Assembly: GCA_963719315.1 (NCBI GenBank)
Contig: CAVRBU010000005.1
Location: 64,001-128,000 of the forward strand
DNA length: 64,000 nt
Direction: 5' to 3'
From: an uncultured Planctomycetota bacterium
GTDB lineage: Bacteria; Planctomycetota; Planctomycetia; Pirellulales; Lacipirellulaceae
Shown here: positions 1 to 64,000 of the stretch, piece by piece
Numbering within the stretch: position 1 is the stretch's first letter
How the letters are laid out: every line of letters starts with the position of its first letter
Made by a program: the position numbers and the translations under genes
The notes under the pieces: model-generated
What the model was told of the DNA's origin: nothing
Database searches by the model: none
What the model saw: only the letters and a program-made list of their open reading frames with translations

Positions 1-578
1 AAAATCAGCCAAGGCGTTCCCATTGCAAACAGATTTCCGAAAAAGCTCTTGGCGCTGAACAGACGGGTACGCTCGTGGTAGTCGCCCGACATTTCCATTC
101 CGAGCGCTCCATGAGGGATTTCAAAGATCGTGGTGGCCGTAAAGAATATGAGCAGGCCACCGAGGATGTAGGCGAGTTGGAACCAGTTGTAGGCAGCCTC
201 CGTGGGGAATAGAGCTCTGGACCAGCTGCCGCGGGGTACCCACCACATGGCGACGAAGCTCAGCGCGACGGCGATGCCACCTAGAAGAATGTAAGGACGT
301 CGCCGCCCCCAGCGAGTTCGCGTGTTGTCGGAAAGGTGCCCCATGATCGGATCAGAGATCGCGTCCCATAAGCGGGGAACGATCATGATCGTCCCCAACC
401 AGAACGCGCTGAGTCCGAGCGAGATATTTCCGAGCAAGCCCATAAGCTGCCCGGCAATGTTAAAGAGGGCAATCGGGATCAAGCCTCCCATGCCGTAGGC
501 GACCAGTTGGTTCCAGTGGACACGGTCCTCCGCCGCATTCGTGTGCCGCTGGCGGGCCGCTATATGGGGTAGTGTCAT
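1..578 (-). CDS. GPH/MelB-family (MFS) glycoside:cation symporter, N-terminal part (runs off window)
   Basis: Hand translation from ATG at 578: MTLPHIAAR...LVAYGMGG...PRLWDAISDPIMGHLSDNTRTRWGRRRPYIL, the GPH-family signature. Confidence 0.9.
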   Translation of the reverse strand, partial: MTLPHIAARQRHTNAAEDRVHWNQLVAYGMGGLIPIALFNIAGQLMGLLGNISLGLSAFWLGTIMIVPRLWDAISDPIMGHLSDNTRTRWGRRRPYILLGGIAVALSFVAMWWVPRGSWSRALFPTEAAYNWFQLAYILGGLLIFFTATTIFEIPHGALGMEMSGDYHERTRLFSAKSFFGNLFAMGTPWLI

Positions 579-793
579 CGGTGTCAGGAACTGGTTGGCG
601 TCATTGAAATCGCGGCCAAATGCTCAATGTGGATGAAGAGCTTTTGTACTCAACTGGAATTGCGAGGCTCCTGCCGAGTCGGAGGATTTGGCGCACCAGC
701 AGTCTGCCCACGCCGAATTCAGACGTAGTTACGTTGAATCCCGACAAGGTACTCGCCACGGCCCGACTCAATGATTAAGCTAAGAGAATGGAC

Positions 794-807
794 TGAAAGC
801 GCTTGCG
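794..807. promoter_or_regulatory. LacI-family operator, copy 1
   Basis: TGAAAGCGCTTGCG, palindrome-like with central CG, between divergent transporter and GH94 genes. Confidence 0.7.
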
Positions 808-847
808 GTCCCTACCGACTAGGGTTTTACCACATCGGCGACACATT

Positions 848-3800
848 ATGAAGCCAGCTTCAGCCAGTAGTATTCCGAGACGCCGCGCCTCCCCCTCTGT
901 TGAATGGTCAAGGGAACTACCATCGCAGGTCGTTTCACTTTCAAATGGCCATTACACAGTTCGGCTCAGCGAGGTCGGAAGCGGCTACTCTGAATGCCGC
1001 GGGGCGGCAGTAACGCGATGGACAGGGGATGAAACCTGCGATGCCGACGGGTTTCATATCTATTTGCAAGACCTGGAGATCGACCATGTCTGGTCGGCCG
1101 GCTATCAGCCGACTCGCGAGGCTGCTCAGCAATACGATTTCCATTGTGAGCGCGGTGTGGCAGAAATCGTGCGGCTAGACAGTGGCATCGAATGTCGCCT
1201 GACGGTGTGTGTTTCACCACAGTACGATTTCGAGATTCGTCGCTGCCAATTGACGAATCTGGGTGAGGGGAGGCGCCGCCTCAGCATTACGAGCTACTTG
1301 GAGTGGGTGCTCGGCAACCGTGACGCCGACGCCAACCACCCGGCGTTTTCAAAGCTGTTTGTCGAAACCGACTTCTGCGCGGAGCACAGGGCAATCCTGG
1401 CCAGGCGTCGCCCGCGGCATGGTGGTGAGACTGATTGTTGGGGGTTTCATGCCGTGATTGGCGGCCCCGCCGCGGATCAGCAAGGCCCAATCGAATTTGA
1501 GACGAATCGTGCCAGATTCATCGGCCGTGGCCACACCATCGCGCGGCCCAAAGCAATAGTACCGGGCGCGATTCTGAGTGGTGACAGGGGGTCGGTGCTC
1601 GACCCGATCGCTTCTCTGCGAGTTGCTCTCGAACTCAAAGCAAACGAATCACAAGTAGTCGCGTTCGTGCTGGGCGCGGCACCGAACCGGGCTGAGGTCG
1701 CTCGATCTCTCGAAGTGACACGAAATATGGCCGATGTGGAGCGCGTTTTTAATGAGGTCCGTTCGTCCAGCTTATTAGACGATTTTCAGCGCGACCCAAT
1801 TTGGCCGACGAATGGTAGTGGCAAACCAGAGCGTGTAATAATTCATTCGCCGCATCGGTCCCAGCGAACTTCCGCCGCTGTAGCCCCAGAAATCTCATAC
1901 TTGCCAGCCGGCGTCGAGGCATTGGAAGGCCAACCTGGCGGCTCCGACACCCGGCAACCGTTGCAATTTGAAAACGGCTATGGCGGGTTCTCTGCGGATG
2001 GCCGTGAATACGTCATTCGCCTCTCGCCTGAGGGTCGAGAAGGTTCTCGTCGCCCTCCCCTACCATGGATCAATGTAATCGCCAACGAGCATGCGGGGTT
2101 TCTCGTCACCGAAAGCGGGGCCGGCTATACCTGGTCCGGCAATAGCCGATTAAATCGGCTTACCGCCTGGCATAATGATCCCGTGACCGATCCGCACAGT
2201 GAGGCCCTCTGGATTCGGGACGAAGACGCCGGCGTTTTCTGGTCGCCATTGCCGGGTCCAACACCCGCCGCGAGCGAATACCTTGTGCGTCATGGTTTCG
2301 GCTACACGACGTTCGAGCATGAAAGTCATGGCCTTTTGCAAGAAACGACTTTGTTCGTAGCTGCTGACGAACCCGTGAAACTCACTCGGATTCGGCTCGT
2401 GAATCGCAGTAACCGCACGCGCCGCTTGTCGCTCTTTTCATATTTACATTGGGCGCTTGGCGGGCTTGCCGGCGAAAGCTCGGGCCAGATCGATACTGAG
2501 TATGATGCCAATGAGCAAGTGATTTGGGCAACGAACCCTAACCGGGAGCACTATGGTGGCTGCGTTGCCTTTTCAACTCTACGAATTGATGGTTCTCCCC
2601 AAGACGATTCCGTCGCCTTCTCTTGTGATCGAGCCTCTTTCCTAGGGCGTGACGGCGACGCCCGATCGCCGGCGGCAATCGCGAAGGACTTAGAGCTTGA
2701 TCGTCGCGCTGGAAGCGAGCTTGATCCATGCGCCGCGTGGCAGGTATCGATTGAATTGCCACCAGATCGGGAATTCGAATGCACGTATCTACTTGGTGAA
2801 ACAGTCGATCGCGTTACGGCCGCCAGGCTGATCGACAAATTTGGCAACAAGGAGTTGGTGCAGCAGGCGTTGAGTCAGGTGAAAGCGTTTTGGCGCGATG
2901 CGGTTTCGGGAATCACTATTGAAACTCCGGACCGCGAAATCGACCTGCTGGTGAACGGCTGGCTGGTATACCAAAACCTGAGTTGCCGGATTTGGGGACG
3001 GTCGGCCTATTATCAGTCGGGGGGCGCTTTTGGCTTTCGAGATCAGCTTCAAGACGCGGCCGCCTTGGTTTACCATTGCCCGGAAATTACGCGCTCGCAA
3101 ATTCTTCGGCACGCAGCCCAGCAATTCGATGAAGGGGACGTCCTGCACTGGTGGCACCCCGATACGGGCTATGGTTTGCGTACACGATTTTCCGATGACC
3201 TCCTCTGGATGCCGTTCGTCACGGCCGACTACATACAAAAATCAGGCGATGTGGCGATTCTTCAGGAAGAATTGCCATTCCTCACGGCGGCTCGACTTGC
3301 CGATGGGCAAGCGGAGGTCTATCTTCGCCCGGCTCCTTCGGGAAAGAGGGCCACGCTGTATGAGCATTGTTGTCGGGCGTTGGACCTCGGCCTGACTAGT
3401 GGACAACATGGGCTGCCGTTAATCGGTTGCGGCGATTGGAATGATGGTTTCAGCCGAGTCGGCCATTTGGGCCGCGGTGAGAGCGTCTGGCTTGGGTTTT
3501 TCATTGATTATGTTCTCGAGCGTATGCTGCCTATTTGTAGTCAGCACGGCGATCAACCGCGGGTTGCGCAATACACGGCCTATCGCGAACGGCTTCGTGC
3601 CGCGCTCGACTCGGCCGGCTGGGACGGCGCCTGGTTCCGCCGTGCATATTACGACAATGGCCAGCCAATTGGCTCGGCAACGAGCGATGAATGCCAAATT
3701 GATGCGCTGGTTCAAGCCTGGGCCGTTCTATCGGGCATCGCTTCCGGGGAACGCGCCGAAAATGCGGTGCAGGCGGTGGAGGATCGCCTCGTCTGCAATG

Positions 3801-4414
3801 AGGCAGCCCTGATCCGCTTACTGACGCCGGCTTTCAACAGCACGCCGAACGATCCCGGTTATATCAAAGGTTACTTGCCGGGCATTCGAGAAAACGGCGG
3901 GCAATACACGCACGGCGTGTTGTGGTTCGTCCGCGCGATGGCCGAGTTGGGCCACGGCAGCCGGGCTGTCGAATTGCTGCGAATGCTGACGCCGATTTGG
4001 CACACGCGCAGCAAGGCCGAGGCCGACACGTATCAAACCGAGCCGTATGTCGTGGCGGCGGATGTGTACGGCGAGCCGCCGCATGTCGGCCGCGGCGGCT
4101 GGACGTGGTACACGGGTTCCGCCGGATGGATGTTTCGCGTCGCCGTGGAATCGATTCTCGGTTTCACAACGGAAAATGGCGACACGATCGTCATGAATCC
4201 CTCGATCTCCGCCACTTGGCCAAAATTCCGGCTCAACTATCGATTGCCGGATGGGAAGACGTGTTTTGAGATCGCGGTAGAGAACCCGTATGGCAAGGAA
4301 CGGGGCGTTACTTCCGCGACGCTCGATGGTCAACCGGTCGCCGTTGTCGATGGATCGGCGCGCATCCCTCTGCTGCACGACGGCAAATCGCACCGCGTGA
4401 TCGTTCGTCTATAA
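848..4414 (+). CDS. GH94 glycoside phosphorylase (resembles C-terminal part of cyclic beta-1,2-glucan synthase Cgs/NdvB)
   Basis: Two tandem GH94 N-terminal-like modules (HPAFSKLFVET; RLTAWHNDPVTD) plus catalytic motifs QSGGAFGFRDQLQD, GDWNDG, ENGGQYTHG, RGGWTWYTGSAGW; ATG 848 preferred over TTG 803. Confidence 0.9.
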   Translation: MKPASASSIPRRRASPSVEWSRELPSQVVSLSNGHYTVRLSEVGSGYSECRGAAVTRWTGDETCDADGFHIYLQDLEIDHVWSAGYQPTREAAQQYDFHCERGVAEIVRLDSGIECRLTVCVSPQYDFEIRRCQLTNLGEGRRRLSITSYLEWVLGNRDADANHPAFSKLFVETDFCAEHRAILARRRPRHGGETDCWGFHAVIGGPAADQQGPIEFETNRARFIGRGHTIARPKAIVPGAILSGDRGSVLDPIASLRVALELKANESQVVAFVLGAAPNRAEVARSLEVTRNMADVERVFNEVRSSSLLDDFQRDPIWPTNGSGKPERVIIHSPHRSQRTSAAVAPEISYLPAGVEALEGQPGGSDTRQPLQFENGYGGFSADGREYVIRLSPEGREGSRRPPLPWINVIANEHAGFLVTESGAGYTWSGNSRLNRLTAWHNDPVTDPHSEALWIRDEDAGVFWSPLPGPTPAASEYLVRHGFGYTTFEHESHGLLQETTLFVAADEPVKLTRIRLVNRSNRTRRLSLFSYLHWALGGLAGESSGQIDTEYDANEQVIWATNPNREHYGGCVAFSTLRIDGSPQDDSVAFSCDRASFLGRDGDARSPAAIAKDLELDRRAGSELDPCAAWQVSIELPPDREFECTYLLGETVDRVTAARLIDKFGNKELVQQALSQVKAFWRDAVSGITIETPDREIDLLVNGWLVYQNLSCRIWGRSAYYQSGGAFGFRDQLQDAAALVYHCPEITRSQILRHAAQQFDEGDVLHWWHPDTGYGLRTRFSDDLLWMPFVTADYIQKSGDVAILQEELPFLTAARLADGQAEVYLRPAPSGKRATLYEHCCRALDLGLTSGQHGLPLIGCGDWNDGFSRVGHLGRGESVWLGFFIDYVLERMLPICSQHGDQPRVAQYTAYRERLRAALDSAGWDGAWFRRAYYDNGQPIGSATSDECQIDALVQAWAVLSGIASGERAENAVQAVEDRLVCNEAALIRLLTPAFNSTPNDPGYIKGYLPGIRENGGQYTHGVLWFVRAMAELGHGSRAVELLRMLTPIWHTRSKAEADTYQTEPYVVAADVYGEPPHVGRGGWTWYTGSAGWMFRVAVESILGFTTENGDTIVMNPSISATWPKFRLNYRLPDGKTCFEIAVENPYGKERGVTSATLDGQPVAVVDGSARIPLLHDGKSHRVIVRL

Positions 4415-4422
4415 TCCGGCTC

Positions 4423-5795
4423 GTGAGTGTTTCCTTGTCCGACCACGCTTTTCCCGCCGGTTTTCTTTGGGGCGCCGCCACAAGTGCCTATCAAATCGAG
4501 GGCTCGCCTCTTGCCGATGGGGCAGGCGAAAGCATTTGGCATCGCTTCGCCCATACATCGGGAAACATTGTTGCGGACCAGCACGGCGACAACGCCTGCG
4601 ATCACTATCGGCGATTTTTGGACGACATCGCCTTGATGCGCGACTTGGGAATCCGCGCGTATCGCTTCAGCACTAGTTGGTCTCGCGTAATGCCCGAAGG
4701 AACGGGCAAAGTGAACACCGCCGGGCTGGATTTCTATAAGCGCCTGGTGGATTCGCTCGTTGAGCATGAAATTCAGCCGATGGCCACGCTCTATCATTGG
4801 GATTTGCCGCAGGCGCTTGAAGATCGGGGTGGTTGGGCAAACGCTGAGTCGATCGATTGGTTCGCCCAATATGCGGAGCTAATGTACCGAACATTCGATG
4901 ATCGCATCAAATTGTGGGCGACGATCAACGAGCCGTGGGTAATCGTGGACCAAGGCTACGTGGAGGGTCGGCACGCGCCGGGACATCGTGATTGGGCCGA
5001 AGCGGCACGCGTGTCAAAAAACTTGTTGAAGGCGCATGCTGCGGCCGTGTCCGCGTATCGTTCCATTGGAAAACATTCAATCGGGCTCGTCGTCAATTTG
5101 GTTCCGATCCATCCCGCAACGGCAAGCGAAGCAGACCGTCAGGCGGCGAAGCGGTTAGACACCTATTTCAATCATCAGTTTCTCGACCCCGTTTTGCTCG
5201 GCGAGCAGCCGAGCGCGCTACCCAAAATGTTCGGCTCCGCGTGGCCCGAGTGGACAACCGAAGAACTACAACAAGTCAGGCAGCCCATCGATTTTGTGGG
5301 GATCAACTACTACCTACGATTGGTGGTCTGCGACGATCCGACAACGGGCCCCGCCCGCGCCGCGCGGTAACGCAGCCCAACTGTCCGCGCACGGCGACGG
5401 ATTGGGAGATTTATCCGTCCGGCCTGCTTGAAACTCTTCAATGGGTGCAGGCACGTTACGGCAATCTGCCGCTGTATGTCACGGAAAACGGCGCCGCTTT
5501 CGACGATGTTCTGTTGCCAAATGATCGCGTGGATGACCGCCAGCGTATAGAATACTTGCGTAGCCACTTGCGTGCCGCTCAGCGAGCGATCGAGGCCGGC
5601 GTCGATTTGCGCGGCTATTTTGTCTGGTCTCTGTTGGACAATTTCGAGTGGCAATCCGGCTTTTCCAAGCGCTTCGGCATCGTGTACGTGGATTTTGAAA
5701 CTCAGCGACGTGTGCCGAAAGCCTCCGCTCGTTTTTATACCAACGTGATTCGCGGCAACGGCGCCGTTTTAGCAGGTTCATCGAATGACTCGTAA
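4423..5795 (+). CDS. GH1 beta-glucosidase, frameshifted near 5360-5370
   Basis: FPAGFLWGAATSAYQIEG and TINEP in ORF 4423-5370; YVTENG and WSLLDNFEW in the overlapping frame ending 5795. Confidence 0.9.
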
Positions 5796-7266
5796 GTGTC
5801 TTGCAGTATTGTTGTTCGTTCTCGCGCTGACCGCGACGGCCCGGGCGCAGGACCTCAACGCCGTACGCGACGACCAAATCAATCGGCTGAAAAACTACGT
5901 CGTTGATTCGATTCTGCCATCGGGATTAGTGCGCGATTCTCTGGTACTCAACGGAACCAGCTTCCACCCGGCGACTCCCGATGCCGCCGGCTTCGCGCTG
6001 CTAGGGCTTAGCGCACTCGACCATTTGGGTAAGCTCCCGGATGCCGAGCAGCGAGTGATGAATATCCTCTCGTCCTACGCTGGCCAGACTCCTGGGGTAA
6101 CGCCGGCCCGCTCCGCCGATGGCCACTTCATTCACTTCATGAACATCAACACTGGCGCCCCACAGGGCGGCGGATGGGATGCGTCTTACACTCCAATTGG
6201 CACGGCGCTATTGGTCTCCGGCGCCCAGTTTGCGAAAAACCAATTTGCTGGCAACGCGACGATCGCTTCACTTGCGGACCAACTAACTAACAGCGTCAAT
6301 TTCAACGCGGCCATCCATCCAAGCCTCGACGGCCGCATCTTTCTGGACCAGACCGTCGCCGGTGGCGGCGCGGGCGGTGCAGTAAAGCCGTGGAACGAGT
6401 TCATGCTCGTCGAAAGTTTGGCGTTGCGTGAAACCAACAACGCCCGGGCACTAGCGGTCAAGCATCTCTGGTTGGATACCAACAACATTCCGCAAATATC
6501 TTACGCCGGCATTCCCACGCTCACCGATAATCCCGGCCGATACGCGCCCGCCTTTTGGGTGCAACAGATGCATTTCTTCAACGGCGACTTCCTGCACAGC
6601 ACGGAGTTCGAAACGTTCTTCACGAACCAGCAACTCGCCGACAAGGCCTATTCCAGCGGCGCCCTTGGCCAGGCATATCGCTATGGCCTCACCGCCGGAG
6701 TCAGTCCCAGCGGCGGTTATCAAGTGGATCGAATCCTCGACCAACATAATGTGTTCTCGCCGGAGGCCGTAGCCGCTTGGGGAGATATGGATACCCTGCT
6801 GCAGTTCCATGCCGCACAGGCCCTTCCAGCAAACGACCCACGCTACAAGTACGGCTTGCTGCGCGTTCTGTCGACGAATCCAAGCCTGACGCCCAACGAC
6901 GCGGGATTGGTGGACCATTTGTTTTTGCTATTCGGCCTGGTGGAGAGTCTCGACCCGAACTTCTTCGCGGACCGCGTTTTTCCGGGTTTGGCACCCGCCG
7001 ACTACAACGCCGATGGCGTTGTGGACGCCGGTGATTACGGTGAATGGAGAAAGACTTTCGGCTCGCAAACGCAGTTATGGGCGGACGGGAATGGGGACGG
7101 TGGCATCGACGCCTCCGACTATGTCGTTTGGCGGAAAGGATTGTCGTCACCGGCCCCCGCAGCGGCCGCCAGTGTGCCGGAGCCAAATTCGCTCTTATCC
7201 ATGACCATCATGGGACAAGCGATAATTCTCCTGTCGGGGGGGCTGCGGCGGCGTTTTGCCGTCTAA
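5785..7266 (+). CDS. Secreted GH144/SGL-clan-like (alpha/alpha)6 protein + dockerin-like repeat + PEP-CTERM
   Basis: Signal peptide; SGLVRD, AAGFALLG, GHFIHFMNINTG, TALL, WNE motifs in the same order as in GH144; DYNADGVVDAGDY / ADGNGDGGIDASDY; VPEP-TM-RRR. Confidence 0.65.
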   Translation: MTRKCLAVLLFVLALTATARAQDLNAVRDDQINRLKNYVVDSILPSGLVRDSLVLNGTSFHPATPDAAGFALLGLSALDHLGKLPDAEQRVMNILSSYAGQTPGVTPARSADGHFIHFMNINTGAPQGGGWDASYTPIGTALLVSGAQFAKNQFAGNATIASLADQLTNSVNFNAAIHPSLDGRIFLDQTVAGGGAGGAVKPWNEFMLVESLALRETNNARALAVKHLWLDTNNIPQISYAGIPTLTDNPGRYAPAFWVQQMHFFNGDFLHSTEFETFFTNQQLADKAYSSGALGQAYRYGLTAGVSPSGGYQVDRILDQHNVFSPEAVAAWGDMDTLLQFHAAQALPANDPRYKYGLLRVLSTNPSLTPNDAGLVDHLFLLFGLVESLDPNFFADRVFPGLAPADYNADGVVDAGDYGEWRKTFGSQTQLWADGNGDGGIDASDYVVWRKGLSSPAPAAAASVPEPNSLLSMTIMGQAIILLSGGLRRRFAV

Positions 7267-7290
7267 TAAATTAGTGGTGGAAAAAAGTTA

Positions 7291-7328
7291 TGAAAGCGCT
7301 TGCATTCCTTGAATGCCAGCGCTAAAAT
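7291..7328 (+). promoter_or_regulatory. LacI-family operator copy 2 overlapping a sigma70 promoter
   Basis: TGAAAGCGCTTGCA (7291-7304); TTGCAT-N17-TAAAAT (7300-7328); weaker site TGCCAGCGCTAAAA at 7314-7327. Confidence 0.7.
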
Positions 7329-7382
7329 GCAGCGGGCGGTCGGTCTCGACGACTGCGTCTTCTAACAGCGGAGCATCTCGTC

Positions 7383-8498
7383 ATGGCGGCGAATCGTGTC
7401 GGTTGGAATCGTGGCTTTACGCTCGTCGAGCTATTGGTCGTCATTGCGATCATCGGCATTTTGGTCGCCTTGCTGCTCCCTGCGGTTCAGGCCGCGCGCG
7501 AGGCGGCACGACGCACGCAGTGTAAGAACAATCTCAAGAATATCGGTCTTTCGATTCTTAACTTCTATGATTCATATAAAACGTTTCCCACTGGCGGAAC
7601 GGAGCCGAATCCCACACTTGAAAACTATCTCCAGGATACGTATTCGCAGCCGAACACCTTTCTTCGTAAAGGGCCGGCTAATGGACCGCTGGAGCAAGGC
7701 CTGGGCTGGATGTATCAGATCTTGCCATATTTGGAGGAAGGGGCGGTCAAGGACGTCACACGAACAAGTCAGCTTACGAAGATTGCGATACCACTCTACA
7801 ACTGCCCTTCGCGGCGGGGAGTAACATTTCATAATCAATCGGGTATTTCGCTTGTCGATTACGCGGCAACTGTGGCTGGACCGCCACGTTCCGAAATCGG
7901 TGACACAGAATTCAATAAGTATGTGAACGACCCTGCGCCCTATCCATACTTCAAGAGCAAGCAGGCCGATATCTTTTGGGGCTGCCCAGGCTGCTCTCAG
8001 AGTCAGGGACGCGGGCTGGGCGATCTAAAATCCAAGGTGACGGCTGGACTGAGACCCCAGTTTCGGGGCGTCATCCAGCGCACGGATTGGATGTACACGC
8101 CGTCTCCGGGGTACCACATTGGGTTCACAGGAAAAATGACGTTCGCCAAAATCACCGATGGAACGAGCAAAACCATTCTCGTTGGAGAAAAGTGGGTTCA
8201 TTACAGTTTGGTCGAAGGAACCGGCGGACAAGCGGATGACCGGGGTTGGACCGACGGCTGGGATTTTGACGCCCAACGCTCGACGCTGATTCATCCGCGT
8301 TCCGACGGTGAAAACCCCCCGCCAGACGGTACACCGGATGATCCGTCAAATTATCCGCTCGGTTCTGCCCATTCGGGAGGAATCAACGTGGCATTTGCGG
8401 ATGGATCGGTTAGCTTCATTCCTTATGAAGTCGACTTGGAGACCCTGAACAGACTTGGGAACCGCCAGGATGGGGAGATTATTTCGCAAGGGTTTTGA
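7383..8498 (+). CDS. DUF1559 protein (prepilin-type N-terminus, H-X9-DG motif)
   Basis: [56 protein letters not shown]. Confidence 0.95.
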
Positions 8499-8571
8499 TC
8501 GTGGCGGTCGCTGCTGGCGTAATGTTGCCCGCAGCCGGAAAGAAAAAAATCCAGGCATTTTGATTCAATGG

Positions 8572-8626
8572 TTGACAGTTTTGCGATAATCAATTACGCT
8601 GAATATCGCGATGAGAGCGCTTTCAT
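8572..8626 (+). promoter_or_regulatory. sigma70 promoter followed by LacI-family operator copy 3
   Basis: TTGACA-N17-TACGCT (8572-8600) then near-perfect palindrome ATGAGAGCGCTTTCAT (8611-8626). Confidence 0.75.
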
Positions 8627-8700
8627 AGAATCGCCTTCGGCTGCTTCGTGAACGACTAGGCGTTCGGGAAAATAAAATGCCGCTTTTGGAGACACTTACT

Positions 8701-10200
8701 ATGAGAGCAATTTGGAAACAAGCGGTTTTCTTGGCGGCCTTGACACTCGTGGCTTTCGGGATCGTCTATTCCTCTGCGCTGGCGGCGGATGTTTTGCTCG
8801 ATGGCGGCTTGGAATTGTCCGCTGGGCCGGCGAGCTGGACGCTCACGCAGTCGATCACGGGCGAGCCCGGACTGCCTGTGAGTGCGGTCGAACAGCTTGA
8901 CGCGGGCAATGAACCCATGCCCGTCGAGGGTGAACTCGGCATGCTGTTTAAGTCGACGACGGGAAACAACGGTGTCTATGCAGGAGAGAATAAGGCGGTC
9001 AACGCGAGCATGTCGCAAACCGTCGCTGTCGGCGCCAACCGGACCTTCACGTTTACAGGGCATTCGTTCTTCCAGGCGGACTCTTCCGCCATCGTCGACA
9101 CGCTGGGCGAATTAACGCCTTTGGGCGACTACAACCTGAACACGGTCGTAGATGCCGCGGATTACATCATTTGGCGCGATACGCTCGGCTCGACAACCGA
9201 TTTCCGCGCCAACGGCACCAACGAAGGCGCAAGCTTGGACGTCATTGATCAGGCCGACTACGATTATTGGAGGTCCCGGTTCGGCAACGCTGGGCACGTG
9301 GCCGGCGTCCCCTCGCCCACGCAATCCTTCTTTAAGGTCGAGTTCCTCAACGCGAGCAACGTAGTCCTGAGCACTCCGGTCAACATCGACCTCCGCAGTG
9401 ATCCAACGACCGAAGCCTGGCGAACGGAGACGCAGGCGGGCATCGTCTCTCCGGCCGGCACCACGCAGGCGCGGGTCACGGCCGGCGCGACCAACATGGT
9501 GGCCAATTGTTCGGTTTGCACGGCGGGCCAGGACTTCTTTTTCGACAATTTCTCGCTACAGCAAACGTCCGTTCCATTCGCTGGTGAAAAGCTGGTCAAC
9601 GGCAACCTGAACACGCTCGGCGCACCGGCGGATTGGGTCATCGAAAAAACTGCTCAAGACAACCTTTCGTTTGCTGGTGCGGCGAGCTTTGCCGCTCACA
9701 CTGGCAGCGTGGGTATGTGGCTGCGTTCGTTCAATGCCGGCGATGCCGAAATATTGCAGACCGTCGCTGCCACAGCGGGCGCTGACTACGACTTTTCCGC
9801 CTGGGTCAAATTGCAGGGTGGATACTCTGGATTCGATCCGCTGTCGTCCACGATGACATTTATGACGATGGAGTTTCTCGACGCCGCGAGCACCGTGATT
9901 GGAACAGAGACACTGGACCTCGACGCCGTGGTGCCATATCCCACCGATCCGCAAGGGGAATGGAATCAATTCTTCCTCAATAGTACCGCGCCGGCTAACA
10001 CGGTTAGCGTACGCGTCTCCGTGGGGGCGACCGGCATGGCTGATACCACCATCAATCCGCAGTCGGCGTTTTTCGACGATATGGCGCTGCTCGAAACGCT
10101 GCCGGGCGCGGCGAGTCTCGCGGCCGTGCCCGAGCCGAGTTCCGTCCTGCTGCTGGGAATCGCGCTGGGGATGATCGGCGTTGGGCGACGCAGAAGCTAA
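8701..10200 (+). CDS. PEP-CTERM protein with two beta-sandwich-like repeats and an internal dockerin-like repeat
   Basis: Signal peptide, GDYNLNTVVDAADY, C-terminal VPEPSS-TM-RRRS; alternative start 8677. Confidence 0.85.
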   Translation: MRAIWKQAVFLAALTLVAFGIVYSSALAADVLLDGGLELSAGPASWTLTQSITGEPGLPVSAVEQLDAGNEPMPVEGELGMLFKSTTGNNGVYAGENKAVNASMSQTVAVGANRTFTFTGHSFFQADSSAIVDTLGELTPLGDYNLNTVVDAADYIIWRDTLGSTTDFRANGTNEGASLDVIDQADYDYWRSRFGNAGHVAGVPSPTQSFFKVEFLNASNVVLSTPVNIDLRSDPTTEAWRTETQAGIVSPAGTTQARVTAGATNMVANCSVCTAGQDFFFDNFSLQQTSVPFAGEKLVNGNLNTLGAPADWVIEKTAQDNLSFAGAASFAAHTGSVGMWLRSFNAGDAEILQTVAATAGADYDFSAWVKLQGGYSGFDPLSSTMTFMTMEFLDAASTVIGTETLDLDAVVPYPTDPQGEWNQFFLNSTAPANTVSVRVSVGATGMADTTINPQSAFFDDMALLETLPGAASLAAVPEPSSVLLLGIALGMIGVGRRRS

Positions 10201-10444
10201 GGACGAGTTGGGAGAGGTGGATGCAGACCGAGTCGCACGGGAAATCGACAATGTGGAGCGTCTTTTATTGTGGGGGAAACTTTACTTGGGAGGGTCAACG
10301 AGTGAACTGATGTTTGTGAGCCATCAAGTTCCATAATCTTCTTGACTTGATCGAGAAGGTGACAGAGACTAGGTAAGCGCGGGGACTCACGATTGTTTCG
10401 TGAGTGATGAATTGTTACTCTGAGGCACAATGGGAGAAGTTCTA

Positions 10445-11200
10445 ATGAAACGAATGCTTGTTCTGATTACCGTTCTGGGCCTCGTGGCCTATGGAACGAG
10501 CGTGGCGAATGCCGTCGTCGTAATTGGCGGCGCCACGAACAATGGCAACATGGATAAAATTTCGGTTTCTAGCCAGGTTTTGGCGACGCCGACCGGCTGG
10601 ATCGCGACTTCCGATCCTGTTGGTTCTCCTCCTGTTTTCGACGGTCTCTCGTCCGAGCCGTGGAACAACATTGGTGATGCAACGGGCGATTGCAACGGCG
10701 GTACGGTCGGATGTGGCGTGTTCATTAAGTCGTTCCAAGGAACTGCCGCGACCCCGTTTAACGCCAGCCTGCACCAGGATAACCCTGGCACGCCCGGCAT
10801 GGCGTACATGCTCCACGGTTGGGTTGGCGCCGGGCCGGGCTATTCGGGATTATCCGACCCTGCGACCAGAACGGAGCTCGCCCTGGAGTTCCTCGATGTC
10901 GGTGGCGTTGCAATCCCTGCGAGTGGCTCAGTGTCAGATCTGGATGCTGGCCTGCTGGCTGCCCAGGGCAACGGCAATCCCTTCAGCTATGACGAATACT
11001 GGGTGATGGCGACCGCGCCTGTCGGCACGGCCACCGTCCGGGCTCGCTTCTCAATGGTCAACGGCTATCCAGTACCCAATGCCGGCGATGCGGCATTAGT
11101 CACGGACTATTACACGCTGACCTGCGTCCCCGAGCCGGCAAGCCTCGCCCTTGGCCTGATCGGCGTACTTGGCTTTTTGGGCATAGGGCGACGCCGCTAA
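10445..11200 (+). CDS. PEP-CTERM protein, one copy of the same repeat as the upstream gene
   Basis: GGAG upstream, signal peptide, VPEPAS-TM-RRR. Confidence 0.85.
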   Translation: MKRMLVLITVLGLVAYGTSVANAVVVIGGATNNGNMDKISVSSQVLATPTGWIATSDPVGSPPVFDGLSSEPWNNIGDATGDCNGGTVGCGVFIKSFQGTAATPFNASLHQDNPGTPGMAYMLHGWVGAGPGYSGLSDPATRTELALEFLDVGGVAIPASGSVSDLDAGLLAAQGNGNPFSYDEYWVMATAPVGTATVRARFSMVNGYPVPNAGDAALVTDYYTLTCVPEPASLALGLIGVLGFLGIGRRR

Positions 11201-11245
11201 GCCTTGGTTCCGTGGAGTCGGCGTCTGAAAGCCGAGTCGCTTTCT

Positions 11246-11284
11246 GGGGACGCTCGTTGCGCAACGAGCGTCCCCTTTTTATTT
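11246..11284 (+). terminator. Rho-independent terminator
   Basis: 30-nt palindrome GGGGACGCTCGTTGC/GCAACGAGCGTCCCC followed by TTTTTATTT. Confidence 0.8.
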
Positions 11285-11336
11285 GCTTCGGAGGAAAGTA
11301 AATGAGAAATTGTATGGACGTGGAAGGTGTTGCAAA

Positions 11337-12785
11337 ATGAAGTCGGTAATCTTCGCGCAGTGTCCGTGGCTCCTGGTGGCCGCCGGTGCGGTCGCGACGC
11401 TGCTGGCATGGTCTCCTGTGCTTCTGGCCGAGCCGGCCATCGAAGCCTCCAACGAAAGCCGGTCCGCCTGGAAGTACGACCTTTCGGCGGAGGACCAGGC
11501 GCTCCTCGACGAGATTCAAAAAGGCTGCTTCCAGTATTTCTGGAAGGAAGTCGGCAGCCCGGCCAAGCTGGCCAAAGACAAAACCAGCGACACGGTTTGC
11601 AGCATCGCCGCGGTCGGCTTTCAGCTCTCTTCGCTGCCGATCGGCGTCGAGCGGGGCTGGATCACTAAAGCGGTAGGCCAAGAACGGGCGCTAACGGTGC
11701 TCCGGTCGCTCGTCGAACGCCAGGACAACAAGAAATTCGGCATTTATCTGCATTTTCTCGACGAGCGAACTGGCGGGCTGCCCCACTACTCACGCACAAA
11801 ATACCACTACGAGCGAACGGCCAGCACAGTGGACCACGCCCTGCTTCAGGCGGGAGCGATGACGGCCGCCTCCTACTTCGGCGGCGAAGTCGCCAAAGCA
11901 GCGGAACCGATCATCCAGGACGCCGATTGGCGGGCGATGTTCGACGATAAAGCCGGCTACTTGAGCATGGGCTGGCGGGCAACGACCGATCGAGGCGTCG
12001 ATGGGCCGGGTGAATTCGCTAAAAACCATTGGGAATGGTGCAGCGACGAGGAGCGGCTGATCTACTTTCTGGCCGCCGGCTCGCCAAACGAGAACCATGC
12101 GATCGAACCCGCCGCCTATTTCCATCTCAAGCGTATTGTCAAGCGGCATGCCGAGCTGCCGAGCTACGTTGTCTCCTGGAACGGATCGCTATTCACTTAT
12201 TTCTTCGCACATTGCTGGATCGACTACCGCCATTTGTCGGCCGACGACCCGGCTGCCTTTGGCGAAAAAGGTCCGCCGGTCGATTGGTTCGAGAACTCGC
12301 GCCGCGCCGTGCTCACGCAACGAGAGCGGTGCATCGAGGTGAGCCATCAGTTCCCAACGCTCGGCGAAAACCGTTGGGGCCTCGCTCCGTGTGCATTCCG
12401 CGACAAGTACCTGGTCCACGAAGTGCGGCCCAACATTCGCGACCACGACGAGTGGTACGACGGCGTTGTGCCTCCCTACGCTGCCGGCTCGGCCATCATG
12501 TTCACGCCCCGCGAAAGCCTGGCGGCACTCCGCGAATACAAGTCACTAATTGGCCCCGATGGTCAGCCGCTCGCCTGGCGCGATCCCGCACGGGGCGGCT
12601 ACGCCTTTGTCGATTCATTCAGCCTGGCCCCGCCTTATGGCCACGACGAAAACCTTGGCATCGACGCCGGCCCTCTGCTGCTGGCAATCGAAAACGTGCG
12701 GAGCGGACTGATCTGGCGCTTGTTCATGGAACACGATGTCGCCAAGCGCACCGCCCAGCGACTGCACCTGCACCGGCGCGAGTAG
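11337..12785 (+). CDS. GH144-like endo-beta-1,2-glucanase (glycoamylase-like domain)
   Basis: LLDEIQKGCFQYFW, SIAAVGFQL..GVERGWIT, STVDHALL, WFENSRRA, LGIDAGPLLLAIENVRSGLIWRLFM; signal peptide. Confidence 0.85.
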   Translation: MKSVIFAQCPWLLVAAGAVATLLAWSPVLLAEPAIEASNESRSAWKYDLSAEDQALLDEIQKGCFQYFWKEVGSPAKLAKDKTSDTVCSIAAVGFQLSSLPIGVERGWITKAVGQERALTVLRSLVERQDNKKFGIYLHFLDERTGGLPHYSRTKYHYERTASTVDHALLQAGAMTAASYFGGEVAKAAEPIIQDADWRAMFDDKAGYLSMGWRATTDRGVDGPGEFAKNHWEWCSDEERLIYFLAAGSPNENHAIEPAAYFHLKRIVKRHAELPSYVVSWNGSLFTYFFAHCWIDYRHLSADDPAAFGEKGPPVDWFENSRRAVLTQRERCIEVSHQFPTLGENRWGLAPCAFRDKYLVHEVRPNIRDHDEWYDGVVPPYAAGSAIMFTPRESLAALREYKSLIGPDGQPLAWRDPARGGYAFVDSFSLAPPYGHDENLGIDAGPLLLAIENVRSGLIWRLFMEHDVAKRTAQRLHLHRRE

Positions 12786-12917
12786 CCACCTGTATAAAAA
12801 CAATGCGAAACGCAATTCGTTGACACGAACGCGCAGCTAAGGCAACCAGTTTGCTGCCTATGTGATGCCAGCCCCGATGGCAGTTTTCTAACTCTGATTC
12901 AGCTAACGATTTACAAA

Positions 12918-12938
12918 GTGGAGGCGGCGGGTATCGAA
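12918..12938 (-). other. Fragment resembling a tmRNA/tRNA 3' end (possible att-site remnant)
   Basis: Minus strand TTCGATACCCGCCGCCTCCAC resembles T-loop plus acceptor 3' strand; the rest of the RNA is absent. Confidence 0.5.
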
Positions 12939-13411
12939 TGCGAATTCAATTCGCGGCAACGACCGCCCAGGCAACTTAGCGAATGCGTCGCGTACGGGCG
13001 GCCTAGATGGGCAACCCCCTATCATTGCCTGACACGATTTTGCTCAGACTCATCAAGGCATAGTGGAGTCTGCCGCCGCACATTGCCACTAATCTTGGAT
13101 TAGCTCTGATTAGCGAAAATTAGCGTTCCTAGCGAAACTTTTTTCAGTTTCTACTGCCGCTTCCTGCGTCCTCGGGCCACTGCGTGAGACAGTGTTGGCC
13201 ATTGGCACGAAACGTTCCATTGGCACGTTCCGTTCCTTGCCGCCTCGATGTCGCTGCCCGCATTCAACTTGCGCAACACGCCTTCTGATGTTGGAACATA
13301 ACGCACCAACTCGCGCTCCCTTCCCAAAAAAACGCATCTCTATGCGCACTCAACCGTAAACGTCATTCGCCGTTTGATGTTACGGCGCAATCTACGCGTG
13401 CGCATCGCGTT

Positions 13412-13427
13412 TGGCACTCGGTTCGCT
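13412..13427 (+). promoter_or_regulatory. sigma54 (-24/-12) promoter
   Basis: TGGCACTCGGTTCGCT, GG-N10-GC spacing, about 50 nt upstream of ATG 13477. Confidence 0.65.
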
Positions 13428-13476
13428 TTAGGGCGGCCATCGTATCTCGGTCACGCAACTTGCTTCGAGTCGTCTT

Positions 13477-13965
13477 ATGGTCCACGAAATCACGAACAGT
13501 GGAATCATCGTCACGCTGGCCGCGCCCACAACCGCGCTGGTCGACGAACTGATCGCGCTCTGCGATTGGCCCGTAATCTCGCGGCCGAGCGCCCGCACGT
13601 TGTTCCAACAGATCGAAACGCGTCGCCCGGCGTGCCTGCTGTTCTGGCTCGAGGCCGACAGCACTATCGCATCGGCGGCGCAGCTCGTCACGCTGCTGCG
13701 CGATCGTGGTCCTCGTCCTTACCGCATCGCCGTCGCCCACTGCCTCGACGCGAGCGTCGAACCTACGCTCCGCTCGGCCGGCGTACACAGCTACTTCGCT
13801 GTCACCGGCAATCTCCGTGCATTCATCGACGAAACGCTACTGCCGTTCGTCGATCAACATTGCGTCGCCTCCCGCGCCCGCTCCGCTCGCGCACTCAATG
13901 CGCCCGTCGCCATTCGCGGGCCGACGGAAGCCCGCGCTTCGCCGGCCTCCATGCGGCCGCCGTGA
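13477..13965 (+). CDS. Degenerate receiver (CheY-like) domain protein
   Basis: REC-like pattern RPACLLFWL...IAVA...LRSAGVHSYF; phospho-acceptor Asp not evident. Confidence 0.55.
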   Translation: MVHEITNSGIIVTLAAPTTALVDELIALCDWPVISRPSARTLFQQIETRRPACLLFWLEADSTIASAAQLVTLLRDRGPRPYRIAVAHCLDASVEPTLRSAGVHSYFAVTGNLRAFIDETLLPFVDQHCVASRARSARALNAPVAIRGPTEARASPASMRPP

Positions 13966-14054
13966 CAAACGGGCATTGCCTGCCCATCTTCCCTCAACTC
14001 TCACACTCAACCTTTGACCATTCAATCAACCACACGCAATCAAGGAGCCCGCTC

Positions 14055-14294
14055 ATGATCGCCACCATTAACGATTCCCATCGCTTTGACAGTCAATTCG
14101 ACGAGGCATCCGAAGCCCAGCGTTTCGAACGCTTCACATATCGTCAACGCGGCGAATTCCCCGTGCGTTCGCACGCCGCCCGCACCCGCGCAAAGATGCG
14201 CGGCCGCGGCACCTCCGCTGCTCGAACTAAAGCCCACTCGTTCAACGGCGTCAACCGCCGCGGGCGCGGCAAGCAGTGGGCCACGCTCAGTTAA
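14055..14294 (+). CDS. Small Arg-rich protein (79 aa)
   Basis: AAGGAG RBS before ATG; MIATINDSHRF...SFNGVNRRGRGKQWATLS. Confidence 0.65.
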   Translation: MIATINDSHRFDSQFDEASEAQRFERFTYRQRGEFPVRSHAARTRAKMRGRGTSAARTKAHSFNGVNRRGRGKQWATLS

Positions 14295-14352
14295 CCGGCG
14301 CCGGCTCACTCTATTTCATTTGAACACTAACTCGATTAACTGGAGTCCAAAG

Positions 14353-15171
14353 ATGCGTACTTCGCGTCAGCTCTACGCGTGGCTAATCCTAGTCGGATTG
14401 TTCACCGCCCAAGGTCAGGCGAATTGGATGCAATTCGCCGGCGGGCCGGTTGTTTCGACCGGCACTTGGCCCGGCGGCTCGGCGCTCACCGGCACCGCGG
14501 CCGTCACCGCCAGCAACTTCATAAACGGCAACAGCTCGACGCCGTTCATCGGTCTTACGCCCGTGACGGTCGGGCCCGCGCTCTCGCCCGATTACGTTGC
14601 CACCACCTTACAGCCCAATCCAGGTAACTTGGTGACGCTCATCGGAACTCCTTACAACGACGCCGGAGATAAGTATCGCGTCGTGGTCGATTTTTCCGGC
14701 ACGAGTAGTAGCTCCAGCTCGGGCGTGCTGCCGGCCGGATCGATCTTCGCGATGATCGACCTCGACATCGTGGAGAACTACCGCAACATCAGGGCCGCGG
14801 ATGCGTCCAATGTTCCGATTACGACACCTTGGATCAACGGTCCCAACGGGTACTTCGATATGAACTCGCCGATGATCCCTCAGGGCTCGTTGATCCCGAA
14901 TCCGACGATTACAGGCCCGGTCGGCGGCGTCTATCAAATGTTCGGCGTGTCCTACAACTTCAACGTCGGCATGTGGTTGTTCAAAACGACGCAAGACGTT
15001 CGGAGGATCGCGTTCGACATGGAACGCGGCACTGGCAACAACGCGATCGGCGGCGGCGGCGCCGGCTGGGCGTTTTATGCGCCGCCGGGCGTTCCGGAGC
15101 CTACGTGCGGGGCTCTTATCGGCTGGTGTTTGTTCGTGGCGATCGGTCTACCAATCCGGAGGCGAAGATAA
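14353..15171 (+). CDS. PEP-CTERM protein
   Basis: GGAG RBS, signal peptide MRTSRQLYAWLILVGLFTAQGQA, VPEP-TM-RRRR. Confidence 0.85.
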   Translation: MRTSRQLYAWLILVGLFTAQGQANWMQFAGGPVVSTGTWPGGSALTGTAAVTASNFINGNSSTPFIGLTPVTVGPALSPDYVATTLQPNPGNLVTLIGTPYNDAGDKYRVVVDFSGTSSSSSSGVLPAGSIFAMIDLDIVENYRNIRAADASNVPITTPWINGPNGYFDMNSPMIPQGSLIPNPTITGPVGGVYQMFGVSYNFNVGMWLFKTTQDVRRIAFDMERGTGNNAIGGGGAGWAFYAPPGVPEPTCGALIGWCLFVAIGLPIRRRR

Positions 15172-15251
15172 TGTTCCGACCCAGTCGGTGATTCATGTCA
15201 GCACTCAACCCTAATTGTAATTCGAAAACCTTTTTCAACTGGAGAAATCTC

Positions 15252-16325
15252 ATGAACTTTTCGACCACACGAATGACTGTCTGGCTCGCCCTTGTGGCGG
15301 CGAGCACCATCCTCGCGACGCAGTCGCAAGGCGACCCGCTGCCGGGCCGCGATTTGCTGAAGTTCGATCAGCAACCAATGGATAAAACGCCCATTGTCGA
15401 TTCGACGGGCGTGACGATTGGTATCTACGGCGGCCACGACGAACTGAGCACGGCCTACGGTTTTGTAAATCCGAACGGCGTAATCACGGACTACAACGGC
15501 CCCTTCATGGCCGACGACTTCGCCGATAACCTCACCAGTCCCGTCGTTCACGTGAAGTGGTGGGGTTCCTATCTCAATAACAACAACGCCGCGTTCCCGC
15601 CGCAACCGCCTGTGCAGAAGTTTCTGATCGCATTCGAGACGGACGTACCGGCAGGTCCCGCTCCAAGCTTCAGCACGCCAGGCCAAGTGCTGCAGGCCGA
15701 CGTGGTAACCGCTGGACCATTATCTCCCGGCTCCGGCACCTTTACAGAAAAGCTCATCCGCGGCCCAGACCCGATCCTCGGTGAGTCGCTCTACGAGTAC
15801 AACGCCGAGTTGCATCTCGGTCACGAGTTCTTCGAAAAGAAGGACACCGTCTATTGGTTGAAGATTGCCGCGCTGGTTGATGTTCCGGCCGGAATCAACT
15901 TCCCGGTCAACATGCCACCACTAGGCATCACCCAATGGGGCTGGCACAACCGCGACTACACCATTAAGGACACACTTGCTTCGCCGGTCCCAGTGCCTGG
16001 CGAGTACGTTGACGGCGTGGTCGGCGCCAACAACATTTACCACTTCCAGGATGATGCCGTCACCGGCGACTTGCGATACACAACCGTGCCGGGCGCACCG
16101 AACTTCGGCGTCTTTCAACCGCCGCAGAACATGTCGCCGACAAACTATATGGGCTTTACCGACGGTCCCAACACCGGCCAGATTCCCGGTCAGCTTGGCA
16201 TCGACGGTCATTCCAAGGATCTCGCCTTCAGTTTGTACACGGTCGTGCCCGAGCCGGCTACATGCCTGCTACTCGTTTGCGGAACGCTGGGCTTAGGCTT
16301 AGTGCAACGCCGGCGTCGTGGTTGA
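15252..16325 (+). CDS. PEP-CTERM protein (ADDF...VHVKWWGSY domain)
   Basis: GGAG RBS, signal peptide, VPEPAT-TM-RRRR. Confidence 0.85.
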   Translation: MNFSTTRMTVWLALVAASTILATQSQGDPLPGRDLLKFDQQPMDKTPIVDSTGVTIGIYGGHDELSTAYGFVNPNGVITDYNGPFMADDFADNLTSPVVHVKWWGSYLNNNNAAFPPQPPVQKFLIAFETDVPAGPAPSFSTPGQVLQADVVTAGPLSPGSGTFTEKLIRGPDPILGESLYEYNAELHLGHEFFEKKDTVYWLKIAALVDVPAGINFPVNMPPLGITQWGWHNRDYTIKDTLASPVPVPGEYVDGVVGANNIYHFQDDAVTGDLRYTTVPGAPNFGVFQPPQNMSPTNYMGFTDGPNTGQIPGQLGIDGHSKDLAFSLYTVVPEPATCLLLVCGTLGLGLVQRRRRG

Positions 16326-16516
16326 TCGTCGCTCGAACGTGAACGGCTCCTAAGCACAGGCCCTTCCCGGTCGCCGGGGAGGGTCTGTTGCGTTTGCTTA
16401 TTTCCCCTCCCTCGTAGGAAGGGGCCAGGGGAGGGGTCGCGTTCGACGGTCTATGCACTACGCGATATCGCACGATGGGTTTGCTTGGTTTTCTGGATTA
16501 AAGTAGAAGACTCAAT

Positions 16517-18891
16517 ATGCGTGGATACGATCAATCGCATAGGGCTTCCACAATGCTACATCGCCTCTTTCTGGCCGCACTACTGATACTGTTTGCAGAA
16601 GCCACCGCCCGAGCTGCCAGCGTTGTCAGTTACGGCGCCAATGGAACCGATACAATTGACGACAAGGCGGCTTTTCAGAATTGCATCAATGCTAACACGC
16701 TGATCGACATTCCGGCTGGAACCTACTACATCTCGAAGAAGCTCAGCTTGCCCGCCAATCGCACGTTGCGCGGCGTCTTGAAGAATCCTGACGCGGTCAT
16801 ACTCAAGCTGGTCGGCGCGATTGATGGGATCGATGTCGGTCCAGCCGCGAACACGACCGTTCAAGATCTATCCCTTGACCGTGTGAGCCCCAATACGGCG
16901 ACTCGCGCGATGGTGTATTCGGGATCAAGCAACTTCACTGTGCGGCGTGTCAATGTGCTCAACCACCGTAGCACCGCACCTGCCATCATCGTCAATCTCG
17001 GAACCAAGGGCTTGATTGAGGATTCCTTGGTTAGCTACTATGGTTGGTTCGATACCGGGTTAAAACAAGTGCGAGGCGTCGGTATTCGACTATCCGATTG
17101 CGTAGACTCCGTCGTCCGAAACAACCGGGTGATTGAGAACCAAAACTTGATCCCAGCTAACCCCGTTTCTAATTTTTACCAGGCGGGAGGCATTGAAATC
17201 AGTGGTAATGCGCGGGCAGTCGTGGAATACAACACGGTCGTCACTGCAGGTAACGGAATCGACGCCGGCCAAGCCAGCGGCAGTGTGCTGCGATTCAACA
17301 CCGTCCGGAACGCGCACGAAGCTGGGATCAAACTAGTCAATGGTGCGCACGATAATACGATTTTCGCCAACGTGGTGGATAAGGTTGGCATTGCCAATAT
17401 TTGGTTGACCCCAGGCAGTTTAGGTCCCGAGCAAGCGCAATTTACAACAACACGATCCGGGGCAATGTCCTGCGTGGCACGGGACTAGGAATCGGTATCG
17501 GCTACTGGTCCGTGCCCAACTATCGGCCCAGTGGCATCGTCCTGGAGGGTTCCAATAATACGGACACCGTTGTGGCCCGAAATAATACGATTGCCAACAA
17601 CTCGATCCAGCCCACACGTAAGCTGGTCAATCCCGTCGAGGTATACAACGGATTCGCGTATGACCCCTATGGCAACGCGATTTCTGGGAACATGTTGCGG
17701 CCGATTGAGCGCGATGATTACTGTTTCTTTCGTCCTGGCAGCGGCGCCGGTTTGTGGCGCGCCGTGCTGAACGCCGGCGGTAGTCCGCCCGATATCGACG
17801 GCATAAGTGGCGACTTTGTGTTGAGCGGCCAGTTCGGCAATGGCTCCTCAAACGACCTTGCGTTGGTGGGCGACATCAATGGCGACGGAGCCGATGACCG
17901 CGTCGTCTACAACACAGCTACCAACGCGTGGATCTGGGACTCCGCGCCGCGGACTGGCTTCGCCGTGCGTGGCGGATTTGGTGATGGTGATGGTTCGGCT
18001 GAGCAAGCCTCGAACGCATTTGGCCAGCCCGGTGATGTGCCCTTGATCGGAGATATCAATGGCGACGGAGCTGCCGATCGCGTTATGTTTCGCCCAAGCG
18101 ATTCATCCTGGCACGTCGATCTGTCGACCATCCCAGTCTGGCCGTACAACCCGGTGACTCAGGGTTTTGGCGATGGAGTCGAAGATGTACTTGGCGGCAA
18201 CGCCATTTACAACGCCGGGGGAGTGGTGATCGGCCAGGTCGCACTGTCCGATTATGACGGCAACGGAATTGCCGATCGAACCCTATTCAGCGCCGGCGGA
18301 TTTTACCGGTCACTTAATCCGGGCGGCGGCGCGTGGAGCACAGGCGGCGATAACGCAAGCGTGGGAGTCGGGCTAGGCGATGCCGACTTTATTCCGCCTG
18401 CAGAACTCGGAGATTTCGATGGCGACGGCCTCAGCGACAACATCGCTTGGAACGGCATCGGCAATTCTACGGTTTTCGCACGCCTCTCTACGACCTTGCC
18501 CCCCTGGAGTGAGACGCCGACCGTCAGTGGCAACCACTACGGTGACCCCAATCAAGACACCTCCTTCTTCGTAGGCGACTTCGATCTGAGCGAGTTCCTG
18601 CTTGCGCCCTTGCCACCCGGAGATTACAACGCAGATGGCAGCGTCGATGCGGCCGATTATGTGATTTGGCGGGAGACAATGGGCCGGAACGGGACGGGTC
18701 TAGCTGCCGACGGTAACGGCGACGGCTCGGTAGATGACGCCGACTATGATTTGTGGAGGACGCACTTCGGTGAAACGATGGCATCGGCCTTCAGTTCTAC
18801 GGCGGGAAATAACGTGCCTGAACCATGTAGCCCTGTTTTCCTACTCCTCACCTTGGTTTCATCCAAGCTGCGGCGCCGCTCAGAATGCTGA
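16517..18891 (+). CDS. Secreted beta-helix (pectin-lyase-like) + FG-GAP-like repeats + dockerin-like + PEP-CTERM protein, frameshifted near 17420
   Basis: YGANGTDTIDDKAAFQ...IPAGTY beta-helix start; GDINGDGADD repeats; GDYNADGSVDAADY; VPEP; two overlapping ORFs. Confidence 0.75.
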
Positions 18892-18907
18892 GTTGAATTG
18901 ATTATCT

Positions 18908-19177
18908 CCCGCTGCCGGGGCGCGATTTGCTGAAGTTCGATCAGCAACCAATGGTTAAAACGCTCATTGTCGATTCGACGGGCGTGACGATTGGTATCTA
19001 CGGCGGCCACGACGAACTGAGCACCGCCTACGGCTTTCCCACCCCGAATGGCGTCATCACCGATTGCAGCGGCCCAATTATGGCCGACGACTTCCTCACG
19101 AGCCCCGTCGTCCACGTCAAGTGGTGGGGTTCTTACCTCTACAACAACAATGCCGCGGTCCCGCCGCAACCGCCGGT
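18908..19177 (+). pseudogene. Truncated diverged copy of the 5' part of the 15252 PEP-CTERM gene
   Basis: Aligns by eye to ~15335-15613 with a 9-nt deletion; no signal peptide, no C-terminus. Confidence 0.85.
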
Positions 19178-19338
19178 TGCGTTGGTTTTCCGCCAAACAG
19201 CCACCGTTTAGCCGCGACATGAAGAGGATCGCTCCGCCCTTTTTCCATGCAATTCCTTTGTTGCCATTCGCCCGCCGCTTTCCCTACAATACAACGCATC
19301 GCCGCCCGCTCACTTGCGGACTCAACGCGACACCCGCC

Positions 19339-19746
19339 ATGCGTCGAACCCTTCACAAACTCCTGACTTACACGCTGCTGGCCACATATGCCGGCATTTC
19401 GTTGCTTGGCCAGGGTTTGCATTGGCTCACGCCCGACGACTGCCACCACCACGGTCTGAGTGTCGTCGCCTGCACCGCACACGACCACGATCATTGCGTT
19501 CACCGCGAGATTGAAGCTCAAAGCTCGGCCCGCCCAATCCTAATCGCCAGTGGCCGAATCCCCGATTCGCACACCTGCGAAATCTGCGAGTTCCTGATCC
19601 AAGCGGTCAGCCAACCGCCGCAAGTCGACGCGACGCCTGACCTGCACGTTCTCATCGCCGACCTGCCTTGCGACGCGCAGGGCCTCTATTCGCCAACCAT
19701 TCTCGGCCTCCACGCCGCCCGCGGTCCGCCGCCGTTTCTCGCCTAA
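19339..19746 (+). CDS. DUF2946/CruR-like protein (His-rich, CxxC, C-terminal RGPP)
   Basis: Hydrophobic N-terminus, CHHH..HDHDHC, HTCEIC, ends LHAARGPPPFLA. Confidence 0.75.
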   Translation: MRRTLHKLLTYTLLATYAGISLLGQGLHWLTPDDCHHHGLSVVACTAHDHDHCVHREIEAQSSARPILIASGRIPDSHTCEICEFLIQAVSQPPQVDATPDLHVLIADLPCDAQGLYSPTILGLHAARGPPPFLA

Positions 19747-20002
19747 GACTCACTCTTCCACTGGAGGAGAGCTGGGTTGCTCGAAACTCGCCGATGCGAG
19801 TTGAGGGTGCTTTCATCACGATGCGCCTTACCTCACTTCGACGAAGTCTTGCGTCGATGTAGCCTCGCGTTCCGTTTAGTAGCAGGCATGTTTCGCATGC
19901 CGTCACCATGCGCGCCCACACATCCCCGCGGGCTGAATTCGCACTGCCAATTCGCATTGCGCTGCCCCTGTGCTCGCGTCACACCATATATAAGGACCCG
20001 TC

Positions 20003-20914
20003 ATGCGCCGTAATTCTGTCTTCACCGTACATGGCTTTACGCTTGTAGAACTCTTGGTCGTCATCGCCATCATCGGCGTGCTGGTCGCCCTTTTGCTGCC
20101 GGCAGTTCAAGCGGCCCGCGAAGCCGCCCGACGCACACAGTGCAAAAACAACCTGAAGCAGATCGGTCTCGCGCTGCACAACTACGAAGCGGCCCGCAAG
20201 ACGTTTCCGCCGGGTTACATTTCCACCGCCACGACCATCAACGGCCCTGGTACCGGCCCTGGCTGGGGTTGGGGTGCGCACATCCTGCCCTATCTGGAAG
20301 AATCATCGCTGCCGGTCGACATGAAGCGCCCCATCACCGACCCCATCCACGATCAAGTGCGCGTGGTGTCGTTGGCCGCCTTCCGCTGCCCTTCCGATTC
20401 GGTCGAACTGCCGGTGTTCCCCGTTCAAAACGCGTCCGGCAGCACGCTCACCCAAGTCGCGTTCGGCAATTACGTCGGCGTCGCCGGCACGTTCGAAGTC
20501 AGCGTTTTTCCCGACGAAGGCACCGGCATCTTGTTCCGCAACCGCGCTATCGCCGTTAAGCAAATCACCGATGGATTGAGTCACACGATCATGGTCAGCG
20601 AACGCGCCAGCCGCCAATCGCCGCAAACCACCTGGGTTGGCGCGATCACCGACGCGAGCGTGCCGCCCAAACATCCCGGCTATGACACCGAAGGCCCACC
20701 TGTACTGGTACTCACCAACACCGGCACCGCCGCCGACGGCCGCGTCCCCAACAACACGCTTGACCACGTCGAAGACTCGAACAGCGACCACCCGCAAGGC
20801 GTCCACCTGATGTTCGCCGACGGCTCGGTCCAAGCCATCAACAACGACATCGACCCGCAAGTCTGGGTCGCCCTCGGCACGCGCGCCGGCGGCGAATCCA
20901 ACGGCGCGTATTGA
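20003..20914 (+). CDS. DUF1559 protein
   Basis: [56 protein letters not shown]. Confidence 0.95.
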
Positions 20915-21013
20915 AATGATATGGTATCAGCCTTGGTGCCATGCCTTCGGCCGGATGCTGTCCCTGCCTCCGAAGTCTTTTTTAGATGCTCGCAATTTGC
21001 GGAAGTTGTAGTT

Positions 21014-21053
21014 GTAGGCGGGGTCGAGCTACGCGAGACCCACCATGATTCTC
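21014..21053 (+). repeat. GTAG-type REP-like element
   Basis: GTAGGCGGGGTCGAGCTACGCGAGACCCACCATGATTCTC; inverted relative at ~36851-36890. Confidence 0.6.
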
Positions 21054-21169
21054 TCGATCTCTACATTTTGAAGAACTGATTGGCCTCCACCCACCAAGAT
21101 TCAGCTATGTAAACTTGCGTCCACTCAGGTATTATTGGCGCGAACTCCTCACCCACTCGGATCCTTACC

Positions 21170-22177
21170 GTGGCCACTGTCCTCGCAACATTTCTGATCT
21201 GCGCCGCGGTCATCATTGTCGCCGGCAGCTTTCTTACGCGGTTCGCGGACGCAATTGCCGAGCTGACTGGCCTGGGGCGACTTGTGATCGGCAGCGTACT
21301 ACTCGCGGGCGTCACCTCACTTCCCGAATTAACGGTCGACATCTCGGCTGTGCGAATGGGATTGGCCGACTTGGCCGTCGGCGATTTGCTCGGCAGCAGT
21401 CTTATGAACCTGCTGATCCTCGCGATTCTTGACCTGTCCCATCGGTCTCGCGGCACCATGCTTTCTCGGCAATCCGCAGCCCATGCCTTATCGGGGCTGG
21501 TGTGTGCTTCCCTGGCAACCGTGGTCGCGTTGGGCCTCCTCACCGGACAGGCGCTGGCACCATACACCCTCTTCGGATTGGGTCCAGGAATCGTTTTGGT
21601 GGCGATCGGCTATACATTCGGCGCCCGCGTGATTTATCTGGACCAGCGGATTTCGATCCGCACCGCGGCCGAACAGAACGAGGCAGAACCTTCGCCGCCC
21701 GCCGCCGCCGGACTCGGCCGCACCTTGCTCGGCTTTGGCGTGTGTGCACTCGTGATTGTTCTAGCAGGCCCGCGGCTTGCTTCGGCCGCCGGCGATTTGG
21801 CCACGCGCACCGGCCTCGGCAATACATTCATGGGCACCACGCTGGTAGCGTTCTCCACATCACTGCCAGAACTCGTCTCGATGATCGCTGCCTTGCGAAT
21901 GGGCGCCGCCGATCTCGCGATCGGAAACGTCTTTGGAAGCAACGCCTTCAACATGCTTCTACTCGTGCCGCTCGACGTCGTTCATCGCGGCTCGCTGTTG
22001 GCCGATGTTTCCGCGAAGCATTCAATTACCTGCCTGGCTGCGATCCTTGCCACTCAAGTTGCGGTCATGGGCCAGCTCTACCAGGTCGAACGCCGCTCGC
22101 GGCTGATCGAGCCGGACGCCTGGCTCGTAATCCTGATCGTCGCAAGCGCCCTCGGATTGATCTATTACTTACCCTGA
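21170..22177 (+). CDS. Na+/Ca2+ antiporter family (CaCA, YrbG-like)
   Basis: Two alpha-repeats GVTSLPEL / FSTSLPEL and GNVFGSNAFN; multiple TM segments. Confidence 0.9.
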   Translation: MATVLATFLICAAVIIVAGSFLTRFADAIAELTGLGRLVIGSVLLAGVTSLPELTVDISAVRMGLADLAVGDLLGSSLMNLLILAILDLSHRSRGTMLSRQSAAHALSGLVCASLATVVALGLLTGQALAPYTLFGLGPGIVLVAIGYTFGARVIYLDQRISIRTAAEQNEAEPSPPAAAGLGRTLLGFGVCALVIVLAGPRLASAAGDLATRTGLGNTFMGTTLVAFSTSLPELVSMIAALRMGAADLAIGNVFGSNAFNMLLLVPLDVVHRGSLLADVSAKHSITCLAAILATQVAVMGQLYQVERRSRLIEPDAWLVILIVASALGLIYYLP

Positions 22178-22282
22178 TATTCGGGCAATTGCCGATTGGA
22201 AGTTGTGGAGCAATGAATTTTGCACGTTGCGAGTCACGGCGCGGCCCTCCGCGAAATCCGCGCCTCCGCGCGAAATTCTTAA

Positions 22283-23335
22283 TTAGCGTGGGCGGATGCG
22301 GGCGAGGTGTTCCAGGCCGTGGAGCATGATCTTGCGGCGGAGGCGGTGGCGCTCGATATCGAGCAGGCGGGCGGCATCGGATTGGTTGCCGCCGGTGACT
22401 TTCAGAACGCGAGCAATGAGCAGGCGCTCCGCGTCGGCCAGGCTTGGGATCGAGTTGGTTTCGAAACTTCGACGGGTCCATTCATCATTGGCGTCGGCGA
22501 CTGCGGGCGTTTCGCGAATTTCCGTCGGCAAGTGCGCAACGTCGATCGTGCGGTCTCCGCAGAATAAGAAGGCGCGTTCGATCGCGTTTCGCAGCTCGCG
22601 GACGTTTCCGGGCCACTCATAGCGCACGAGCGCGATCTCGGCCGAAGAGGACAAAGTCTTGGGAGCTTCCGCATAAGTCGTGGCGACGTCGTGCAGAAAG
22701 AGCTGCGCAAGCGGCAGGATTTCGTCGCGGCGTTGGCGGAGCGGGCGGATGCTGAGCCTCACCACGTTCAGACGGAAATAGAGGTCTTGGCGGAACGTGC
22801 CCTCGCGAACCATGGCGGACAAATCGCGATGAGTGGCGGCCACGATCCGCAAATCGACCGGTATGGGTTCCACGCCGCCGACCGGCACAACCATGCGCTC
22901 CTGAATGCAGCGCAACAGCTTGGCTTGAACAAAGAGAGGCAACTCCCCGATTTCATCCAAAAATAGCGTGCCGCCATCGGCGCAACGCACGAATCCCAGA
23001 GCCGCAGCCACGGCGCCGGTGAACGCGCCCTTCACATGGCCGAAGAGTTGCGATTCCATCAACTCCGTCGAGAACACGGTGCAATCGACGGGAACGAAAG
23101 GTCGGCTAGCTCGACTGCTGAGGGCGTGAATCTGGCGGGCGGCAACCTCTTTACCGACGCCCGTCTCGCCTTCGATCAGCACAGTGGCAGATCGCGGGGC
23201 GACAAGCTCGATTTGAGCGCGCAGCTCAGCAGCGGGGTGCGTTTCAGATGGCGAACTGGCTGCAGCGCCATCGGCGTACCACGAGAAAGGACGAGACACA
23301 CAGTTCTGGCCGTGCACCGCCGAATTTGCCGTCAT
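22283..23335 (-). CDS. sigma54-dependent activator (AAA+ and Fis-type HTH) with no N-terminal sensory domain
   Basis: [40 protein letters not shown]; start uncertain. Confidence 0.9.
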
Positions 23336-23667
23336 TAGCACCCCGTTCTGCGCGCTACCGCTAGGAAAGTGTCTGCACAAATGTGCACAACGCTCGGAGT
23401 GTTCCCCATTTGAATTGTGAAGAGATTATGGAATCAGCAACTTGCAATGTCAACTGAATCCTTGCAGAAATCATGGATTTGTATTGCGTCAATTGGTGGT
23501 CGATTTTTGGAAACTGATGCTAACTCCTAATAACGTCAGGGTCTACGTTTCCGTCGGCGACTACTGCCGGAGCAGACAAACACTTACAATACGGCCTTAT
23601 GTAAACAGCTTTTCCCCGGCCTGGGGTAAATGCGGATTCCATGAACTCTTAACAAATTGTCCTCGCC

Positions 23668-24594
23668 ATGAGTTCGCAATCTTTTCGTCAGATGGCCAAC
23701 GTGAACGGCCGGATTACGCCGCTTGAGGAAGCGCGAATTTCAATTCTGGACCGCGGGTTCCTGTACGGCGATTCGGTATACGAGGTGTTCCGGACCTATG
23801 CCGGAGTGCCCCTGTTCTGCCACGAACACTTTGACCGGATGGACAATTCGGCGCGGCTGATTGCGATGACCATCGCGCAGTCGCGTGAAGAGATGCTGGA
23901 GCAAATGCGGCAGATGGCAGCCGCCGCGAACGTGCCGCCGGGTGAAGATGTCTACGTTCGCTGGCACGTGACGCGCGGGTCGGGCGCACTCGACCTGGCG
24001 CCTGGCGCCGATCTGCACAGCAGCTTCGTCATCATTCTTAAAGAAGTGCCGAAGTGGAATCCGGAGTTCTATTCGCCCGGTGTGCGGCTAGCCGTGACGC
24101 GCGTGCGGAGGAATCCGGTCGATGCGCTGAGCCCCGACATCAAAAGCGGCAACTACCTCAATAATATCCTGGGTGTCGCGGAGGCCGTCGATATCGGAGC
24201 CGACGACGGCCTGATGCTCAACTCGGCCGGCAATGTGACGGAAGCCTCGAACAGCAATGTGTGTTTCGTCATCGATGGGCAGCTCGTGACGCCGAGCTTC
24301 GAATCGGGTGTGTTGCGGGGCATCACCAAAGCGGCAATCGGCCGGTTGAGCGCAGCACATGGATTCGAGTTGCACGATCGGCAGCTTCCGGCCAGCGCGC
24401 TCGACAAAGCGACCGAATGTTTCGTCACGAGCGCGACGCGCGAGGTGATGCCAGTCGCAGGCGTGCTGCTGGAGAGCGGCGAATGGCGCGAGTTTCCGCC
24501 CGGGGGCGGCAAAATGACGCGGCTCGTCGCGAAGGCGTACAAAGAATTTGTGAATCAGTATGTGCGAGAGAACGCGACATTGCGATTGCTCTGA
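23668..24594 (+). CDS. Class IV PLP aminotransferase (BCAT/D-amino acid aminotransferase-like)
   Basis: LDRGFLYGDSVYE, KSGNYL, EASNSN, LRGIT. Confidence 0.9.
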   Translation: MSSQSFRQMANVNGRITPLEEARISILDRGFLYGDSVYEVFRTYAGVPLFCHEHFDRMDNSARLIAMTIAQSREEMLEQMRQMAAAANVPPGEDVYVRWHVTRGSGALDLAPGADLHSSFVIILKEVPKWNPEFYSPGVRLAVTRVRRNPVDALSPDIKSGNYLNNILGVAEAVDIGADDGLMLNSAGNVTEASNSNVCFVIDGQLVTPSFESGVLRGITKAAIGRLSAAHGFELHDRQLPASALDKATECFVTSATREVMPVAGVLLESGEWREFPPGGGKMTRLVAKAYKEFVNQYVRENATLRLL

Positions 24595-24721
24595 TGCTTA
24601 AGCGGCGACAGTGCTGTGGGAGGCCTCTCTGAGGCCGATGGCATGTCGTATTATCGAGGGCGTCATCGGCGTCGGAGACGCCTCTCGCAACGCGGCAAGC
24701 CGGAAGTTGGGAGCGCGATCG

Positions 24722-25177
24722 ATGAATAAGGCGTTTGTGCGCGAGCCAGATGATGATGGGCGTGCCTTTTGCCCGCGATGCAGCACGTTGGGCGTGCCGG
24801 TGGGAAGCGGCCCGCTGGATACGCACATTCGGCCCGAGTCGCGGGCAAAGATGCTCGATTCCGCCTGGTTTTGCGGCTTTCACCGCTGCGAAGTCGCCTA
24901 TTTCAACTTGTTCGGCGGCATCGTGTTGATGGATGAACTGGCGGCGGCCGTCTACCCCTATGATGTCGGCGCGCCGATCTGCGCCTGCTTCGGCCTGAAG
25001 TACGACGATATAGAAGCGGATGTGCACGAGGGAAATCCGACGCGCATACGGGCGGTGCTGGCCCGGTCGAAATCTGAGGTAGCACCGTGCCACACAGTTG
25101 CGGCCGACGGGCGATCGTGCATGGGGGCCGTGCAGGAATTGTACATGCGGCTACGGTCGCAGGCTGGCGGCGCGTAA
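24722..25177 (+). CDS. Cys-rich metal/Fe-S protein resembling archaeal CopZ N-terminal domain
   Basis: CPRC...FCGFHRCEVAYF...ICACFG...C...GRSC pattern. Confidence 0.6.
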   Translation: MNKAFVREPDDDGRAFCPRCSTLGVPVGSGPLDTHIRPESRAKMLDSAWFCGFHRCEVAYFNLFGGIVLMDELAAAVYPYDVGAPICACFGLKYDDIEADVHEGNPTRIRAVLARSKSEVAPCHTVAADGRSCMGAVQELYMRLRSQAGGA

Positions 25178-25290
25178 GGGTACTTTCGCTAGCTAGTTAA
25201 AGCACGTTGGCAGGCGGTTTGGAGCGCTTGAATCCAATTCGCTGGTGGTGATCGCAGCTACCTGGGGGGCAGCCACCAAAGGCGTAGCTG

Positions 25291-25959
25291 CTATCGCACG
25301 ACGGCAACGAATAGCAAGATGCACACGAAATGGCAAGTGCTGCCGGCGATCACGAGCACGTGCCAGACTGCGTGGAAGTGCCTTACGCGACGGTCGTTGA
25401 CCCAGAACACCAGGCCCACTGTGTAGCAGCCGATGCCGAGCAGCATCCACCACAGAGCCGTGAATGAAACCACGCCGATAAGAGCGGGCACGGAAAGGAA
25501 CGGTATGCCGCCCAGGACGATGCAGGGCCACATCGAAACGGCTTCGACGCGGTGCGCGAACAGCACCTTCGAGAAGAAGCCCCACAAGGCGATGACCCAG
25601 ACCACGGCGAGCAGCAAGCACCAGGGCAACGTATGCAAGTACGCCAGTGAAAACGGCGTGTAAGTGGCGGCAATCAAAAAATAGATCGTGCCTTGGTCCA
25701 AGGCTCGGAAGATCGAACGAACGCGCGGTGCTTCGAACGTGTGCGACAACGTGGACATCAGGTACACGCCGATCAAGCAAGCCAGATAAATGCTGCAGCC
25801 GGCCACGCGCCAGGCGTCTCCATAGGCGAGGACGGCGGCCATCACGACCACACCGGCCATACTCAACACGAGACCGATGCCGTGCGTGATAAAGTTCGTG
25901 AATTCTTCGGCGGGCGAAAGCTGGGAAGGCAACACGGCGATTGTCGTTGAATTGCTCAT
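25291..25959 (-). CDS. Hemolysin III/PAQR family membrane protein
   Basis: EEFTNFITHG, STLSH, LDQGTIYFLIAATYTPF, HAVWHVLV. Confidence 0.9.
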   Translation of the reverse strand: MSNSTTIAVLPSQLSPAEEFTNFITHGIGLVLSMAGVVVMAAVLAYGDAWRVAGCSIYLACLIGVYLMSTLSHTFEAPRVRSIFRALDQGTIYFLIAATYTPFSLAYLHTLPWCLLLAVVWVIALWGFFSKVLFAHRVEAVSMWPCIVLGGIPFLSVPALIGVVSFTALWWMLLGIGCYTVGLVFWVNDRRVRHFHAVWHVLVIAGSTCHFVCILLFVAVVR

Positions 25960-26349
25960 CGTAAGTCCCCTGCAAGCGGCGGGTTGGTGTTCGGATGGGC
26001 ACGTCCGTGAGCCGGCGACACCGTCTCTTACGCGCGACTAGGCGGGGTGTTACACAGGGGGGCGGAAAATCTTCGCCAACCGGAGGGAACGGCCATTTTA
26101 GCCGGGCAGACCTCCGTGCCAAGGTCCTAAATCCGGGCATCCAAGGTTTTGTCTGAAAAGCCCTTGTATGTCCCTTTTGCCGGAAGGGATCTGTGTGAAC
26201 CATCGAACTTGCTGGGACGCCAAGGTGCTTCTCGGCAAGAAGGGCCTACTTTTGAGGCAAAGCCTAGAACAACAACCGGGGGCACTGGTAAGATGGGGTG
26301 AAATTGGGTGACTTGCGAGTTTCACCACCTAACCGGCGGACTTATTACC

Positions 26350-27033
26350 ATGCGAATTTTTTGCTGCACTTGCTTGGCTGTGTTGCTAATGACGGCCGTC
26401 ACCGTGTCGTGGGCCGCTGAGTCAGCGACGAAAGAGAAAACAGCGTCTCCCAAACCAGATGCCGATGGCTGGTACACGCTGTTCGATGGGAAGGATCTCA
26501 ACGGCTGGAAGAAGTCAACCGACAACCCTACTACGATCAACGTGGTTAACGGCGAGATTGTGATCCGAGGGAAGGTCTGCCATTTGTTTTACGACGGGCC
26601 AGTGAACGACGCGAATTTCAAGAACTTCGAGTGGAAGGCCGACGTTCTGACCAAGCCTCATTCGAATTCGGGCATGTACTTCCACACGAAGTATCAGGAG
26701 AACGGCTTTCCGAAGACGGGCATCGAGGTGCAAGTGAACAACTCGCACACCGATCCAATTCGGACGGGTAGCCTTTACAAGCTGCACGACATCATGAACG
26801 ACTCGCCGGCGAAAGACAATGAGTGGTTCACGCAGACAGTGATCGTTGACGGACCGAAAATCACGGTAAAGATCAACGGCAAGGTCGTGAACGAATACAC
26901 CTGGAAGGAGGGCGAGAAGCGCACGGGCGGGTTTGAAAACAACGTGCTGGGGTCGGGCACGTTCGCGCTGCAGGGGCACGATCCAGGGAGCGAAGTGCAC
27001 TTCCGAAATATCAAGGTTAAGCCGCTGCCGTAG
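26350..27033 (+). CDS. DUF1080 (3-keto-glycoside hydrolase-like) secreted protein
   Basis: LFDGKDLNGW, NSGMYF, TGSLY, GTFALQGH..EVHFRNIKVK. Confidence 0.9.
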   Translation: MRIFCCTCLAVLLMTAVTVSWAAESATKEKTASPKPDADGWYTLFDGKDLNGWKKSTDNPTTINVVNGEIVIRGKVCHLFYDGPVNDANFKNFEWKADVLTKPHSNSGMYFHTKYQENGFPKTGIEVQVNNSHTDPIRTGSLYKLHDIMNDSPAKDNEWFTQTVIVDGPKITVKINGKVVNEYTWKEGEKRTGGFENNVLGSGTFALQGHDPGSEVHFRNIKVKPLP

Positions 27034-27064
27034 GAATTCCCGACCGCGACCACGGAAGACAGAC

Positions 27065-27115
<51 letters not shown>

Positions 27116-27127
27116 CCACCCATTGAA

Positions 27128-28573
27128 TTACTTATGCGCACCGAACGCATACAGGTGCTTGGCGGTCCTCACGTAGAGGGTATCGTCGGCGATGGCCGGC
27201 GTGGCGGCGGTACGTTCGTCGAGTGCCGAATTCGCGGCGACGACCTTCAATTTCGGCGCGCCCGCCTCAAGCACGGTGATAGACCCGTCGTCAAGCGACG
27301 TGAAGTAAACATTACCATTCGCGGCCACGGGTGACGCATAATAACCGCCCGTCGCAGCCAGCCGTTCTTGGTCGACCTGTTTGCCGGACTTCGCATCGTA
27401 GGCCGTGACGGTGCCGCCGTCCTTCACCATCAGGTACTGGCCGCGATAGAGAATCGCGGACGATACATAGGGCAGTCCCTTTGTTTGCTTCCACATCACG
27501 GCGGACTCGGTGACGTTGCCGCTGCCGCCGGGCTTCAGGGCGAATGCGCTGCTTTTCGAATTAGCGGCGAACTTCATGACCGCGTCCCATTCGTTGCGGC
27601 TGATCTTGCCGTCCTTGTTGGCGTCCTGATTGTCGAACAAGTCCCCGAAGCCGGTCTTCTGCGCCTCTTCCCTGGAAAGGGCGCCGTCCTTATCGGCGTC
27701 GTCTTTCAAGATGTCGTCCCAAGAAGGCAACTTGAAGTCTTTGTCGTCCGGGCCGCCAGGCGACCAGCCGGCGAAAAACAAGTTACCGTTGCCCGCGACC
27801 GGCGATGTGCAGCAGGCAGCCGGCATCCCTTCAACGAACCAATCCGGGGCGCCGTTCTTGATGTTGTAACCGATCAGCTTGCCGTAACCGGGCGCGGCGA
27901 TGTACGTGCCCTGCTCCGTCTTCCACACGGTCGGCGTGCCGAACGACGACTTCGATTCGCGCTGCCTGTCCCACTTGACGTTGCCGGTCGCGATCTCGAG
28001 CGCGATGATCTGGGGATCCTCGGCCACGTCGCGCAACAGGACGACCGCATCCTCCGCGATAATCGGCGAGACGCCCGTTCCGAAGCCCGCGAACGCGACG
28101 GCACTCGGCATCTCGTGCCGCCACAACTCCTTGCCGGCCAGGTCGTAGCAAAAGAGGCCGCAAGAGCCGAAGTACGTGACGATCCGCTGGCCGTCGGTCG
28201 CACAGGATGAGGCGGCCGGGCTACCGTGGACCTTATTAAACGGTTCAAGCTTCTTGTAGGGTGCTTCGGCCCGCCACGCTTCGCCGCCGTCGGCGCGGTT
28301 GTAAGCGATCGTGTAGAGCTTGTCGTTCTCGAAGGCCGTGAGGACGAGCATGTCGCCGACCACGATGGGAGACGACAGGCCGCTCGGCACCTCGATTTTC
28401 CATTTCACGTTCTTGTTGGGACCGACTTCGACCGGCGGCTTTTCGCCTTCGGCGACACCCGAACCATTGGGGCCGCGAAATTGGGGCCAAGCGGACTGGT
28501 CCGCGGCGGACGAACTAACAAAAGTTGTAATTGCGACGGCGAGAGCTATTGAAAAACGTATCGTGATAATCAT
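27128..28573 (-). CDS. PQQ-like beta-propeller protein with EF-hand-like insert
   Basis: WPQFRGPNGSG, SSPIV, ASPVAANG, DADKDGALS / DANKDGKIS. Confidence 0.85.
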   Translation of the reverse strand: MIITIRFSIALAVAITTFVSSSAADQSAWPQFRGPNGSGVAEGEKPPVEVGPNKNVKWKIEVPSGLSSPIVVGDMLVLTAFENDKLYTIAYNRADGGEAWRAEAPYKKLEPFNKVHGSPAASSCATDGQRIVTYFGSCGLFCYDLAGKELWRHEMPSAVAFAGFGTGVSPIIAEDAVVLLRDVAEDPQIIALEIATGNVKWDRQRESKSSFGTPTVWKTEQGTYIAAPGYGKLIGYNIKNGAPDWFVEGMPAACCTSPVAGNGNLFFAGWSPGGPDDKDFKLPSWDDILKDDADKDGALSREEAQKTGFGDLFDNQDANKDGKISRNEWDAVMKFAANSKSSAFALKPGGSGNVTESAVMWKQTKGLPYVSSAILYRGQYLMVKDGGTVTAYDAKSGKQVDQERLAATGGYYASPVAANGNVYFTSLDDGSITVLEAGAPKLKVVAANSALDERTAATPAIADDTLYVRTAKHLYAFGAHK

Positions 28574-28620
28574 CTGGATAATCTCCGGTTCCGTGGCTCC
28601 GTCAATCAACTTTGGAAGGA

Positions 28621-28790
28621 CTCACGCAAAGGCGCTGAGGCGCAAAGGACGTCAACTACTGCAACGCTTGTGAAGTGTTGAACCTTAGTTTCTTGACAGG
28701 AGGAAACTGAGGACACAGAGGAGAATGTGTTGAATCTCCGTTACCTCCGTTTCCTCCTGTTCGATTCTTTGCGCCGGGCAACTTTGCGCG
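28621..28790. repeat. Nested inverted short-period repeats
   Basis: CGCAAAG..GGCGCAAAG [ACAGGAGGAAACTGAGGACACAGAG...CTCCGTTACCTCCGTTTCCTCCTGT] CTTTGCGCC..CTTTGCG. Confidence 0.6.
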
Positions 28791-28810
28791 ATGTTTCTTT
28801 TTCCGTTCAA

Positions 28811-30007
28811 CTATCGTAGCCGAGCGAGTTGCTCGGTTAAAGCGTCGAGGATTTCGGCGGTGTGGTGATAACACAGGCTAAGGCGGAGGAGCGATTCGCC
28901 GTCGGGGACGGAGGGGGGGCGGATGCCTGGGATAAAGAAGCCGGCTTCGCGTAGGTTCGAAGCGAGTTCCATGGTGCGTTTGGCGTCGCCGATGTAAAGG
29001 GGGATGATTTGACTGGCGGAGCCGCCGATGTTCCAGCCTTGGGCTGCCAGTCGCGAACGCAAAGTGGCGGCGTTCGCAAGAAGTTCTTGGCGGCGATGGG
29101 GTTCTTGTCGGACGATCTCTAGTGCGGCGATGGCGGCGGCGCTCGCGGCGGGGGGCTGGGCGGTCGAGAAGACGTAAGTGCGGGCGCGGTTGGCAAGCCA
29201 ATCGATGAGCGATTGGCGGCCGCAGACGAAGCCGCCGGCGGTGCCGAGGGCTTTGCTAAGCGTGCCAATGCGGATGGCGATGGAGGTTGCAGGATGCGGG
29301 ATGAGCGGTGCGGGGGAAGAATGAGATTGTTCCCACGCGCCGCAACCGTTAGGACCAAAGACGCCGGTGGCGTGGGCTTCGTCGAACATGAGCATGGCGT
29401 CAAATTTTTCGGCGAGTTCAGCAATTCGCGCGAGTGGAGCGAGATCGCCGTCCATGCTAAAGAGCGTGTCGGTGACGATGAGCCGGCGGCGGAAGCCGCC
29501 GGTTTCGCGAAGCATTTGTTCGAGCGCGTCGCAATCGCAGTGTGGATAGACGAACTGCGTGGCCTTCGAGAGGCGGCAGCCGTCGATGAGGCTGGCGTGG
29601 TTCCTGGCGTCGCCGAAGACAACGTCCCCTTCTTCGATCAGAGCGGGAATGATGCCGGCGTTCGCGGCGAAGCCGGAGGGGAACACAAGCGCGGCCTCGG
29701 TGCCTTCGAATTCGGCGAGGCGTCGTTCCAATTCGGCGAGCGATTTGCTGCGGCCGCTCACCAGCGGGCTCGCGCCGCTGCCCCACCCTTCACGCTCGGT
29801 GGCGATTCGGGCTGCTTCCCTTAAGCGCGGATCGGAGGCGAGCCCCAAATAATCGTTCGAGCCGAAGTTGATGAGCTCGCGGCCGTCAATCGAGATGCGC
29901 GCCGATTGTGCGCCGCTGCGAACTGCATGGCGGCGGCGCAGGTCGCGGCGCTCGAGGTCGCTGAGCGCGTCGTCGATCCAGGCGAGTGGGTCGTGCGTAG
30001 TGAACAT
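28811..30007 (-). CDS. bioF: 8-amino-7-oxononanoate synthase
   Basis: NFGSNDYLGL, SGFAAN, NHASLIDG, FSMDGD, DEAH, GTLSKALG, IRPPSVP. Confidence 0.92.
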   Translation of the reverse strand: MFTTHDPLAWIDDALSDLERRDLRRRHAVRSGAQSARISIDGRELINFGSNDYLGLASDPRLREAARIATEREGWGSGASPLVSGRSKSLAELERRLAEFEGTEAALVFPSGFAANAGIIPALIEEGDVVFGDARNHASLIDGCRLSKATQFVYPHCDCDALEQMLRETGGFRRRLIVTDTLFSMDGDLAPLARIAELAEKFDAMLMFDEAHATGVFGPNGCGAWEQSHSSPAPLIPHPATSIAIRIGTLSKALGTAGGFVCGRQSLIDWLANRARTYVFSTAQPPAASAAAIAALEIVRQEPHRRQELLANAATLRSRLAAQGWNIGGSASQIIPLYIGDAKRTMELASNLREAGFFIPGIRPPSVPDGESLLRLSLCYHHTAEILDALTEQLARLR

Positions 30008-30143
30008 GTTGCGCTAAGCCGCCCTTCGACTAGCTCAGGACCATTTGACCAGCGTCCGCGGTGGTTTGACAAGCGCCATCGCGCCCGGAACAATGAGTTG
30101 AAATCTCGTGATTTTCAGCCTCCCGTCCCCCGCCTGCGGGGTG

Positions 30144-30172
30144 GGAACTTTGTCGGCGGAACGAGCGTCTAA
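30144..30172 (+). promoter_or_regulatory. ECF sigma promoter (probably autoregulatory)
   Basis: GGAACTT-N16-GTCTAA immediately before the ECF gene. Confidence 0.75.
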
Positions 30173-30187
30173 ACCTGCGAGCGAAGT

Positions 30188-30763
30188 TTGAGCGACGACG
30201 CCTCACTCATTGCGGCAACTTTGGCCGGCGACAACGCCGCCTTCGGCCGATTGGTGGGGTTGTATCAGGATCGGCTTTACAACTCGCTCCTGCGCGTGCT
30301 GGGCTCGGCCGAGGACGCCGCGGACATCGTACAGGACGCTTTCGTACAGGCGTTCACAAAGCTCGACACGTTCCGCGGTTCGTCGGCATTTTACACTTGG
30401 TTGTATCGCATTGCGTTCAACCTGGCCATGAGCCACGCCCGCCGGGGACACAAAACGACGTCGCTCGATGGAATGAAATCGCTGGTGGGAGACGAGCCAA
30501 TGGACGGTCAGCCCTCGGCCGAAGCGGGCGCGATGCGGCAGGAGCGGGCCGAGTTGGTCCAGGCCGCACTCGCGGAACTAAGCATGGATTATCGACAGAT
30601 ATTGGTGCTGCGCGAAATCGACGGTTGTCGTTACGACGAGATTGCACAGATTTTGGATTTGCCGGTGGGCACGGTGCGGAGCCGATTGTTTCGAGCACGA
30701 TTGCAGATGAGGGACTTGTTAGCGCCCCGGTTGCATATTGAGAGAATCGTGGACACCCGATGA
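30188..30763 (+). CDS. ECF sigma factor
   Basis: DAADIVQDAF, FYTWLYRIAFN, YDEIAQILDLPVGTVRSRLFRAR. Confidence 0.93.
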   Translation: MSDDASLIAATLAGDNAAFGRLVGLYQDRLYNSLLRVLGSAEDAADIVQDAFVQAFTKLDTFRGSSAFYTWLYRIAFNLAMSHARRGHKTTSLDGMKSLVGDEPMDGQPSAEAGAMRQERAELVQAALAELSMDYRQILVLREIDGCRYDEIAQILDLPVGTVRSRLFRARLQMRDLLAPRLHIERIVDTR

Positions 30764-32648
30764 GCGAGCGAGAGTTCCAACACGAATCGGATGACGAGCT
30801 GCTGAGCGCCTACCTCGATGGCGAGCTCGCGCCGCGAAACGCGCCGCGGTCGAGGCTCGGATGGAGAACGATTCCGAAGCGCGAAAAATGTTCCATCAGT
30901 TGCGGTCGGTGTCGCAAGACGTGCAATCGTTGCCGCTGGAATCGGTCGGTCGGGATTTGAGCGAGTCGATCTTGCGACGAGCGAAGGCGCTCCAACCGGC
31001 GACGGGTGAGAGCGCTGTCGATGGTGCGATTCCAAAGTTCGGCGGCCCGACGCCCAAGGTCACCATCTTTCAAACGCGGCGGTCCTGGTTCTGGGCCTCG
31101 CTGGCCGTGGCGGCCGGGCTGTTGGTCATGGTGTTGCAACCGGGCGATGAGAATGGAAACAACCTGCCGGCGGTTGCTCAGCACGATGGAACTTCGACGG
31201 TAAATCGGCAACTGAAGGATTTTTCTCCAGGAGCGACCAACGAGCCGACTTCCGCGACAGCAATTGATCCGACACAAATCGCCAGAAGCGCGTCCGCATT
31301 GCCGACGCCAGCCGCATCTCCGGCCATGCCGTTGGGAGCGGTCGTCGGAGCGCCGCAGTCAGCGATGTGGGGGAAGGAGCCGGCGCCGACCGATCTTGCC
31401 ATGTTTGACGGGGCGACCACCAACGACCGCGCGACCGACAAAGCAGCGGAACGGGTGGCAACCCCTCAGTTGCCCGCGTCTACTCCCATGCGTCAGGATG
31501 CACTCTCGGATACGGAGATTCGTTCGGGCCAAATTGCCGGAGCAACTCAGCCATCGCCACCGCCCGACAATCTCGCGGAAACAGCGCCTCTTGCCGCAGC
31601 GCCGCCATCACCAGCCGCGCCGGCGCCGATCGCCGGGCGTGGTGGATTAGGAAACGATGTCGGTTCGCGATTCGGAGGCAGCAAAGTAGGCGAATCGGTG
31701 TCGGCGAAAACCTCGGCAGCCGGTGCATCAAAGTCGGGTGGTGCCCTGGGCGGCGCTTTCTCCGCCTCACAAAGTGGACCGCAGGAAGAAAATGAGGAGC
31801 CGCGTCCGCAAGTCATCGTTCACGTCCTTGCGAAACCAGAAGCGTATCAGAGAAGGTCTTTCGAGAAACTACTGGCGAGTCAAGGCGTTGTCGTGGAAAT
31901 GGAGCACGATACAGATAAGGACGAACGAGCCAGCGGCAGACTTGGCAGCGATGCGAAACCTGCGAACCAAGAAGTGCTGGCCGAGAAGTCAACGATCGCG
32001 CCGACCGGCGGCGAAGCAAACATCGACCTGGTACTGGTCGAAGCGCCAAGTTCTACGATTGCATCCTGTTTGACTGCCTTGAAAAACGACGTGGAGAACT
32101 ATGTGGGGCTGAAAGTGGAGGAACCGCAGGTTGCTACGCAGGTTCGCGGGAAAGTGGCCGGAGTGAATCAATCGGCGGACAAGAAACTTGCGTTCGACTG
32201 GAGTCAGTACAGCCGGGGGAATGTGCCTCTTAAGCAAAAAATCTCCTTCCAAGATCGCTTTTACTATCGCGATTTACCTAGCGGCGAACGATCGAAACCC
32301 GGCACTGTAGGCGAAAATCACTTTGGAATCACGACCGATGAGCGGAAGACGGCTGTCGACGAAGCGAAACAGTTGAAACCAAAAACTCGCGGGGCCGCCA
32401 TCGCCACAGGTCGGGCGCGGCATCTCTCTATTTCGGGACCCGAGGACGAGAAGTTCGATAAGTTCGCTGCCCGCAGCGATGCGAGTGGCACACAGACGCG
32501 GGAAGATTCGCTGGCCAGGCGCCGCACGCAATTGGAACTTGATACCGGAGCCAGTGCGGTTTCCCCTGACGGCGTGCAGGTGTTGTTCGTCGTCGGCCCG
32601 AATCGCGAAGCGGCGGCTAGTGCTCCAGCCGAAAAAGCGGCAAAATAG
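30760..32648 (+). CDS. Anti-sigma factor-like membrane protein, frameshifted near 30835
   Basis: ELLSAYLDGEL N-terminus overlapping the sigma stop, continues in another frame with one TM (WASLAVAAGLLVMV). Confidence 0.8.
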
Positions 32649-32712
32649 CGGCACACAGTGCACCCTCAACCAACCCTCTCCCAAAAGGAGAGTGTTTCAA
32701 AGGAACACTACT

Positions 32713-32936
32713 ATGGCCGAAGTTACCATCCGCTTGCACCGAACGGACCACTCGTCGTCGAGGGACCATTCATACTGATCGATTCGCGCGGCGCGGAGTT
32801 CGATATTCCTGCGAATAAGCAGGCGATCGCGCTGTGCCGCTGCGGCCAATCGGCACGTCGGCCGTTCTGTGACGGGTCGCACAAGAGCTGCGGTTTCGTT
32901 TCCGATGAGGCGCCGACGCCGCCGGCGGTGGGGTGA
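32713..32936 (+). CDS. CDGSH iron-sulfur domain protein, frameshifted near 32736
   Basis: MAEVTIR / PNGPLVVEG...ALCRCGQS..RPFCDGSH. Confidence 0.85.
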
Positions 32937-33192
32937 TAAGTGGCAAGTCTCTTCGATACTCGAATTCGCGTGCTGGAGAGACGCAACGACGTAGGCGGGC
33001 AGTTTATCAAGCCGTAATCAACGGACCTTTGCGCAGATTCGCCACACCCGGTCTGTCCGGTACACTGCATTCAAATTAAGGCACGTTCAACCGGTCGTAT
33101 GACCCTGCGACTCCGCGCTTCAGCCTCTCTCGGTTCGCGTCGATAGTTGCGAATAGAAGCATCCGATGCGTTTCCAGCACGAGGGCCTAGCT

Positions 33193-33414
33193 ATGTGGCG
33201 ATCATTCTTTTTAGCAGTCGGCGCGTATTCCTGCTTGTTGGGTGTCGAGGCGCTGACCGTGGAAAAGGCCGTGCTGAAGGTCAATCCAAGCACGCGGCAA
33301 AGTGCCACGCGGGACGTCGTTCCGCCGGACTGGGCCCCCTGGAGCCTGCTCGGTACGGGTGCCGTCGTCGTGCTGTATTCGTTTACGGTGCCGCAGCGGG
33401 TGGGTAAAGTCTAA
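33193..33414 (+). CDS. Small membrane protein
   Basis: MWRSFFLAVG...PPDWAPWSLLGTGAVVVLYS; two hydrophobic segments. Confidence 0.65.
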   Translation: MWRSFFLAVGAYSCLLGVEALTVEKAVLKVNPSTRQSATRDVVPPDWAPWSLLGTGAVVVLYSFTVPQRVGKV

Positions 33415-33610
33415 TGGAACATTCTTGTCCATAATTGCGAGCGACGGGCAGGATTGTCCGCATTCCGCACTACTTTCGCGGGCCAAACGTTTATTGAGTT
33501 TTGGTCTGCAACCGCTTATCATGGATAGGTTTAGGGCACGAAGTCCGGTGAACCTCCGCTGGCTGCGGGTGTCCTATCGGCTTACCTGATCCAACGTTCC
33601 CTGTATCGAG

Positions 33611-35389
33611 GTGATCCCCGTGGCAACTGTCACCAAACCCAAGACTAAGAATGAGTTAACGAGCGGGGCCGATATCCTCGTCCAATCGCTAATCAACCAT
33701 GGCGTGCATACGATTTTCGCCTACCCAGGCGGGGCCAGCATGCCGTTGCACCAGGCTCTCACCCGGTTTTCCGACCGTCTGCGAACGATCTTGCCGCGGC
33801 ACGAACAGGGCGGCGCGTTTGCGGCCCAGGGCGTAGCCCGCAGCACCGGGAAGCCAGGCGTGTGCATGGCCACGAGCGGGCCGGGGGCCACGAATCTGGT
33901 CACGGCCATCGCCGATGCCAAGCTCGACAGCATTCCGCTGATCGCGATCACGGGCCAGGTTGGTACGAAGGTGATCGGCAGCGACGCCTTTCAGGAAACG
34001 CCGATCGTCGAGGTTTGCCGCGGCATTACCAAACACCATTATCTGATTACCGACGTGAACGACGTTGCCCGTGTTGTGCGGGAGGCTTTTTTGATCGCGA
34101 CCACGGGCCGACAGGGACCCGTGCTCATCGACATCCCCAAGGACATCCAGCAAGACAAAACCGTACCCGATTACAACGTCGCACCTGACCTGCCTGGCTT
34201 TCAAATGAAAAATCCGCGGGCTAAGCCCGAGCAGATACGCCAGATCGCGGCGGCGATCAAATTGGCCAAGCGGCCCGTGATTTACGCGGGGGGCGGCATT
34301 ATCAGTGGCGAGGCCAGCGAAGAGCTGCGTACGCTGGCAAGAAAGACCGGCATCCCGGTGGCGATGACCGTGATGGGCCTCGGTGCGTTCCCCAGCAATA
34401 GCCCGCTCACACTCGACATGCTCGGTATGCATGGCTCGGTATATGCGAACTATGCGGTGGAACAGGCTGACTTGCTCATCGCGCTGGGGGTGCGGTTCGA
34501 CGATCGCGTGACCGGCAAAGTGGCGGACTTTTGCAAGCACGGCAAGATCGTGCACGTCGATATCGATGCCTCGGAGTTGAATAAGAATAAGCCGGCGCAC
34601 ATTCCGGTTTGCAGCGATGTGAAATACGCGCTCGCGGAGTTGAACAAGATCGTCGAACCTCCGGATGATATTTCGGCGTGGGTCAAGCAGTGTCAGAAGT
34701 GGAAGCAGGAAGAGCCGTTCCACTACAACGAAGAGTTCCCCGGCATTCTGCAGCAGCACGCGATCCGCGAATTGTGGAAGCTCACCCGCGACCGCGACCC
34801 CGTGATCACCGTGGGCGTCGGCCAGCACCAGATGTGGGGGGCCCAATTCTACAAATTTGACAAGCCGCGAACATTCCTCTCCAGCAGCGGCCTGGGCACG
34901 ATGGGCTTCGGACTGCCCTCGGCAATGGGCGTGCAGAGCCAATTCCCCAATCGGCTCGTGATTGACATCGACGGCGACGGCAGCTTCCAGATGAACATCC
35001 AAGAGCTAGGCACGTGCTTCTGCGAGAACCTGCCGGTGAAAGTGCTGCTGCTCAACAATCAGCACCTCGGAATGGTCGTGCAATGGGAAGACCGCTTCAT
35101 GCAAGGCAACCGGGCGCACACGTACTTGGGCCCGATTCATCACCCCGAAGCCCGCGGCGAGGGCGACGGCCTCGGGCCGACCGAGCGGTATCCAAACTTC
35201 GTGGCAATCGCCAAGGGCTACGGCTGCGGCGCGGCCTACATTCGCGAGAAGGCCGACCTGGTGCCGGCCCTGGAGGAAATGATCAACTATTCTGGGCCGT
35301 ATGTGCTTGATGTCGAAGTGCCGTATCAAGAGCACGTGTTACCGATGATTCCGGGCGGGATGACGGTGCGCGATATGATTAAGGAGTGA
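33611..35389 (+). CDS. ilvB: Acetolactate synthase large subunit
   Basis: [36 protein letters not shown]. Confidence 0.95.
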
Positions 35390-35420
35390 GGGGACGGCGT
35401 TCGCGCCCCTCTGTGCGGAA

Positions 35421-36684
35421 TTACTGGGCTGGCAGTACCGGTTTCTTCAATGCTCGCGATGTTTCGGCACGACTCGGGGCGTTGGCCAGCAACCCGCGAA
35501 GCTCGGCAAAATCGTCCTGGGAGTCGACAAGATGGTCGGCTTCACCGACGACACGGCCGTTCGGATCGATGAGAATCGTCATTGGGTAATATCTTACGCC
35601 GTAGTCGGCCGCTGCTGAGCTGCGGGCTTCCGTCTCGAAACCGACCTGTCGCGTCTTTTCGGCTTTCACGAGAGCAACAGGAAATGGCAGATCGCGGCCA
35701 AGCCAATAATTCTTTCTTGTCTCCCCGAGTGCGGCATCTAACTTGGCCGCGGTATCGACTTCGTCTCCTCCTTCAATCCCAACGTGAACACCGACAATAG
35801 CAAGTTTCTCTTCAGGAAAGCGGTCGCGAGCTTCGAACAACCTTGGCATGCGCAACACACGGCCCGCACCAATGGCCCCAGAAATGGAGCAAAACATAAC
35901 GACCCTTCAAGTCCGCTAGTCTTAATCCGCCTGAATTCTTCCAGCCATTCACACCGCGTAATTTCGGTGCCGGTTCGCCACGCAAAAGCCCAAGCGGAGT
36001 TGGTGGCAGGTCGATAGGATCGAGGTGCAATTCGCCTTTCCCTGCGTCTAATCGCAGAGGCCGATGAACTTCCTCGCCATACGTACCACTTGCAAAGAAT
36101 TCATACTTGCCAGGGGGCAATAGCAACTCGACTTCGCCCGTTAGTGAACTCCATTGGAAAGGATCGAATTTGTCGATCGCGGCCGTCCCCCAAAACGCAC
36201 CGAGCGGTTTCCCTTGATGTGCAAGGCGACTGATTCCGACTCGGACAACGACTCGGCGGGCTGGAACCATAACGACTTGGCGCGGCTGGTTCTCTTCGGA
36301 CTGATTCGATTTGTGTGGCAATGTCAACCCAGCTAACCCTCGCGATGCGTGGATGGCGACTATGCATGTTCGATCGAGCAGTCGAGAGCCCTTCGTTAAC
36401 TTCACGATTCCATCCGCATCGGTTGGTTGTGAATCCTCGTTGCAACCGAACGTCGAATCATTTTCCGAACTTTTAATGACATTTAGCCCAGCGATGGCTC
36501 CCTCCACCGGCATGCCATTTTCATCCACCACGCGAATGGAAAATCCTGGGCCATAAGCATCAATCTGTTGCGCTGATGAAGAACGAGTCGATTCGTCGGC
36601 TTGGCAGACTCCGGCGGAGAGCAGAGCCGATAAGAGGGGCAGCCAAATCACTCGGTGCAGAAACGCTTTACTCACTTTTCCCAT
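35421..36684 (-). CDS. Secreted TlpA/thioredoxin-like protein, frameshifted near 35850
   Basis: AAGGAG RBS, signal peptide, VLLHFWGHWCGPC, YGVRYYPMTILIDPNG. Confidence 0.75.
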
Positions 36685-37066
36685 CTCCTTCGTTGGATCG
36701 TCGCCATGCATCCTCAAACTGCGGCCGAAGCGCTTGACACAATTATAGGCGGGCAATACGCAATAGATGGCTTGACGCGGCCAATCAACACGGCCAATCA
36801 GCTCATCAAAATGTAGGGTGTGTCTGGTTTTTGCGGGACCACCAATTCATGAGATTCATGGTGGGGCTCGCGTAGCTCGAACCAACGTACAGCTTCCCCA
36901 GATTCAATCATTGAATTGCCCCGGGCAAGCCAACATCTGGCCGCTATTGCCGCTATTTCCGGTAAAGCCGGGCGGACCACCCGTTGCTCGATGCCAATGG
37001 CCTGTTAAGCCGCACATTTTGCGCAGCTAGCTCAAGCATTGCTAGCTGTGCTTCCGATGACTGATT

Positions 37067-38048
37067 ATGCCTACCGCAAGTTGTGGGCAAACAGCGTCGA
37101 TCGCGCCGGCGTCAGCGACCCGTGCGATTGAGATGCTCAGCCGGAGGTTATCGGAGCGTGACAGGTACTTCCCCCATCGGCATTTTTACAGAACCCCAAT
37201 CGTCGGGCGCAATTTGCGAAACCAATTCGTCCACATCGCTCCTCACTCGAGTTCGAGCCCACAAGCTTCTTCGGCCTTCTGCCAAATCTGCAGAAGTCGA
37301 TCGCCTCGCTTCAATCCCGACGGCATCTGCCGCTGCAACTCGGCAAAATTCGCAAATGCCGGCGTTCGTTCCTCTGCTGGAAGAATTGGAAGTTGCGGGG
37401 TGGAGTTCGCATCGGCGGATGCTGAGCGGCAACTTTCACGATTGGTCGTTGCTCGCAAGCCGAACGCTGCTCGTGATGGCGGGTCAGGCGATTGCGGCCG
37501 ACGCCAATGAAGCAATGGATCCCATGGAAGCGGCGCTCGTGGCCCAAGGCGCTTGGGCTTCGATCCGGTCGCATGCACAACACGCGGGCGACGCGGGCAC
37601 ATTGTTGTCGCTGGCGGCGCGCAGCCTGTGGACGAATGTCGGCGCGGGTTTGCAAGCCGCGGCCGCCGTTGCCGTGATCGATTTGGATGGCGGCCATGCG
37701 AGCGTGGCAATGGCCGGCGACTGCTTGACGCTAAGAATTCGCGCCACCGGCGCCGAGCAGATTGCGGCGAGCCAGCCGATGCTGGGAGTCGAACCGCACT
37801 TCAATTACGTCAGCCATTCGATTCAGCTTTCGCTACGCGAACGGATTCTGCTAGTGGCCGACGAGCCCCTGAAGCGGCCGGCGAAGTGGGCGTCGCGAAT
37901 CGCAAATTGTTTCTCGCAACTCGATGCGGAATCGCATCGGCGGATGATGGCGGCGGATGCGATCGCGCTGGTTCGCGAGCAATACGTGCGACCCGCCGAC
38001 AAAAATGGCCTGGCTTCGGCCAGTATCGTGGCCGTAAGGCGACGGTAA
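37067..38048 (+). CDS. Degenerate SpoIIE/PP2C-like domain protein, probably frameshifted
   Basis: LSGNFHDW, LLVMAG, PMLGV, ERILLV resemble SpoIIE; catalytic Asp residues poorly conserved. Confidence 0.5.
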
Positions 38049-39145
38049 TATAGGTGCAAGTTGGCGTAACCGCATGCAGTTTCGGTGCACTTTGCAAGTG
38101 CGGGAAAAGCACTGGCGGAGCCAGTGGCACGCACTGTTAGACCATTTCTGCGGTGCGGGCTTCTGTCGAGCGCCGAGTGCGCGGCTTGCAGTAAGCGGTC
38201 GAGGCCCTGCCCTGTTACGGACGAGAATAGAATCACCTCGTGGTCGACGACTTCGGCCAGTTTCGCTTGCACTTCGGCCGCTGAGGGTAGTTCGGCTTTG
38301 CTGACAGCTACGATCTCTCGTCGGTCGGCCAGGCCATGGCCATATTGCTCGAGCTCGCTGCGAATCGTGCGATAATTCTCGATCGGGTCCGTGCCGTCGA
38401 CCGGCTCCGGCTCGACCAGGTGGATGAGCACGCGCGTCCGTTCCACATGCCGCAGGAATTCGTGTCCCAAGCCGACGCCGGCGTGGGCGCCTTCGATCAG
38501 GCCTGGGATGTCGGCAATCACGAGCGAGCGATCCATATCGAGCTGCACAATGCCGAGGTGCGGGATTTTGGTGGTGAACGGGTAGTCGGCGATTTCCGGG
38601 CGGGCCCGCGAGACGCGGCTGAGCAGCGTGCTTTTGCCGGCGTTGGGTTTACCCATCAGGCCGATATCGGCGATGACTTTCAACTCGAGCGTAACGCGGC
38701 GCGATTCGCCTTCTTCACCGCGGGTATGATCGCGCGGGGCCTGATTGGTAGCCGACTTGAAGCGGGTGTTGCCTTTACCGCCTCTGCCGCCCCGGGCGCC
38801 GACCACGGTTTCGCCGAGCGTGGACAGGTCTTTCAGTACGTGGCCGTGCTCGGCATCCATAATGATCGTGCCGGGCGGCACTTTAATGATCAGATTCTCG
38901 GCGTTCCGGCCATGACATTGTTTGCCGCCGCCGTGCCCTCCGCGCTCGGCCCGCCATTGCTTGCGATGCGCGAGTGCCGAGAGCGTATCAACGCCCGGTT
39001 CGGCGACCAAAATGATGCTGCCGCCGTCGCCGCCGTCGCCGCCGTCAGGTCCGCCGCGCGGAATATACTTCTCGCGGCGAAAGCTGACGCAACCATCACC
39101 GCCCCGGCCGGCTTCGATTTCAATGGTGACACGATCGACGAACAT
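37823..39145 (-). CDS. obgE: GTPase Obg (C-terminal ~100 aa extension doubtful)
   Basis: MFVDRV..GGDGCVSFRREK, GKPNAGKS, YPFTT, DIPG. Confidence 0.93.
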   Translation of the reverse strand: MFVDRVTIEIEAGRGGDGCVSFRREKYIPRGGPDGGDGGDGGSIILVAEPGVDTLSALAHRKQWRAERGGHGGGKQCHGRNAENLIIKVPPGTIIMDAEHGHVLKDLSTLGETVVGARGGRGGKGNTRFKSATNQAPRDHTRGEEGESRRVTLELKVIADIGLMGKPNAGKSTLLSRVSRARPEIADYPFTTKIPHLGIVQLDMDRSLVIADIPGLIEGAHAGVGLGHEFLRHVERTRVLIHLVEPEPVDGTDPIENYRTIRSELEQYGHGLADRREIVAVSKAELPSAAEVQAKLAEVVDHEVILFSSVTGQGLDRLLQAAHSALDRSPHRRNGLTVRATGSASAFPALAKCTETACGYANLHLYYRRLTATILAEARPFLSAGRTYCSRTSAIASAAIIRRCDSASSCEKQFAIRDAHFAGRFRGSSATSRIRSRSES

Positions 39146-39247
39146 GGGGGATGGTAGAGGTCAGGGGTGGAGGTCGGCGTAGCGAGACCGTTTGAATCAG
39201 GCCGCAAACGCGTTTGGGAATGGAGTGCTCAAATCCATAAATACTGC

Positions 39248-39757
39248 TTAGGGGTTAATGTTTGCTCCAGACTCCTGGTTGGTTTTCAACCTTGCCATGT
39301 AGCGTTGTTTGCTATCGCCAATGGGTGACATCGAGTTTTCACTTGCAAATTTCATCCATTTTGAGTCGAAGCTACCGATTAGTATCAACTGTATGTCCTT
39401 TGCTCCGTAATTCCGTGCTAATGTTGCCTTCTCTAGAAGATATCTCTGGGCAACGGCGCTGGATGTCAATTGATCGCTATTACCAAGTAAAGCATCAGCG
39501 CCCCGTGGAGTTACAGACAGCTCTACCGTTGGCACTGAGTAGAGGGGGTGCAGTTGCTTGATACCAATGGCTCGCAACACACTGGGAGTGCGATCTCTAA
39601 TTATTACAATCGCGCCCTGCTGTCGTAATTCTATCAGTTTTTGGATTTTGTAATTGGAGTAAGCAATCCACCCCCCAAGACCAACCGCCACTAGCGTTAC
39701 GGCAGCCATCAGGGCTCTGATGGAGAACCTTAAACGACTTCTATTATTATCAGTCAT
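39248..39757 (-). CDS. Low-GC hypothetical protein with RFSIR-hydrophobic N-terminus
   Basis: RLRFSIRALMAAVTLVAVGLGGW; visibly AT-richer than flanks. Confidence 0.65.
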   Translation of the reverse strand: MTDNNRSRLRFSIRALMAAVTLVAVGLGGWIAYSNYKIQKLIELRQQGAIVIIRDRTPSVLRAIGIKQLHPLYSVPTVELSVTPRGADALLGNSDQLTSSAVAQRYLLEKATLARNYGAKDIQLILIGSFDSKWMKFASENSMSPIGDSKQRYMARLKTNQESGANINP

Positions 39758-39835
39758 GATTTTTGTTGAGATGGAGTTAGCCAACGTACCGCAATTTTCC
39801 GGAAAATAATTTACCCACTACTGAGGTCAGGGGGT

Positions 39836-39868
39836 AAATAAAAACAGGGATGCCTGGCGGCATCCCTG
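39836..39868 (-). terminator. Rho-independent terminator after rpmA
   Basis: CAGGGATGCC/GGCATCCCTG hairpin followed by TTTTTATTT on minus strand. Confidence 0.75.
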
Positions 39869-39898
39869 ATCGGCGACTTCGTCGCGTTGTGTGCGTGG

Positions 39899-40150
39899 TT
39901 AGTTTTCGGAGGGAATGACGTTCACGCGGCGGCCTTCGCGGTCGAACTTTACTTCGCCATCGACGAGCGCGAAGAGCGTATAGTCGCGGCCTTGGCCCAC
40001 GCCTTTGCCGGCGTGGAACTTGGTGCCAAGTTGGCGGACGATGATGTTGCCGGCGATCACCTGCTCGCCACCGTAGCGCTTCACGCCGCGGCGTTGACCA
40101 TTGGAATCGCGACCGTTGCGGCTAGAGCCTTGACCCTTTTTATGTGCCAT
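39899..40150 (-). CDS. rpmA: 50S ribosomal protein L27
   Basis: [25 protein letters not shown]. Confidence 0.97.
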
Positions 40151-40243
40151 GGGAGTTGCAGGACGGACGATCATGTCCGTCAAAAAACGACAAAGAAAAA
40201 GGACGAGACTGTCCGTCCTATGAAACGCTGTAGCCCGTCTATC

Positions 40244-41224
40244 CTATCGGTAAACCCAGCGGTAGGCAACCCCGTCGCCAACGCTGTACAGATAGGATTT
40301 ATCGAGCGGCACGCCATAGCGGAATTCTCGCTCGTTGGGCTGCAGCTCGTCGCCCGGCCGCCAAAAATTGAGCTGCAACATCTTGTGGGTGAATCTGCGG
40401 CCGCGGCCCGGCGTATCGCCTGGGTGGTAGGCCGCCGGGTTATCGACCCAGCGATAGGCGTTCGTCAGCCCGCCGACGAAAACCGAAAAGAAGTCCATCC
40501 GCGGATCGACATCGACCCAAGTGGCAACGCCCCATACGCTCTTGTCGATGCGGCCATCGCTGACTGGAATCGGCTGCTCGGCCATTTGGACGCTGTTGAG
40601 CAGCATCCGGCCGGGCGTTTCGCGCTGGCTGATGGCAGCCACGGCCGCGGGGATCACGCGATCCAAATACGACTTCGAAACGCGTTTGCCATCGGAGAGT
40701 CGGTCTTGCGATTCCAACACGAACTGCGGTATGAAGCGGATCGGGCCACCCTTTCCCGGCTCAGCCGAAAACACACCGTCGGAGCCTTCGACTGGCTTGA
40801 GCGTTTGGCCGGTGTTCTTGACGTTGTAAACCAGGTACCAAACCAGCTTCCGCTCGGTGCTGCCAGAGGCGAGCGGCACATCGACCTCGGTCATCCGCAG
40901 CGGCTTGAACGAAAACTGCAAGCAATAGATCTCGCGACGGAACTTCACTTGGTCGGCCATGCCGAACAGCGTTTCGGACGCAGCAAAGAATTCAGGGTTC
41001 CAATTCAGCGCGGGGTTCGCGCGGAGTTCCATGATGTCGTGCGTGCTGACGGTGTCCTCCGGCTCGAAGCTGGGCGCGATGGTCGTCAGCACCCCCTGCG
41101 CGAGTTGCCGGCTGGCCGGCGGCGCAGCAAGCGGCGCTCCCGGCGACGATGCTGGCGAGTGCGCCCATCGCGAACAGCGGAATGGATACGAGCGTGGTCG
41201 CGGGTCGATGCATGAGGTGGCCAC
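40244..41224 (-). CDS. Hypothetical protein (N-terminus uncertain)
   Basis: Protein-like ORF: VWYLVYNVKN, VATWVDVDPRMDFFSVFVGGLTNAY, LNFWRPGD. Confidence 0.7.
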   Translation of the reverse strand: MATSCIDPRPRSYPFRCSRWAHSPASSPGAPLAAPPASRQLAQGVLTTIAPSFEPEDTVSTHDIMELRANPALNWNPEFFAASETLFGMADQVKFRREIYCLQFSFKPLRMTEVDVPLASGSTERKLVWYLVYNVKNTGQTLKPVEGSDGVFSAEPGKGGPIRFIPQFVLESQDRLSDGKRVSKSYLDRVIPAAVAAISQRETPGRMLLNSVQMAEQPIPVSDGRIDKSVWGVATWVDVDPRMDFFSVFVGGLTNAYRWVDNPAAYHPGDTPGRGRRFTHKMLQLNFWRPGDELQPNEREFRYGVPLDKSYLYSVGDGVAYRWVYR

Positions 41225-41528
41225 AAGTACGAGATGGACGAGGGGCGCCGATCGCGCCGCCCCCCCTCGAATTTCAGTATAGATACCGCGACGGGCAGCG
41301 GCAACAAATCGCGGTTATTACGCGAAGGTGCGTGGTTGGGACGGCAGCATTGCCCCGTTGCGATGGGGGCTCGTCCGCCGCGGCGGACTCGAACCCAACC
41401 ACCCCTCGTCATAGGCGGGACGGCCGAATTGACCGTTAGAATCGTGCCCGGGTCGCACGGAAAAAAGCGACCCGGCCCGTGTTTTGGCTGGGATAGAAAC
41501 ACACGGGACCGGGTGCTAACGAGAGAGT

Positions 41529-43016
41529 TCAAGCAGCCGCTTCCTTTTCGGCTTGGTCTTTGTCGCCCTTGTGGTCGTCGTCCTTGTCCCGCTTGGGAGG
41601 TCGGCGAAGATCATTATCGCGATCCCGAGGGGGTCCTCGGCGGCCATCCCGGTCAAACCCGTGCTCGCCACGGGGACCGTCGCCACGCGCTCCGGGACCA
41701 TCGCCCGGGGGCGGACCGCCGGGGCCGGGACCACCGAAGAATCGACCGGGTCCAGGACCTTCACCACCATCGCGCGGCGGACCTTCGGGACGGCGGGGTC
41801 GGCGATCGTCGCGATCTTCCGACGCACCATCACCAGGAGGTGGCCCATCCGGCCGGTGAAAGCGGCGGCCTTCGCCTTCCCCGCGCGGCCCAGGGCCGTC
41901 GCCTTCGGGACCAGGACCATCACCCGCACGGCCGAAGCGTTCGCGGCGGGGACCACGGTCTTCATCATTATCTGCTCGGCGACGATCACCGTCGCGAGGC
42001 GGGCCTTCGTGACGATCAAATCGCGGGTGTTCTCCGTCGCGGGGTGGCCACTCGCCGCGCATTGCAAATCGTTCACCACCTGGGCCAGCGCCACGCATTC
42101 CGTCGCCGTCGCCCCACTGCCCATGACCATCACCACGAAGTCCTTGGTCGTCTCGATCTCCGTGGTGCCAAGGTCCTTCGCCGCGCGGACCGCGGCCTTC
42201 GGCAAACTGCCAGCGGAAATTTCGCTGGAACTCGAAGCGATCGCGCTCGCCACGCGGCGGACCATCGCCGCGCATCGCGAAGCGCTCGCCACCTCGCCCA
42301 GGACCGGGGCCGCGCCACCCGAAGTGGTCGCCACGTGGACCGGGACCGAAACCACGCATTGCATAACGATCGCGGAACGGAGGGCCGCCTGGTCGTCGCA
42401 TGAATTCGCGGGCAAATCGACCGTCGCGCGGCCCAAAACCGCGACGCTCCGGACCGCGGAATCGACGGTCCGCTGTGGCACCATCGCGGGGCCGCCGGCC
42501 ATCGGGGCCGCGGCCTTTCGCACCCTTACCTTTGCGGAGACCATCAGGGCCGCGAGTTGCCGATCGAGAACCTTTCGGAGGGCCCTGCCCTGCGCCGGGC
42601 GGCATCGGCATGTGTTCGTGGACGAATTCGGCGAGCGCCTTGAATTCGTCTTTGCTCAATTTGCCGTCCTTGTCTTTGTCGAACTTTGCAAACAATTCTT
42701 CCGGCTTGGGCATGTGCGGCGGACCATCGGGGCCTGGTCGCCCTTCGACATGCGCGCCTTTCTCGGCGGGCTTGTCGCCTTTCTTGTTCGCCATCTTGAT
42801 GCGAAGCTCGCGAATTTTTCCCTTCGCATTTTCCCGTTCTTCTTCGCTGAGCTTGCCGTCACCGTCTTTGTCAAACTCCTTCAATATCTTTTCACGCATA
42901 TCGGCGTAGAGGCCGCCGTCGCCTTTCTTGGCTTCCTTATCTCCCGGTGCGGCCATAGCCGACAGGGCCAGCAACCCAACCGCCAGGAAGACGAAGCTGG
43001 AAAACAAATACCGCAT
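41529..43016 (-). CDS. Secreted EF-hand protein with long Gly/Pro/Arg/Asp low-complexity tail
   Basis: Signal peptide; FDKDGDGKLSEEE, FDKDKDGKLSKDE; DGPPR/GPGP repeats. Confidence 0.8.
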   Translation of the reverse strand: MRYLFSSFVFLAVGLLALSAMAAPGDKEAKKGDGGLYADMREKILKEFDKDGDGKLSEEERENAKGKIRELRIKMANKKGDKPAEKGAHVEGRPGPDGPPHMPKPEELFAKFDKDKDGKLSKDEFKALAEFVHEHMPMPPGAGQGPPKGSRSATRGPDGLRKGKGAKGRGPDGRRPRDGATADRRFRGPERRGFGPRDGRFAREFMRRPGGPPFRDRYAMRGFGPGPRGDHFGWRGPGPGRGGERFAMRGDGPPRGERDRFEFQRNFRWQFAEGRGPRGEGPWHHGDRDDQGLRGDGHGQWGDGDGMRGAGPGGERFAMRGEWPPRDGEHPRFDRHEGPPRDGDRRRADNDEDRGPRRERFGRAGDGPGPEGDGPGPRGEGEGRRFHRPDGPPPGDGASEDRDDRRPRRPEGPPRDGGEGPGPGRFFGGPGPGGPPPGDGPGARGDGPRGEHGFDRDGRRGPPRDRDNDLRRPPKRDKDDDHKGDKDQAEKEAAA

Positions 43017-43144
43017 GTTGTGTTCACCCTTTCCGATTGGTTCGTTGCGGTACGTGTGATAGCAAGAAAAGCTAGCGATCACCGCCTACAACATGGAACG
43101 ACGAGACCCGAATAAGTTATTGGCACTCATTACCCATCTACGTC

Positions 43145-43172
43145 TGAAACCCCGGCGACGTGGCATGGTTCC
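43145..43172 (-). promoter_or_regulatory. ECF-type promoter candidate
   Basis: Minus strand GGAACC-N16-GTTTCA upstream of the EF-hand gene. Confidence 0.5.
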
Positions 43173-43289
43173 GGGGGATTTTTGCCAACCGGGCATATTC
43201 GGGGCAGCCCGAGAAAGCGACTAACACGATGAGTCAACCGCTCTTCTTATTTGTCACGTTTTTCCGTTCCCAGAGTTTTGGCTTTCGGC

Positions 43290-43688
43290 TCATCCGGACG
43301 GCCTAAACGATACCCGCCAAGCTGCCAGCAGCATATAGCCAGTTGGCGATGGTTTAATTTCGCGGCAACTTCGGGCTGTTCGCGAATATGTAGGAACACC
43401 ATGGAAGAACCAAGAGACTAACGAGTGCAGGCACCAGAGGCCAAGGAAACCATACTCGCAATGACTGCATTTGTGCGAGTTTATCGCGAAGTGTACGTCG
43501 CATAAGAGCGCCGCCAATACCAATACGAATATCAAAGTCGCTGCAAGCGAAAAGGGAAACACAATTACCAGAACCTCGAACAATTCGTTGTGCTCTCCCG
43601 CCAGCGCGCCCAATAGTACCGCAACGTAAGTAGTAAGAATGAACATTCCGAGCAGACTGAATTGAAGGCCACGTTTCTTGTTGGTCAT
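43290..43688 (-). CDS. Low-GC hypothetical membrane protein with QFSL N-terminus
   Basis: MTNKKRGLQFSLLGMFILTTYVAVLLG; several hydrophobic segments. Confidence 0.55.
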   Translation of the reverse strand: MTNKKRGLQFSLLGMFILTTYVAVLLGALAGEHNELFEVLVIVFPFSLAATLIFVLVLAALLCDVHFAINSHKCSHCEYGFLGLWCLHSLVSWFFHGVPTYSRTARSCREIKPSPTGYMLLAAWRVSFRPSG

Positions 43689-43748
43689 TGCCCCGCCCCC
43701 AGCGCCATTTCGCGACGCCACGAACTGCTTCACGCCTCAAACGCGAGG

Positions 43749-44313
43749 CTAGGGATCGAGCTGCGCGAAGAGATCGCTGACGCTGCAACGAAACCCTGGC
43801 GCCACCGATTCACCATCGAGTGTATCACTGCCACTCAGCACGCGAATGTCCGTCAGCGAGCGATAGACCGTGACGCTTCGACCACCTGGATAGACGACCC
43901 ATCCCAATTCAACGCCCGCCGATATCCAGCGCCGCATTTTGTCGTCTACTTCTTCGGCCGTATCACTGGGCGAAACAATTTCCACGACGAAGGCTGGTGC
44001 TTCGGGGAAGAACTCTTTAGGGATGCCTATGGCTTGAACGCGATCATTTCGAATGAATGAGAACGTCGGGAGCAAGCACCGTGTCGGGATTTCGCCCAAT
44101 CTGAAAACCAGTTTCAGCACCAAAAACAAGTCCGAGTTTTTTCCTTTTTACGTGCTCTGCCAATCGATAGGCAACTTCCACGCTCAAAAAACCGTGCTCG
44201 CTTCCCGTGGGAGTCATTTTACGCAGTTCCCCCTCGATCAACTCGTACCGGAAGCCGTCATTCTGCTTACGAAATAGCTCGTCTGCAGTCGTGAGTCGCG
44301 TAGCGGTGCTCAT
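43749..44313 (-). CDS. Uma2/DUF820 family protein, frameshifted near 44065
   Basis: RYELIEGEL, AETGF, PDV / APAFVVEIVSPSD, GVELGWVVYP. Confidence 0.85.
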
Positions 44314-44346
44314 GCTGTAATTCTACCACGAGCCATGAGTTGCGGA

Positions 44347-45390
44347 TCACACCATCGCGTAGAAGCCCACGAATTCCTTGCACGAGACCGGCTTGATCTT
44401 GCGGGCCTGGCCGGCCTGGCCGAAAGCGGTCATGCGGCATACGCAGACTTTTTTCATCGCGTCGCGAGCCGGCTTCAGGTAGTCACGGGGGTCGAATTTT
44501 TCGGGCGCTTCGGCAAACACTTTGCGGATCGCCCCGGTGATTGCAAGGCGGTTATCCGTATCGACGTTGATCTTGCGAACGCCGTGTTTGATGCCGCGTT
44601 GGATTTCTTCAACCGGCACGCCCCAGGTTTGCTTGAGCTTGCCGCCGAATTTGTTGATGACGTCTTGCAGGTCTTGCGGCACGCTGCTCGAGCCGTGCAT
44701 TACGAGGTGGCAATTCGGCAGCCGGCGATGTATCTCTTCGATGCGGTCCATCGCCAGCACTTCACCCGTGGGCTTGCGCGTGAACTTGTACGCGCCGTGG
44801 CTCGTACCGATGGCGACGGCCAGCGCATCGACGCCCGTTTCGGCGACAAACCGTTCGGCTTCATCCGGATCGGTGAGCAGCTGGTCGTGCGTCAATTGGC
44901 CCTCGGCCCCGTGGCCGTCTTCCTTTTCGCCGTGGCCCGATTCGAGCGAGCCGAGGCAGCCCAGCTCGCCTTCGACGGAGACGCCGCGGGCGTGCGCTTC
45001 CTCACAGACTTCGCGCGTAACCTTCACGTTGTAGTCGAAGTCGGCCGGCGTCTTGCCATCCTCCTTCAGCGACCCATCCATCATCACCGAAGTAAAGTTG
45101 TTGTCGATCGCGCTCTTGCACGTGGCCGGGCTATTACCGTGATCCTGGTGCATGCAAATCGGCAGCTCGGGGTACAACTCGGCGGCAGCCAGCATCAGGT
45201 GCTTCAGGTAGTTGTCCTGCGAGTACGAGCGGGCGCCGCGCGAGGCCTGCACGATGACGGGTGAGTCGGTCTCGCGAGCGGCCTCCATGATGGCCTGGAT
45301 CTGCTCCATGTTGTTGACGTTGAACGCCGCAAGGCCGTAGTCGTTTTCGGCGGCATGATCGAGAAGCAGACGCATAGGAACGAGAGGCAT
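44347..45390 (-). CDS. fba: Class II fructose-bisphosphate aldolase
   Basis: [42 protein letters not shown]. Confidence 0.95.
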
Positions 45391-45583
45391 AATGGAACTC
45401 CTTATCGACGGGGATCGCGGGCCAATTCGGCCGGTCGCGTTTGATATCGTTATAGAACCCGTATTTTAGCGGTATCGGACCGCGTCGGGGAGGGTACAGC
45501 AGAATCCCTTCCAAGGCCAGATTCGCGGCAGGACCGTCAGTGCTGCTCGCTCGAGAGGCGGCGCTAATGCATCGTTGCTGCCG

Positions 45584-48500
45584 CTAAACGATTGAAATCC
45601 CATCCTTCAACAGCGTATTGCCGAAATGCAAATTGCGAATGATTAGATCGTCGCCATTCACAACGCCGTTGTCGTCGCCGTCGGCTGCCAGGTTCGAACC
45701 AGTTTGATCAAGTTGGATTTGATAGATTATGTAATCAGCGGCATCGACTTCGTCATTCCCGTTGTAATCACCAATGAGTTCAAACACCTTGTCCACCATC
45801 GCGCCAGACACCCAACCGACACGGGTCGAGCCGTCGATACCGCGGAGAATAAGCGACTGCTCGATCTCCAAATCGCCCTCCGATATGTTCATTTCAATCG
45901 AACCTGGGGCGGTGGTGCGCTCGCGCGTAAGTACAAAATCCCAAGCCGGCAGCCAGATTTCCTGAGCGCCGGTCGTCTTGGCGAGATTAATTGCCTCACG
46001 GAGCGACAGCTTGGACGCACCGTGGGTGACGTCCCATGTATCGGCCACGCTGGTCACGACGTAATCAACTGACCCGATGTGATCGGTCAAGGCTTGCGTG
46101 AAACCGGTGACGCCCGTGGCAAACCGGTTATTGCCTAGTGAACTGAGAGTCCGATTGGCGCCAACGAATATGTTGGGGTTGTTTCCCAAACTGTCGGTGT
46201 TGTTGGCCACGATCGTGGTTTCGATTGTCACCGTGCCGCCAGTGTCGGTGGAGCTGGCTAAATAGATACCACCTGCTGTGTTGGCCGCTGAATTGGAAGT
46301 AATGACGCTGGCCTTGATCGCGCCGGAGGCGTAACGGTCGAAATAGATGCCTCCGCCATTGCCGTTGTTGCCGGTTTGGTTGCTGACGATCGCGCTGTAG
46401 CTCAGGTGCAGCTCGCCATAATCCTGTACGCGAATAGCGCCGCCATTCCACTGATTCGGGGTGTTTACGGCATGGCCCATCATGAGCGTGACTCGTTGCA
46501 AGTCGAGCGTCGCAAAGGAGTTGACATTCAAGACGCGGTCGACGCTGGACGACAGTCCGCTCGCATCGATGATGCTCACGCCTGCGCCAGCTCCGATGAT
46601 CGTGAGCTCGCCAATGACATCCAAATCGCCTTGTGTATCGTAGAGCCCGCCGGAGATACTGAGCAAATTCGTCCCCGCCGGCAGGAAGATATAGGCTTTG
46701 AGGCCATCGAAGTTGGTCTGCTGGACAGCCGCGCGCAGCGTAATCTGGTCGTCCGCGTCCATGCTGCTGTCTGCGCGGCCGTCCTCAAGCGAGAAATCGG
46801 CCGCGTCGGCTAAAGTTGGGTCGACAAAATAACCGGTGTGCGTCCCGTCGCTATCAAGCACAAACACATTGTCCTCGCCGGCGCCGCCGATGAAGTTGAA
46901 GTCGAAACCGGCTCGCGGCAGCGGATCGCCGGCAATGAAATCAATCGTAAACGTGTCAGCGCCATCGTCGCCGTTGTACACGAAGTTGCGGAGCGCGCTC
47001 GCCCCCCTGCCAAAGAGCGTGAGGTGATCGGTACCAGTGCCGCCATTTACGGTGATATTGGCATCAATGTTCGCGTCAATAAATATTGTGTCAGTTTCTG
47101 CCAACCCGCTGATAACGATCGAGTTTACCGTGGCCATGAGTCCAGCGAATTGGATGTGGCCATTAACGGTCACCTCGAGATAGTTGGGATTAAGAATGCT
47201 CAGGCCCACCACAATGTTATCACTGGTTGCCGTGCCACCATCGTCGCCTGCGATCGTCAGGACGTTGTCGCCGGTAACGCTCAGCAACGACGCGTTGGCG
47301 TAAATCGCGTCGAGATCGGTTCCTCCGCCTGGAATGCGGCTGGCCCACATAGCATGTGCCGTACCACCGTAAGCTGCAAATCCAATATATTCGAGATAAT
47401 CAAACTCGTTTCCGTCATGCTCGTTCGAAGATTGGCGGCTGACATTAGCAGCAGTAAAAGTTACTCCGCCGTCAGTACTCGTTGCGATCCGTGCATTCAC
47501 ATCACCTGGGGCTTGGCCGCCATCCGTGGTGTAGTACAACACGTTGACGCTACCCGTAATCTGATCCACATCGACCCAGGGATGAAAGTTATTTGCGTCG
47601 GCGTTCTCCACCGTCACGCGGTTCCAAATTACGGCGGCATTTGACGCCGCAGTGTCAGCGTTATCGCAGTAGGCAAGATAGATTTTTGTATCTGGGAGGT
47701 CGGCAGCGTCCGTGGCAACGTCAACGTAAACCAAGTAGAGCCGGCCGCTAGTTCTGTCAATGTCGAGAGCAGGAACAGAATAGATGCCGTTAACGGGTGC
47801 CGCATAAGTTTGGTAGTTATACAACGAGTAGTTGAGATTGGTCCCGCCAATCGCAGCATCGCTCTCGAACGTAGAGATACCCCACAGGCCGTCCAAATCA
47901 CGGTCAAAGAGGAGGGTGCCTACACCGGGAGTGCTTAACATGTCGCGATGCCAACTCACGTACAACTCACCAGTCCGGTCAACCGCGAAGTCCGGAAAGT
48001 ATTCTCTAGAAGCTGGGTTTTCGTTCACCTGCACAGCGGGCAAGAACGAGAAAGCGTCCGCATGCCCCAATTCGTGCGATCCAGTTACCTTGATGTAAAC
48101 GTAACTCTGACCTTCGAGGACCTGCGTATATGATACGTAAACCGCTGGAACATTATTGATGGGGTCAATCCCGACAGCGAGCCCCGGCGTATGAAATATG
48201 GTGCCGCCGAGGGACTCGTCGACTTTTCTGAAATCGCCAATTTGGAACGTTGTGCCGCCATCGAAGCTCCGAGCGGCGATAAACATGCTAATAGCAATTC
48301 CTCCCGGCGTCGGCGCAGTCGAAGAGAATGAATAGCAGATGTAGAGATTCCCAAGAGTATCGAAGGCGATGGCGGGATCGTAACGATTGCCTGGATTCTG
48401 CGCATCAGCAACGGCCGCTGTAAGCAGCGTGTCATGCGCGAGATCAATCGTGGTGACGCCCCAATTGGCACCTCCGTCGTGAGTATGCAAGACATCAATT

Positions 48501-48805
48501 ACGTTCTCCGTAGGAAGTCGATGTGTGATTCCCGCAATGTTGAGCGGATTCGCCGGATTGACATCCAGCATGATTTCGTCTTGCGTCGTCGTGCTGGATA
48601 GCTGTTGACCAAGCGCCTGTTGGCTGACGTTTACGGGTAGGCTCCCGACCGGCATTTGTGGCCCGTTAAGGACCAAGTTGACGGACAGCAGGCTTCGATC
48701 TTCAAGTTATTCAAAAAATGTGCGGCGCGTGTAGTCTGAGACGGTTCGTCGGGTTCGGCGCAGACGCTTAACGCGCCGTCCGAAGAATCGTGGAATGCCA
48801 TTCAT
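45584..48805 (-). pseudogene. Large secreted protein (LEDR-type N-terminal motif, Asp-box propeller, CSLREA-like, beta-helix, dockerin-like) with in-frame TAA at 48707-48709
   Basis: Reads RRTFFE*LEDRSLLS in one frame; THDGGANW, SFDGGTTF, STDGGVTF; TLRAAV, SLREAI; GDYNGNDEVDAADY. Confidence 0.75.
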
Positions 48806-48831
48806 CAGCGAATCCTTTCCTGCCGGTAGTT

Positions 48832-49479
48832 CTATCGCCTGCTTCGAATTCTCAGTAACAATGTCAGCGCAAATTCCACGAGCAGCAAACACGATGGCTC
48901 TGGCACAACGGTTAACGAGTCAAGACTCGCAAAAATGTCGACCCGGGGGCTCATAAGGTTGGCGCCCAGCAATGTCATATGCATTTGCGGCTCGAACGCT
49001 CCATCAAGCGACGGCGGCGACAAGGGAAGTACGTTAGGGTCCGAAAACAAGTTGTCTTTGGTAACGCCGAGGCCAAAAAATGTGCGGTAAATAGCCGCCG
49101 GAAGTGGCGGACTCGACGTGAACTCTATAAGACCGCCCACTCCATAGGAGTTTTGAGTAATACCAATGGGATAAGAGAGGGCTTCGAGCCAAAGATTTCC
49201 AATAAGGACGCGTAAGGCTGTATCCGGCAAGCTGATATTGAAGACGCCCCTACTGGGATCCTGAACATCGTCTGGTGTCGTCGAGTCAAATCTATAGAAG
49301 CCGGTAATTGGATCGCCAATCCCCGGAAAATCGAAGCCTTCTAAGTTATCTCTATCAACTACAGTTGTAACGGTGCCGGAGAACTGAAACGTGATTAGCT
49401 CGCCGCTGGATTCGGTCGCTAACGACACGCTCAGAAGAATCGCGCCAAGTATCGCACAAGTTCGCAGAATTCGATTCAT
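48832..49479 (-). CDS. PEP-CTERM protein
   Basis: Signal peptide, ITFQFSGTV, VPEPS-TM-RSRR. Confidence 0.85.
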   Translation of the reverse strand: MNRILRTCAILGAILLSVSLATESSGELITFQFSGTVTTVVDRDNLEGFDFPGIGDPITGFYRFDSTTPDDVQDPSRGVFNISLPDTALRVLIGNLWLEALSYPIGITQNSYGVGGLIEFTSSPPLPAAIYRTFFGLGVTKDNLFSDPNVLPLSPPSLDGAFEPQMHMTLLGANLMSPRVDIFASLDSLTVVPEPSCLLLVEFALTLLLRIRSRR

Positions 49480-49555
49480 GATGCGACCCCGTCGATTTGG
49501 ACTTACGCGGAGCAATTCGATAACGTCGATTGGCCTTCAACCAACAATCATCTTA

Positions 49556-50522
49556 GAACCCCTAACAATACTGTCTACTAGCAGTGCTAGTAATTGATTC
49601 GAGTCGTTGTGGAAGATGTAAAACTTGTTTTTGAAATTGCAGTCGTGACACGGCGTTGATTGTCCCCAGAATTCCTTTGGAGTGAAACCAACTATCTGGA
49701 GGACCAACGATGGCTAAAGAATTAGTTCCTGACGAATTGTGGGAGATGTTGTCTCCTTTACTCCCTGAACACGAACCGAGCCCCAAAGGAGGCCGACCGC
49801 GGATCGATGATCGCAAAGTCTTGACCGGAATCATTTTTGTTTTACGAACGGGTATTCCTTGGGAATATCTTCCCCTGGAAATGGGATGTGGATCTGGAAT
49901 GACCTGCTGGCGACGGTTACAGGAGTGGCACGAAGCAGGCGTCTGGGAGGCGTTGAAACAAACATTGTTGGAGAATCTGCACAGCGCCGATCAACTCGAT
50001 TGGTCGCGAGCGGCAGTCGATAGTGCGACGGTTCGTGCTGTAGGGGGCGGCGAAAAAACGGGACCGAACCCAACGGATCGGCGAAAACCCGGCAGTAAAC
50101 ATCATGTGGTCACCGATGCGAACGGCGTCCCGCTCAAATTCATTCTCACCGCCGCCAATCGACACGACGTGACCCAACTGATCCCGTTGATTGACGGAAT
50201 CGAGCCGGTGGCGGGCAAACCGGGCCGGCCGAAACAGCGTCCGGAAGAGGTGTATGCGGATCGGGCGTACGACTCCGAAAAGCACCGACAAGCACTCCGC
50301 GATCGCGGCATCAAACCCCACTTGGCTAAACGCAATACGGAACATGGCAGCGGCCTAGGAATTTATCGTTGGGTTTCCGAACGTACGCTCAGTTGGATGA
50401 ATAATTTCCGGCGGCTGCGAACGCGATTTGATCGGAGGGCCGATATCCATAAAGCCTTTGTGACTCTGGCTCAATCTCTCATCTGCTTCAACATACTCAC
50501 CGAAGGGTTTTGTTAGGGGTTC
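49556..50522 (+). mobile_element. IS5-family insertion sequence, apparently intact
   Basis: Terminal IRs GAACCCCTAACAA / TTGTTAGGGGTTC, flanked by TTA direct repeats. Confidence 0.92.
49710..50516 (+). CDS. IS5-family DDE transposase (single ORF)
   Basis: GRPRIDDR, RTGIPW..LP, VDSATV, ADRAYD, RWVSERT..W...RRL. Confidence 0.93.
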   Translation: MAKELVPDELWEMLSPLLPEHEPSPKGGRPRIDDRKVLTGIIFVLRTGIPWEYLPLEMGCGSGMTCWRRLQEWHEAGVWEALKQTLLENLHSADQLDWSRAAVDSATVRAVGGGEKTGPNPTDRRKPGSKHHVVTDANGVPLKFILTAANRHDVTQLIPLIDGIEPVAGKPGRPKQRPEEVYADRAYDSEKHRQALRDRGIKPHLAKRNTEHGSGLGIYRWVSERTLSWMNNFRRLRTRFDRRADIHKAFVTLAQSLICFNILTEGFC

Positions 50523-50695
50523 TTAGCATCATTTCAAAGGAAGACAGAACTTTTGGCTAAATCCGGCCAAATGCAGCGGATTGATTGAGTTCTCTTCGAG
50601 CGTCATCTCGCTCTGATATGCCATTGGCTGTTTGCTGCGGAATTCGGCTCACGGCTTCAGCTGAGAGTTCGGCCGAACGAAGCGAGCCAACTACA

Positions 50696-51583
50696 CTACA
50701 AATTCGCGGCGTTGGCGAACGTGTCGCTGGGGGGCACTTCGGCCAGGCGGATCAGAATCAGCTTTTGCCGCAGGCCGTCGGCGGAGTCGACCGTGTGGAA
50801 GTAGTGGCCGAGCCGGCTGCCGGCGTCCGGCAGGCTCATCAGCACGAGTGATTCGCCGGGGGCGAGCTTCACGGATATCCGGAGACGATCGAAGACCTCG
50901 CGATCGCGGCCCATTACCTGCCGCATGATGCCTTCCTCACCGCTGTAGCGGAGCCGCGAGGCGCCGTAGTGCAATTCGGGCGTGAGCTCGACCAGCGTCG
51001 ATCGGTCGGGCTGCGGATCGACGCGGAGCGCGTAAATGGCCTGCGCCTGTTCGTAGGTGTGGCCGCCGAGCTCGGCGCCGCCTCTGACCAATAGCGGCAG
51101 CGAAGCGTAGACTTCGGAGGCTTGAATTTCGGTGCGTTGCTTGCGGCGCAAGCGGGTCGTGCGACCGTGCACGATCGGTTCGGAGAGCAGCTCGGCGGTT
51201 TGCACTTTGGTCGAGGGCGTGGGATCTCCGACGGGCGGCGGCGCGTCCGGTCGCTCGTCTTGATGCATGATCTTGGCGATGGCCGGCGGCATGGCGCCGG
51301 AGATCACGCCGGCGCGGAAGCCGTTATTGATCAATTCGCGCCGGACGGCGGGCTCGATCTGCGTCTCGTCGATTTCTTGCCAGGCCGAATCATCCAGAAC
51401 CGGATCGTTTGCCGGAAAGCGGGCCCATACGATGTCCATCGCCACGCTATCGGGCGAGGCCTGCGCGGGCTGCAACGGCGAGCGGCCTTTGAGTGAGACG
51501 TGCGCACGGGTAAATGGTTGGCAGCCGCTCGCCAGGCAGGTGAGCAGCGCAAGCGCGGCGCCGAAGTGAGTGGCGGTTTTCAT
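50696..51583 (-). CDS. Hypothetical lipoprotein
   Basis: Lipobox LASGC after a short hydrophobic stretch. Confidence 0.7.
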   Translation of the reverse strand: MKTATHFGAALALLTCLASGCQPFTRAHVSLKGRSPLQPAQASPDSVAMDIVWARFPANDPVLDDSAWQEIDETQIEPAVRRELINNGFRAGVISGAMPPAIAKIMHQDERPDAPPPVGDPTPSTKVQTAELLSEPIVHGRTTRLRRKQRTEIQASEVYASLPLLVRGGAELGGHTYEQAQAIYALRVDPQPDRSTLVELTPELHYGASRLRYSGEEGIMRQVMGRDREVFDRLRISVKLAPGESLVLMSLPDAGSRLGHYFHTVDSADGLRQKLILIRLAEVPPSDTFANAANL

Positions 51584-51755
51584 CAATCGCGCGGCCAGAA
51601 GAGTGGGTTCCAATCCCTTGGAACGGGCCGCGGAGAGTAGATAAAACGGCAATCGCCGTCAATGCAAGCTGTCGTCGTTGAGATGGGCGGCGCTAGCACA
51701 CCGCGCGTTGAGAACTCGCTCGCGCTCGACCCGAGCCACCCGGCCGTGCCCCTAC

Positions 51756-52331
51756 TTACTTCTTGATTTCACCTTCGAACGTCGGGCGGACGCTGTGTTC
51801 GACGACGCGGTCGCGGACGCCGACGAACTCCAGCACCGCGCGTGTGCCAGCATCGCCGAGACGTGGCTTGGCAAGGCGAAGAATTCTCGTGTAGCCGCCG
51901 GGGCGATCGGTGAAACGGGGGGCGACCTCGGTGAATAGCGCGCGAACGGCGCCCTTATCGCCGAGAAGTTGCAAGCAGCGACGCCGGGCGGCGACGGCCG
52001 GGGCGATCGCCTGATTCCACTTGCTCCAACGTTCGCTCTGGCGCCACGCTTTCCAACTATCGCTGCCTCGGTCGGCGGTCGTGCCGAACTCGTCGGCCGC
52101 CTGCTCTGCCACGAGGCCGCGGCGGGCGACGGTGATGCATTTCTCGACGAGCGGACGGACTTCCTTGGCCTTTGAGATCGTGGTAATGATCCGACCCTTG
52201 ACCTTGGGCTTGTTGTCGTCGAATTCGGCGTCACGCTCCGTTAGGAACAGCGCGCTGGCGAGGCTGCGGAGGAGCGCGCGTTGATGACTGGGGCTTCGGC
52301 CGAGCTTTCGGCCCTTTTTTCGATGTCGCAT
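51756..52331 (-). CDS. rplQ: 50S ribosomal protein L17
   Basis: MRHRKKGRKLGR, ITTISKAKE, RPGGYTRI. Confidence 0.95.
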   Translation of the reverse strand: MRHRKKGRKLGRSPSHQRALLRSLASALFLTERDAEFDDNKPKVKGRIITTISKAKEVRPLVEKCITVARRGLVAEQAADEFGTTADRGSDSWKAWRQSERWSKWNQAIAPAVAARRRCLQLLGDKGAVRALFTEVAPRFTDRPGGYTRILRLAKPRLGDAGTRAVLEFVGVRDRVVEHSVRPTFEGEIKK

Positions 52332-52389
52332 GGTGCACCGTGTTCTTATCTTGCGAGCTAATCCGCAAGCGATTGTTTTGTTGCTTCTA

Positions 52390-53382
52390 CTAAACGCCAG
52401 CCGTGATCGCCGGGATCCGCATGCCCAGGTGGAGACCCAGGTCGCGCAGCTTGTTGCGAACTTCGGTGAGCGTGGTTTCACCGAAGTTGCGGACCTCCAA
52501 TAGTTGATCTTCCGACTTCGTGACGAGATCGCGAACGGTCAGGATATTCTCGGATTCGAGGCAGTTTCCGGCCCGCACAGACAAATTCAAATCCGCAAGG
52601 CTCATGGCCAACTTGGTCTCGAGGCCGGCGTCCATGTTGATCATGGTGTCTCGCGCCGGCGAGCGAACCATCGGGCCGAGCTCGGTGTATTGAACGAACG
52701 GATTGAGGTGCTTCCGCAAAATCTTGGCGGATTCGACGAGTGCCATTTCCGGCGCGACCGAGCCGTTGGTCCAAATCTCGAGCGTGAGCTTGTCGTAGTT
52801 CGTCTTTTGACCGACGCGCGTTTCCTCGATGCCGTAACGCACGCGGACCACGGGACTGTAAACGGCGTCGATCGGAATGATGCCGATTTCCTGAATGTTC
52901 TGGCTGTGCTCGCTGGCCGGAACGTAGCCGCGGCCGTTCTCGATGACCATCTCCATGACGAACGGTACATTATCGGTCAGCGTGGCGAGGGCGTGGTTAG
53001 GATTGAGGATTTCAATCGCCTCGTCGGTCTCGATATCGGATCCGAGCACCGGGCCGGCCGAGTTCTTCTCGACGCGCAGCACGCGCGTCGTTTCGCTGTG
53101 ATTTTTGACGATCAGCGATTTGACGTTGAGCACGATGTCGGTGAGGTCCTCGAAAACTCCTTTGATCGTCGTGAATTCGTGCTGCGCGTTGTGAACCTTG
53201 ATCTGCGTCACGGCGCTGCCTTCCAAGCTGGAAAGGAGCACGCGGCGCAGGCCGTTGCCGATCGTCGAGCCGAAGCCGCGCTCGAACGGCTCGGCAATAA
53301 ATTTGCCGTAGGTCGAGGTGAGGGAAGCCGCATCGCAGGTCACCGCACTGGGCAACTCGAGTCCGCGCCATCGAATATGCAT
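52390..53382 (-). CDS. rpoA: RNA polymerase alpha subunit
   Basis: [42 protein letters not shown]. Confidence 0.97.
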
Positions 53383-53466
53383 GAGAGAGTCTCCACTGAA
53401 GGTTCGGGGTTCAGGGTTCGGGGTTCAAGTCGCCGGCTTTCAGATCTGAACTTGAGTACCGAACAC

Positions 53467-54093
53467 TTATCGCGAGCAAAGCTCAACGATCAATTGCGTC
53501 TGTACGGGAATGGATACATCGTCGGCGGCGGGCAGTCGGCCGACGACGCCTTCCGGAATCTGGGCGTCGTTGCGGGACAAAAAATCGGGGATGTCGCGGC
53601 CGCCTTCGGACAATGCACCGCGGACCAGATCGAGGCTTTTGGCGCGATTCTTAACTCGAATCAGGTCGCCGATGCGGACCTGGTAACTCGGGATATCGAC
53701 GCGTCCGCCGTTGACGGTAATGTGGCCGTGGCGAATCATCTGCCGGGCCTGAGCCCGACTTTGACCGAAGCCCAACCGATGCACGACGTTATCCAGACGG
53801 CGTTCGAGCAACACCATGAGCGCGTCGCCAGTGTTGCCCTTGCCCTTCACGGCCTCGTGAAAATACTTGCGAAATTGTCGTTCCAAGACACCGTAATAGT
53901 GCTTCACCTTTTGCTTTTCGCGGAGGTGAGTGCCGTAATCGGTGAGCTTGCCGCGGCGGGTTTGATGCATGCCGGGCGGGTTTTCACGACGCTCGATCGC
54001 GCACTTCGGCGTATCGCAACGCGTGCCCTTCAAAAACAGCTTCATGCCGTCGCGGCGGCAGAGGCGACAGACGGGTCCGGTATATCGTGCCAT
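53467..54093 (-). CDS. rpsD: 30S ribosomal protein S4
   Basis: MARYTGPVCRLCRR, LERRLDNVV. Confidence 0.97.
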   Translation of the reverse strand: MARYTGPVCRLCRRDGMKLFLKGTRCDTPKCAIERRENPPGMHQTRRGKLTDYGTHLREKQKVKHYYGVLERQFRKYFHEAVKGKGNTGDALMVLLERRLDNVVHRLGFGQSRAQARQMIRHGHITVNGGRVDIPSYQVRIGDLIRVKNRAKSLDLVRGALSEGGRDIPDFLSRNDAQIPEGVVGRLPAADDVSIPVQTQLIVELCSR

Positions 54094-54183
54094 GAATGGG
54101 TTCAGGGTCAGGGGTCAGGGGTCTGATTAAGTGCTCGGGCTCGGGTGCAAGGCTCTTCGCTGAACCCTGAACCCTAAACCCAC

Positions 54184-54597
54184 TTACACGCGGCGTTTCT
54201 TGCGGGGACGGCAACCGTTGTGCGGCAACGGCGTGATGTCTTCAATGGATTTGACTTTCAAGCCGGCGGCTTCGAGCGCGGTGATCGCGCTTTCGCGGCC
54301 GCTGCCGGGGCCTTTCACCTTGACTTCAACTTCCTTGACGCCGTATTTCTTGGCCTTGTCGGCCGCTTGCTGGGCCGCCATCTGGCCGGCGAAGGGCGTG
54401 CTCTTGCGGCTGCCTTTGAAGCCGCTCGTGCCGGCGCTGGCCCAGCACAGCGTATCGCCCTTGGTGTCGGTGATCGTGACGGTCGTGTTGTTGAACGTCG
54501 CTTGGATAAAAGCGACGCCCACCGACACGTTGCGACGCGCTTTCTTCTTGGCTGCCTTCGTGCTGGTTGCGGCGGGAGCCGCTGCTTCTTTCGACAT
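54184..54597 (-). CDS. rpsK: 30S ribosomal protein S11
   Basis: [22 protein letters not shown]. Confidence 0.97.
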
Positions 54598-54679
54598 GAT
54601 AGTGGAAGTAATCTCAGTTTTCGTTCTAGCTAAGCCGCCAGCGGCGAAATGTGCCGTGCCCGCTCAGCGGTAATCGTTT

Positions 54680-55063
54680 TTAGCGGAGGTCTTTGACGCC
54701 CTTCTTGCCGGCGACGGTTTTCTTGGGGCCCTTGCGGGTGCGAGCGTTGGTGCGCGTGCGCTGGCCGCGAACCGGAAGCCCGCGACGATGGCGCACGCCC
54801 CGGTAGCAAGTAATATCCTTGAGCCGCGTAATATCCTGATTGACTTTCCGGCGGAGCTGGCCTTCGACGGTGTAATCCTTATCCAGCAGCGCGGCGATCC
54901 GCGCCACTTCGTCTTCGCCCAACTCGCGGGCGTGGGCCTGCGGGTTGACGCCCGCTTTGTGGCACAACTCGCGAGCCGTCTTCGTGCCGACGCCGTATAA
55001 GTACGTCAGCGAGATGGCGGTTGGGCGGTCGGGCGGGATATCAACACCTAACAGACGCGGCAT
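54680..55063 (-). CDS. rpsM: 30S ribosomal protein S13
   Basis: RGLPVRGQRTRTNARTRKG. Confidence 0.97.
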   Translation of the reverse strand: MPRLLGVDIPPDRPTAISLTYLYGVGTKTARELCHKAGVNPQAHARELGEDEVARIAALLDKDYTVEGQLRRKVNQDITRLKDITCYRGVRHRRGLPVRGQRTRTNARTRKGPKKTVAGKKGVKDLR

Positions 55064-55162
55064 GGTTTGCTCCGGTTCTTACTGCATTCGATACGTTTTG
55101 GTGCGCACTTCGTCGCACGACGCGGCTAAACGGACGGGGTCCGCAGTATCACACGATGGACG

Positions 55163-55276
55163 TCAACCTTGCCGCTGTTTGTGGCGGGGGTTGCTACACA
55201 CGACATAGACGACGCCACGACGGCGCACGACCTTACACTTATCACAAATTCGCTTGACGCTGGCTTTGACTTTCAT
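55163..55276 (-). CDS. rpmJ: 50S ribosomal protein L36 (not in ORF track)
   Basis: Hand translation [37 protein letters not shown]. Confidence 0.95.
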
Positions 55277-55462
55277 CGATCCACCCGAATTTGGGCCCAG
55301 GGGCGGCCCGCAAACGGCCGTGTCCGCAGATGGCGGTAAACGCTTGAATATACGCCCTGCACACCGCCCAGTTCAAGGGCTGAATTTTCAGAGTTTCTAA
55401 ATCGCGGCAGGGACCGTTTGTCGGCCAGTTTTGCAGGGGTTGGGCGCCGACCACCCTGCGCA

Positions 55463-56323
55463 CTAGCTTCCCGACGACACGGGGTTGGCGGCCGAATCCA
55501 TACCGGCAAAATCCCAGGGCAAGTTAGCCAATTCGTCGGACGATGGGGCGTCCGTCAGTAACGTGGGGCCGTCTTTTGTAATCGCAATCGTGTGTTCGAA
55601 ATGGGCGCTCGGCTTGCGGTCGAGCGTCGATTGAGTCCAATGGTCGCGATGCATCTTCACGCGTTTGGTCCCCATGTTGACCATCGGCTCGACGGCAATC
55701 ACCAGGCCGGGCTCCAGCCGGAAGTCGCCGCTGCCGCGCAGCGAGCGGCTCAGGAAGTTCGGCACCTGCGGCTCTTCGTGCATTTGGCGGCCAATACCGT
55801 GGCCGACGAAACATTCGACAGTTGAAAACCCGTGGTCGCGAACGAATTGGGCCATCTCCCGGGCGACTTGGCTCCAGCGGCTCTTGGTGTGAATTAACTC
55901 GTACGCCAGGTCGAGCGTGCCTTTGGTGACATCGAGCAAGCGCTGCACCGCAGGACTGATTCGGCCGGCGGCATAAGTAACGGCGGCGTCGCCGCACCAC
56001 CCGTTGACGCGGCAACCCGTATCGACGCTCACGATATCGCCTTCTGCCAGAGTCCGATGCGTGGGTATGCCATGAACGACCTCATCGTTGATGCTCGTGC
56101 AGGTTGCGGCAGGGAATACTGGCCGACCTTGATTCTGATGCGGGTAGTCCTTGAACAGCGGCTCGGCGCCGCAGTGGCGAAAATGCTCGGTGATGACGGC
56201 GTCGATCTCGGCCGTCGTGACGCCGGGCGCGACGATCTGCGCCACCAGTTGATGAGCTTGCCAGACACAGATGCCTGCTTGGCGCATCAAGGCGATTTCA
56301 CGTTCCGATTTGAGTTGAATCAC
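55463..56323 (-). CDS. map: Methionine aminopeptidase type I
   Basis: CTSINDEVVHG, GHGIG..MHEEP, EPM, SAHFEHT. Confidence 0.95.
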   Translation of the reverse strand: MIQLKSEREIALMRQAGICVWQAHQLVAQIVAPGVTTAEIDAVITEHFRHCGAEPLFKDYPHQNQGRPVFPAATCTSINDEVVHGIPTHRTLAEGDIVSVDTGCRVNGWCGDAAVTYAAGRISPAVQRLLDVTKGTLDLAYELIHTKSRWSQVAREMAQFVRDHGFSTVECFVGHGIGRQMHEEPQVPNFLSRSLRGSGDFRLEPGLVIAVEPMVNMGTKRVKMHRDHWTQSTLDRKPSAHFEHTIAITKDGPTLLTDAPSSDELANLPWDFAGMDSAANPVSSGS

Positions 56324-56391
56324 AGCGAGCGAATGTGGTTAGAGCCGATATGTTCCGTAATTTTATCAGAAGCGGGCCCGGCTGGCGAATC

Positions 56392-56952
56392 TCAACCTGC
56401 GGCCGCATCCACGGCCGCACGTATTTTTGCAAACACCTCGTCGGGCGTCCCTTCGGCGGCGATATGTCGCAACACGCCGCGACGACGGTAATGATCCAGC
56501 AGCGGCTCCGTCAGGAGATTGTATTGCCGAAATCGCTCCCGAATGGTTTCCCGATCGTCGTCCGGCCGGCCGCGAGAGAGCAACCGCTCCACCAGCAGCG
56601 GCTCGGAGACATCCAGTGCCAGCACGAGTTCGAGCGGCATGTGGCGCTCCTCCAGGAGCCGATCGAGAGTTTCGGCCTGGGGCACCGTGCGGGGAAAGCC
56701 ATCGAACAGACAACCGCGCGAGCAATCCTTGTCGCCCAGGCGCTCGACGACAATGCCGACCACCACATTGTCCGGCACCAACTGGCCGGCCTTCATGTAA
56801 CTCGCGAACTCGAGCCCTAGCGGAGTACCGGCTTGAGCGGCGTCGCGCAGCATCTCGCCCGTGGAGAGATGCGCGACATTCAAATAGTCCTTCAGCCGTT
56901 GGGCCTGCGTCCCCTTTCCCGCGCCGGGTGGACCAAGGAAGACGATGCGCAT
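56392..56952 (-). CDS. adk: Adenylate kinase (short LID)
   Basis: GPPGAGKGTQA, FDGFPR, RGRPDD. Confidence 0.95.
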   Translation of the reverse strand: MRIVFLGPPGAGKGTQAQRLKDYLNVAHLSTGEMLRDAAQAGTPLGLEFASYMKAGQLVPDNVVVGIVVERLGDKDCSRGCLFDGFPRTVPQAETLDRLLEERHMPLELVLALDVSEPLLVERLLSRGRPDDDRETIRERFRQYNLLTEPLLDHYRRRGVLRHIAAEGTPDEVFAKIRAAVDAAAG

Positions 56953-57062
56953 GGTGTGGGGAAACTGTCGGGTGTCGGATGTCAGGTATCGGATTTCAGC
57001 GTCTGACACCTGAAACCTGACACCTCGCTTACTCATGCAGCCAGGATGAACGCATACCGTGG

Positions 57063-58424
57063 CTATTCCTCCAACAGCCCCGAGTAGTTGCGCATCACGA
57101 GGTGACTATCGATTTTCTGGACCAGGTCGAAGGCCACGCTGACTGCAATCAACAGACTCGTGCCGCCGTAGAAGCTGGCGATCACGGGCTCAACGTCCAG
57201 CGAATTGGAAATCAGCGTCGGAATGATTGCGACAATGGCCAGGAAGCCGGCGCCCACGTAGGTTATGCGGACCATCACCTTTTCCAGGTAATCGGCCGTG
57301 CGTTTGCCGGGGCGATAGCCGGGAATGAATGAACCGAAGTTTTTCAGGTTATCCGCCATATCCTTCGGATTGAATGTAATCGCGGTCCAGAAGTAACAGA
57401 AGAAATAGATCAGGACCAGATAAAAAATGTTGTAGATGTAACCGTGATCGCGGCCGAAGACGCCGGCCAGCCAACTTATCGTGCTATGCCACCAGCCTTC
57501 GCTCCTGGAAGCGCGCTCCAGATTCGTGAAGATGATCATTGGGAACATCAACAGGCTGCTGGCGAAGATGATCGGCATGACGCCGGCCTGGTTGACCTTG
57601 AGCGGCATGTAGTTCTTCGTACCGCCGAAAACGCGACGGCCGCGAACGTGCTTGGCACTTTGCATCGTAATGCGGCGCTGCCCAAGCGTGATAAACACCA
57701 CGCCAGTAACGACCGCCACGAACATGGCGGCCAACACAATCAGTCCTTCGATGCCGAGCTTTCCGCGCGTGCCGCTCACCTCGAAGGACGCCTTTTGGAG
57801 CAACTGATATCCGGCATAGGGCATGCGGGCTAGGATCCCGGCCATAATCAACAGGCTGATGCCGTTGCCAATGCCGAACTCATCGATTTGCTCTCCGAGC
57901 CACATCAGGAAAATAGTGCCGGCGGTCATGGTCAGAATAGTCGTGATTTTCCAGCCAAACATGATGCCGCCGGCCGAGTTCTGGAACGGCTCAGCGACGA
58001 GCCCTTGGGCCTCGACATACGACGAAAGGTAGAACCAACTTTGCACAATGCATAAAAAGAAGGTGGCATAGCGCGTGTATTCATTGATCTTCTTGCGACC
58101 TGCCTCACCTTCCTTTTGCAGTTGCTCGAGGGGCGGATAAACGCTGCCCAGAAGTTGGAAAATGATCGAGGCCGAGATATACGGCATGATGCCCAGGCCG
58201 AAGATCGTCACATCGCGCAAGCGGCTAGCACTGAACGTGGCGACGGTCTCCAGCATGTCGGCGATGCCGCCATGCTGCTTGCTCAAGGAACTCACCTTGG
58301 CGTGATCGAGGATGGGCACCTCGATTTGGAAGCCGACGCGGTAGATGGCGAGCATCAAGAGCGTCAGCCCGATCTTGGTGCGGAGTTCTGGAATCTTCCA
58401 GATGACGGAGATTTTTTGCCACAT
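57063..58424 (-). CDS. secY: Preprotein translocase SecY
   Basis: LGIMPYISASII, GIGNGISLLI, FIPGYRPG, GGTSLLI. Confidence 0.97.
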   Translation of the reverse strand: MWQKISVIWKIPELRTKIGLTLLMLAIYRVGFQIEVPILDHAKVSSLSKQHGGIADMLETVATFSASRLRDVTIFGLGIMPYISASIIFQLLGSVYPPLEQLQKEGEAGRKKINEYTRYATFFLCIVQSWFYLSSYVEAQGLVAEPFQNSAGGIMFGWKITTILTMTAGTIFLMWLGEQIDEFGIGNGISLLIMAGILARMPYAGYQLLQKASFEVSGTRGKLGIEGLIVLAAMFVAVVTGVVFITLGQRRITMQSAKHVRGRRVFGGTKNYMPLKVNQAGVMPIIFASSLLMFPMIIFTNLERASRSEGWWHSTISWLAGVFGRDHGYIYNIFYLVLIYFFCYFWTAITFNPKDMADNLKNFGSFIPGYRPGKRTADYLEKVMVRITYVGAGFLAIVAIIPTLISNSLDVEPVIASFYGGTSLLIAVSVAFDLVQKIDSHLVMRNYSGLLEE

Positions 58425-58539
58425 CGTGTGTACCCGTCCTTGGCGTTAGCATGTCGCCATTATGGGCTGAATTGCCGCTTGTGTCTTAGCGCTAAACCGC
58501 AAGCGATAGCCTTGGCTGATCATTGATCTGCAAGTTGGA

Positions 58540-59049
58540 CTACGTTCGCGCCGATTGCTTCTTTTTCCTGTCGACTGCACCTAACTTGACGACCGGTGCC
58601 TTGCCCGGGAGCACGATCGCTTCTCCGCCGGCGGCGGTAATTTTTTCGGTTGCGGTCTTGCTGAATCGGTGTGCGGAAATCTTGAGTTTCTTGGTGACTT
58701 CGCCGTTGCCGAGGATTTTCAGTTCGTCGCATACGCCTTTCGCCAAGTTGAGCGCGGCGAGCGACTCGGGCGTAACGTGGTCGCCCGACTTGTACAAATT
58801 GTTCAGATCGCCAAGATTGACGACCGCCACCGTTTTGGCCCAACGGTTGTTGAAGCCGCGTTTCGGAATGCGGCGCACCAGCGGGCTGGCGCCGCCTTGA
58901 AACACGGCCAGGAACGACACACCGTTGTGGGACCACTGGCCCTTGTGCCCGCGGCTGGCCGTTTTGCCGTGGCCGGAACCGATGCCGCGGCCGAGTCGCT
59001 TGCGCGGCTTGGCGGTGTGTACATCGCGATGAATGTCGTTGAGGTTCAT
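58540..59049 (-). CDS. rplO: 50S ribosomal protein L15
   Basis: [19 protein letters not shown]. Confidence 0.96.
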
Positions 59050-59612
59050 GATGTTAACGGGACCCCTCGTAAGCGTTCGACGTCGGTTTTGGGCCGCAAC
59101 TGCTTGAGGGCGGCAAACGTGGCCTTCACGAGCGAAACTGGGTTATTCGAGCCGAAGCTCTTGGTGAGGATGTCGTGGATGCCGGCCGCTTCGCATACCG
59201 CTCGCACGGCCGAACCAGCGATAACGCCCGCACCGGGCGACGCGGGAAGCAAGATCACGTGGGCGGCGCCGTAGCGGCCTTCGACGACGTGCGAAATCGA
59301 TTTGCGATCGAGCGTGACGGTCACCAGGCTGCGCATGCCTTCCTTGCGGGCCTTCTCGACGCTGGGCGGCACTTCGTTCGCTTTGCCGTAGCCCCAGCCG
59401 ACTTTACCCTTGCCGTCGCCGACGACGACCATCGCCGCAAAGCTGAAGCGTCGGCCACCCTTCACGACGGCGGCGCAACGCTTGATCTTGACGATGCTCT
59501 CCGAGAGTTCGCCTTCGACACGTTCACTGCGATCGCTGCGATCGCCACGGTCGCTGCGGCCGCGCGAGCCGCGTTGGCCACGTTCGGTTCGTTCGCTGGT
59601 ACCAGCCGACAT
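59046..59612 (-). CDS. rpsE: 30S ribosomal protein S5
   Basis: [17 protein letters not shown]. Confidence 0.96.
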
Positions 59613-59624
59613 AAAGTAGCCTCT

Positions 59625-59993
59625 CTAAAAACTCAATCCGCCTTCGCGCGCCGCGTTGGCCAATGCGGCCACGCGACCGTGATAGCGGTACGGCCCCCGG
59701 TCGAAACAGACGGCCTTGATGCCGGCCGCAATGGCCCGCTCGGCAATTGCCTTGCCGACGGCCTGCGCGGCATCGGCGTTGCCACCCGACTTCAATTTAC
59801 CGGACAACTGCTTATCCTGCGACGACGCGGCGGCCAATGTTTTACCGCTCAAGTCGTCGATGACTTGGACCGAAATGTGCTTGTGACTGCGGATTACGCT
59901 CAACCGCGGCCGCTCGACCGTGCCGCGCACATGCTTGCGAACGCGAAAGGCTCGCCGCTGACGAAGTTGCCGTAATTGCTTGGAGTGTTCCAT
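59625..59993 (-). CDS. rplR: 50S ribosomal protein L18
   Basis: [20 protein letters not shown]. Confidence 0.96.
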
Positions 59994-60080
59994 GATAGTG
60001 GGGGGGTCGAGGGTCGAGGGTCGAGGGTCGAGGGTCAGCAATGATCTGGCCCTCGACCCTAAACCCTCCACCCTAGACCA

Positions 60081-60624
60081 CTAAGTTGCTGTCTTGCCGG
60101 CCTTGCGGCGGACTTGCTCTCCGTCGTACCGAATGCCTTTGCCTTTGTACGGTTCAGGCTTGCGCACGGCCCGCACTTCGGCGGCAAACTGGCCGACCTT
60201 TTGCTTGTCGGTGCCCTTGATCAGGATATGGGTTTGATCGGGGCAGGTTACGGTCAGACCCTTGGGGATCTTCTTGTGAACTTCGTTCGCGAATCCGACG
60301 CGCAGTTGCAGCGTGTCGCCCGCGACGGCGCCGAGGTAGCCCACGCCTTGGATTTCAAGCTTCTTTTCGTAGCCTTCAGTGACCCCGACCAGCATGTTGT
60401 TGATCAGAGCACGGGTCAGGCCGTGGTAGGCGCGGATTTCGCGGTCTTCCGACTGCGCGGGTGCAGACGACGCTCTTGCCGTCGCCTTCGATCTGCACGC
60501 CGATTTCGGGCCGATGGGTGTACTCGAGCTTGCCGAGCTTCCCTTCGACGGTGATCGCGCGGCCGGCGACGTTCACTTTGGCACCACTGGGCACGGTAAT
60601 CGGTTTTTTGCCTATGCGGGACAT
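60081..60624 (-). CDS. rplF: 50S ribosomal protein L6, frameshifted near 60450
   Basis: MSRIGKKPI in one frame, RKPEPYKGKGIRY in another. Confidence 0.93.
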
Positions 60625-60711
60625 GTTTTAGCCTTCAGCCATCAGCTTTCAGCCAACCATCATCCGTCCTTCTTGCTTACGGCTGATGGCTGACGGCTAA
60701 TAGCCATTACT

Positions 60712-61113
60712 TTACCAAACTTCACAAAGCACTTCGCCACCGAGGTTTCGTTGCCGGGCTTCGCGGTCGCTGATCACGCCGCGGCTGGTGCTGATGATCG
60801 ATATTCCCAAACCGTTGAGCACCGGGCGTAAGCGATCGGCCGGGCTGTACACGCGACGGCCCGGTTTGCTGACGCGACGGATGTGACGAATCACGCGCTC
60901 GCCGTTCGGGCCGTACTTGAGATCGATCGCCAATTGCTTTCTCGGGGCGCCTTCTTCTTGCCCTTCGCTCCAATCCCAAATATAGCCTTCCCGCTTGAGC
61001 ACCTCAGCGAGCCCGCGCTTCACTTTGGAAAGCGGCATCTCGACACGGGGGCACTCAATTCGCACGGCGTTGCGAATGCAAGTGAGCATATCGGCGATCG
61101 GGTCGGTCATCAT
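60712..61113 (-). CDS. rpsH: 30S ribosomal protein S8
   Basis: MTDPIADML, SKPGRRVY, STSRG, GGEVLC. Confidence 0.96.
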   Translation of the reverse strand: MMTDPIADMLTCIRNAVRIECPRVEMPLSKVKRGLAEVLKREGYIWDWSEGQEEGAPRKQLAIDLKYGPNGERVIRHIRRVSKPGRRVYSPADRLRPVLNGLGISIISTSRGVISDREARQRNLGGEVLCEVW

Positions 61114-61208
61114 AAGTGGGTGAGGGTCTAGGGTTCAGGGTTGAGGGTTCTACATTCGACGGTCGAAGGTCGCACTCAACCCTCAACCATCGACACTAAA
61201 CCTTCTAA

Positions 61209-61394
61209 TTACCAACTCGCGTTTCGTACTCCGGGAATCAAGCCTTGATCCGCCAACTTGCGGAAGCAGATTCGACAGATGCCGAATTTTTGATACACGG
61301 CCCGCGGCCGGCCGCACAAGCGGCAACGGTTTTCGCGGCGCGTACTAAATTTCGGCTCACTTTTCGCTTTGGCGATTTTTGATTTGCTGGCCAC
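61209..61394 (-). CDS. rpsN: 30S ribosomal protein S14 (short Zn-binding type)
   Basis: [15 protein letters not shown]. Confidence 0.96.
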
Positions 61395-61509
61395 CGAAGT
61401 TCGTGTCCTTTTAAAGCGGTTAGCTATTAGCGGTTAGCTATTAGCCAGTCGGGTTATTCGTTTTCTCTCTGGCTGATAGCAGCTAAAGTGCTAACAGCTA
61501 ATAGCCACC

Positions 61510-62115
61510 TTATGCTTCCGCGTCTTCTCGGCGGAACGGCATGCCGAAGGCTTGCAACAGTTCGCGCATTTCGTCGTCGTTGCTCGACTGCGAGCAAATC
61601 GTAATGTTCATGCCCTGTACGCGAGTGTATTTGTCCGGGTTGAGCTCGGGGAACACGAGCTGTTCGTTGAGGCCCAGGCTATAGTTGCCGTTGCCGTCGA
61701 GCGCTTTGGGATTCAATCCGCGGAAATCGCGCACCCGCGGGAGGGCGAGCGAAATCAAGCGATCCAGAAACTCGTACATCCGAGCCCGGCGAAGCGTGAC
61801 TTTGCAGCCGACATCCAACCCCTCGCGCAAGCGGAACGCGGCAATACTTTTGCGAGACTTGCAGCGGACTGCCTTCTGCCCGGTGATTTCCGAAAGGGCT
61901 GACGTAGCTTCTTCGACGTGCTTTTTATCCGTGACGGCACTCCCAACACCCATGCTGACGACGATCTTCTCTAGCCGCGGCAACGAGAGTCGGTTCTCGC
62001 GCTTGAGCTTTTCCTTCAATTGCGGAACGATCTGTTCTTCATAGACCGTTTGCAATCGCGGCGTCGGCGGCGGGGTCGAGTCCTTCTCGGCGGGCTTATC
62101 TTTTTTCTTGGCCAT
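61510..62115 (-). CDS. rplE: 50S ribosomal protein L5
   Basis: FRLREG, LPRVRDFRG, GNYSLG. Confidence 0.96.
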   Translation of the reverse strand: MAKKKDKPAEKDSTPPPTPRLQTVYEEQIVPQLKEKLKRENRLSLPRLEKIVVSMGVGSAVTDKKHVEEATSALSEITGQKAVRCKSRKSIAAFRLREGLDVGCKVTLRRARMYEFLDRLISLALPRVRDFRGLNPKALDGNGNYSLGLNEQLVFPELNPDKYTRVQGMNITICSQSSNDDEMRELLQAFGMPFRREDAEA

Positions 62116-62180
62116 GGTTCACCCAGATGGGCACAGCCCACCACTTTTTCGATGGGCGAGGCCCACCTTGCTTGATCAAT

Positions 62181-62570
62181 CTATCTCTTTGCCGCTTGGA
62201 CCGGTTTACTTGTTTTGCCCGACGCGGCCGCTGAATGCGCCTTTTTGGCGGGCGCGATCTGGCCGGCACTCGCGCCGCACTTCTTGCAAAATCGTTCCTT
62301 GCTGCCGTCATCGAGGAACCGCGCCCCGAGCCGGGCCGCCGCGTTGCACGATGGGCAGACGTATTTCAAGTTCGACAGCTGGATCGGCATGTCCTTTTTC
62401 AAGATGCCGCCTTGAGGATACTTTTGGCTCCGGCGAATGTGCTTCTTGACGCCGTTGACGCCTTCGACAATCGCCTTGCCGGTCGCGCGATCGACTTTGA
62501 TCACACGGCTCTTGCGACCGATGTCGTTGCCCGCGATTACTTCGACGGTATCACCAGTACGGATCAACAT
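62181..62570 (-). CDS. rplX: 50S ribosomal protein L24
   Basis: GDTVEVIAG, VEGVN. Confidence 0.94.
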   Translation of the reverse strand: MLIRTGDTVEVIAGNDIGRKSRVIKVDRATGKAIVEGVNGVKKHIRRSQKYPQGGILKKDMPIQLSNLKYVCPSCNAAARLGARFLDDGSKERFCKKCGASAGQIAPAKKAHSAAASGKTSKPVQAAKR

Positions 62571-62654
62571 AGCTGTTAGCTGTTAGCTGTTAGCTATTAG
62601 CCAATCCGCTGCAAGCCTTCTGGCTAACAGCTAACAGCTAATAGCTAACAGCTC

Positions 62655-63023
62655 TTAAACTACCTCGCTCGCTAAACTGACAATTTTCATGAACTTGCGC
62701 TCGCGCAACTCGCGGGCGACGGCGCCGAAAATGCGCGTGCCGCGGGGGTTCCGCTCGTTGTCGATCAACACCACGGCATTTGAATCGAACCGCACGTAGC
62801 TCCCGTCCGGCCGGCGCGTCGGGTACTTGACCCGCACAATAACGGCCCTCACAACTGCTTTCTTTTTGACTTCACTCGTGGGCAGCGTGTTCTTGACGCT
62901 GCAAATAATCACGTCCCCCAAGCCCGCCACGCGACGACGACTACCGCCCAATACCTTGATGCACATCACTTCCTTGGCGCCGGTGTTGTCGGCGACGTTC
63001 AATCTGGACTGCATTTGAATCAT
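62655..63023 (-). CDS. rplN: 50S ribosomal protein L14
   Basis: [20 protein letters not shown]. Confidence 0.97.
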
Positions 63024-63111
63024 GTTGAAGCCTTTAGCCTTCAGCCTTCAGCCTTCCAGTCAGTCAGTTTTTCCTACTGATGGCTGAAAGCTGACGGCTG
63101 ACGGCCGTTCA

Positions 63112-63423
63112 TCACATCGTCTCGCCGGTTTCTGTCTGTTTCAATTCCGCGGCGGCGCGCATCGCGGCGATATCGACTTGCTGCGAACGCGAAACGATCC
63201 GCAGCAGGTCCCACCGCTTGAGTTTCGAGCGGGGCGGTGCTTCGATGATTTCCACCGTGTCGCCTTCGTGCGATTCATTGTCCTCATCGTGCACGTGGCA
63301 TACCGTGCGGCGGCGCATGAACTTACCGTAGCGCTTGTGCTGGACCAGCCGCTCGATTTCCACACGCCGCGACTTGTTCATTTTGTCGCTCGTAACCAGG
63401 CCGATGACTTGTCTTTTGGGCAT
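63112..63423 (-). CDS. rpsQ: 30S ribosomal protein S17
   Basis: VTSDKMNKS, HKRYGK, HDE. Confidence 0.95.
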   Translation of the reverse strand: MPKRQVIGLVTSDKMNKSRRVEIERLVQHKRYGKFMRRRTVCHVHDEDNESHEGDTVEIIEAPPRSKLKRWDLLRIVSRSQQVDIAAMRAAAELKQTETGETM

Positions 63424-63506
63424 TTTTTATAGCTCTTAGCGGTTAGCTATTAGCGGTTAGCCAAACAATTGTAAGCTTCCTCTGGCTAACAGCTAATGGC
63501 TTCTTC

Positions 63507-63713
63507 CTATTTCACAAAGGCTTTCTTCTCGCGCTGCGTTTGGAGTGTCTTGATTCGGGAGACCAGGCGACGGTTGCTGCGGAGCTCGCTGGGCGCGTCG
63601 AGCCGCTCGGTCTGCTGTTTGATTCGCAGACGGAACAGCGCCTCGTTGGCCTCCTTAAGCGTTAGCCCAAGTTGCTCGTCGCTCATATCGCGGAGTTCGG
63701 TAATCTTGGCCAT
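63507..63713 (-). CDS. rpmC: 50S ribosomal protein L29
   Basis: ELRDMS..LFRLR; position between rplP and rpsQ. Confidence 0.93.
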   Translation of the reverse strand: MAKITELRDMSDEQLGLTLKEANEALFRLRIKQQTERLDAPSELRSNRRLVSRIKTLQTQREKKAFVK

Positions 63714-63792
63714 TTGGCAGTAGCAAGTAGTAAGGTTTAAGGCATAAGCATTTTCAACTTACGACTTATACCTTGCACCTTAGACCTTTCAC

Positions 63793-64000
63793 TTAAGCTT
63801 GTCTCTTCACCATTCGTACGCGAATCGGCATTTTGTGGGCGAGGCGAGCCAGGCAAATCTTTGCCGAGGCCTCAGCCACGCCGCCCAATTCGTACAAAAT
63901 CGTGCCCGGCCGGATCACGGCCGCCCAGTACTCAGGTTCGCCCTTGCCCTTGCCCATGCGGGTTTCGAGCGGGATCGAAGTGATCGACTTGTGGGGGAAC
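63793..64000 (-). CDS. rplP: 50S ribosomal protein L16, C-terminal part
   Basis: Hand translation FPHKSITSIPLETRMGKGKGEPEYWAAV...HKMP. Confidence 0.95.
   Translation of the reverse strand, partial: FPHKSITSIPLETRMGKGKGEPEYWAAVIRPGTILYELGGVAEASAKICLARLAHKMPIRVRMVKRQA

Follow-up and report, generated by a model that had tools for sequence, protein, structure and literature searches.

Organization of the locus

The window is a 64,000-nucleotide stretch of a contig from an uncultured planctomycete of the family Lacipirellulaceae. Profile searches and reading of the translations show that its part 1-12785 holds a probable polysaccharide-use cluster of eight genes. The features are listed below.

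G000:C5:61633-62655, beyond the GPH gene and just left of the window: LacI-family regulator
3..578 (listed as 1..578), minus strand: 5' part of a GPH (MFS_2) sugar:cation symporter gene (PF13347, 2.6e-38; TIGR00792)
803..4414, plus strand: GH94 glycoside phosphorylase, 1203 aa (PF06165, two stretches; PF17167)
4423..5795, plus strand: GH1 beta-glucosidase, frameshifted (PF00232; TIGR03356)
5785..7266, plus strand: GH194-like (PgSGL3-like) protein, predicted to be secreted, with a PEP-CTERM tail (PDB 8xuk, E 6.7e-27)
7383..8498, plus strand: DUF1559 / H-X9-DG pilin-like protein P0005, also called DUF1559a (PF07596, PF07963, TIGR04294)
8677..10200, plus strand: 507-aa PEP-CTERM protein P0002 (PF07589)
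10430..11200, plus strand: 256-aa PEP-CTERM protein P0003 (PF07589)
11246..11275, plus strand: terminator-like hairpin (13-bp stem, then TTTTTATTTG) separating the PEP-CTERM genes from GH144 (consensus scan only)
11283..12785, plus strand: GH144 endo-beta-1,2-glucanase homologue (PF10091, 1.4e-40)

The rest of the GPH symporter gene, encoding the C-terminal part, lies in the left flank, outside the window. The LacI-GPH pair is kept beside GH94 in relatives. The DUF1559 gene is on the same strand as its neighbours, with gaps of 116-229 bp. The terminator-like hairpin ahead of GH144 may split the transcription unit.

A preliminary description of this DNA had reported a clustered GPH symporter, GH94, GH1 and DUF1559 gene, and Pfam and TIGR profiles recover all four at their places. 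Its two GH144-like genes reduce to one GH144 (PF10091), the other being nearer to GH194 (PDB 8xuk). Three PEP-CTERM proteins are indeed encoded, but the third tail (VPEP...RRR) belongs to the GH194-like gene, and the cluster therefore has eight genes, not nine. The description had also seen no SusD or TonB-dependent receptor gene. This holds for the window part 1-12785, where neither SusC nor SusD is found, for the 20 kb to its left and for the whole genome (90.7% complete), in which PF07980 and PF00593 have no match. A SusC/SusD pair located just left of the window is thus rejected, both the 20-kb flank and the genome profile searches being empty.

In the 5.93-Mb genome, DUF1559 genes number 53 and PEP-CTERM-like ORFs about 160. 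By a Poisson estimate, one DUF1559 gene would fall by chance within 12.8 kb in about 11% of cases, and three PEP-CTERM genes in less than 1%. The linkage described below is established by conservation and not by gene density. A single exosortase gene (PF09721) is present, outside the locus. Assembly genes for a pilin (T2SS or T4P) are absent from the locus; nine matches to T2SSE-family ATPase genes occur elsewhere in the genome, as do T2SSF and PilN genes.

Enzymes of the probable beta-1,2-glucan set

The GH94 enzyme is a stand-alone protein composed of two supersandwich domains (PF06165, 2.7e-145) and a catalytic domain that covers the whole PF17167 profile (1-420/420, E 2.7e-117). Its N-terminus, as read, carries no signal peptide. 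In the PDB, cyclic beta-1,2-glucan synthase (Cgs; 8rf9) is matched best, in its C-terminal GH94 part (E 1.3e-251, as compared with 1e-85 for cellobiose phosphorylases). No SOGP structure appears among the 20 PDB sequences that match at E <= 1e-5. Because its nearest solved relative is the Cgs GH94 domain, and because of the content of the locus, the protein is predicted to phosphorolyse beta-1,2-gluco-oligosaccharides. It is probably a cytoplasmic beta-1,2-oligoglucan phosphorylase.

The GH1 protein also lacks a signal peptide. Positions 3-304 of the PF00232 profile match in one frame and positions 321-452 in another, and TIGR03356 matches both pieces; no single intact frame covers the domain. 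The break is located near 5345-5370, within a G+C-rich run. The gene is intact in relatives, with for example a single frame of 462 aa in locus L004, and the frameshift may be an assembly error.

The GH194-like protein was aligned with PgSGL3 (PDB 8xuk) over residues 46-317 using phmmer. Its translation shows, by eye, a signal peptide, dockerin-like DYNADG repeats and the VPEP...RRR tail; PF07589 is silent and PF00404 (dockerin type I) gives 22.6 bits, below the Pfam cut-off of 22.9. The general acid E214 of PgSGL3, numbered with an assumed chain-to-protein offset of 20, aligns with E205, which lies in the motif NEFML and is invariant in 5/5 planctomycete orthologues. The candidate base D148 of PgSGL3 aligns with G139, and this position is Gly or Ser in 5/5 orthologues, so the GH194-like protein may not be a hydrolase. 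An invariant aspartate, D132, is found 7 residues upstream of G139, beside a 4-residue insertion. In some relatives, a dockerin/PEP-CTERM protein of about 750 aa, which has 0 matches in the PDB sequence search, stands in for GH194.

The GH144 homologue matches PF10091 over 8-220/221 and is related to XcSGL (PDB 8xul, 3.8e-33) and CpSGL (5gzh, 1e-21). It carries a signal peptide, with a likely start at the ATG at 11337. PgSGL3 (GH194) and XcSGL (GH144) are described as characterised beta-1,2-glucanases in the available text of PMC12102758. Three families associated with beta-1,2-glucan, GH94, GH144 and GH194-like, are thus brought together. The PDB matches of these three proteins agree with the beta-1,2-glucan catabolic set that the preliminary description had proposed, and beta-1,2-glucan is the probable substrate.

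PEP-CTERM proteins with carbohydrate-binding module folds

PF07589 is above cut-off in both the 507-aa and the 256-aa proteins, and both have a signal peptide. The 507-aa protein is composed of two CBM-type beta-sandwich domains with a dockerin-like insert at residues 150-210 (AF2 model, pLDDT 86.8). Search for structural similarities using Foldseek gave a CBM22 tandem at 2.8e-10, and SGBP-B of B. thetaiotaomicron (7kwb) was among the matches. VIA-align superimposed the model on CBM16, CBM61 and CBM4-2 at Z 15-17, with an rmsd of 2.1-2.9 over 141-156 residues. Sequence searches with the protein returned neither a Pfam CBM family nor a PDB entry. A homologue of it is on record from Lacipirellula parvula. 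A modelled CBM-type beta-sandwich would not, alone, be proof of glycan binding.

The 256-aa protein contains a single domain, which an iterated profile links to the second domain of the 507-aa protein, and has orthologues in eight relatives. A jackhmmer search from one CBM-like domain returned the query only; an iterated profile built from a larger domain set retrieved four ORFs in the genome, three of them near DUF1559 genes.

The DUF1559 protein

P0005 matches the full PF07596 profile (1-268/268, 9.4e-42), as well as PF07963 (5.8e-8) and the H-X9-DG signature TIGR04294 (2.3e-8). Its N-terminus is that of a prepilin, with a FTLVELLVV helix and Glu at +5. The AF2 model (pLDDT 84.9) has no match in the PDB at E <= 0.001 with Foldseek. 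A wide VIA search against 48,161 chains gave 15 with Z >= 2, all pilins or pseudopilins, at weak Z values of 2.2-3.7. The model has the core of a pilin, in which some 200 residues between the helix and the C-terminal sheet form an insert of no known fold. Neither search found a carbohydrate-binding fold. Within the DUF1559a clade, the globular part is clade-specific and well conserved. A predicted complex of the 507-aa protein (34-478) with DUF1559a (36-371) scored 0.36, versus 0.41 for the control. None of the papers returned by a full-text search for DUF1559 assigns a function to this domain.

Conservation of the locus

Around GH94 orthologues of the same family, 16 of 20 loci carry a DUF1559a-like gene, with GH1/GH194 on one side of it and GH144 on the other. 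In a tree, the 12 full-length locus DUF1559 proteins from relatives and that of the window form one clade, from which 43 other paralogues of the genome are excluded. Conservation of DUF1559a (51-81%) is on a par with that of the enzymes (57-67% for GH94). In one relative without a stand-alone GH94 (G024), LacI, GH194, DUF1559a, the homologue of the 507-aa protein and GH144 are all retained. Where 3-4 kb of flank was covered, the genes that follow GH144 are not conserved between loci. On metagenome contigs, locus genes are found beside 15 of the 25 DUF1559 genes at >=50% identity versus 4/55 below 50%. The DUF1559-hydrolase linkage of the preliminary description therefore recurs within the family: in related genomes, as on environmental contigs, orthologues are linked to these hydrolases. 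Chance does not account for the place of the DUF1559 gene in the locus.

Exceptions were also found. One same-family genome (G028) has LacI-GPH-GH1, GH144, GH94 and a PEP-CTERM protein, with no DUF1559 in about 45 kb. Another (G010, 76% complete) has no DUF1559 in the 4.3 kb beyond the dockerin gene, nor genome-wide at E <= 1e-75. In locus L018, the tree identifies the DUF1559 as a different paralogue. All positive loci belong to one family, so kinship inflates the counts. Phylum-wide co-occurrence was assessed on a small sample, GH144 being found at E <= 1e-40 in 3 of 400 other Planctomycetota genomes; the three loci have no DUF1559 or PEP-CTERM gene nearby, on contigs of which one is only 5.5 kb long.

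DUF1559 neighbourhoods in the genome

The 47 other DUF1559 regions of the genome were searched for glycosidases. In the first 19 regions, 141 ORFs were scanned and no GH family was found; in the other 28, 108 of 216 ORFs were scanned, about the two nearest on each side. Classical GH or GP families occur in 3/47 regions (GH113, GH130 and a GH84-like fragment), and the view that DUF1559 generally marks glycosidase loci is rejected. Among the 108 nearest neighbours scanned, 74 have no Pfam match at E <= 1e-10. The neighbourhoods are mixed and include kinases, peptidases, nucleoside phosphorylases and ECF sigma factors.

DUF1559 genes are enriched, genome-wide, beside genes with PEP-CTERM or dockerin motifs. 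A PEP-CTERM ORF lies <=2 kb from 28 of the 53 DUF1559 genes, as compared with 7.0 +/- 2.4 (maximum 18) under random placement in 2000 trials. In 8/9 further regions with DUF1559a-like genes, a PEP-CTERM ORF resembling the 507- or 256-aa protein adjoins the gene, including in regions without a nearby hydrolase. The pairing of DUF1559 with PEP-CTERM/CBM-like proteins is the tighter conserved one. A role in export or display thus fits at least as well as glycan capture.

Discussion

We lean, with modest confidence, towards a LacI-regulated operon for exogenous beta-1,2-glucan with a conserved surface module of CBM-fold PEP-CTERM proteins, encoded between the enzyme genes, in which a dedicated DUF1559 protein acts together with its PEP-CTERM neighbours. 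The pathway is deduced from the families of the proteins and from their localisation signals. The PEP-CTERM-anchored GH194-like protein and the secreted GH144 endo-glucanase would cut the polymer outside the cytoplasm. The resulting sophoro-oligosaccharides would be imported by the GPH symporter. In the cytoplasm, the Cgs-type GH94 would phosphorolyse them to glucose-1-phosphate, and GH1 would split the remaining short oligosaccharides. The two exosortase-sorted PEP-CTERM proteins of CBM-type beta-sandwiches would form a putative glycan-binding arm. DUF1559 would be processed by prepilin peptidase, assembled by a machine of T2SS or type IV pilus type whose genes lie elsewhere, and would bring or hold the neighbouring PEP-CTERM proteins at the cell surface.

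DUF1559 could itself be the glycan-capturing subunit of a pilus-like fibre. The insert of about 200 residues would then bind beta-1,2-glucan, and retraction or hand-over would feed the surface enzymes, in the role of SusD/SusC. The prepilin N-terminus, the structural matches to pilins only, the conserved clade-specific globular part and the conserved place within a glucan locus fit this reading, as does a genome in which no SusC/SusD or TonB-dependent receptor was detected. Gold-labelled dextran was seen on fibres resembling pili in two planctomycetes, and the available text of that report names no fibre subunit (PMC5394234). However, the model has no carbohydrate-binding fold, and sister paralogues retain a PEP-CTERM partner without a nearby hydrolase. 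The scarcity of GH/GP families in the other DUF1559 regions (3/47), the large share of nearest neighbours without a Pfam match and the G028 locus, which works without DUF1559 if it works at all, also speak against it. We consider a glycan-binding DUF1559 unlikely, and less likely than a partner of the PEP-CTERM proteins.

The DUF1559 and PEP-CTERM genes may also be a passenger, a mobile surface-protein cassette with a role other than glucan use, such as adhesion or cell-envelope structure, whose insertion into an ancestor's glucan locus was kept by inheritance. Linked loci from a single family, the same type of cassette without hydrolases, heterogeneous DUF1559 neighbourhoods and the absence of DUF1559 from the G028 locus are in line with such a cassette. 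Nevertheless, the orthologue stays between the enzyme genes despite changing flanks, a rearrangement (L017) and loss of the cytoplasmic half (L155). It is as conserved as the enzymes and on their strand with short gaps, and its partner protein has CBM folds. This makes a passenger rather improbable.

Recycling of cyclic beta-1,2-glucan from the bacterium's own periplasm, instead of use of a foreign polymer, is suggested by cyclic glucan synthases of about 2950 aa in same-family carriers of the locus (G003, G011, G022 and G033), but is very improbable here, since a search of the genome (90.7% complete) at E <= 1e-50 matches this one GH94 alone and finds no synthase, and since the PEP-CTERM anchoring, the CBM-fold proteins and the sugar symporter point outward.

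The favoured operon for exogenous glucan, with DUF1559 as a partner of PEP-CTERM proteins, can be compared with known systems. GH144 genes occur in Sus-type loci of Bacteroidota. As in SusC/SusD loci, a regulator, surface binding proteins, a surface endo-enzyme, an importer and intracellular exo-enzymes are, by prediction, grouped in one locus. Unlike in these loci, anchoring would use PEP-CTERM and exosortase instead of lipoproteins, and no SusC, SusD or TonB-dependent receptor was found. The preliminary description had seen here a system replacing SusC/SusD. The CBM-fold PEP-CTERM protein and the linkage within the family agree with that view; the G028 locus, the three distant GH144 loci and the 3/47 DUF1559 regions speak against its generality.

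The sophoro-oligosaccharide cluster lin1838-lin1843 of Listeria innocua has, according to the available text of PMC3960220, a LacI regulator, the GH94 SOGP Lin1839, a GH3 and an ABC transporter. It shares with the present locus the grouping of LacI, GH94, a beta-glucosidase and an importer. In the planctomycete locus, the GH94 is nearest to the C-terminal GH94 part of Cgs, GH1 takes the place of GH3 and a GPH symporter that of the ABC transporter; a pilin-like gene, PEP-CTERM proteins and two SGL-clan proteins predicted to be secreted are additional.

With its N-terminal helix and Glu at +5, P0005 resembles type IV pilins and T2SS pseudopilins (PilA, GspG/EpsG/PulG), from which it is set apart by some 200 residues of no known fold and by the low Z values. 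It is a plain member of the N_methyl + SBP_bac_10 (DUF1559, H-X9-DG) family of Planctomycetota, one of 53 copies. Here, one orthologous clade of the family is linked with a defined catabolic locus and with a partner of CBM fold.

In Planctopirus limnophila and Gemmata obscuriglobus, pili-like fibres on the crateriform structures bind dextran, a case of planctomycete polymer capture by way of fibres and without Sus. The available text of PMC5394234 names no subunits, and a tie of these fibres to DUF1559 would be hypothetical. The same text raises the question of how planctomycetes capture and import polymers in the absence of Sus or TonB systems. Somewhat speculatively, the DUF1559 proteins of Planctomycetota might be cargo- or substrate-specific pilin-like adaptors, each co-inherited with its own PEP-CTERM- or dockerin-tagged proteins. 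Each pair would be an outer-surface capture and delivery device replacing SusC/SusD, possibly the dextran-binding crateriform fibres, with the present locus as its beta-1,2-glucan instance. We hold this extension to the whole family to be doubtful.

DUF1559 is among the largest paralogue families of planctomycetes, and the locus offers a testable clue to its function. With a probable substrate that is narrow and chemically defined, relatives of the enzymes that are characterised, a single DUF1559 orthologue dedicated to it and a partner of CBM fold, it makes a clean test bed. Given the substrate suggested by the enzyme families, the locus would also extend beta-1,2-glucan catabolism to planctomycetes of Lacipirellulaceae type, by way of a stand-alone GH94 of Cgs type.

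Gene content of the locus

ORF listing and profile scans identify eight genes in positions 1-12785 of the window, which itself corresponds to G000:C5:64001-128000 of the organism's own genome (G000):

3..578, minus strand: GPH/MFS_2 symporter, continuing past the left window end
803..4414, plus strand: GH94, 1203 aa
4423..5795, plus strand: GH1, frameshifted
5785..7266, plus strand: GH194-like protein (P0001), 493 aa, secreted
7383..8498, plus strand: DUF1559 protein with N_methyl motif (P0005), pilin-like
8677..10200, plus strand: PEP-CTERM protein (P0002), 507 aa
10430..11200, plus strand: PEP-CTERM protein (P0003), 256 aa
11283..12785, plus strand: GH144 homologue (P0004), secreted

The symporter gene is completed within the left-hand 20-kb flank (L002) and is followed there by a LacI-family regulator. 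Unrelated genes lie beyond the regulator; they include one for an SNF2 helicase, one for a fusion of kinase and tubulin-like parts and one for an FHA-domain protein. The fusion (988 aa; L002:3832-6798, minus strand, or G000:C5:47832-50798) combines an N-terminal Ser/Thr kinase with a tubulin-like Tubulin_2 domain, and its gene adjoins that of the FHA-domain protein. The preliminary description had noted no TonB-dependent receptor or SusD gene in the visible part and held that no SusC/SusD pair should lie just left of the window. Indeed, none was found in these 20 kb. Searches with PF07980 and PF00593, which gave matches in control genomes, returned none in the whole G000 genome (5.93 Mb, 90.7% complete).

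Because of its enzyme set, its localisation signals and a known precedent, the locus clearly reads as a beta-1,2-glucan utilisation operon. The precedent is the Listeria innocua cluster, which, according to PMC3960220, likewise groups a LacI regulator, GH94, a beta-glucosidase and a transporter.

A second surface-protein cassette directly follows (13374-20914). It was not found in relatives' loci:

14086..15171: PEP-CTERM ORF
15195..16325: DUF7901 and PEP-CTERM protein
16517..17488: beta-helix protein
17401..18891: dockerin-like/PEP-CTERM protein
19048..19746: ORF without assigned family
20003..20914: second DUF1559 gene

Enzymes

Among solved structures, the GH94 protein comes closest to cyclic beta-1,2-glucan synthase, in the C-terminal GH94 part of the latter (8rf9, E 1.3e-251), with cellobiose phosphorylases next best (1e-85). 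The protein has no signal peptide. G000 has no second GH94 at E <= 1e-50, and thus no cyclic glucan synthase. Some genomes of the same family (G003, G011, G022 and G033) encode a cyclic beta-1,2-glucan synthase (about 2950 aa) in addition to the catabolic locus.

P0001 matches PgSGL3 (8xuk, E 6.7e-27), and P0004 matches XcSGL (8xul, 3.8e-33) and CpSGL (5gzh, 1e-21). According to PMC12102758, PgSGL3 defines GH194, XcSGL belongs to GH144 and both are specific beta-1,2-glucanases; many marine bacteria are found in Group 3, and planctomycete papers are cited there. In the candidate hydrolase P0001, E205 is aligned to the general-acid Glu of PgSGL3. The PgSGL3 candidate base D148 aligns with Gly in P0001 and with Gly or Ser in 5/5 orthologues. 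An invariant Asp is located seven residues upstream of the Gly aligned to D148, beside a 4-residue insertion.

A GH1 associated with beta-1,2-glucan has reportedly been described (PMC12369401). In the window, the GH1 gene is split over two frames near 5345-5370, in a G+C-rich run. Its orthologue in a relative's locus (L004) is a single 462-aa frame. Since orthologues are intact and assemblies of several relatives carry multiple frameshifts, the break is possibly an assembly error.

Conservation in relatives

G000 contains 53 DUF1559 genes, so that the presence of one alone means little. Stand-alone GH94 was used as a locus marker. Of the 36 further same-family genomes, 21 have it; of 24 genomes from other families of the order, none does, and GH94 matches there are of the synthase type only. 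The window's proteins were mapped onto 20 loci fetched around this marker. The recurring gene order is LacI, GPH, GH94, GH1, GH194 or an approximately 750-aa dockerin/PEP-CTERM protein, DUF1559, 507-aa homologue, sometimes a second GH144, 256-aa homologue and GH144. In many relatives, the 750-aa protein, which has no Pfam or PDB match, replaces or accompanies GH194. Five loci (L011, L013, L016, L003 and L009) have an extra GH144 of about 750 aa between both PEP-CTERM genes (in L013:14016-16262, PF10091 at 7e-60). Window genes downstream of GH144 have no counterpart in relatives' loci with 3-4 kb of flank fetched.

A gene resembling P0005 (39-81% identity) lies between GH1/GH194 and GH144 in 16 of the 20 loci, including the rearranged L017. 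The others are as follows:

L005: contig stops directly after GH194
L012: contig stops; a different contig of that genome (L163) carries the remaining locus, including the P0005 orthologue and GH144
L010: not found in 4.3 kb
L020 (genome G028): not found in about 45 kb

In a tree with 43 G000 paralogues, from which three fragmentary locus copies were omitted, P0005 and the 12 full-length locus copies group together in a single clade that does not include the L018 copy. The predicted linkage of orthologues to the same hydrolases is thus observed within the family, and there is a fair probability that this conserved gene is functionally part of the glucan operon.

Among 80 DUF1559 loci on environmental contigs, 25 have at least 50% identity to P0005, and locus genes accompany 15 of them; all linkage counts come from one family and are not independent events. 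Most of the other ten have less than 1 kb of flank on one side, while L150 and L083 have more than 3 kb and no matched locus gene. Below 50% identity, 4/55 loci show any locus gene, two of them distant LacI/GPH homologues only.

P0005 was also searched in the same 60 relatives, scoring the best 32 candidates per genome. Matches of 53-60% identity were found in at least four genomes without stand-alone GH94. One of these, G024 (L155), groups LacI, GH194 (66%), the DUF1559 orthologue (59%), the 507-aa homologue and GH144 (62%). In 8/9 further regions, the P0005-like gene adjoins a PEP-CTERM ORF that resembles either the 507-aa or the 256-aa protein; six of these eight have no locus hydrolase nearby.

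DUF1559 neighbourhoods in the genome

In G000, a PEP-CTERM-like ORF lies within 2 kb of 28/53 DUF1559 genes (random placement 7.0 +/- 2.4, maximum 18 in 2000 trials) and within 3 kb of 32/53 (8.7 +/- 2.8). ORFs with a dockerin-like repeat motif give 32/53 within 3 kb (8.6 +/- 2.8). Each tag is also enriched among ORFs without the other. DUF1559 genes often accompany genes for secreted proteins with such tags, in agreement with a remark on Tuwongella in PMC8567305.

Pfam scans of neighbours covered 141 ORFs in 19 regions, then 108 of the 216 remaining ORFs in 28 regions; 74 of these 108 had no match at E <= 1e-10. The surroundings are heterogeneous. Among scanned ORFs, classical GH/GP families occur in 3/47 regions (GH113, GH130 and a GH84-like fragment), sulfatases in two and BNR/sialidase-like proteins in two. 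A DUF1559 gene therefore does not generally mark a glycosidase locus. Sugar-type regulators and pairs of ECF sigma factor and Laminin_G_3 protein recur. L041 (G000:C2:841125-851423) and L044 (G000:C2:1005982-1016058) share the order ECF sigma factor, Laminin_G_3 protein, DUF1559; L044 also has a BNR_4 protein.

PEP-CTERM proteins and P0005

For P0002, Pfam gives PEP-CTERM only and no PDB sequence matches. Its AF2 model (57 homologues, pLDDT 86.8) shows two beta-sandwich domains and a low-confidence dockerin-like insert (residues 150-210), a module whose position differs among orthologues. The Foldseek top rank is a CBM22 tandem (2.8e-10). VIA-align retrieves CBM16, CBM61, CBM4-2 and CBM-like tailspike domains (Z 15-17, rmsd 2.1-2.9, about 145 residues). 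P0003 carries a single domain of the same family. The sole other G000 site with this family beside DUF1559 is L066 (G000:C10:9563-19528), with an AraC/Peripla_BP_3 regulator, DUF1559, then three PEP-CTERM ORFs. One exosortase gene is found elsewhere in G000.

P0005 has a prepilin-type N-terminus (FTLVELLVV, Glu at +5) and resembles pilins solely across its first 60-70 residues. Foldseek gave no match to its model (pLDDT 84.9) at E <= 0.001. In a wide structure search, 15/48,161 chains reached Z >= 2, all type IV pilins or T2SS pseudopilins (Z 2.2-3.7). The model may be read as a pilin core into which some 200 residues without known fold are inserted. G000 has nine T2SSE-family ATPase genes elsewhere. 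L035 (G000:C2:286235-295945), a T2SS/T4P-like cluster with T2SSE, T2SSF and a PilN-like protein, may encode a machine that assembles pilin-like proteins; it also contains several short pilin-like ORFs with weak DUF1559-profile scores. The text portions returned by full-text search assign no function to the DUF1559/SBP_bac_10/H-X9-DG family, and the search found nothing combining PEP-CTERM, Planctomycetes and prepilin.

Role of the DUF1559 protein

DUF1559 and PEP-CTERM proteins had been proposed to form a glycan-capture arm. Linkage to the locus and the CBM folds of P0002 agree with this proposal, but P0005 is less favoured as a direct captor, because the most constant partner of its orthologues is the CBM-fold PEP-CTERM protein rather than the hydrolases. 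We favour a role in which P0005, as a pseudopilin-like adaptor or fibre, would bring PEP-CTERM proteins to the cell surface or hold them there.

Follow-up and report, generated by a model that had tools for sequence, protein, structure and literature searches.

An RGPP-bearing leader upstream of a planctomycete DUF1559 gene: a candidate arrest peptide related to DUF2946

DUF1559 is among the largest protein families of the Planctomycetota, and we know of no function assigned to it. In the 64,000-nucleotide stretch of DNA analysed here (the window), which comes from an uncultured bacterium of the Lacipirellulaceae, a DUF1559 gene is preceded by a short open reading frame whose product carries Cys, His and RGPP motifs. 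This arrangement raises the question of whether the upstream frame controls the DUF1559 gene and, if so, what it senses. An earlier note on this DNA had proposed metal-responsive translational control. Control by an arrest motif placed a few codons before the stop of an upstream frame is well known from E. coli, where SecM acts on secA and TnaC on tnaA, the next gene in each case. SecM senses export force and unmasks a Shine-Dalgarno (SD) sequence; TnaC senses free tryptophan in the tunnel and blocks Rho across a long spacer. The leader described here has its candidate arrest motif in the same position and the next gene as its putative target; TnaC differs in having neither an export signal nor a Cys/His site.

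RAPP and RGPP arrest peptides, including ApdA, ApdP, ApcA and seven uORFs of Streptomyces lividans, have been surveyed recently (Fujiwara et al. 2025, PMC12992588), and the leader resembles them in being a small protein, predicted to be secreted or membrane-bound, that has RGPP close to its C-terminal end and a same-strand gene downstream. Peptides of this class are characterised by peptidyl-tRNA arrest at the motif that EF-P does not relieve. In that work, which also translated CruR in the E. coli PURE system, motifs were compared within four arrest peptides and RGPP was reported to arrest most robustly; its supplement gives RGPP a mean bias of 0.15 in Planctomycetota, in line with the strong avoidance of RGPP/RAPP in proteomes. 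The data of the same survey also show that the occurrence of RAPP leaders before DUF1559 genes is already known: in the source table of Fig. 4B, "DUF1559 domain-containing protein" is one of the top 30 enriched downstream products, following 112 RAPP vs. 68 AAPP uORFs (6.46-fold, adjusted p 1e-31). The main text of the survey does not contain the term DUF1559 (0 occurrences), and in the full-text literature on DUF1559, planctomycete arrest peptides and H-X9-DG we found no link of the DUF1559 family to arrest peptides.

The leader peptide and its relatives

The leader ORF lies at 19339..19746 on the + strand and encodes 135 amino acids followed by a stop. Homologues numbered 40 at E<=0.01; one is the gene call of the window itself (100%), and the others have identities of 38-64%. 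Just 16 alignment columns show no variation across these 40 sequences; they include Y17, G24, G26, L27, H28, H38, H78, C80, C83, R128, G129, P130 and P131, and thus the residues of both the CxxC and the RGPP motif. The codons for RGPP differ synonymously among loci (CGC/CGT/CGG/CGA for Arg, GGT/GGC/GGA/GGG for Gly and CCG/CCC/CCA/CCT for Pro), and selection therefore acts on the peptide. Judged by its conservation, the leader is a real conserved protein.

The N-terminus of the translation reads MRRTLHK and continues into an uncharged stretch. AlphaFold models a helix over residues 2-30 (19342..19428, + strand; block pLDDT 84, 95 and 80). Its n-region is charged, its core is not, and it contains G24-x-G26, features by which it is predicted to serve as a Sec signal or to anchor the chain in the membrane. 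Conservation of this helix is far above the needs of a plain signal peptide and might mean, against a purely regulatory reading, that the completed protein has a role. A His-rich segment at residues 28-55 (19420..19503, +) contains eight histidines (H28, H36-38, H48, H50, H52 and H55) as well as C35, C45 and C53. Among the 40 homologues H28 and H38 never vary and H36 and H37 show conservation of 90% or more, while the remainder of the segment varies in length and keeps its His-richness. Further along, the HxCxxC motif H78-T-C80-E-I-C83 (19570..19587, +), a candidate ligand site, is invariant in 40/40 homologues, and is followed by a second predicted helix (residues 81-90). The candidate arrest motif R128-G-P-P131 (19720..19731, +) is likewise invariant in 40/40 and stands 44 residues after C83, a spacing found in the leader and in all 40 close homologues. 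The four non-polar residues PFLA and a TAA stop (19732..19746, +) complete the frame, which ends ...HAARGPPPFLA. The earlier note had described a hydrophobic N-terminus, a His-rich stretch, CEIC and a terminal ARGPP; all of these are present, except that ARGPP is not strictly terminal, as PFLA follows the RGPP at residues 128-131. No other structure than the helices 2-30 and 81-90 appears in the AlphaFold model, which has a mean pLDDT of 65.9 and a pTM of 0.27.

The earlier note had also placed this ORF with the DUF2946 proteins CruR and CutF. A direct search fails to make this connection: the leader matches no Pfam family at E<=1 and no NCBIfam model, and PF11162 (DUF2946; gathering score 23.7 bits) has no match at E<=1 in the whole genome. 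However, intermediate sequences do connect the two. A profile built from the leader family recovers 396 cluster representatives at E<=1e-3, and of the best 145 of these, 31 match PF11162 at E<=0.1, including 11 that reach the 23.7-bit threshold, the best of them with 34.0 bits; no other family recurs nearly as often as DUF2946 among the Pfam matches of the same 145. The ESM Atlas, which we treat as a lead only, gave a DUF2946 cluster score of 0.95, with 11 of 30 matches. CxxC is found in 141 of the best 145 relatives and R[AG]PP within 15 residues of the C-terminus in 133 (RGPP in 114, RAPP in 19), with a tail of 1-11 residues after the motif (mode 4). In proteins bearing both motifs, CxxC and R[AG]PP are 42-45 residues apart in 169 of 171 cases. 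This spacing is close to that reported for more than 2000 DUF2946 proteins, in which the distance between CxxC and RAPP is constant within 1-2 residues (PMC9426467). Taken together, these comparisons support assignment of the leader to the DUF2946 superfamily, as part of a large and divergent branch that bears RGPP and that the DUF2946 model misses.

The DUF2946 prototype is CruR (Bp2923), encoded upstream of bfrG in Bordetella pertussis (Roy et al. 2022, PMC9426467). CruR is reported as poorly structured and is exported; the window leader is also a small and poorly structured uORF product, with its export being predicted only. Both contain CXXC and, three to four residues before the C-terminus, R-x-P-P, at a distance from CXXC of 45 residues in CruR vs. 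44 in the leader. Both stand first in their unit, ahead of a long spacer (typical of cruR homologues, and 162 bp in B. pertussis vs. 256 nt here), and have a C>G bubble over the 3' end of the uORF, with Rho present; in CruR, control was attributed to a Rho-dependent terminator associated with that bubble (PMC9426467). The two differ in that CruR has RAPP, whereas the leader has RGPP along with extra invariant histidines (H28, H38 and H78) and falls below the PF11162 threshold. The CruR target is also different, a TonB-dependent Cu transporter rather than a pilin-like DUF1559 protein, and the leader is known from sequence only. CutF, which precedes cutO in Rhodobacter capsulatus (Ozturk et al. 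2023, PMC9973294; 2025 preprint 10.1101/2025.02.05.636593), is described as being targeted by Sec while still nascent, as carrying a Cys motif and, at its C-terminus, a proline stall motif, and as having to lie in cis immediately ahead of its target; the leader is predicted to be built alike. However, the target of CutF is a multicopper oxidase, and in that system a stem-loop shields the downstream SD, for which no counterpart is detectable at the window locus.

The DUF1559 gene and the transcription unit

The gene downstream of the leader (20003..20914, +) encodes a protein of 303 amino acids that matches PF07596 (DUF1559; 3.9e-53, full profile 1-268), PF07963 (N_methyl; 27 bits), TIGR02532 (28.3 bits, cut-off 16.3) and TIGR04294 (H-X9-DG; 24.7 bits, cut-off 19), so that its description as a pilin-like DUF1559 gene holds. 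Its SD sequence, AAGGA (19992..19996, +), is separated by 6 nt from the ATG at 20003; among class I relatives the sequence is AGGAC, with AT-rich surroundings. The protein, the class I target orthologue, is 72-79% identical to those encoded behind related leaders; H255, E257, D258, H263 and D273 are invariant in the class I DUF1559 protein. Leaders and DUF1559 targets sort into two matching classes.

Linkage between leader and target is conserved. Downstream of the leader, at 77-353 nt and in the same orientation, 32/32 distinct testable loci have a pilin-like DUF1559 gene, in contrast to the copper and metal-homeostasis targets of DUF2946 leaders. This count leaves out L005 (a weak partial match without the motifs), L024 (a match of 24 residues only), L020 (a contig end inside the leader) and L016, L018 and L022, which extend only 328, 201 and 270 nt past the stop, with no pilin motif within that distance; L017, L032, L033, L034 and L036 were omitted as duplicates. 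Against a background of about 61 DUF1559 Pfam matches in 5.9 Mb, a criterion-based scan of the whole genome returned four leader candidates, 4/4 of them before DUF1559 genes and 0/4 before Sec, TonB or copper genes, which are targets in other phyla. Two of the four are paralogous leaders that retain a single Cys of the CxxC and keep the spacing and the RGPP. Directly upstream of the leader, many relatives have an intact DUF7901/PEP-CTERM gene, of which the window holds a remnant (18927..19211, +).

The leader and the DUF1559 gene are proposed, from sequence features, to be transcribed together. A promoter-like site, TTGCCA-18 nt-TACAAT (19261..19290, +), ends 48 nt before the leader ATG and is the sole + strand sigma-70-like match in 18800-21300; the spacer, in which a promoter of its own would have uncoupled the two genes, holds no such site. 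Like-placed TTGNNN-N16-18-TANRAT sites were found upstream of the leader in 18/26 loci and in the spacers of 0/26, compared with a mean of 0.10 loci for shuffled sequences, for a pattern that was picked by eye, post hoc, from the same sequences and in a phylum whose promoters are poorly known, so that a promoter inside the spacer may have escaped it. The spacer itself (19747..20002, +) is 256 nt long, against about 255 nt in the earlier note, and neither its sequence nor its length (77-353 nt) is conserved among relatives; comparison with class I relatives gave no conserved blocks. Rfam returned no family over 18800-21300, with one chance-level snoRNA match (E 0.26).

A C>G bubble (rut-like, GC skew -0.294) spans 19638..19767 (+), running from the 3' end of the leader 21 nt into the spacer, and ranks in the lowest 0.8% of 5000 coding-strand windows of 130 nt from the genome; part of the C-richness follows from the Pro, Ala and His codons at this end. 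The equivalent region is C>G in 26/31 loci, and Rho is encoded in the genome. These features favour a CruR-like control of termination. A rut-like C>G window inside the spacer was considered as well and set aside as unremarkable, being matched by 10.75% of random segments.

A proposed mechanism and its alternatives

The conserved motifs, their fixed spacing, the synteny with DUF1559 and the position of the promoter-like site argue for a CruR/CutF-type arrest leader, and by analogy with those systems it seems likely that the leader acts in this way on the DUF1559 gene, which would then probably be switched by it. Stalling, the identity of the ligand, the sense of the control and the involvement of Rho are inferred here, and we envisage the following course. 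After co-transcription of both genes from the promoter just upstream of the leader, the N-terminal helix would direct the nascent chain to the membrane during translation, and the ribosome would pause at R128-G-P-P131. During this pause H78-x-C80-x-x-C83, 44 residues back, would be just out of the exit tunnel, with the His-rich part beyond it. A ligand bound by the His/Cys residues could alter how long the pause lasts; the best candidate is a thiophilic or His-binding metal, Cu for example, with redox state as the alternative cue. The paused or released ribosome would in turn set DUF1559 expression over the 256 nt of spacer, most probably by a CruR-like route: a stalled ribosome may hide the C-rich, G-poor 3' end of the leader from Rho, so that transcription goes on, and ribosome release would allow Rho to terminate within the spacer.

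Such an arrangement would carry the principle of CruR/CutF into this phylum and to a class of targets outside copper homeostasis. A cis-acting leader with a candidate sensor (His/Cys), a candidate switch (RGPP) and a highly conserved target of its own also offers an experimental handle on DUF1559, as a condition that alters the stall would reveal when the cell wants the pilin-like DUF1559 protein. More tentatively, the leader could, as a nascent chain, sense metal (or redox state) in the periplasm and so gate a dedicated envelope module made up of a specific DUF1559 orthologue and, in many relatives, the upstream DUF7901/PEP-CTERM surface proteins; we regard this wider reading as possible but unlikely. 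If true, at least two orthologous groups of DUF1559 would be metal-regulated surface or periplasmic fibres (serving, e.g., metal capture, detoxification or metal-dependent attachment), and nascent-chain arrest would be a main planctomycete control of such groups, as 4/4 leaders of this genome serve DUF1559 genes.

The metal reading has as its basis the His/Cys residues of the leader and analogy. The role in metal handling that had been suggested for the DUF1559 protein receives no support from gene neighbourhood, because no metal-related Pfam family occurs around any leader locus scanned. An arrest leader could instead sense a cue other than metal, either co-translational export or membrane insertion, as do SecM, MifM and VemP, or the oxidative folding of its own cysteines, and so tune a pilin-like protein dependent on that machinery. 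Such a monitor would fit the neighbourhood, the invariant Y17, G24, G26, L27 and H28, which suit a specific contact with the insertion machinery, and the two paralogous leaders that have one Cys only and an intact spacing and RGPP. The DUF1559 protein is itself a Sec and prepilin-peptidase substrate by its family matches, and RAPP/RGPP uORFs are reported to be enriched before sec and DsbA/thioredoxin genes too (PMC12992588). However, the invariant H28, H38 and H78, the H36 and H37 conserved at 90% or more and the His-rich tract resemble a metal site, which a pure export monitor would not need, and the leader family is tied to DUF2946, both studied members of which are Cu-responsive. We therefore consider a non-metal cue rather unlikely.

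An arrest leader could also be dispensed with if the 135-aa product were a stable small metal-binding protein of the membrane or periplasm, working as partner, chaperone or anchor of the DUF1559 protein, in which RGPP is a structural or sorting motif. Conservation along the full length of the leader, strong in the N-terminal helix, and the two matching classes of leader and target are what co-evolving partners would be expected to give. However, nothing folded is modelled beyond the two helices, and a motif that proteomes strongly avoid (RGPP/RAPP) is invariant here, keeps its spacing to CxxC and stands 1-11 residues ahead of the stop. The CruR and CutF products, moreover, were reported as undetectable in vivo, and the non-polar C-terminal tail of the leader resembles a degradation signal, as argued for CruR (PMC9426467). 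A stable partner is thus quite improbable.

The arrest leader favoured here could in principle act by unmasking a ribosome-binding site, in the manner of SecM-secA and CutF-cutO, with the RGPP codons pairing with the SD and start of the DUF1559 gene until a stalled ribosome frees the SD. The MFE structure of 19715-20030 does contain exactly this long-range helix (19720-19727 with 19994-20000), and the summed pair probability between SD window and stall footprint reaches 0.46 for the window and 0.38 for L008. Of the 17 loci examined, however, 10 give values of 0.00-0.03, no covariation preserves the helix in class I relatives, where the Gly codon is GGC and pairing would require GGU, and spacers of 77-353 nt are unrelated in sequence. 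This route is very unlikely, and the helix was rejected. An SD-shielding hairpin was rejected as well, since SD occlusion equals that of dinucleotide shuffles (z -0.67 in the window; mean -0.14 over 31 loci; z>1 in 5/31). The folding analysis that the earlier note had called for thus brought out no shielding beyond shuffles and an ordinary structure for the spacer as a whole (MFE z-score -0.06). The spacers of class II loci contain a hairpin+GUUUC element that the window spacer lacks. Finally, the strongest hairpin in the 100 nt past the leader stop averages -16.2 kcal/mol, compared with -14.7 kcal/mol in shuffled sequences, a weak signal, and is stronger than in all 8 shuffles in 9/31 loci.

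The leader gene and its kinship with DUF2946

The small ORF at 19339..19746 (+) encodes a 135-aa product (P0001) that starts with MRRTLHK and an uncharged stretch, has histidines at positions 28, 36-38, 48, 50, 52 and 55 and cysteines at positions 35, 45, 53, 80, 83 and 110, and ends in HAARGPPPFLA. The hydrophobic N-terminus, the His-rich part and the CEIC motif (C80-E-I-C83, a CxxC) described in the earlier note are thus all present in the translation. The candidate arrest motif RGPP is also present (residues 128-131; 19720-19731, +), but it is not strictly terminal, as that note had it, since four residues follow. A word-indexed protein search recovered 40 homologues of 127-175 aa, almost wholly from metagenomes, with 38-64% identity to the leader, save for the window's own longer call of the same ORF (P0002, 175 aa, 100%). 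Only 16 columns are invariant in their alignment, A1 (L14, Y17, G24, G26, L27, H28, H38, H78, C80, C83, F85, L86, R128, G129, P130 and P131). A profile search with A1 against 1.84 billion cluster representatives gave 396 matches at E<=1e-3, of which 82 reach E<=1e-10; almost all are 120-160 aa long. Among the best 145 non-query matches of these 396, over which motifs were counted, RGPP lies within 15 residues of the C-terminus in 114 and RAPP in 19, while 12 have neither (most of these appear truncated or mis-called); CxxC is found in 141. The RGPP codons vary synonymously from locus to locus, and therefore the constraint acts on the peptide. The small ORF is a real gene. The 175-aa start is unlikely to be right as a gene model: MR of the 135-aa form is where the homologues begin, and the extension contains a promoter-like site.

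The earlier note had likened this ORF to the DUF2946-type leaders CruR of Bordetella pertussis and CutF of Rhodobacter capsulatus. Searched directly, P0001 had no Pfam match at E<=1 and no NCBIfam match, and PF11162, the Pfam model of DUF2946, matched nothing anywhere in the window's own genome (G000). However, kinship emerged through intermediate sequences: 31 of the 145 profile relatives match PF11162 at E<=0.1, 11 of them at or above the gathering score (maximum 34.0 bits), and DUF2946 is by far the commonest family recurring among the Pfam matches of these relatives. A DUF2946 cluster (score 0.95) accounts for 11 of 30 matches in the ESM Atlas, which is a lead only. Roy et al. (PMC9426467) name CXXC and RAPP as the defining motifs of DUF2946, spaced 45 residues apart in CruR. 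From CxxC to R[AG]PP, P0001 and every one of the 40 A1 members have a spacing of 44, and among the 171 proteins having both motifs 169 fall within 42-45. Since these three indirect tests succeed, we regard the leader family as a branch of the DUF2946 superfamily that has diverged beyond the reach of the current Pfam model and mostly carries RGPP.

Linkage to pilin-like genes

A spacer of 256 nt (19747-20002, +) separates the leader stop from the ATG of a DUF1559 gene (20003..20914, +; 303 aa), whose Shine-Dalgarno (SD) sequence, AAGGA, lies at 19992-19996 (+). The product matches the full DUF1559 profile (3.9e-53) and also N_methyl in Pfam. In NCBIfam, two further domains score above cut-off, the prepilin GFxxxE domain and the C-terminal H-X9-DG domain. 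Searches with A1 gathered 43 loci. From the linkage count we left out 5 duplicates, a non-member (L005), a 24-residue fragment (L024), a locus ending inside the leader (L020), and three loci (L016, L018 and L022) that end 328, 201 and 270 nt past the stop with no pilin motif in the remainder. The linkage to DUF1559 proposed in the earlier note held throughout: all 32 remaining distinct loci have a prepilin-type N-terminus on the same strand downstream of the leader, after a spacer of 77-353 nt, and Pfam confirmed DUF1559 and N_methyl at those loci scanned. For background, G000 has about 61 DUF1559 matches over its 5.93 Mb. A scan of G000 for ORFs of <=260 aa from a start codon that have 17 uncharged residues in a row close to the N-terminus and R[AG]PP <=12 residues from the stop returned four, each preceding a DUF1559 gene: the window's, one at C2:254272-254643 (RAPP) and two on contig C4 (RGPP). 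Within the window's genus, members of the leader family are common (15 of 23 other genomes); over the phylum sample they are sparse (5 of 401 genomes, a count that includes G000 and one false match).

Two orthologous groups can be distinguished among the downstream proteins. Class I proteins, the window's included, are about 300 aa long, cover the whole DUF1559 profile and are 72-79% identical between genomes (alignment A3), a conservation well above that of their leaders. Class II proteins (231-256 aa) match only the first ~60 profile positions and have a different conserved C-terminus. The existence of two orthologous target groups thus indicates that the leaders serve dedicated pilin-like genes, not arbitrary DUF1559 members.

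On the + strand, 18800-21300 contains a single sigma-70-like site, TTGCCA-18-TACAAT (19261-19290), which ends 48 nt before the leader ATG. TTGNNN-N16-18-TANRAT occurs within 110 nt upstream of the leader at 18 of 26 loci, against a mean of 0.10 loci in the shuffled control; the pattern was picked by eye from these very upstream regions, although the spacer control is still fair. None of the 26 spacers (4,554 nt) contains it, and this contrast argues against the independent spacer promoter, which the earlier note had listed among the findings that would refute its reading. At four loci (L006, L009, L013 and L026) the promoter-like -10 ends only 12-15 nt before the leader ATG, and translation of these leaders may therefore begin on mRNAs whose 5' ends are very short or leaderless.

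Candidate arrest and its possible coupling to the downstream gene

AlphaFold with A1 predicted only a helix at residues 2-30 (block pLDDT 84-95) and one at 81-90, the rest of the model being of low confidence (mean pLDDT 65.9, pTM 0.27), in agreement with the description of CruR as "poorly structured" by Roy et al. (PMC9426467). With a ribosome on RGPP, C83 would be ~45-47 residues from the peptidyl-transferase centre, which, from general tunnel length, would place it just out of the tunnel; the His-rich part would be 75-100 residues out. Roy et al. make a similar ruler argument, in which ligand-induced folding near the exit pulls the chain, and in Fujiwara et al. 2025 (PMC12992588) RGPP gave the most robust arrest among the motifs tested in the ApdP, ApcA and SecM contexts.

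We compared four ideas of how the leader might be coupled to the DUF1559 gene, and a CruR-like Rho site is the best fit. Across the leader 3' end (130 nt, 19638-19767) GC skew is -0.294, which ranks in the lowest 0.8% when compared with 5000 coding-strand windows drawn from 1,865 long ORFs of G000; this region has C>G in 26 of 31 loci (mean skew -0.145), and G000 encodes Rho. Long unconserved spacers, like those seen here, are typical of cruR homologues according to Roy et al. The odds for a Rho site within the leader model are nevertheless only roughly even, because the skew is partly a by-product of Pro, Ala and His codons. An intrinsic terminator would suit the class II spacers, which share a GC-rich hairpin ~10-35 nt past the stop with GUUUC after it (RNAalifold: 11 pairs, compensatory change in 4); this element resembles an attenuator of the intrinsic-terminator type or a binding site for a protein. 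However, it is absent from the window's spacer, and hairpins in general are barely stronger than in shuffles. Pairing of the RGPP codons with the distant SD is part of the window's MFE structure (probability 0.46), yet of the 17 loci analysed 10 have a probability of <=0.03 for this helix, and covariation does not maintain it. As for a hairpin shielding the SD, of the CutF/SecM type, SD-AUG pairing did not exceed that of dinucleotide-shuffled upstream sequence (0.40 vs. 0.48 in the window, z -0.67; mean z -0.14 over 31 loci, with z>1 in 5 and z<-1 in 6).

Nine loci (L008, L009, L010, L011, L014, L019, L025, L028 and L030) have the hairpin, GUUUC and then UGCGC(G) at ~+10 to +60 nt past the stop. 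TGCGCG occurs in 20 of 31 spacers vs. 2.4 in mononucleotide shuffles.

This kind of leader is known, and the pairing is already catalogued. In Fujiwara et al., the source data for Fig. 4B place "DUF1559 domain-containing protein" among the 30 products most enriched behind RAPP uORFs (112 vs. 68, 6.46-fold); the main text of that article does not mention DUF1559. Roy et al. refer to "a few" homologues in Planctomycetes, and a figure legend of Ozturk et al. 2023 (PMC9973294) has a "PILIN" signal class among downstream proteins. Full-text literature searches (DUF1559; arrest peptides and planctomycetes; H-X9-DG) found no study of the leader-DUF1559 pairing. New here are the ruler test, the DUF2946 bridge via intermediates, the two target classes, the promoter/spacer contrast and the C>G bubble. 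Judged from sequence, it is probable that the window carries a real, conserved CruR/CutF-type candidate arrest leader ahead of a dedicated DUF1559 gene.

Metal genes, paralogues and neighbours

The earlier note had also suggested a role in metal handling for the DUF1559 protein. In Pfam scans around the window's locus, the three paralogues and those related loci that are longer, no recognisable metal gene was found, and because of this the suggestion is not supported, drawing solely on leader chemistry and analogy. Two paralogous leaders of 160 aa, each before a DUF1559 gene, lie at C4:100503-101015 and C4:110705-111223 (L046:4534-5013 and 14742-15221). In place of CxxC they have H-x-C-P-[IL]-L, with a single Cys, but RGPP is still 44 residues away. 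Downstream of the first, the DUF1559 gene is interrupted by an in-frame stop past the pilin helix, and rve, Mu-transposase and DDE transposase ORFs come next. The RAPP-type paralogue on C2 (L047:4273-4641), with CPIC and a 43-residue ruler, is followed by a short class-II-like pilin gene, then two ORFs (294 and 394 aa) that have no Pfam match, and a further DUF1559 gene; a comparable leader-pilin-two-ORF layout is seen at L009 and L012.

Just upstream of the window's leader, a 94-aa ORF (18927-19211, +) is a remnant of a DUF7901/PEP-CTERM protein, being 47% identical to residues 36-112 of a 344-aa protein (L006:2793-3824; E 7e-19). A full-length homologue lies 3 kb upstream (15252-16313, +; 55% over 362 aa). 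Because an intact DUF7901 gene is directly upstream of the leader in many loci (L006, L007, L013, L014, L016, L020 with two copies, L025, L026, L027, L029 and L035), one or more PEP-CTERM proteins, the leader and the pilin-like gene may form a wider module. The 496-aa protein encoded at 17401-18891 (+) carries a dockerin-type repeat, and its C-terminus (VPEP, then a hydrophobic stretch and RRR) is a PEP-CTERM-like sorting tail; the gene overlaps the end of a beta-helix (NosD-like) gene (16517-17488) by 88 nt.

Follow-up and report, generated by a model that had tools for sequence, protein, structure and literature searches.

Heptamer-armed hairpins in the ribosomal operon spacers of a Pirellulales bacterium and their kinship with PF05635 cassettes

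The spc/alpha ribosomal operon encoded by the minus strand in the window (the whole stretch of 64,000 nucleotides analysed here) raises the question of why the short spacers between its genes are occupied by hairpins whose arms are built from different heptamers. Within positions 53401-63792, 22 TRF rows of period 7 or 14 are spread over 11 spacers, and 2 short period-7 rows are found outside the operon (1-53000). A sequence-only reading of this DNA had assigned inverted heptamer arrays to all 11 spacers. When each stop-to-start spacer was folded and z-scored against 100 mononucleotide shuffles, this assignment held for 10 of them, which contain stable hairpins with arms of inverted tandem heptamers, typically about 80 nt long and with loops of 10-25 nt. 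It did not hold for the rpsD-rpoA spacer (53383-53466), where one clear heptamer array (53401-53427) faces a degenerate partner without forming a stable hairpin (z +0.1). None of the window hairpins encloses an ORF, and Rfam at gathering thresholds gave no match over the whole window.

The arms of several of these hairpins, all on the minus strand, resemble those of cassettes enclosing a gene for a PF05635 protein (23S-rRNA intervening-sequence protein, IVP, Avd-like), of which this genome has 11. In the rplN-rplX spacer (62571-62654; MFE -58.3 kcal/mol, z -11.8), TAGCTGT heptamers form the 33-bp stem previously noticed: folding gave 33 pairs with one mismatch, starting at the second base past TAA and reaching the base that directly precedes ATG, and the arm shows 0.96 similarity to that of the genome's own IVP cassette L091. 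The same cassette is matched by the rpmC-rpsQ arm (63424-63506; GCTGTTA/TAGCTGT family, stem top GCCAGA...TCTGGC, z -4.6). The rplF-rplR hairpin (59994-60080; GGGTCGA family, MFE -58.7 kcal/mol, z -8.6) matches another of the genome's own cassettes (L093), and, as the sequence-only reading had it, the stop codon lies inside the stem, namely in an outer 4-bp helix that ends 2 nt before ATG. For the rpsQ-rplN hairpin (63024-63111; AGCCTTC/AGCCGTC family, MFE -43.8, z -6.6), the best match is the cassette arm of a relative (L100). The rpsH-rplF spacer (60625-60711; z -6.2) carries an AGCCNTC variant of the GCTGTTA family and has orthologous hairpins in 20 relatives, and the rpsK-rpsD hairpin (54094-54183; AGGGTTC/GGGTCAG family, z -5.1) has a loop in common with three relatives (L001, L002 and L028). 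The remaining hairpins are those of rplE-rpsN (61395-61509; GCTATTA/GCGGTTA units, z -4.3), rpsN-rpsH (61114-61208; GGGTTGA family, z -3.5), secY-adk (56953-57062; GGTGTCR family, in the adk-proximal part, z -2.9) and rplP-rpmC (63714-63792), which is weaker and whose arms have period 7/14 (14-mer row 63765-63792; MFE -24.9, z -3.6). Moreover, a GGAG/GAGG core is absent before all 10 genes behind hairpins, in agreement with the earlier remark on rpsK-rpsD, rpsN-rpsH and rpsH-rplF, which were said to have no clear Shine-Dalgarno (SD) sequence. This absence is not special to the hairpins, because the core precedes only 19% of 3397 confident genes genome-wide (7% of random 17-mers).

Heptamer hairpins are not specific to the ribosomal operon, at least 171 loci being present in this 5.9-Mb Pirellulales genome, where more TRF rows have period 7 than any other period (728 of 3330). 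They belong to about a dozen heptamer families, many without G-runs and some outside the loose nnnYnAG pattern, which recur at many unrelated junctions. The median arm comprises 3.9 units. Of 236 arrays, 204 have 3-5 copies, so that the arms are not open-ended, while arrays elsewhere, which are not hairpin arms, reach 54 copies. Ungapped stems have a median length of 24 bp (interquartile range, 18.5-30). Loop sequences differ from copy to copy, and recent copying is not evident, because near-identity (at least 85% over at least 80% of the length) was reached by only 5 pairs within the set of 171.

The hairpins are placed non-randomly with respect to genes. They occupy 118 of 3648 co-directional spacers, compared with 9 of 944 convergent and 15 of 940 divergent ones, and 28 lie within called genes. 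In the 118 co-directional loci, the median distance is 8.5 nt from stop to stem and 18.5 nt from stem to start, the start distances being rough since genes were called with a crude caller of our own, and 54 loci have no more than 20 nt on either side of the hairpin. Without the hairpin, such spacers would measure a median of 35 nt, as against 113 nt in other co-directional spacers (p 7e-7). At 53 tight loci, the neighbouring genes form classical operon pairs, for example MotA-MotB, FeoA-FeoB, NuoC-NuoD (twice), L2-S19, NusG-L11 and L11-L1, and ribosomal-like codon usage is higher in the flanking genes (0.696 versus 0.661, p 8e-17). With a strict detector, 6 of the 19 junctions of this ribosomal operon scored, compared with 112 of 3629 elsewhere (p 2e-5). 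Intrinsic terminators (GC-rich stem followed by a T-run) were rejected as an identity for the hairpins: among 15 terminator-like sites found in a scan of loops of 3-8 nt, none overlapped a minus-strand heptamer hairpin, and the under-representation in convergent spacers also counters this identity.

Comparison with relatives indicates that the spacer hairpins are a derived state, each having been inserted as some 80 nt. Thus, the rplN-rplX spacer measures 75-115 nt in close relatives and 5 nt or less in 35 of 62 relatives, and the corresponding spacers of distant Pirellulales measure -1 to 19 nt. No target-site duplication was seen when the filled rplN-rplX junction was compared with empty ones. 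At one and the same junction, close relatives carry different, unrelated heptamer families in spacers of similar length. In 21 orthologous rpsH-rplF spacers, aligned with the exclusion of L001 and L002, which have other heptamer families, 91% of cells remain paired, and two-sided changes were found in 13 of 23 pairs (7.6 +/- 1.4 in shuffles); identical base changes run through all units of both arms. The earlier proposal that structure rather than sequence is conserved is borne out by this turnover with pairing kept.

The PF05635 cassettes link these hairpins to a gene. Among 39 PF05635 loci found here and in relatives, 35 are bracketed by inverted arms scoring at least 13, as against 3 of 150 control genes. 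Conversely, 104 of the 171 hairpins match an arm family of a cassette in their own genome with a similarity exceeding the 99th percentile of shuffled arms, and 128 match some cassette arm of this genome or a relative; 67 have no match to any own-genome cassette arm. The ORF of the cassette and the gene upstream of it point the same way in 11 of 11 cases. The heptamers are related among the closest PF05635 proteins (Mantel p 0.018, leaving aside four ORFs, three with internal stops and one at a contig end), a co-variation that could stem from joint inheritance alone. Since the same arms enclose a PF05635 gene elsewhere, the spacer hairpins appear to be copies, lacking the gene, of an element that spreads and settles between operon genes, and, among the three roles that the sequence-only reading had offered, the footprint of a repeat-spreading element is the best supported. 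In 10 other genomes, PF05635 copy number had no clear relation to hairpins in the ribosomal operon, with 7, 4, 2, 0 and 11 copies where the operon is hairpin-less (the gene being present in 4 of these 5) versus 9, 13, 7, 10 and 7 where it is hairpin-rich. No reverse transcriptase was found beside the cassettes, the two RVT_1 matches of the genome not being adjacent. The 23S rRNA of this genome has no insertion and is uninterrupted, because its match covers 2928 nt against 2925 positions of the model.

The heptamer hairpins belong to a known, unexplained repeat class. Cyanobacterial STRR are among the long simple heptanucleotide repeats, and our arrays are like such simple repeats (LSSR/STRR) in being tandem and intergenic with period 7 the most frequent; they are unlike slippage-type LSSR/STRR in that the hairpin arms are bounded in copy number. 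Comparison with MITEs, which are characterised by terminal inverted repeats, a target-site duplication and many near-identical copies, gives a mixed picture: the arms are inverted, no duplication was seen at the filled rplN-rplX junction, and near-identical pairs number 5. In Xanthomonas, inverted intergenic pairs of GGGAATC heptamers are described, 70 in Xcc and 75 in Xac (Rehm et al. 2015, PMC4692102); they likewise form convergent opposite-strand pairs capable of stem-loops, and the repeat type is kept between species while length varies. That work concerns a single G-rich family studied as a G-quadruplex former, as opposed to the many families here, and the part of the account available to us does not link it with PF05635 or operon junction geometry. 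The TAACTGA repeats of Beggiatoaceae are, as described, intergenic, often directly 5' of start codons, and found in ribosomal-protein operons in spacers without ribosome-binding sites (MacGregor 2015, PMC4679880). They are nearly all direct arrays of one heptamer (of the 170 sets in the Beggiatoa genome, one is an indirect repeat), whereas ours are hairpin-paired and of many heptamers.

A further close likeness is with the intervening sequences (IVS) of 23S rRNA in Coxiella burnetii and Leptospira. According to the published description (PMC4990558), the Coxiella IVS has a 28-bp inverted-repeat stem whose loop holds the S23p ORF, and RNase III cleaves it in mid-stem; our stems reach 33 bp. In the cassettes, as there, inverted repeats enclose a small four-helix-bundle PF05635 gene and the element would be co-transcribed with its host gene, a layout to which the 11 cassette genes correspond. 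The hairpins differ from IVS in lying between protein genes of operons rather than in a 23S rRNA helix, and the window copies differ in having no PF05635 ORF in the loop, although 11 same-armed cassettes elsewhere have one. Tandem heptamers, found here, are not mentioned in the available portion of that description. Avd is reported to be a pentameric barrel resembling S23 ribosomal proteins (S23p being the family name of the IVS ORF product), and the RNAs of diversity-generating retroelements (DGRs) are reported to bear Avd-binding stem-loops (bioRxiv 10.1101/2023.10.23.563531). The PF05635 product is a relative of this RNA-binding DGR protein.

On balance, we favour, at somewhat better than even odds (about 0.55), an explanation in which the spacer hairpins are gene-less relatives of IVS-type PF05635 cassettes that settled in operon junctions and whose arms have since co-evolved. 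The family would consist of genome-wide palindromic insertions with 3-5 tandem heptamers in each arm, the full-size form having the same arms around a small PF05635 gene. In ancestors of this Pirellulales clade, such elements would have entered short stop-to-start junctions of transcribed operons in sense orientation, most densely in highly expressed operons, and the hairpins would then have been maintained because the two arms changed in concert, even as their heptamers drifted in sequence or gave way to others. The anatomy, the placement, the derived state, the turnover with pairing retained and the kinship with PF05635 cassettes are shown by the results above; the manner in which mRNA tolerates the hairpins is inferred. 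A terminating ribosome would presumably have to melt the lower stem, its base lying only a few bases from the stop and the next start; melting would free the adjoining start, and the coupling of the two cistrons would be retained. Alternatively, RNase III may cleave the stems of about 24-33 bp, as in rRNA intervening sequences. We take the hairpins to have arisen as selfish elements that are now tolerated, or of mild use, and not to have been built for the ribosomal operon.

The same geometry, as far as it can be read from the DNA, is consistent with translational coupling, and the hairpins might have been selected as devices that bring stop and start together for reinitiation on the next cistron where SD use is rare. 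The stem base close to both codons, the preference for otherwise tight junctions, the excess between co-directional genes, the window genes without a core SD behind hairpins and the pairing retained in orthologous rpsH-rplF spacers all point that way. However, the ancestral junctions of -1 to 19 nt were coupled before insertion, so that the insertion adds nothing obvious to coupling; 24 hairpins stand in convergent or divergent spacers besides those in called genes, the same arms enclose a gene elsewhere, and scarce SD use is a trait of the whole genome. Nor was a sense-strand bias detected: predicted folds were equally stable in sense and antisense (-39.3 versus -39.9 kcal/mol, p 0.67, n 118), and G.U and A.C mismatches on the sense strand did not differ genome-wide (227 versus 239). 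We consider selection for coupling improbable as the origin of the hairpins. A similarly low probability is given to RNase III punctuation, in which the stems would be mainly cleavage sites that give single-gene mRNAs or set transcript stability. By analogy with rRNA intervening sequences, RNase III processing of the spacer hairpins may occur: the genome has a gene for RNase III, the stems resemble the Coxiella IVS stem in length (PMC4990558), and the arms are identical in kind to those of the IVS-protein cassettes. As a purpose, it is countered by the same want of a strand-specific signature in stability and wobble pairs and by the fact that a benefit of 10 cuts in one ribosomal operon is not evident; cleavage overlaps the favoured explanation as a tolerated consequence. 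In the 21 rpsH-rplF orthologues, G.U exceeded A.C (about 33 versus 15 in a hand count with the two top pairs excluded), which is a hint only.

An origin by slippage in place and fold-back copying, involving neither a mobile element nor a PF05635 role, appears quite unlikely. Among the long simple repeats of prokaryotes, heptanucleotides are cited as the most abundant (Mrazek 2007, cited in PMC4679880), the loops vary with few near-identical pairs, and an identical change in all units of both arms fits in-place homogenisation. Against these stand the recurrence of the same dozen families at unrelated junctions, the limit on arm units, unrelated families at one junction across relatives and the enclosure of PF05635 genes by such arms far beyond controls. 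REP/BIME palindromes, which are likewise dispersed, intergenic and often in operons, and of which REPs are thought to affect mRNA stability (PMC3733652), would invoke a RAYT (Y1) transposase, and the genome does have 11 Y1_Tnp PF01797 matches. Mobilisation of this kind is nevertheless very improbable: no hairpin locus lies within 2 kb of any of these 11 genes, each arm is a run of tandem heptamers where REPs have one palindrome of 20-40 nt, and the gene that accompanies the arms is PF05635. Going further than the favoured explanation, one may tentatively suppose, at a probability well short of even, that PF05635 proteins and heptamer-armed hairpins constitute an unrecognised cassette class, each protein lineage recognising its own heptamer, with the ribosomal-operon hairpins as non-autonomous copies. 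Such cassettes would enter operon stop-to-start junctions in sense orientation and, in other bacteria, 23S rRNA helices. Perhaps one protomer of the pentamer would contact each 7-nt unit, in which case the arm length of 3-5 units would be accounted for, and the empty hairpins saturating the ribosomal operon could be co-opted as RNA punctuation that keeps cistrons coupled.

To our knowledge, bacterial heptamer repeats and the rRNA intervening-sequence ORF have both been known for decades, unexplained and studied separately, and in a search of indexed papers outside subscription journals no paper contained terms for both heptamer repeats and the IVS protein. This one genome unites the two, with about a dozen heptamer families, most of them matched by a PF05635-bearing cassette, and with gene-less forms at ten junctions of the cell's most expression-sensitive operon. 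It offers a testable system for the role of the Avd-like IVS protein outside retroelements, and also for how ribosomes in a host mostly without SD sites handle a 33-bp stem reaching up to a start codon. A further feature of the arms, which has no bearing on the direction of transcription since a palindrome shows an identical 5' arm on either strand, is their one-sidedness: the G+T-rich arm comes first in 134 of 167 hairpins and, relative to the ORF, in 28 of 35 cassettes.

On the minus strand between position 52390 and the end of the window lie rplP, rpmC, rpsQ, rplN, rplX, rplE, rpsN, rpsH, rplF, rplR, rpsE, rplO, secY, adk, map, rpmJ, rpsM, rpsK, rpsD, and rpoA, with rpsE and rplO overlapping by 4 nt. 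Within 53401-63792, TRF reported 22 period-7 or period-14 rows, spread over 11 spacers, but only two period-7 rows, both short, in the first 53 kb of the window. Each stop-to-start spacer was folded as the transcribed-strand RNA and compared with 100 mononucleotide shuffles. In 10 spacers the heptamer arrays formed the arms of a hairpin, with z values from -2.9 (secY-adk) to -11.8 (rplN-rplX; -58.3 kcal/mol). Thus, the inverted arrays that the sequence-only reading had counted in 11 spacers fold as hairpins in all but one, the rpsD-rpoA spacer, which carries a single clear array and lacks a stable hairpin (z +0.1). Heptamers were absent in seven spacers (rplX-rplE, rplR-rpsE, rplO-secY, adk-map, map-rpmJ, rpmJ-rpsM, and rpsM-rpsK). 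One of these, rplX-rplE (window 62116-62180, minus strand; 9-117 nt long in relatives), forms a stable hairpin whose arms are not tandem heptamers (MFE -28.9 kcal/mol, z -3.2).

The hairpin observation is real and far above chance, and its geometry at two junctions was reproduced by folding just as it had been read from the sequence. At rplN-rplX, a stem of 33 pairs begins 1 base past the stop codon and has its last base directly 5' of the ATG; at rplF-rplR, the stop codon lies inside the outer helix, which ends 2 nt 5' of the ATG. The reported lack of a Shine-Dalgarno sequence also holds, no core motif being found before any of the 10 genes downstream of the window hairpins, but it is not peculiar to them, as the motif is rarely used in this genome (19% of 3397 confident genes versus 7% of random 17-mers).

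The same genes were located in 80 related loci from other Pirellulales, many of them labeled Lacipirellulaceae. The rplN-rplX junction was ≤5 nt in 35 of 62 measurable related loci and the rpsN-rpsH junction 14-19 nt in 18, whereas the closest relatives have 75-115 nt at those junctions, filled by hairpins; judged from these spacer lengths, the hairpins are derived insertions of ~80 nt. Across relatives, the heptamer types comprised TAGCTGT, GCTGTCG, GTCCGTN, TAGTCGT, and GAATGAC at rplN-rplX and AGGGTTC, GTCCGTN, GGTGTCA, GGGTTGA, and GTGAGTA at rpsN-rpsH. At rpsH-rplF, a single, drifting family occurs in most relatives, and 21 sequences were aligned after exclusion of two relatives' loci with other heptamer families (L001 and L002). 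In this alignment, 91.1% of cells were paired, and both sides had changed in 13 of 23 pairs, compared with 7.6 ± 1.4 after shuffling (13 reached in 0 of 500 shuffles); an identical T-to-C change runs throughout all units of both arms. The proposal that structure rather than sequence is conserved is therefore borne out both by the different heptamers at one junction and by these two-sided changes, and the comparison of spacers among relatives that had been suggested as a check revealed sequence turnover with geometry kept.

Seven is also the commonest tandem-repeat period in the whole genome (5.93 Mb, 58.5% G+C, 20 contigs), accounting for 728 of 3330 TRF rows. These gave 810 merged arrays, 276 of them with an inverted partner, and finally 171 hairpin loci, a conservative count because the detector (ungapped inverted partner, score ≥12, loop ≤90 nt) recovers only 6 of the 10 window hairpins. 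About a dozen heptamer families recur. Arm length is restricted, with a median of 3.9 units and 3-5 copies in 204 of 236 hairpin arrays, compared with up to 54 copies in non-hairpin arrays; the ungapped stem has a median of 24 bp and the loop 25 nt. The G+T-rich arm is the 5' arm in 134 of 167 hairpins, a property that is identical on either strand. Only five hairpin pairs are near-identical over their full length, so that recent copying is not evident. At G000:C13:35343-35428, in the same genome, a 14-nt unit repeated six times adjoins an inverted heptamer partner, making a one-sided array far longer than in typical hairpins.

By our own crude gene caller (5552 genes genome-wide), whose start positions are only approximate, hairpins occupy 118 of the 3648 co-directional spacers (3.2%), compared with 9 of the 944 convergent ones (1.0%) and 15 of the 940 divergent ones (1.6%); 28 more are inside called genes and one is at a contig edge. 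By the strict detector, 6 of 19 junctions are occupied in the ribosomal stretch versus 112 of 3629 elsewhere (p = 2e-5). In co-directional loci, the median distance from the stop to the stem is 8.5 nt (≤10 nt in 67 of 118) and that from the stem to the following start is 18.5 nt, with ≤20 nt on either side in 54 loci; at loci with ≥40 nt of slack, hairpins sit closer to the stop (mean fraction 0.39, p = 0.018, n = 54). Subtracting the hairpin leaves a median spacer of 35 nt, whereas the remaining co-directional spacers have a median of 113 nt (p = 7e-7). Pfam annotation of both neighbors at the 53 tight loci outside the window identified classical operon pairs, e.g., MotA-MotB, FeoA-FeoB, FlhA-FlhF, type II secretion E-F, NuoC-NuoD (twice), ArgD-ArgF, FadB-thiolase, GlpK-GlpF, MoxR-DUF58, L2-S19, NusG-L11, and L11-L1. 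Codon usage is more ribosomal-like in hairpin neighbors (median 0.696) than in other confident genes (0.661; p = 8e-17), and 24% of hairpin-neighbor genes belong to its top decile.

Genes flanked by the same heptamers, whose identification had also been suggested in the sequence-only reading, include those of PF05635, the 23S rRNA intervening sequence (IVS) protein family, which is Avd-like. The genome has 11 matches, and no insertion was found in its 23S rRNA. Among 39 loci (these 11 and 28 in related genomes), inverted arms with a score ≥13 flank the gene in 35, and another is cut by a contig end; the same score was reached in only 3 of 150 random small genes. These cassettes and the empty hairpins share their arm families. 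Indeed, 104 of the 171 hairpins, including the TAGCTGT and GGGTCGA hairpins of the window, match arms of cassettes in their own genome with a similarity exceeding the 99th percentile for shuffled arms, a number that rises to 128 when relatives' cassettes are added. The most similar 25 protein pairs (62-81% identity) have related heptamers (Mantel p = 0.018), a correlation that could arise from joint inheritance. All 11 cassette ORFs run in the same direction as the gene upstream, and 9 of them are located between co-directional genes; an internal stop is present in at least two. The G+T-rich arm comes first, relative to the ORF, in 28 of 35 cassettes. The cassette at G000:C4:579255-579575 has arms of 8-nt rather than 7-nt units, with ~14 copies in the downstream arm versus the usual 3-5.

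Collectively, the hairpins are length-limited heptamer palindromes, akin to the PF05635 cassettes, that have been inserted at tight operon junctions and maintained as hairpins. Among the three roles first envisaged, namely translational coupling, RNase III processing, and a repeat-spreading element, the last is the most supported, as the same arms bracket PF05635 genes and most hairpins match them. We infer a selfish origin for the elements, which would persist at the sites where harm is smallest. A terminator reading was rejected, none of the hairpins being terminator-like in a scan admitting loops of 3-8 nt, and so was a RAYT link, none of the 11 Y1-transposase (PF01797) matches lying within 2 kb of any hairpin. 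Examples of these matches are C14:2333-2668 and C3:130287-133214, and two on C3 are 2.3 kb apart. Rfam gave no matches. The two reverse-transcriptase (RVT_1) matches in the genome, neither adjoining a PF05635 cassette, have identical scores (G000:C5:217803-218465 and G000:C18:10790-11452) and are probably copies of one retroelement.

As to function, sense and antisense RNAs are equal in fold stability (p = 0.67), and G.U and A.C mismatches on the sense strand are equal in number (227 vs 239), so that there is no genome-wide sign of selection on the transcribed RNA strand. About a dozen bases 3' of a stop codon are occupied by the terminating ribosome, which must therefore have opened the lower stem and would thereby free the stem's complementary bases beside the next start. 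A stem ending at the start codon would then be compatible with the coupling already present at the ancestral junctions of -1 to 19 nt. Alternatively or additionally, RNase III, whose gene is present, may cut the stems, by analogy with the Coxiella IVS, whose 28-bp stem is an RNase III substrate (PMC4990558). The cassette protein may plausibly act on its own stem, since Avd, which is related to PF05635 and comes from retroelements, forms a positively charged pentamer, and stem-loops that bind Avd are present in DGR RNAs (PMC10053308; bioRxiv 10.1101/2023.10.23.563531).

Tandem heptamers, of which the cyanobacterial STRR are members, form a known repeat class that lacks an explanation. Direct TAACTGA arrays lie 5' of start codons in Beggiatoaceae, also within ribosomal operons (PMC4679880); in contrast, the window arrays are inverted. 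In Xanthomonas, GGGAATC arrays are found as inverted pairs (PMC4692102). Within the literature searched, heptamer repeats and the IVS protein were not found treated together. The window contributes a ribosomal operon saturated with hairpins, their junction geometry, their turnover among relatives, and a confirmation, against a control, of the PF05635 link.

Two further features of the operon were noted. The rplF gene (ribosomal protein L6; window 60081-60624, minus strand) is split into two overlapping frames, with the break near 60376-60460, and its length of 544 nt versus 543 nt in L001 indicates one extra base, for which an error of assembly or sequencing in this essential gene is the likeliest source. 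The 186-nt map-rpmJ spacer (window 55277-55462, minus strand) contains a sigma-70-like promoter match at 55376-55347, and the alpha-operon part may therefore have its own transcription start.
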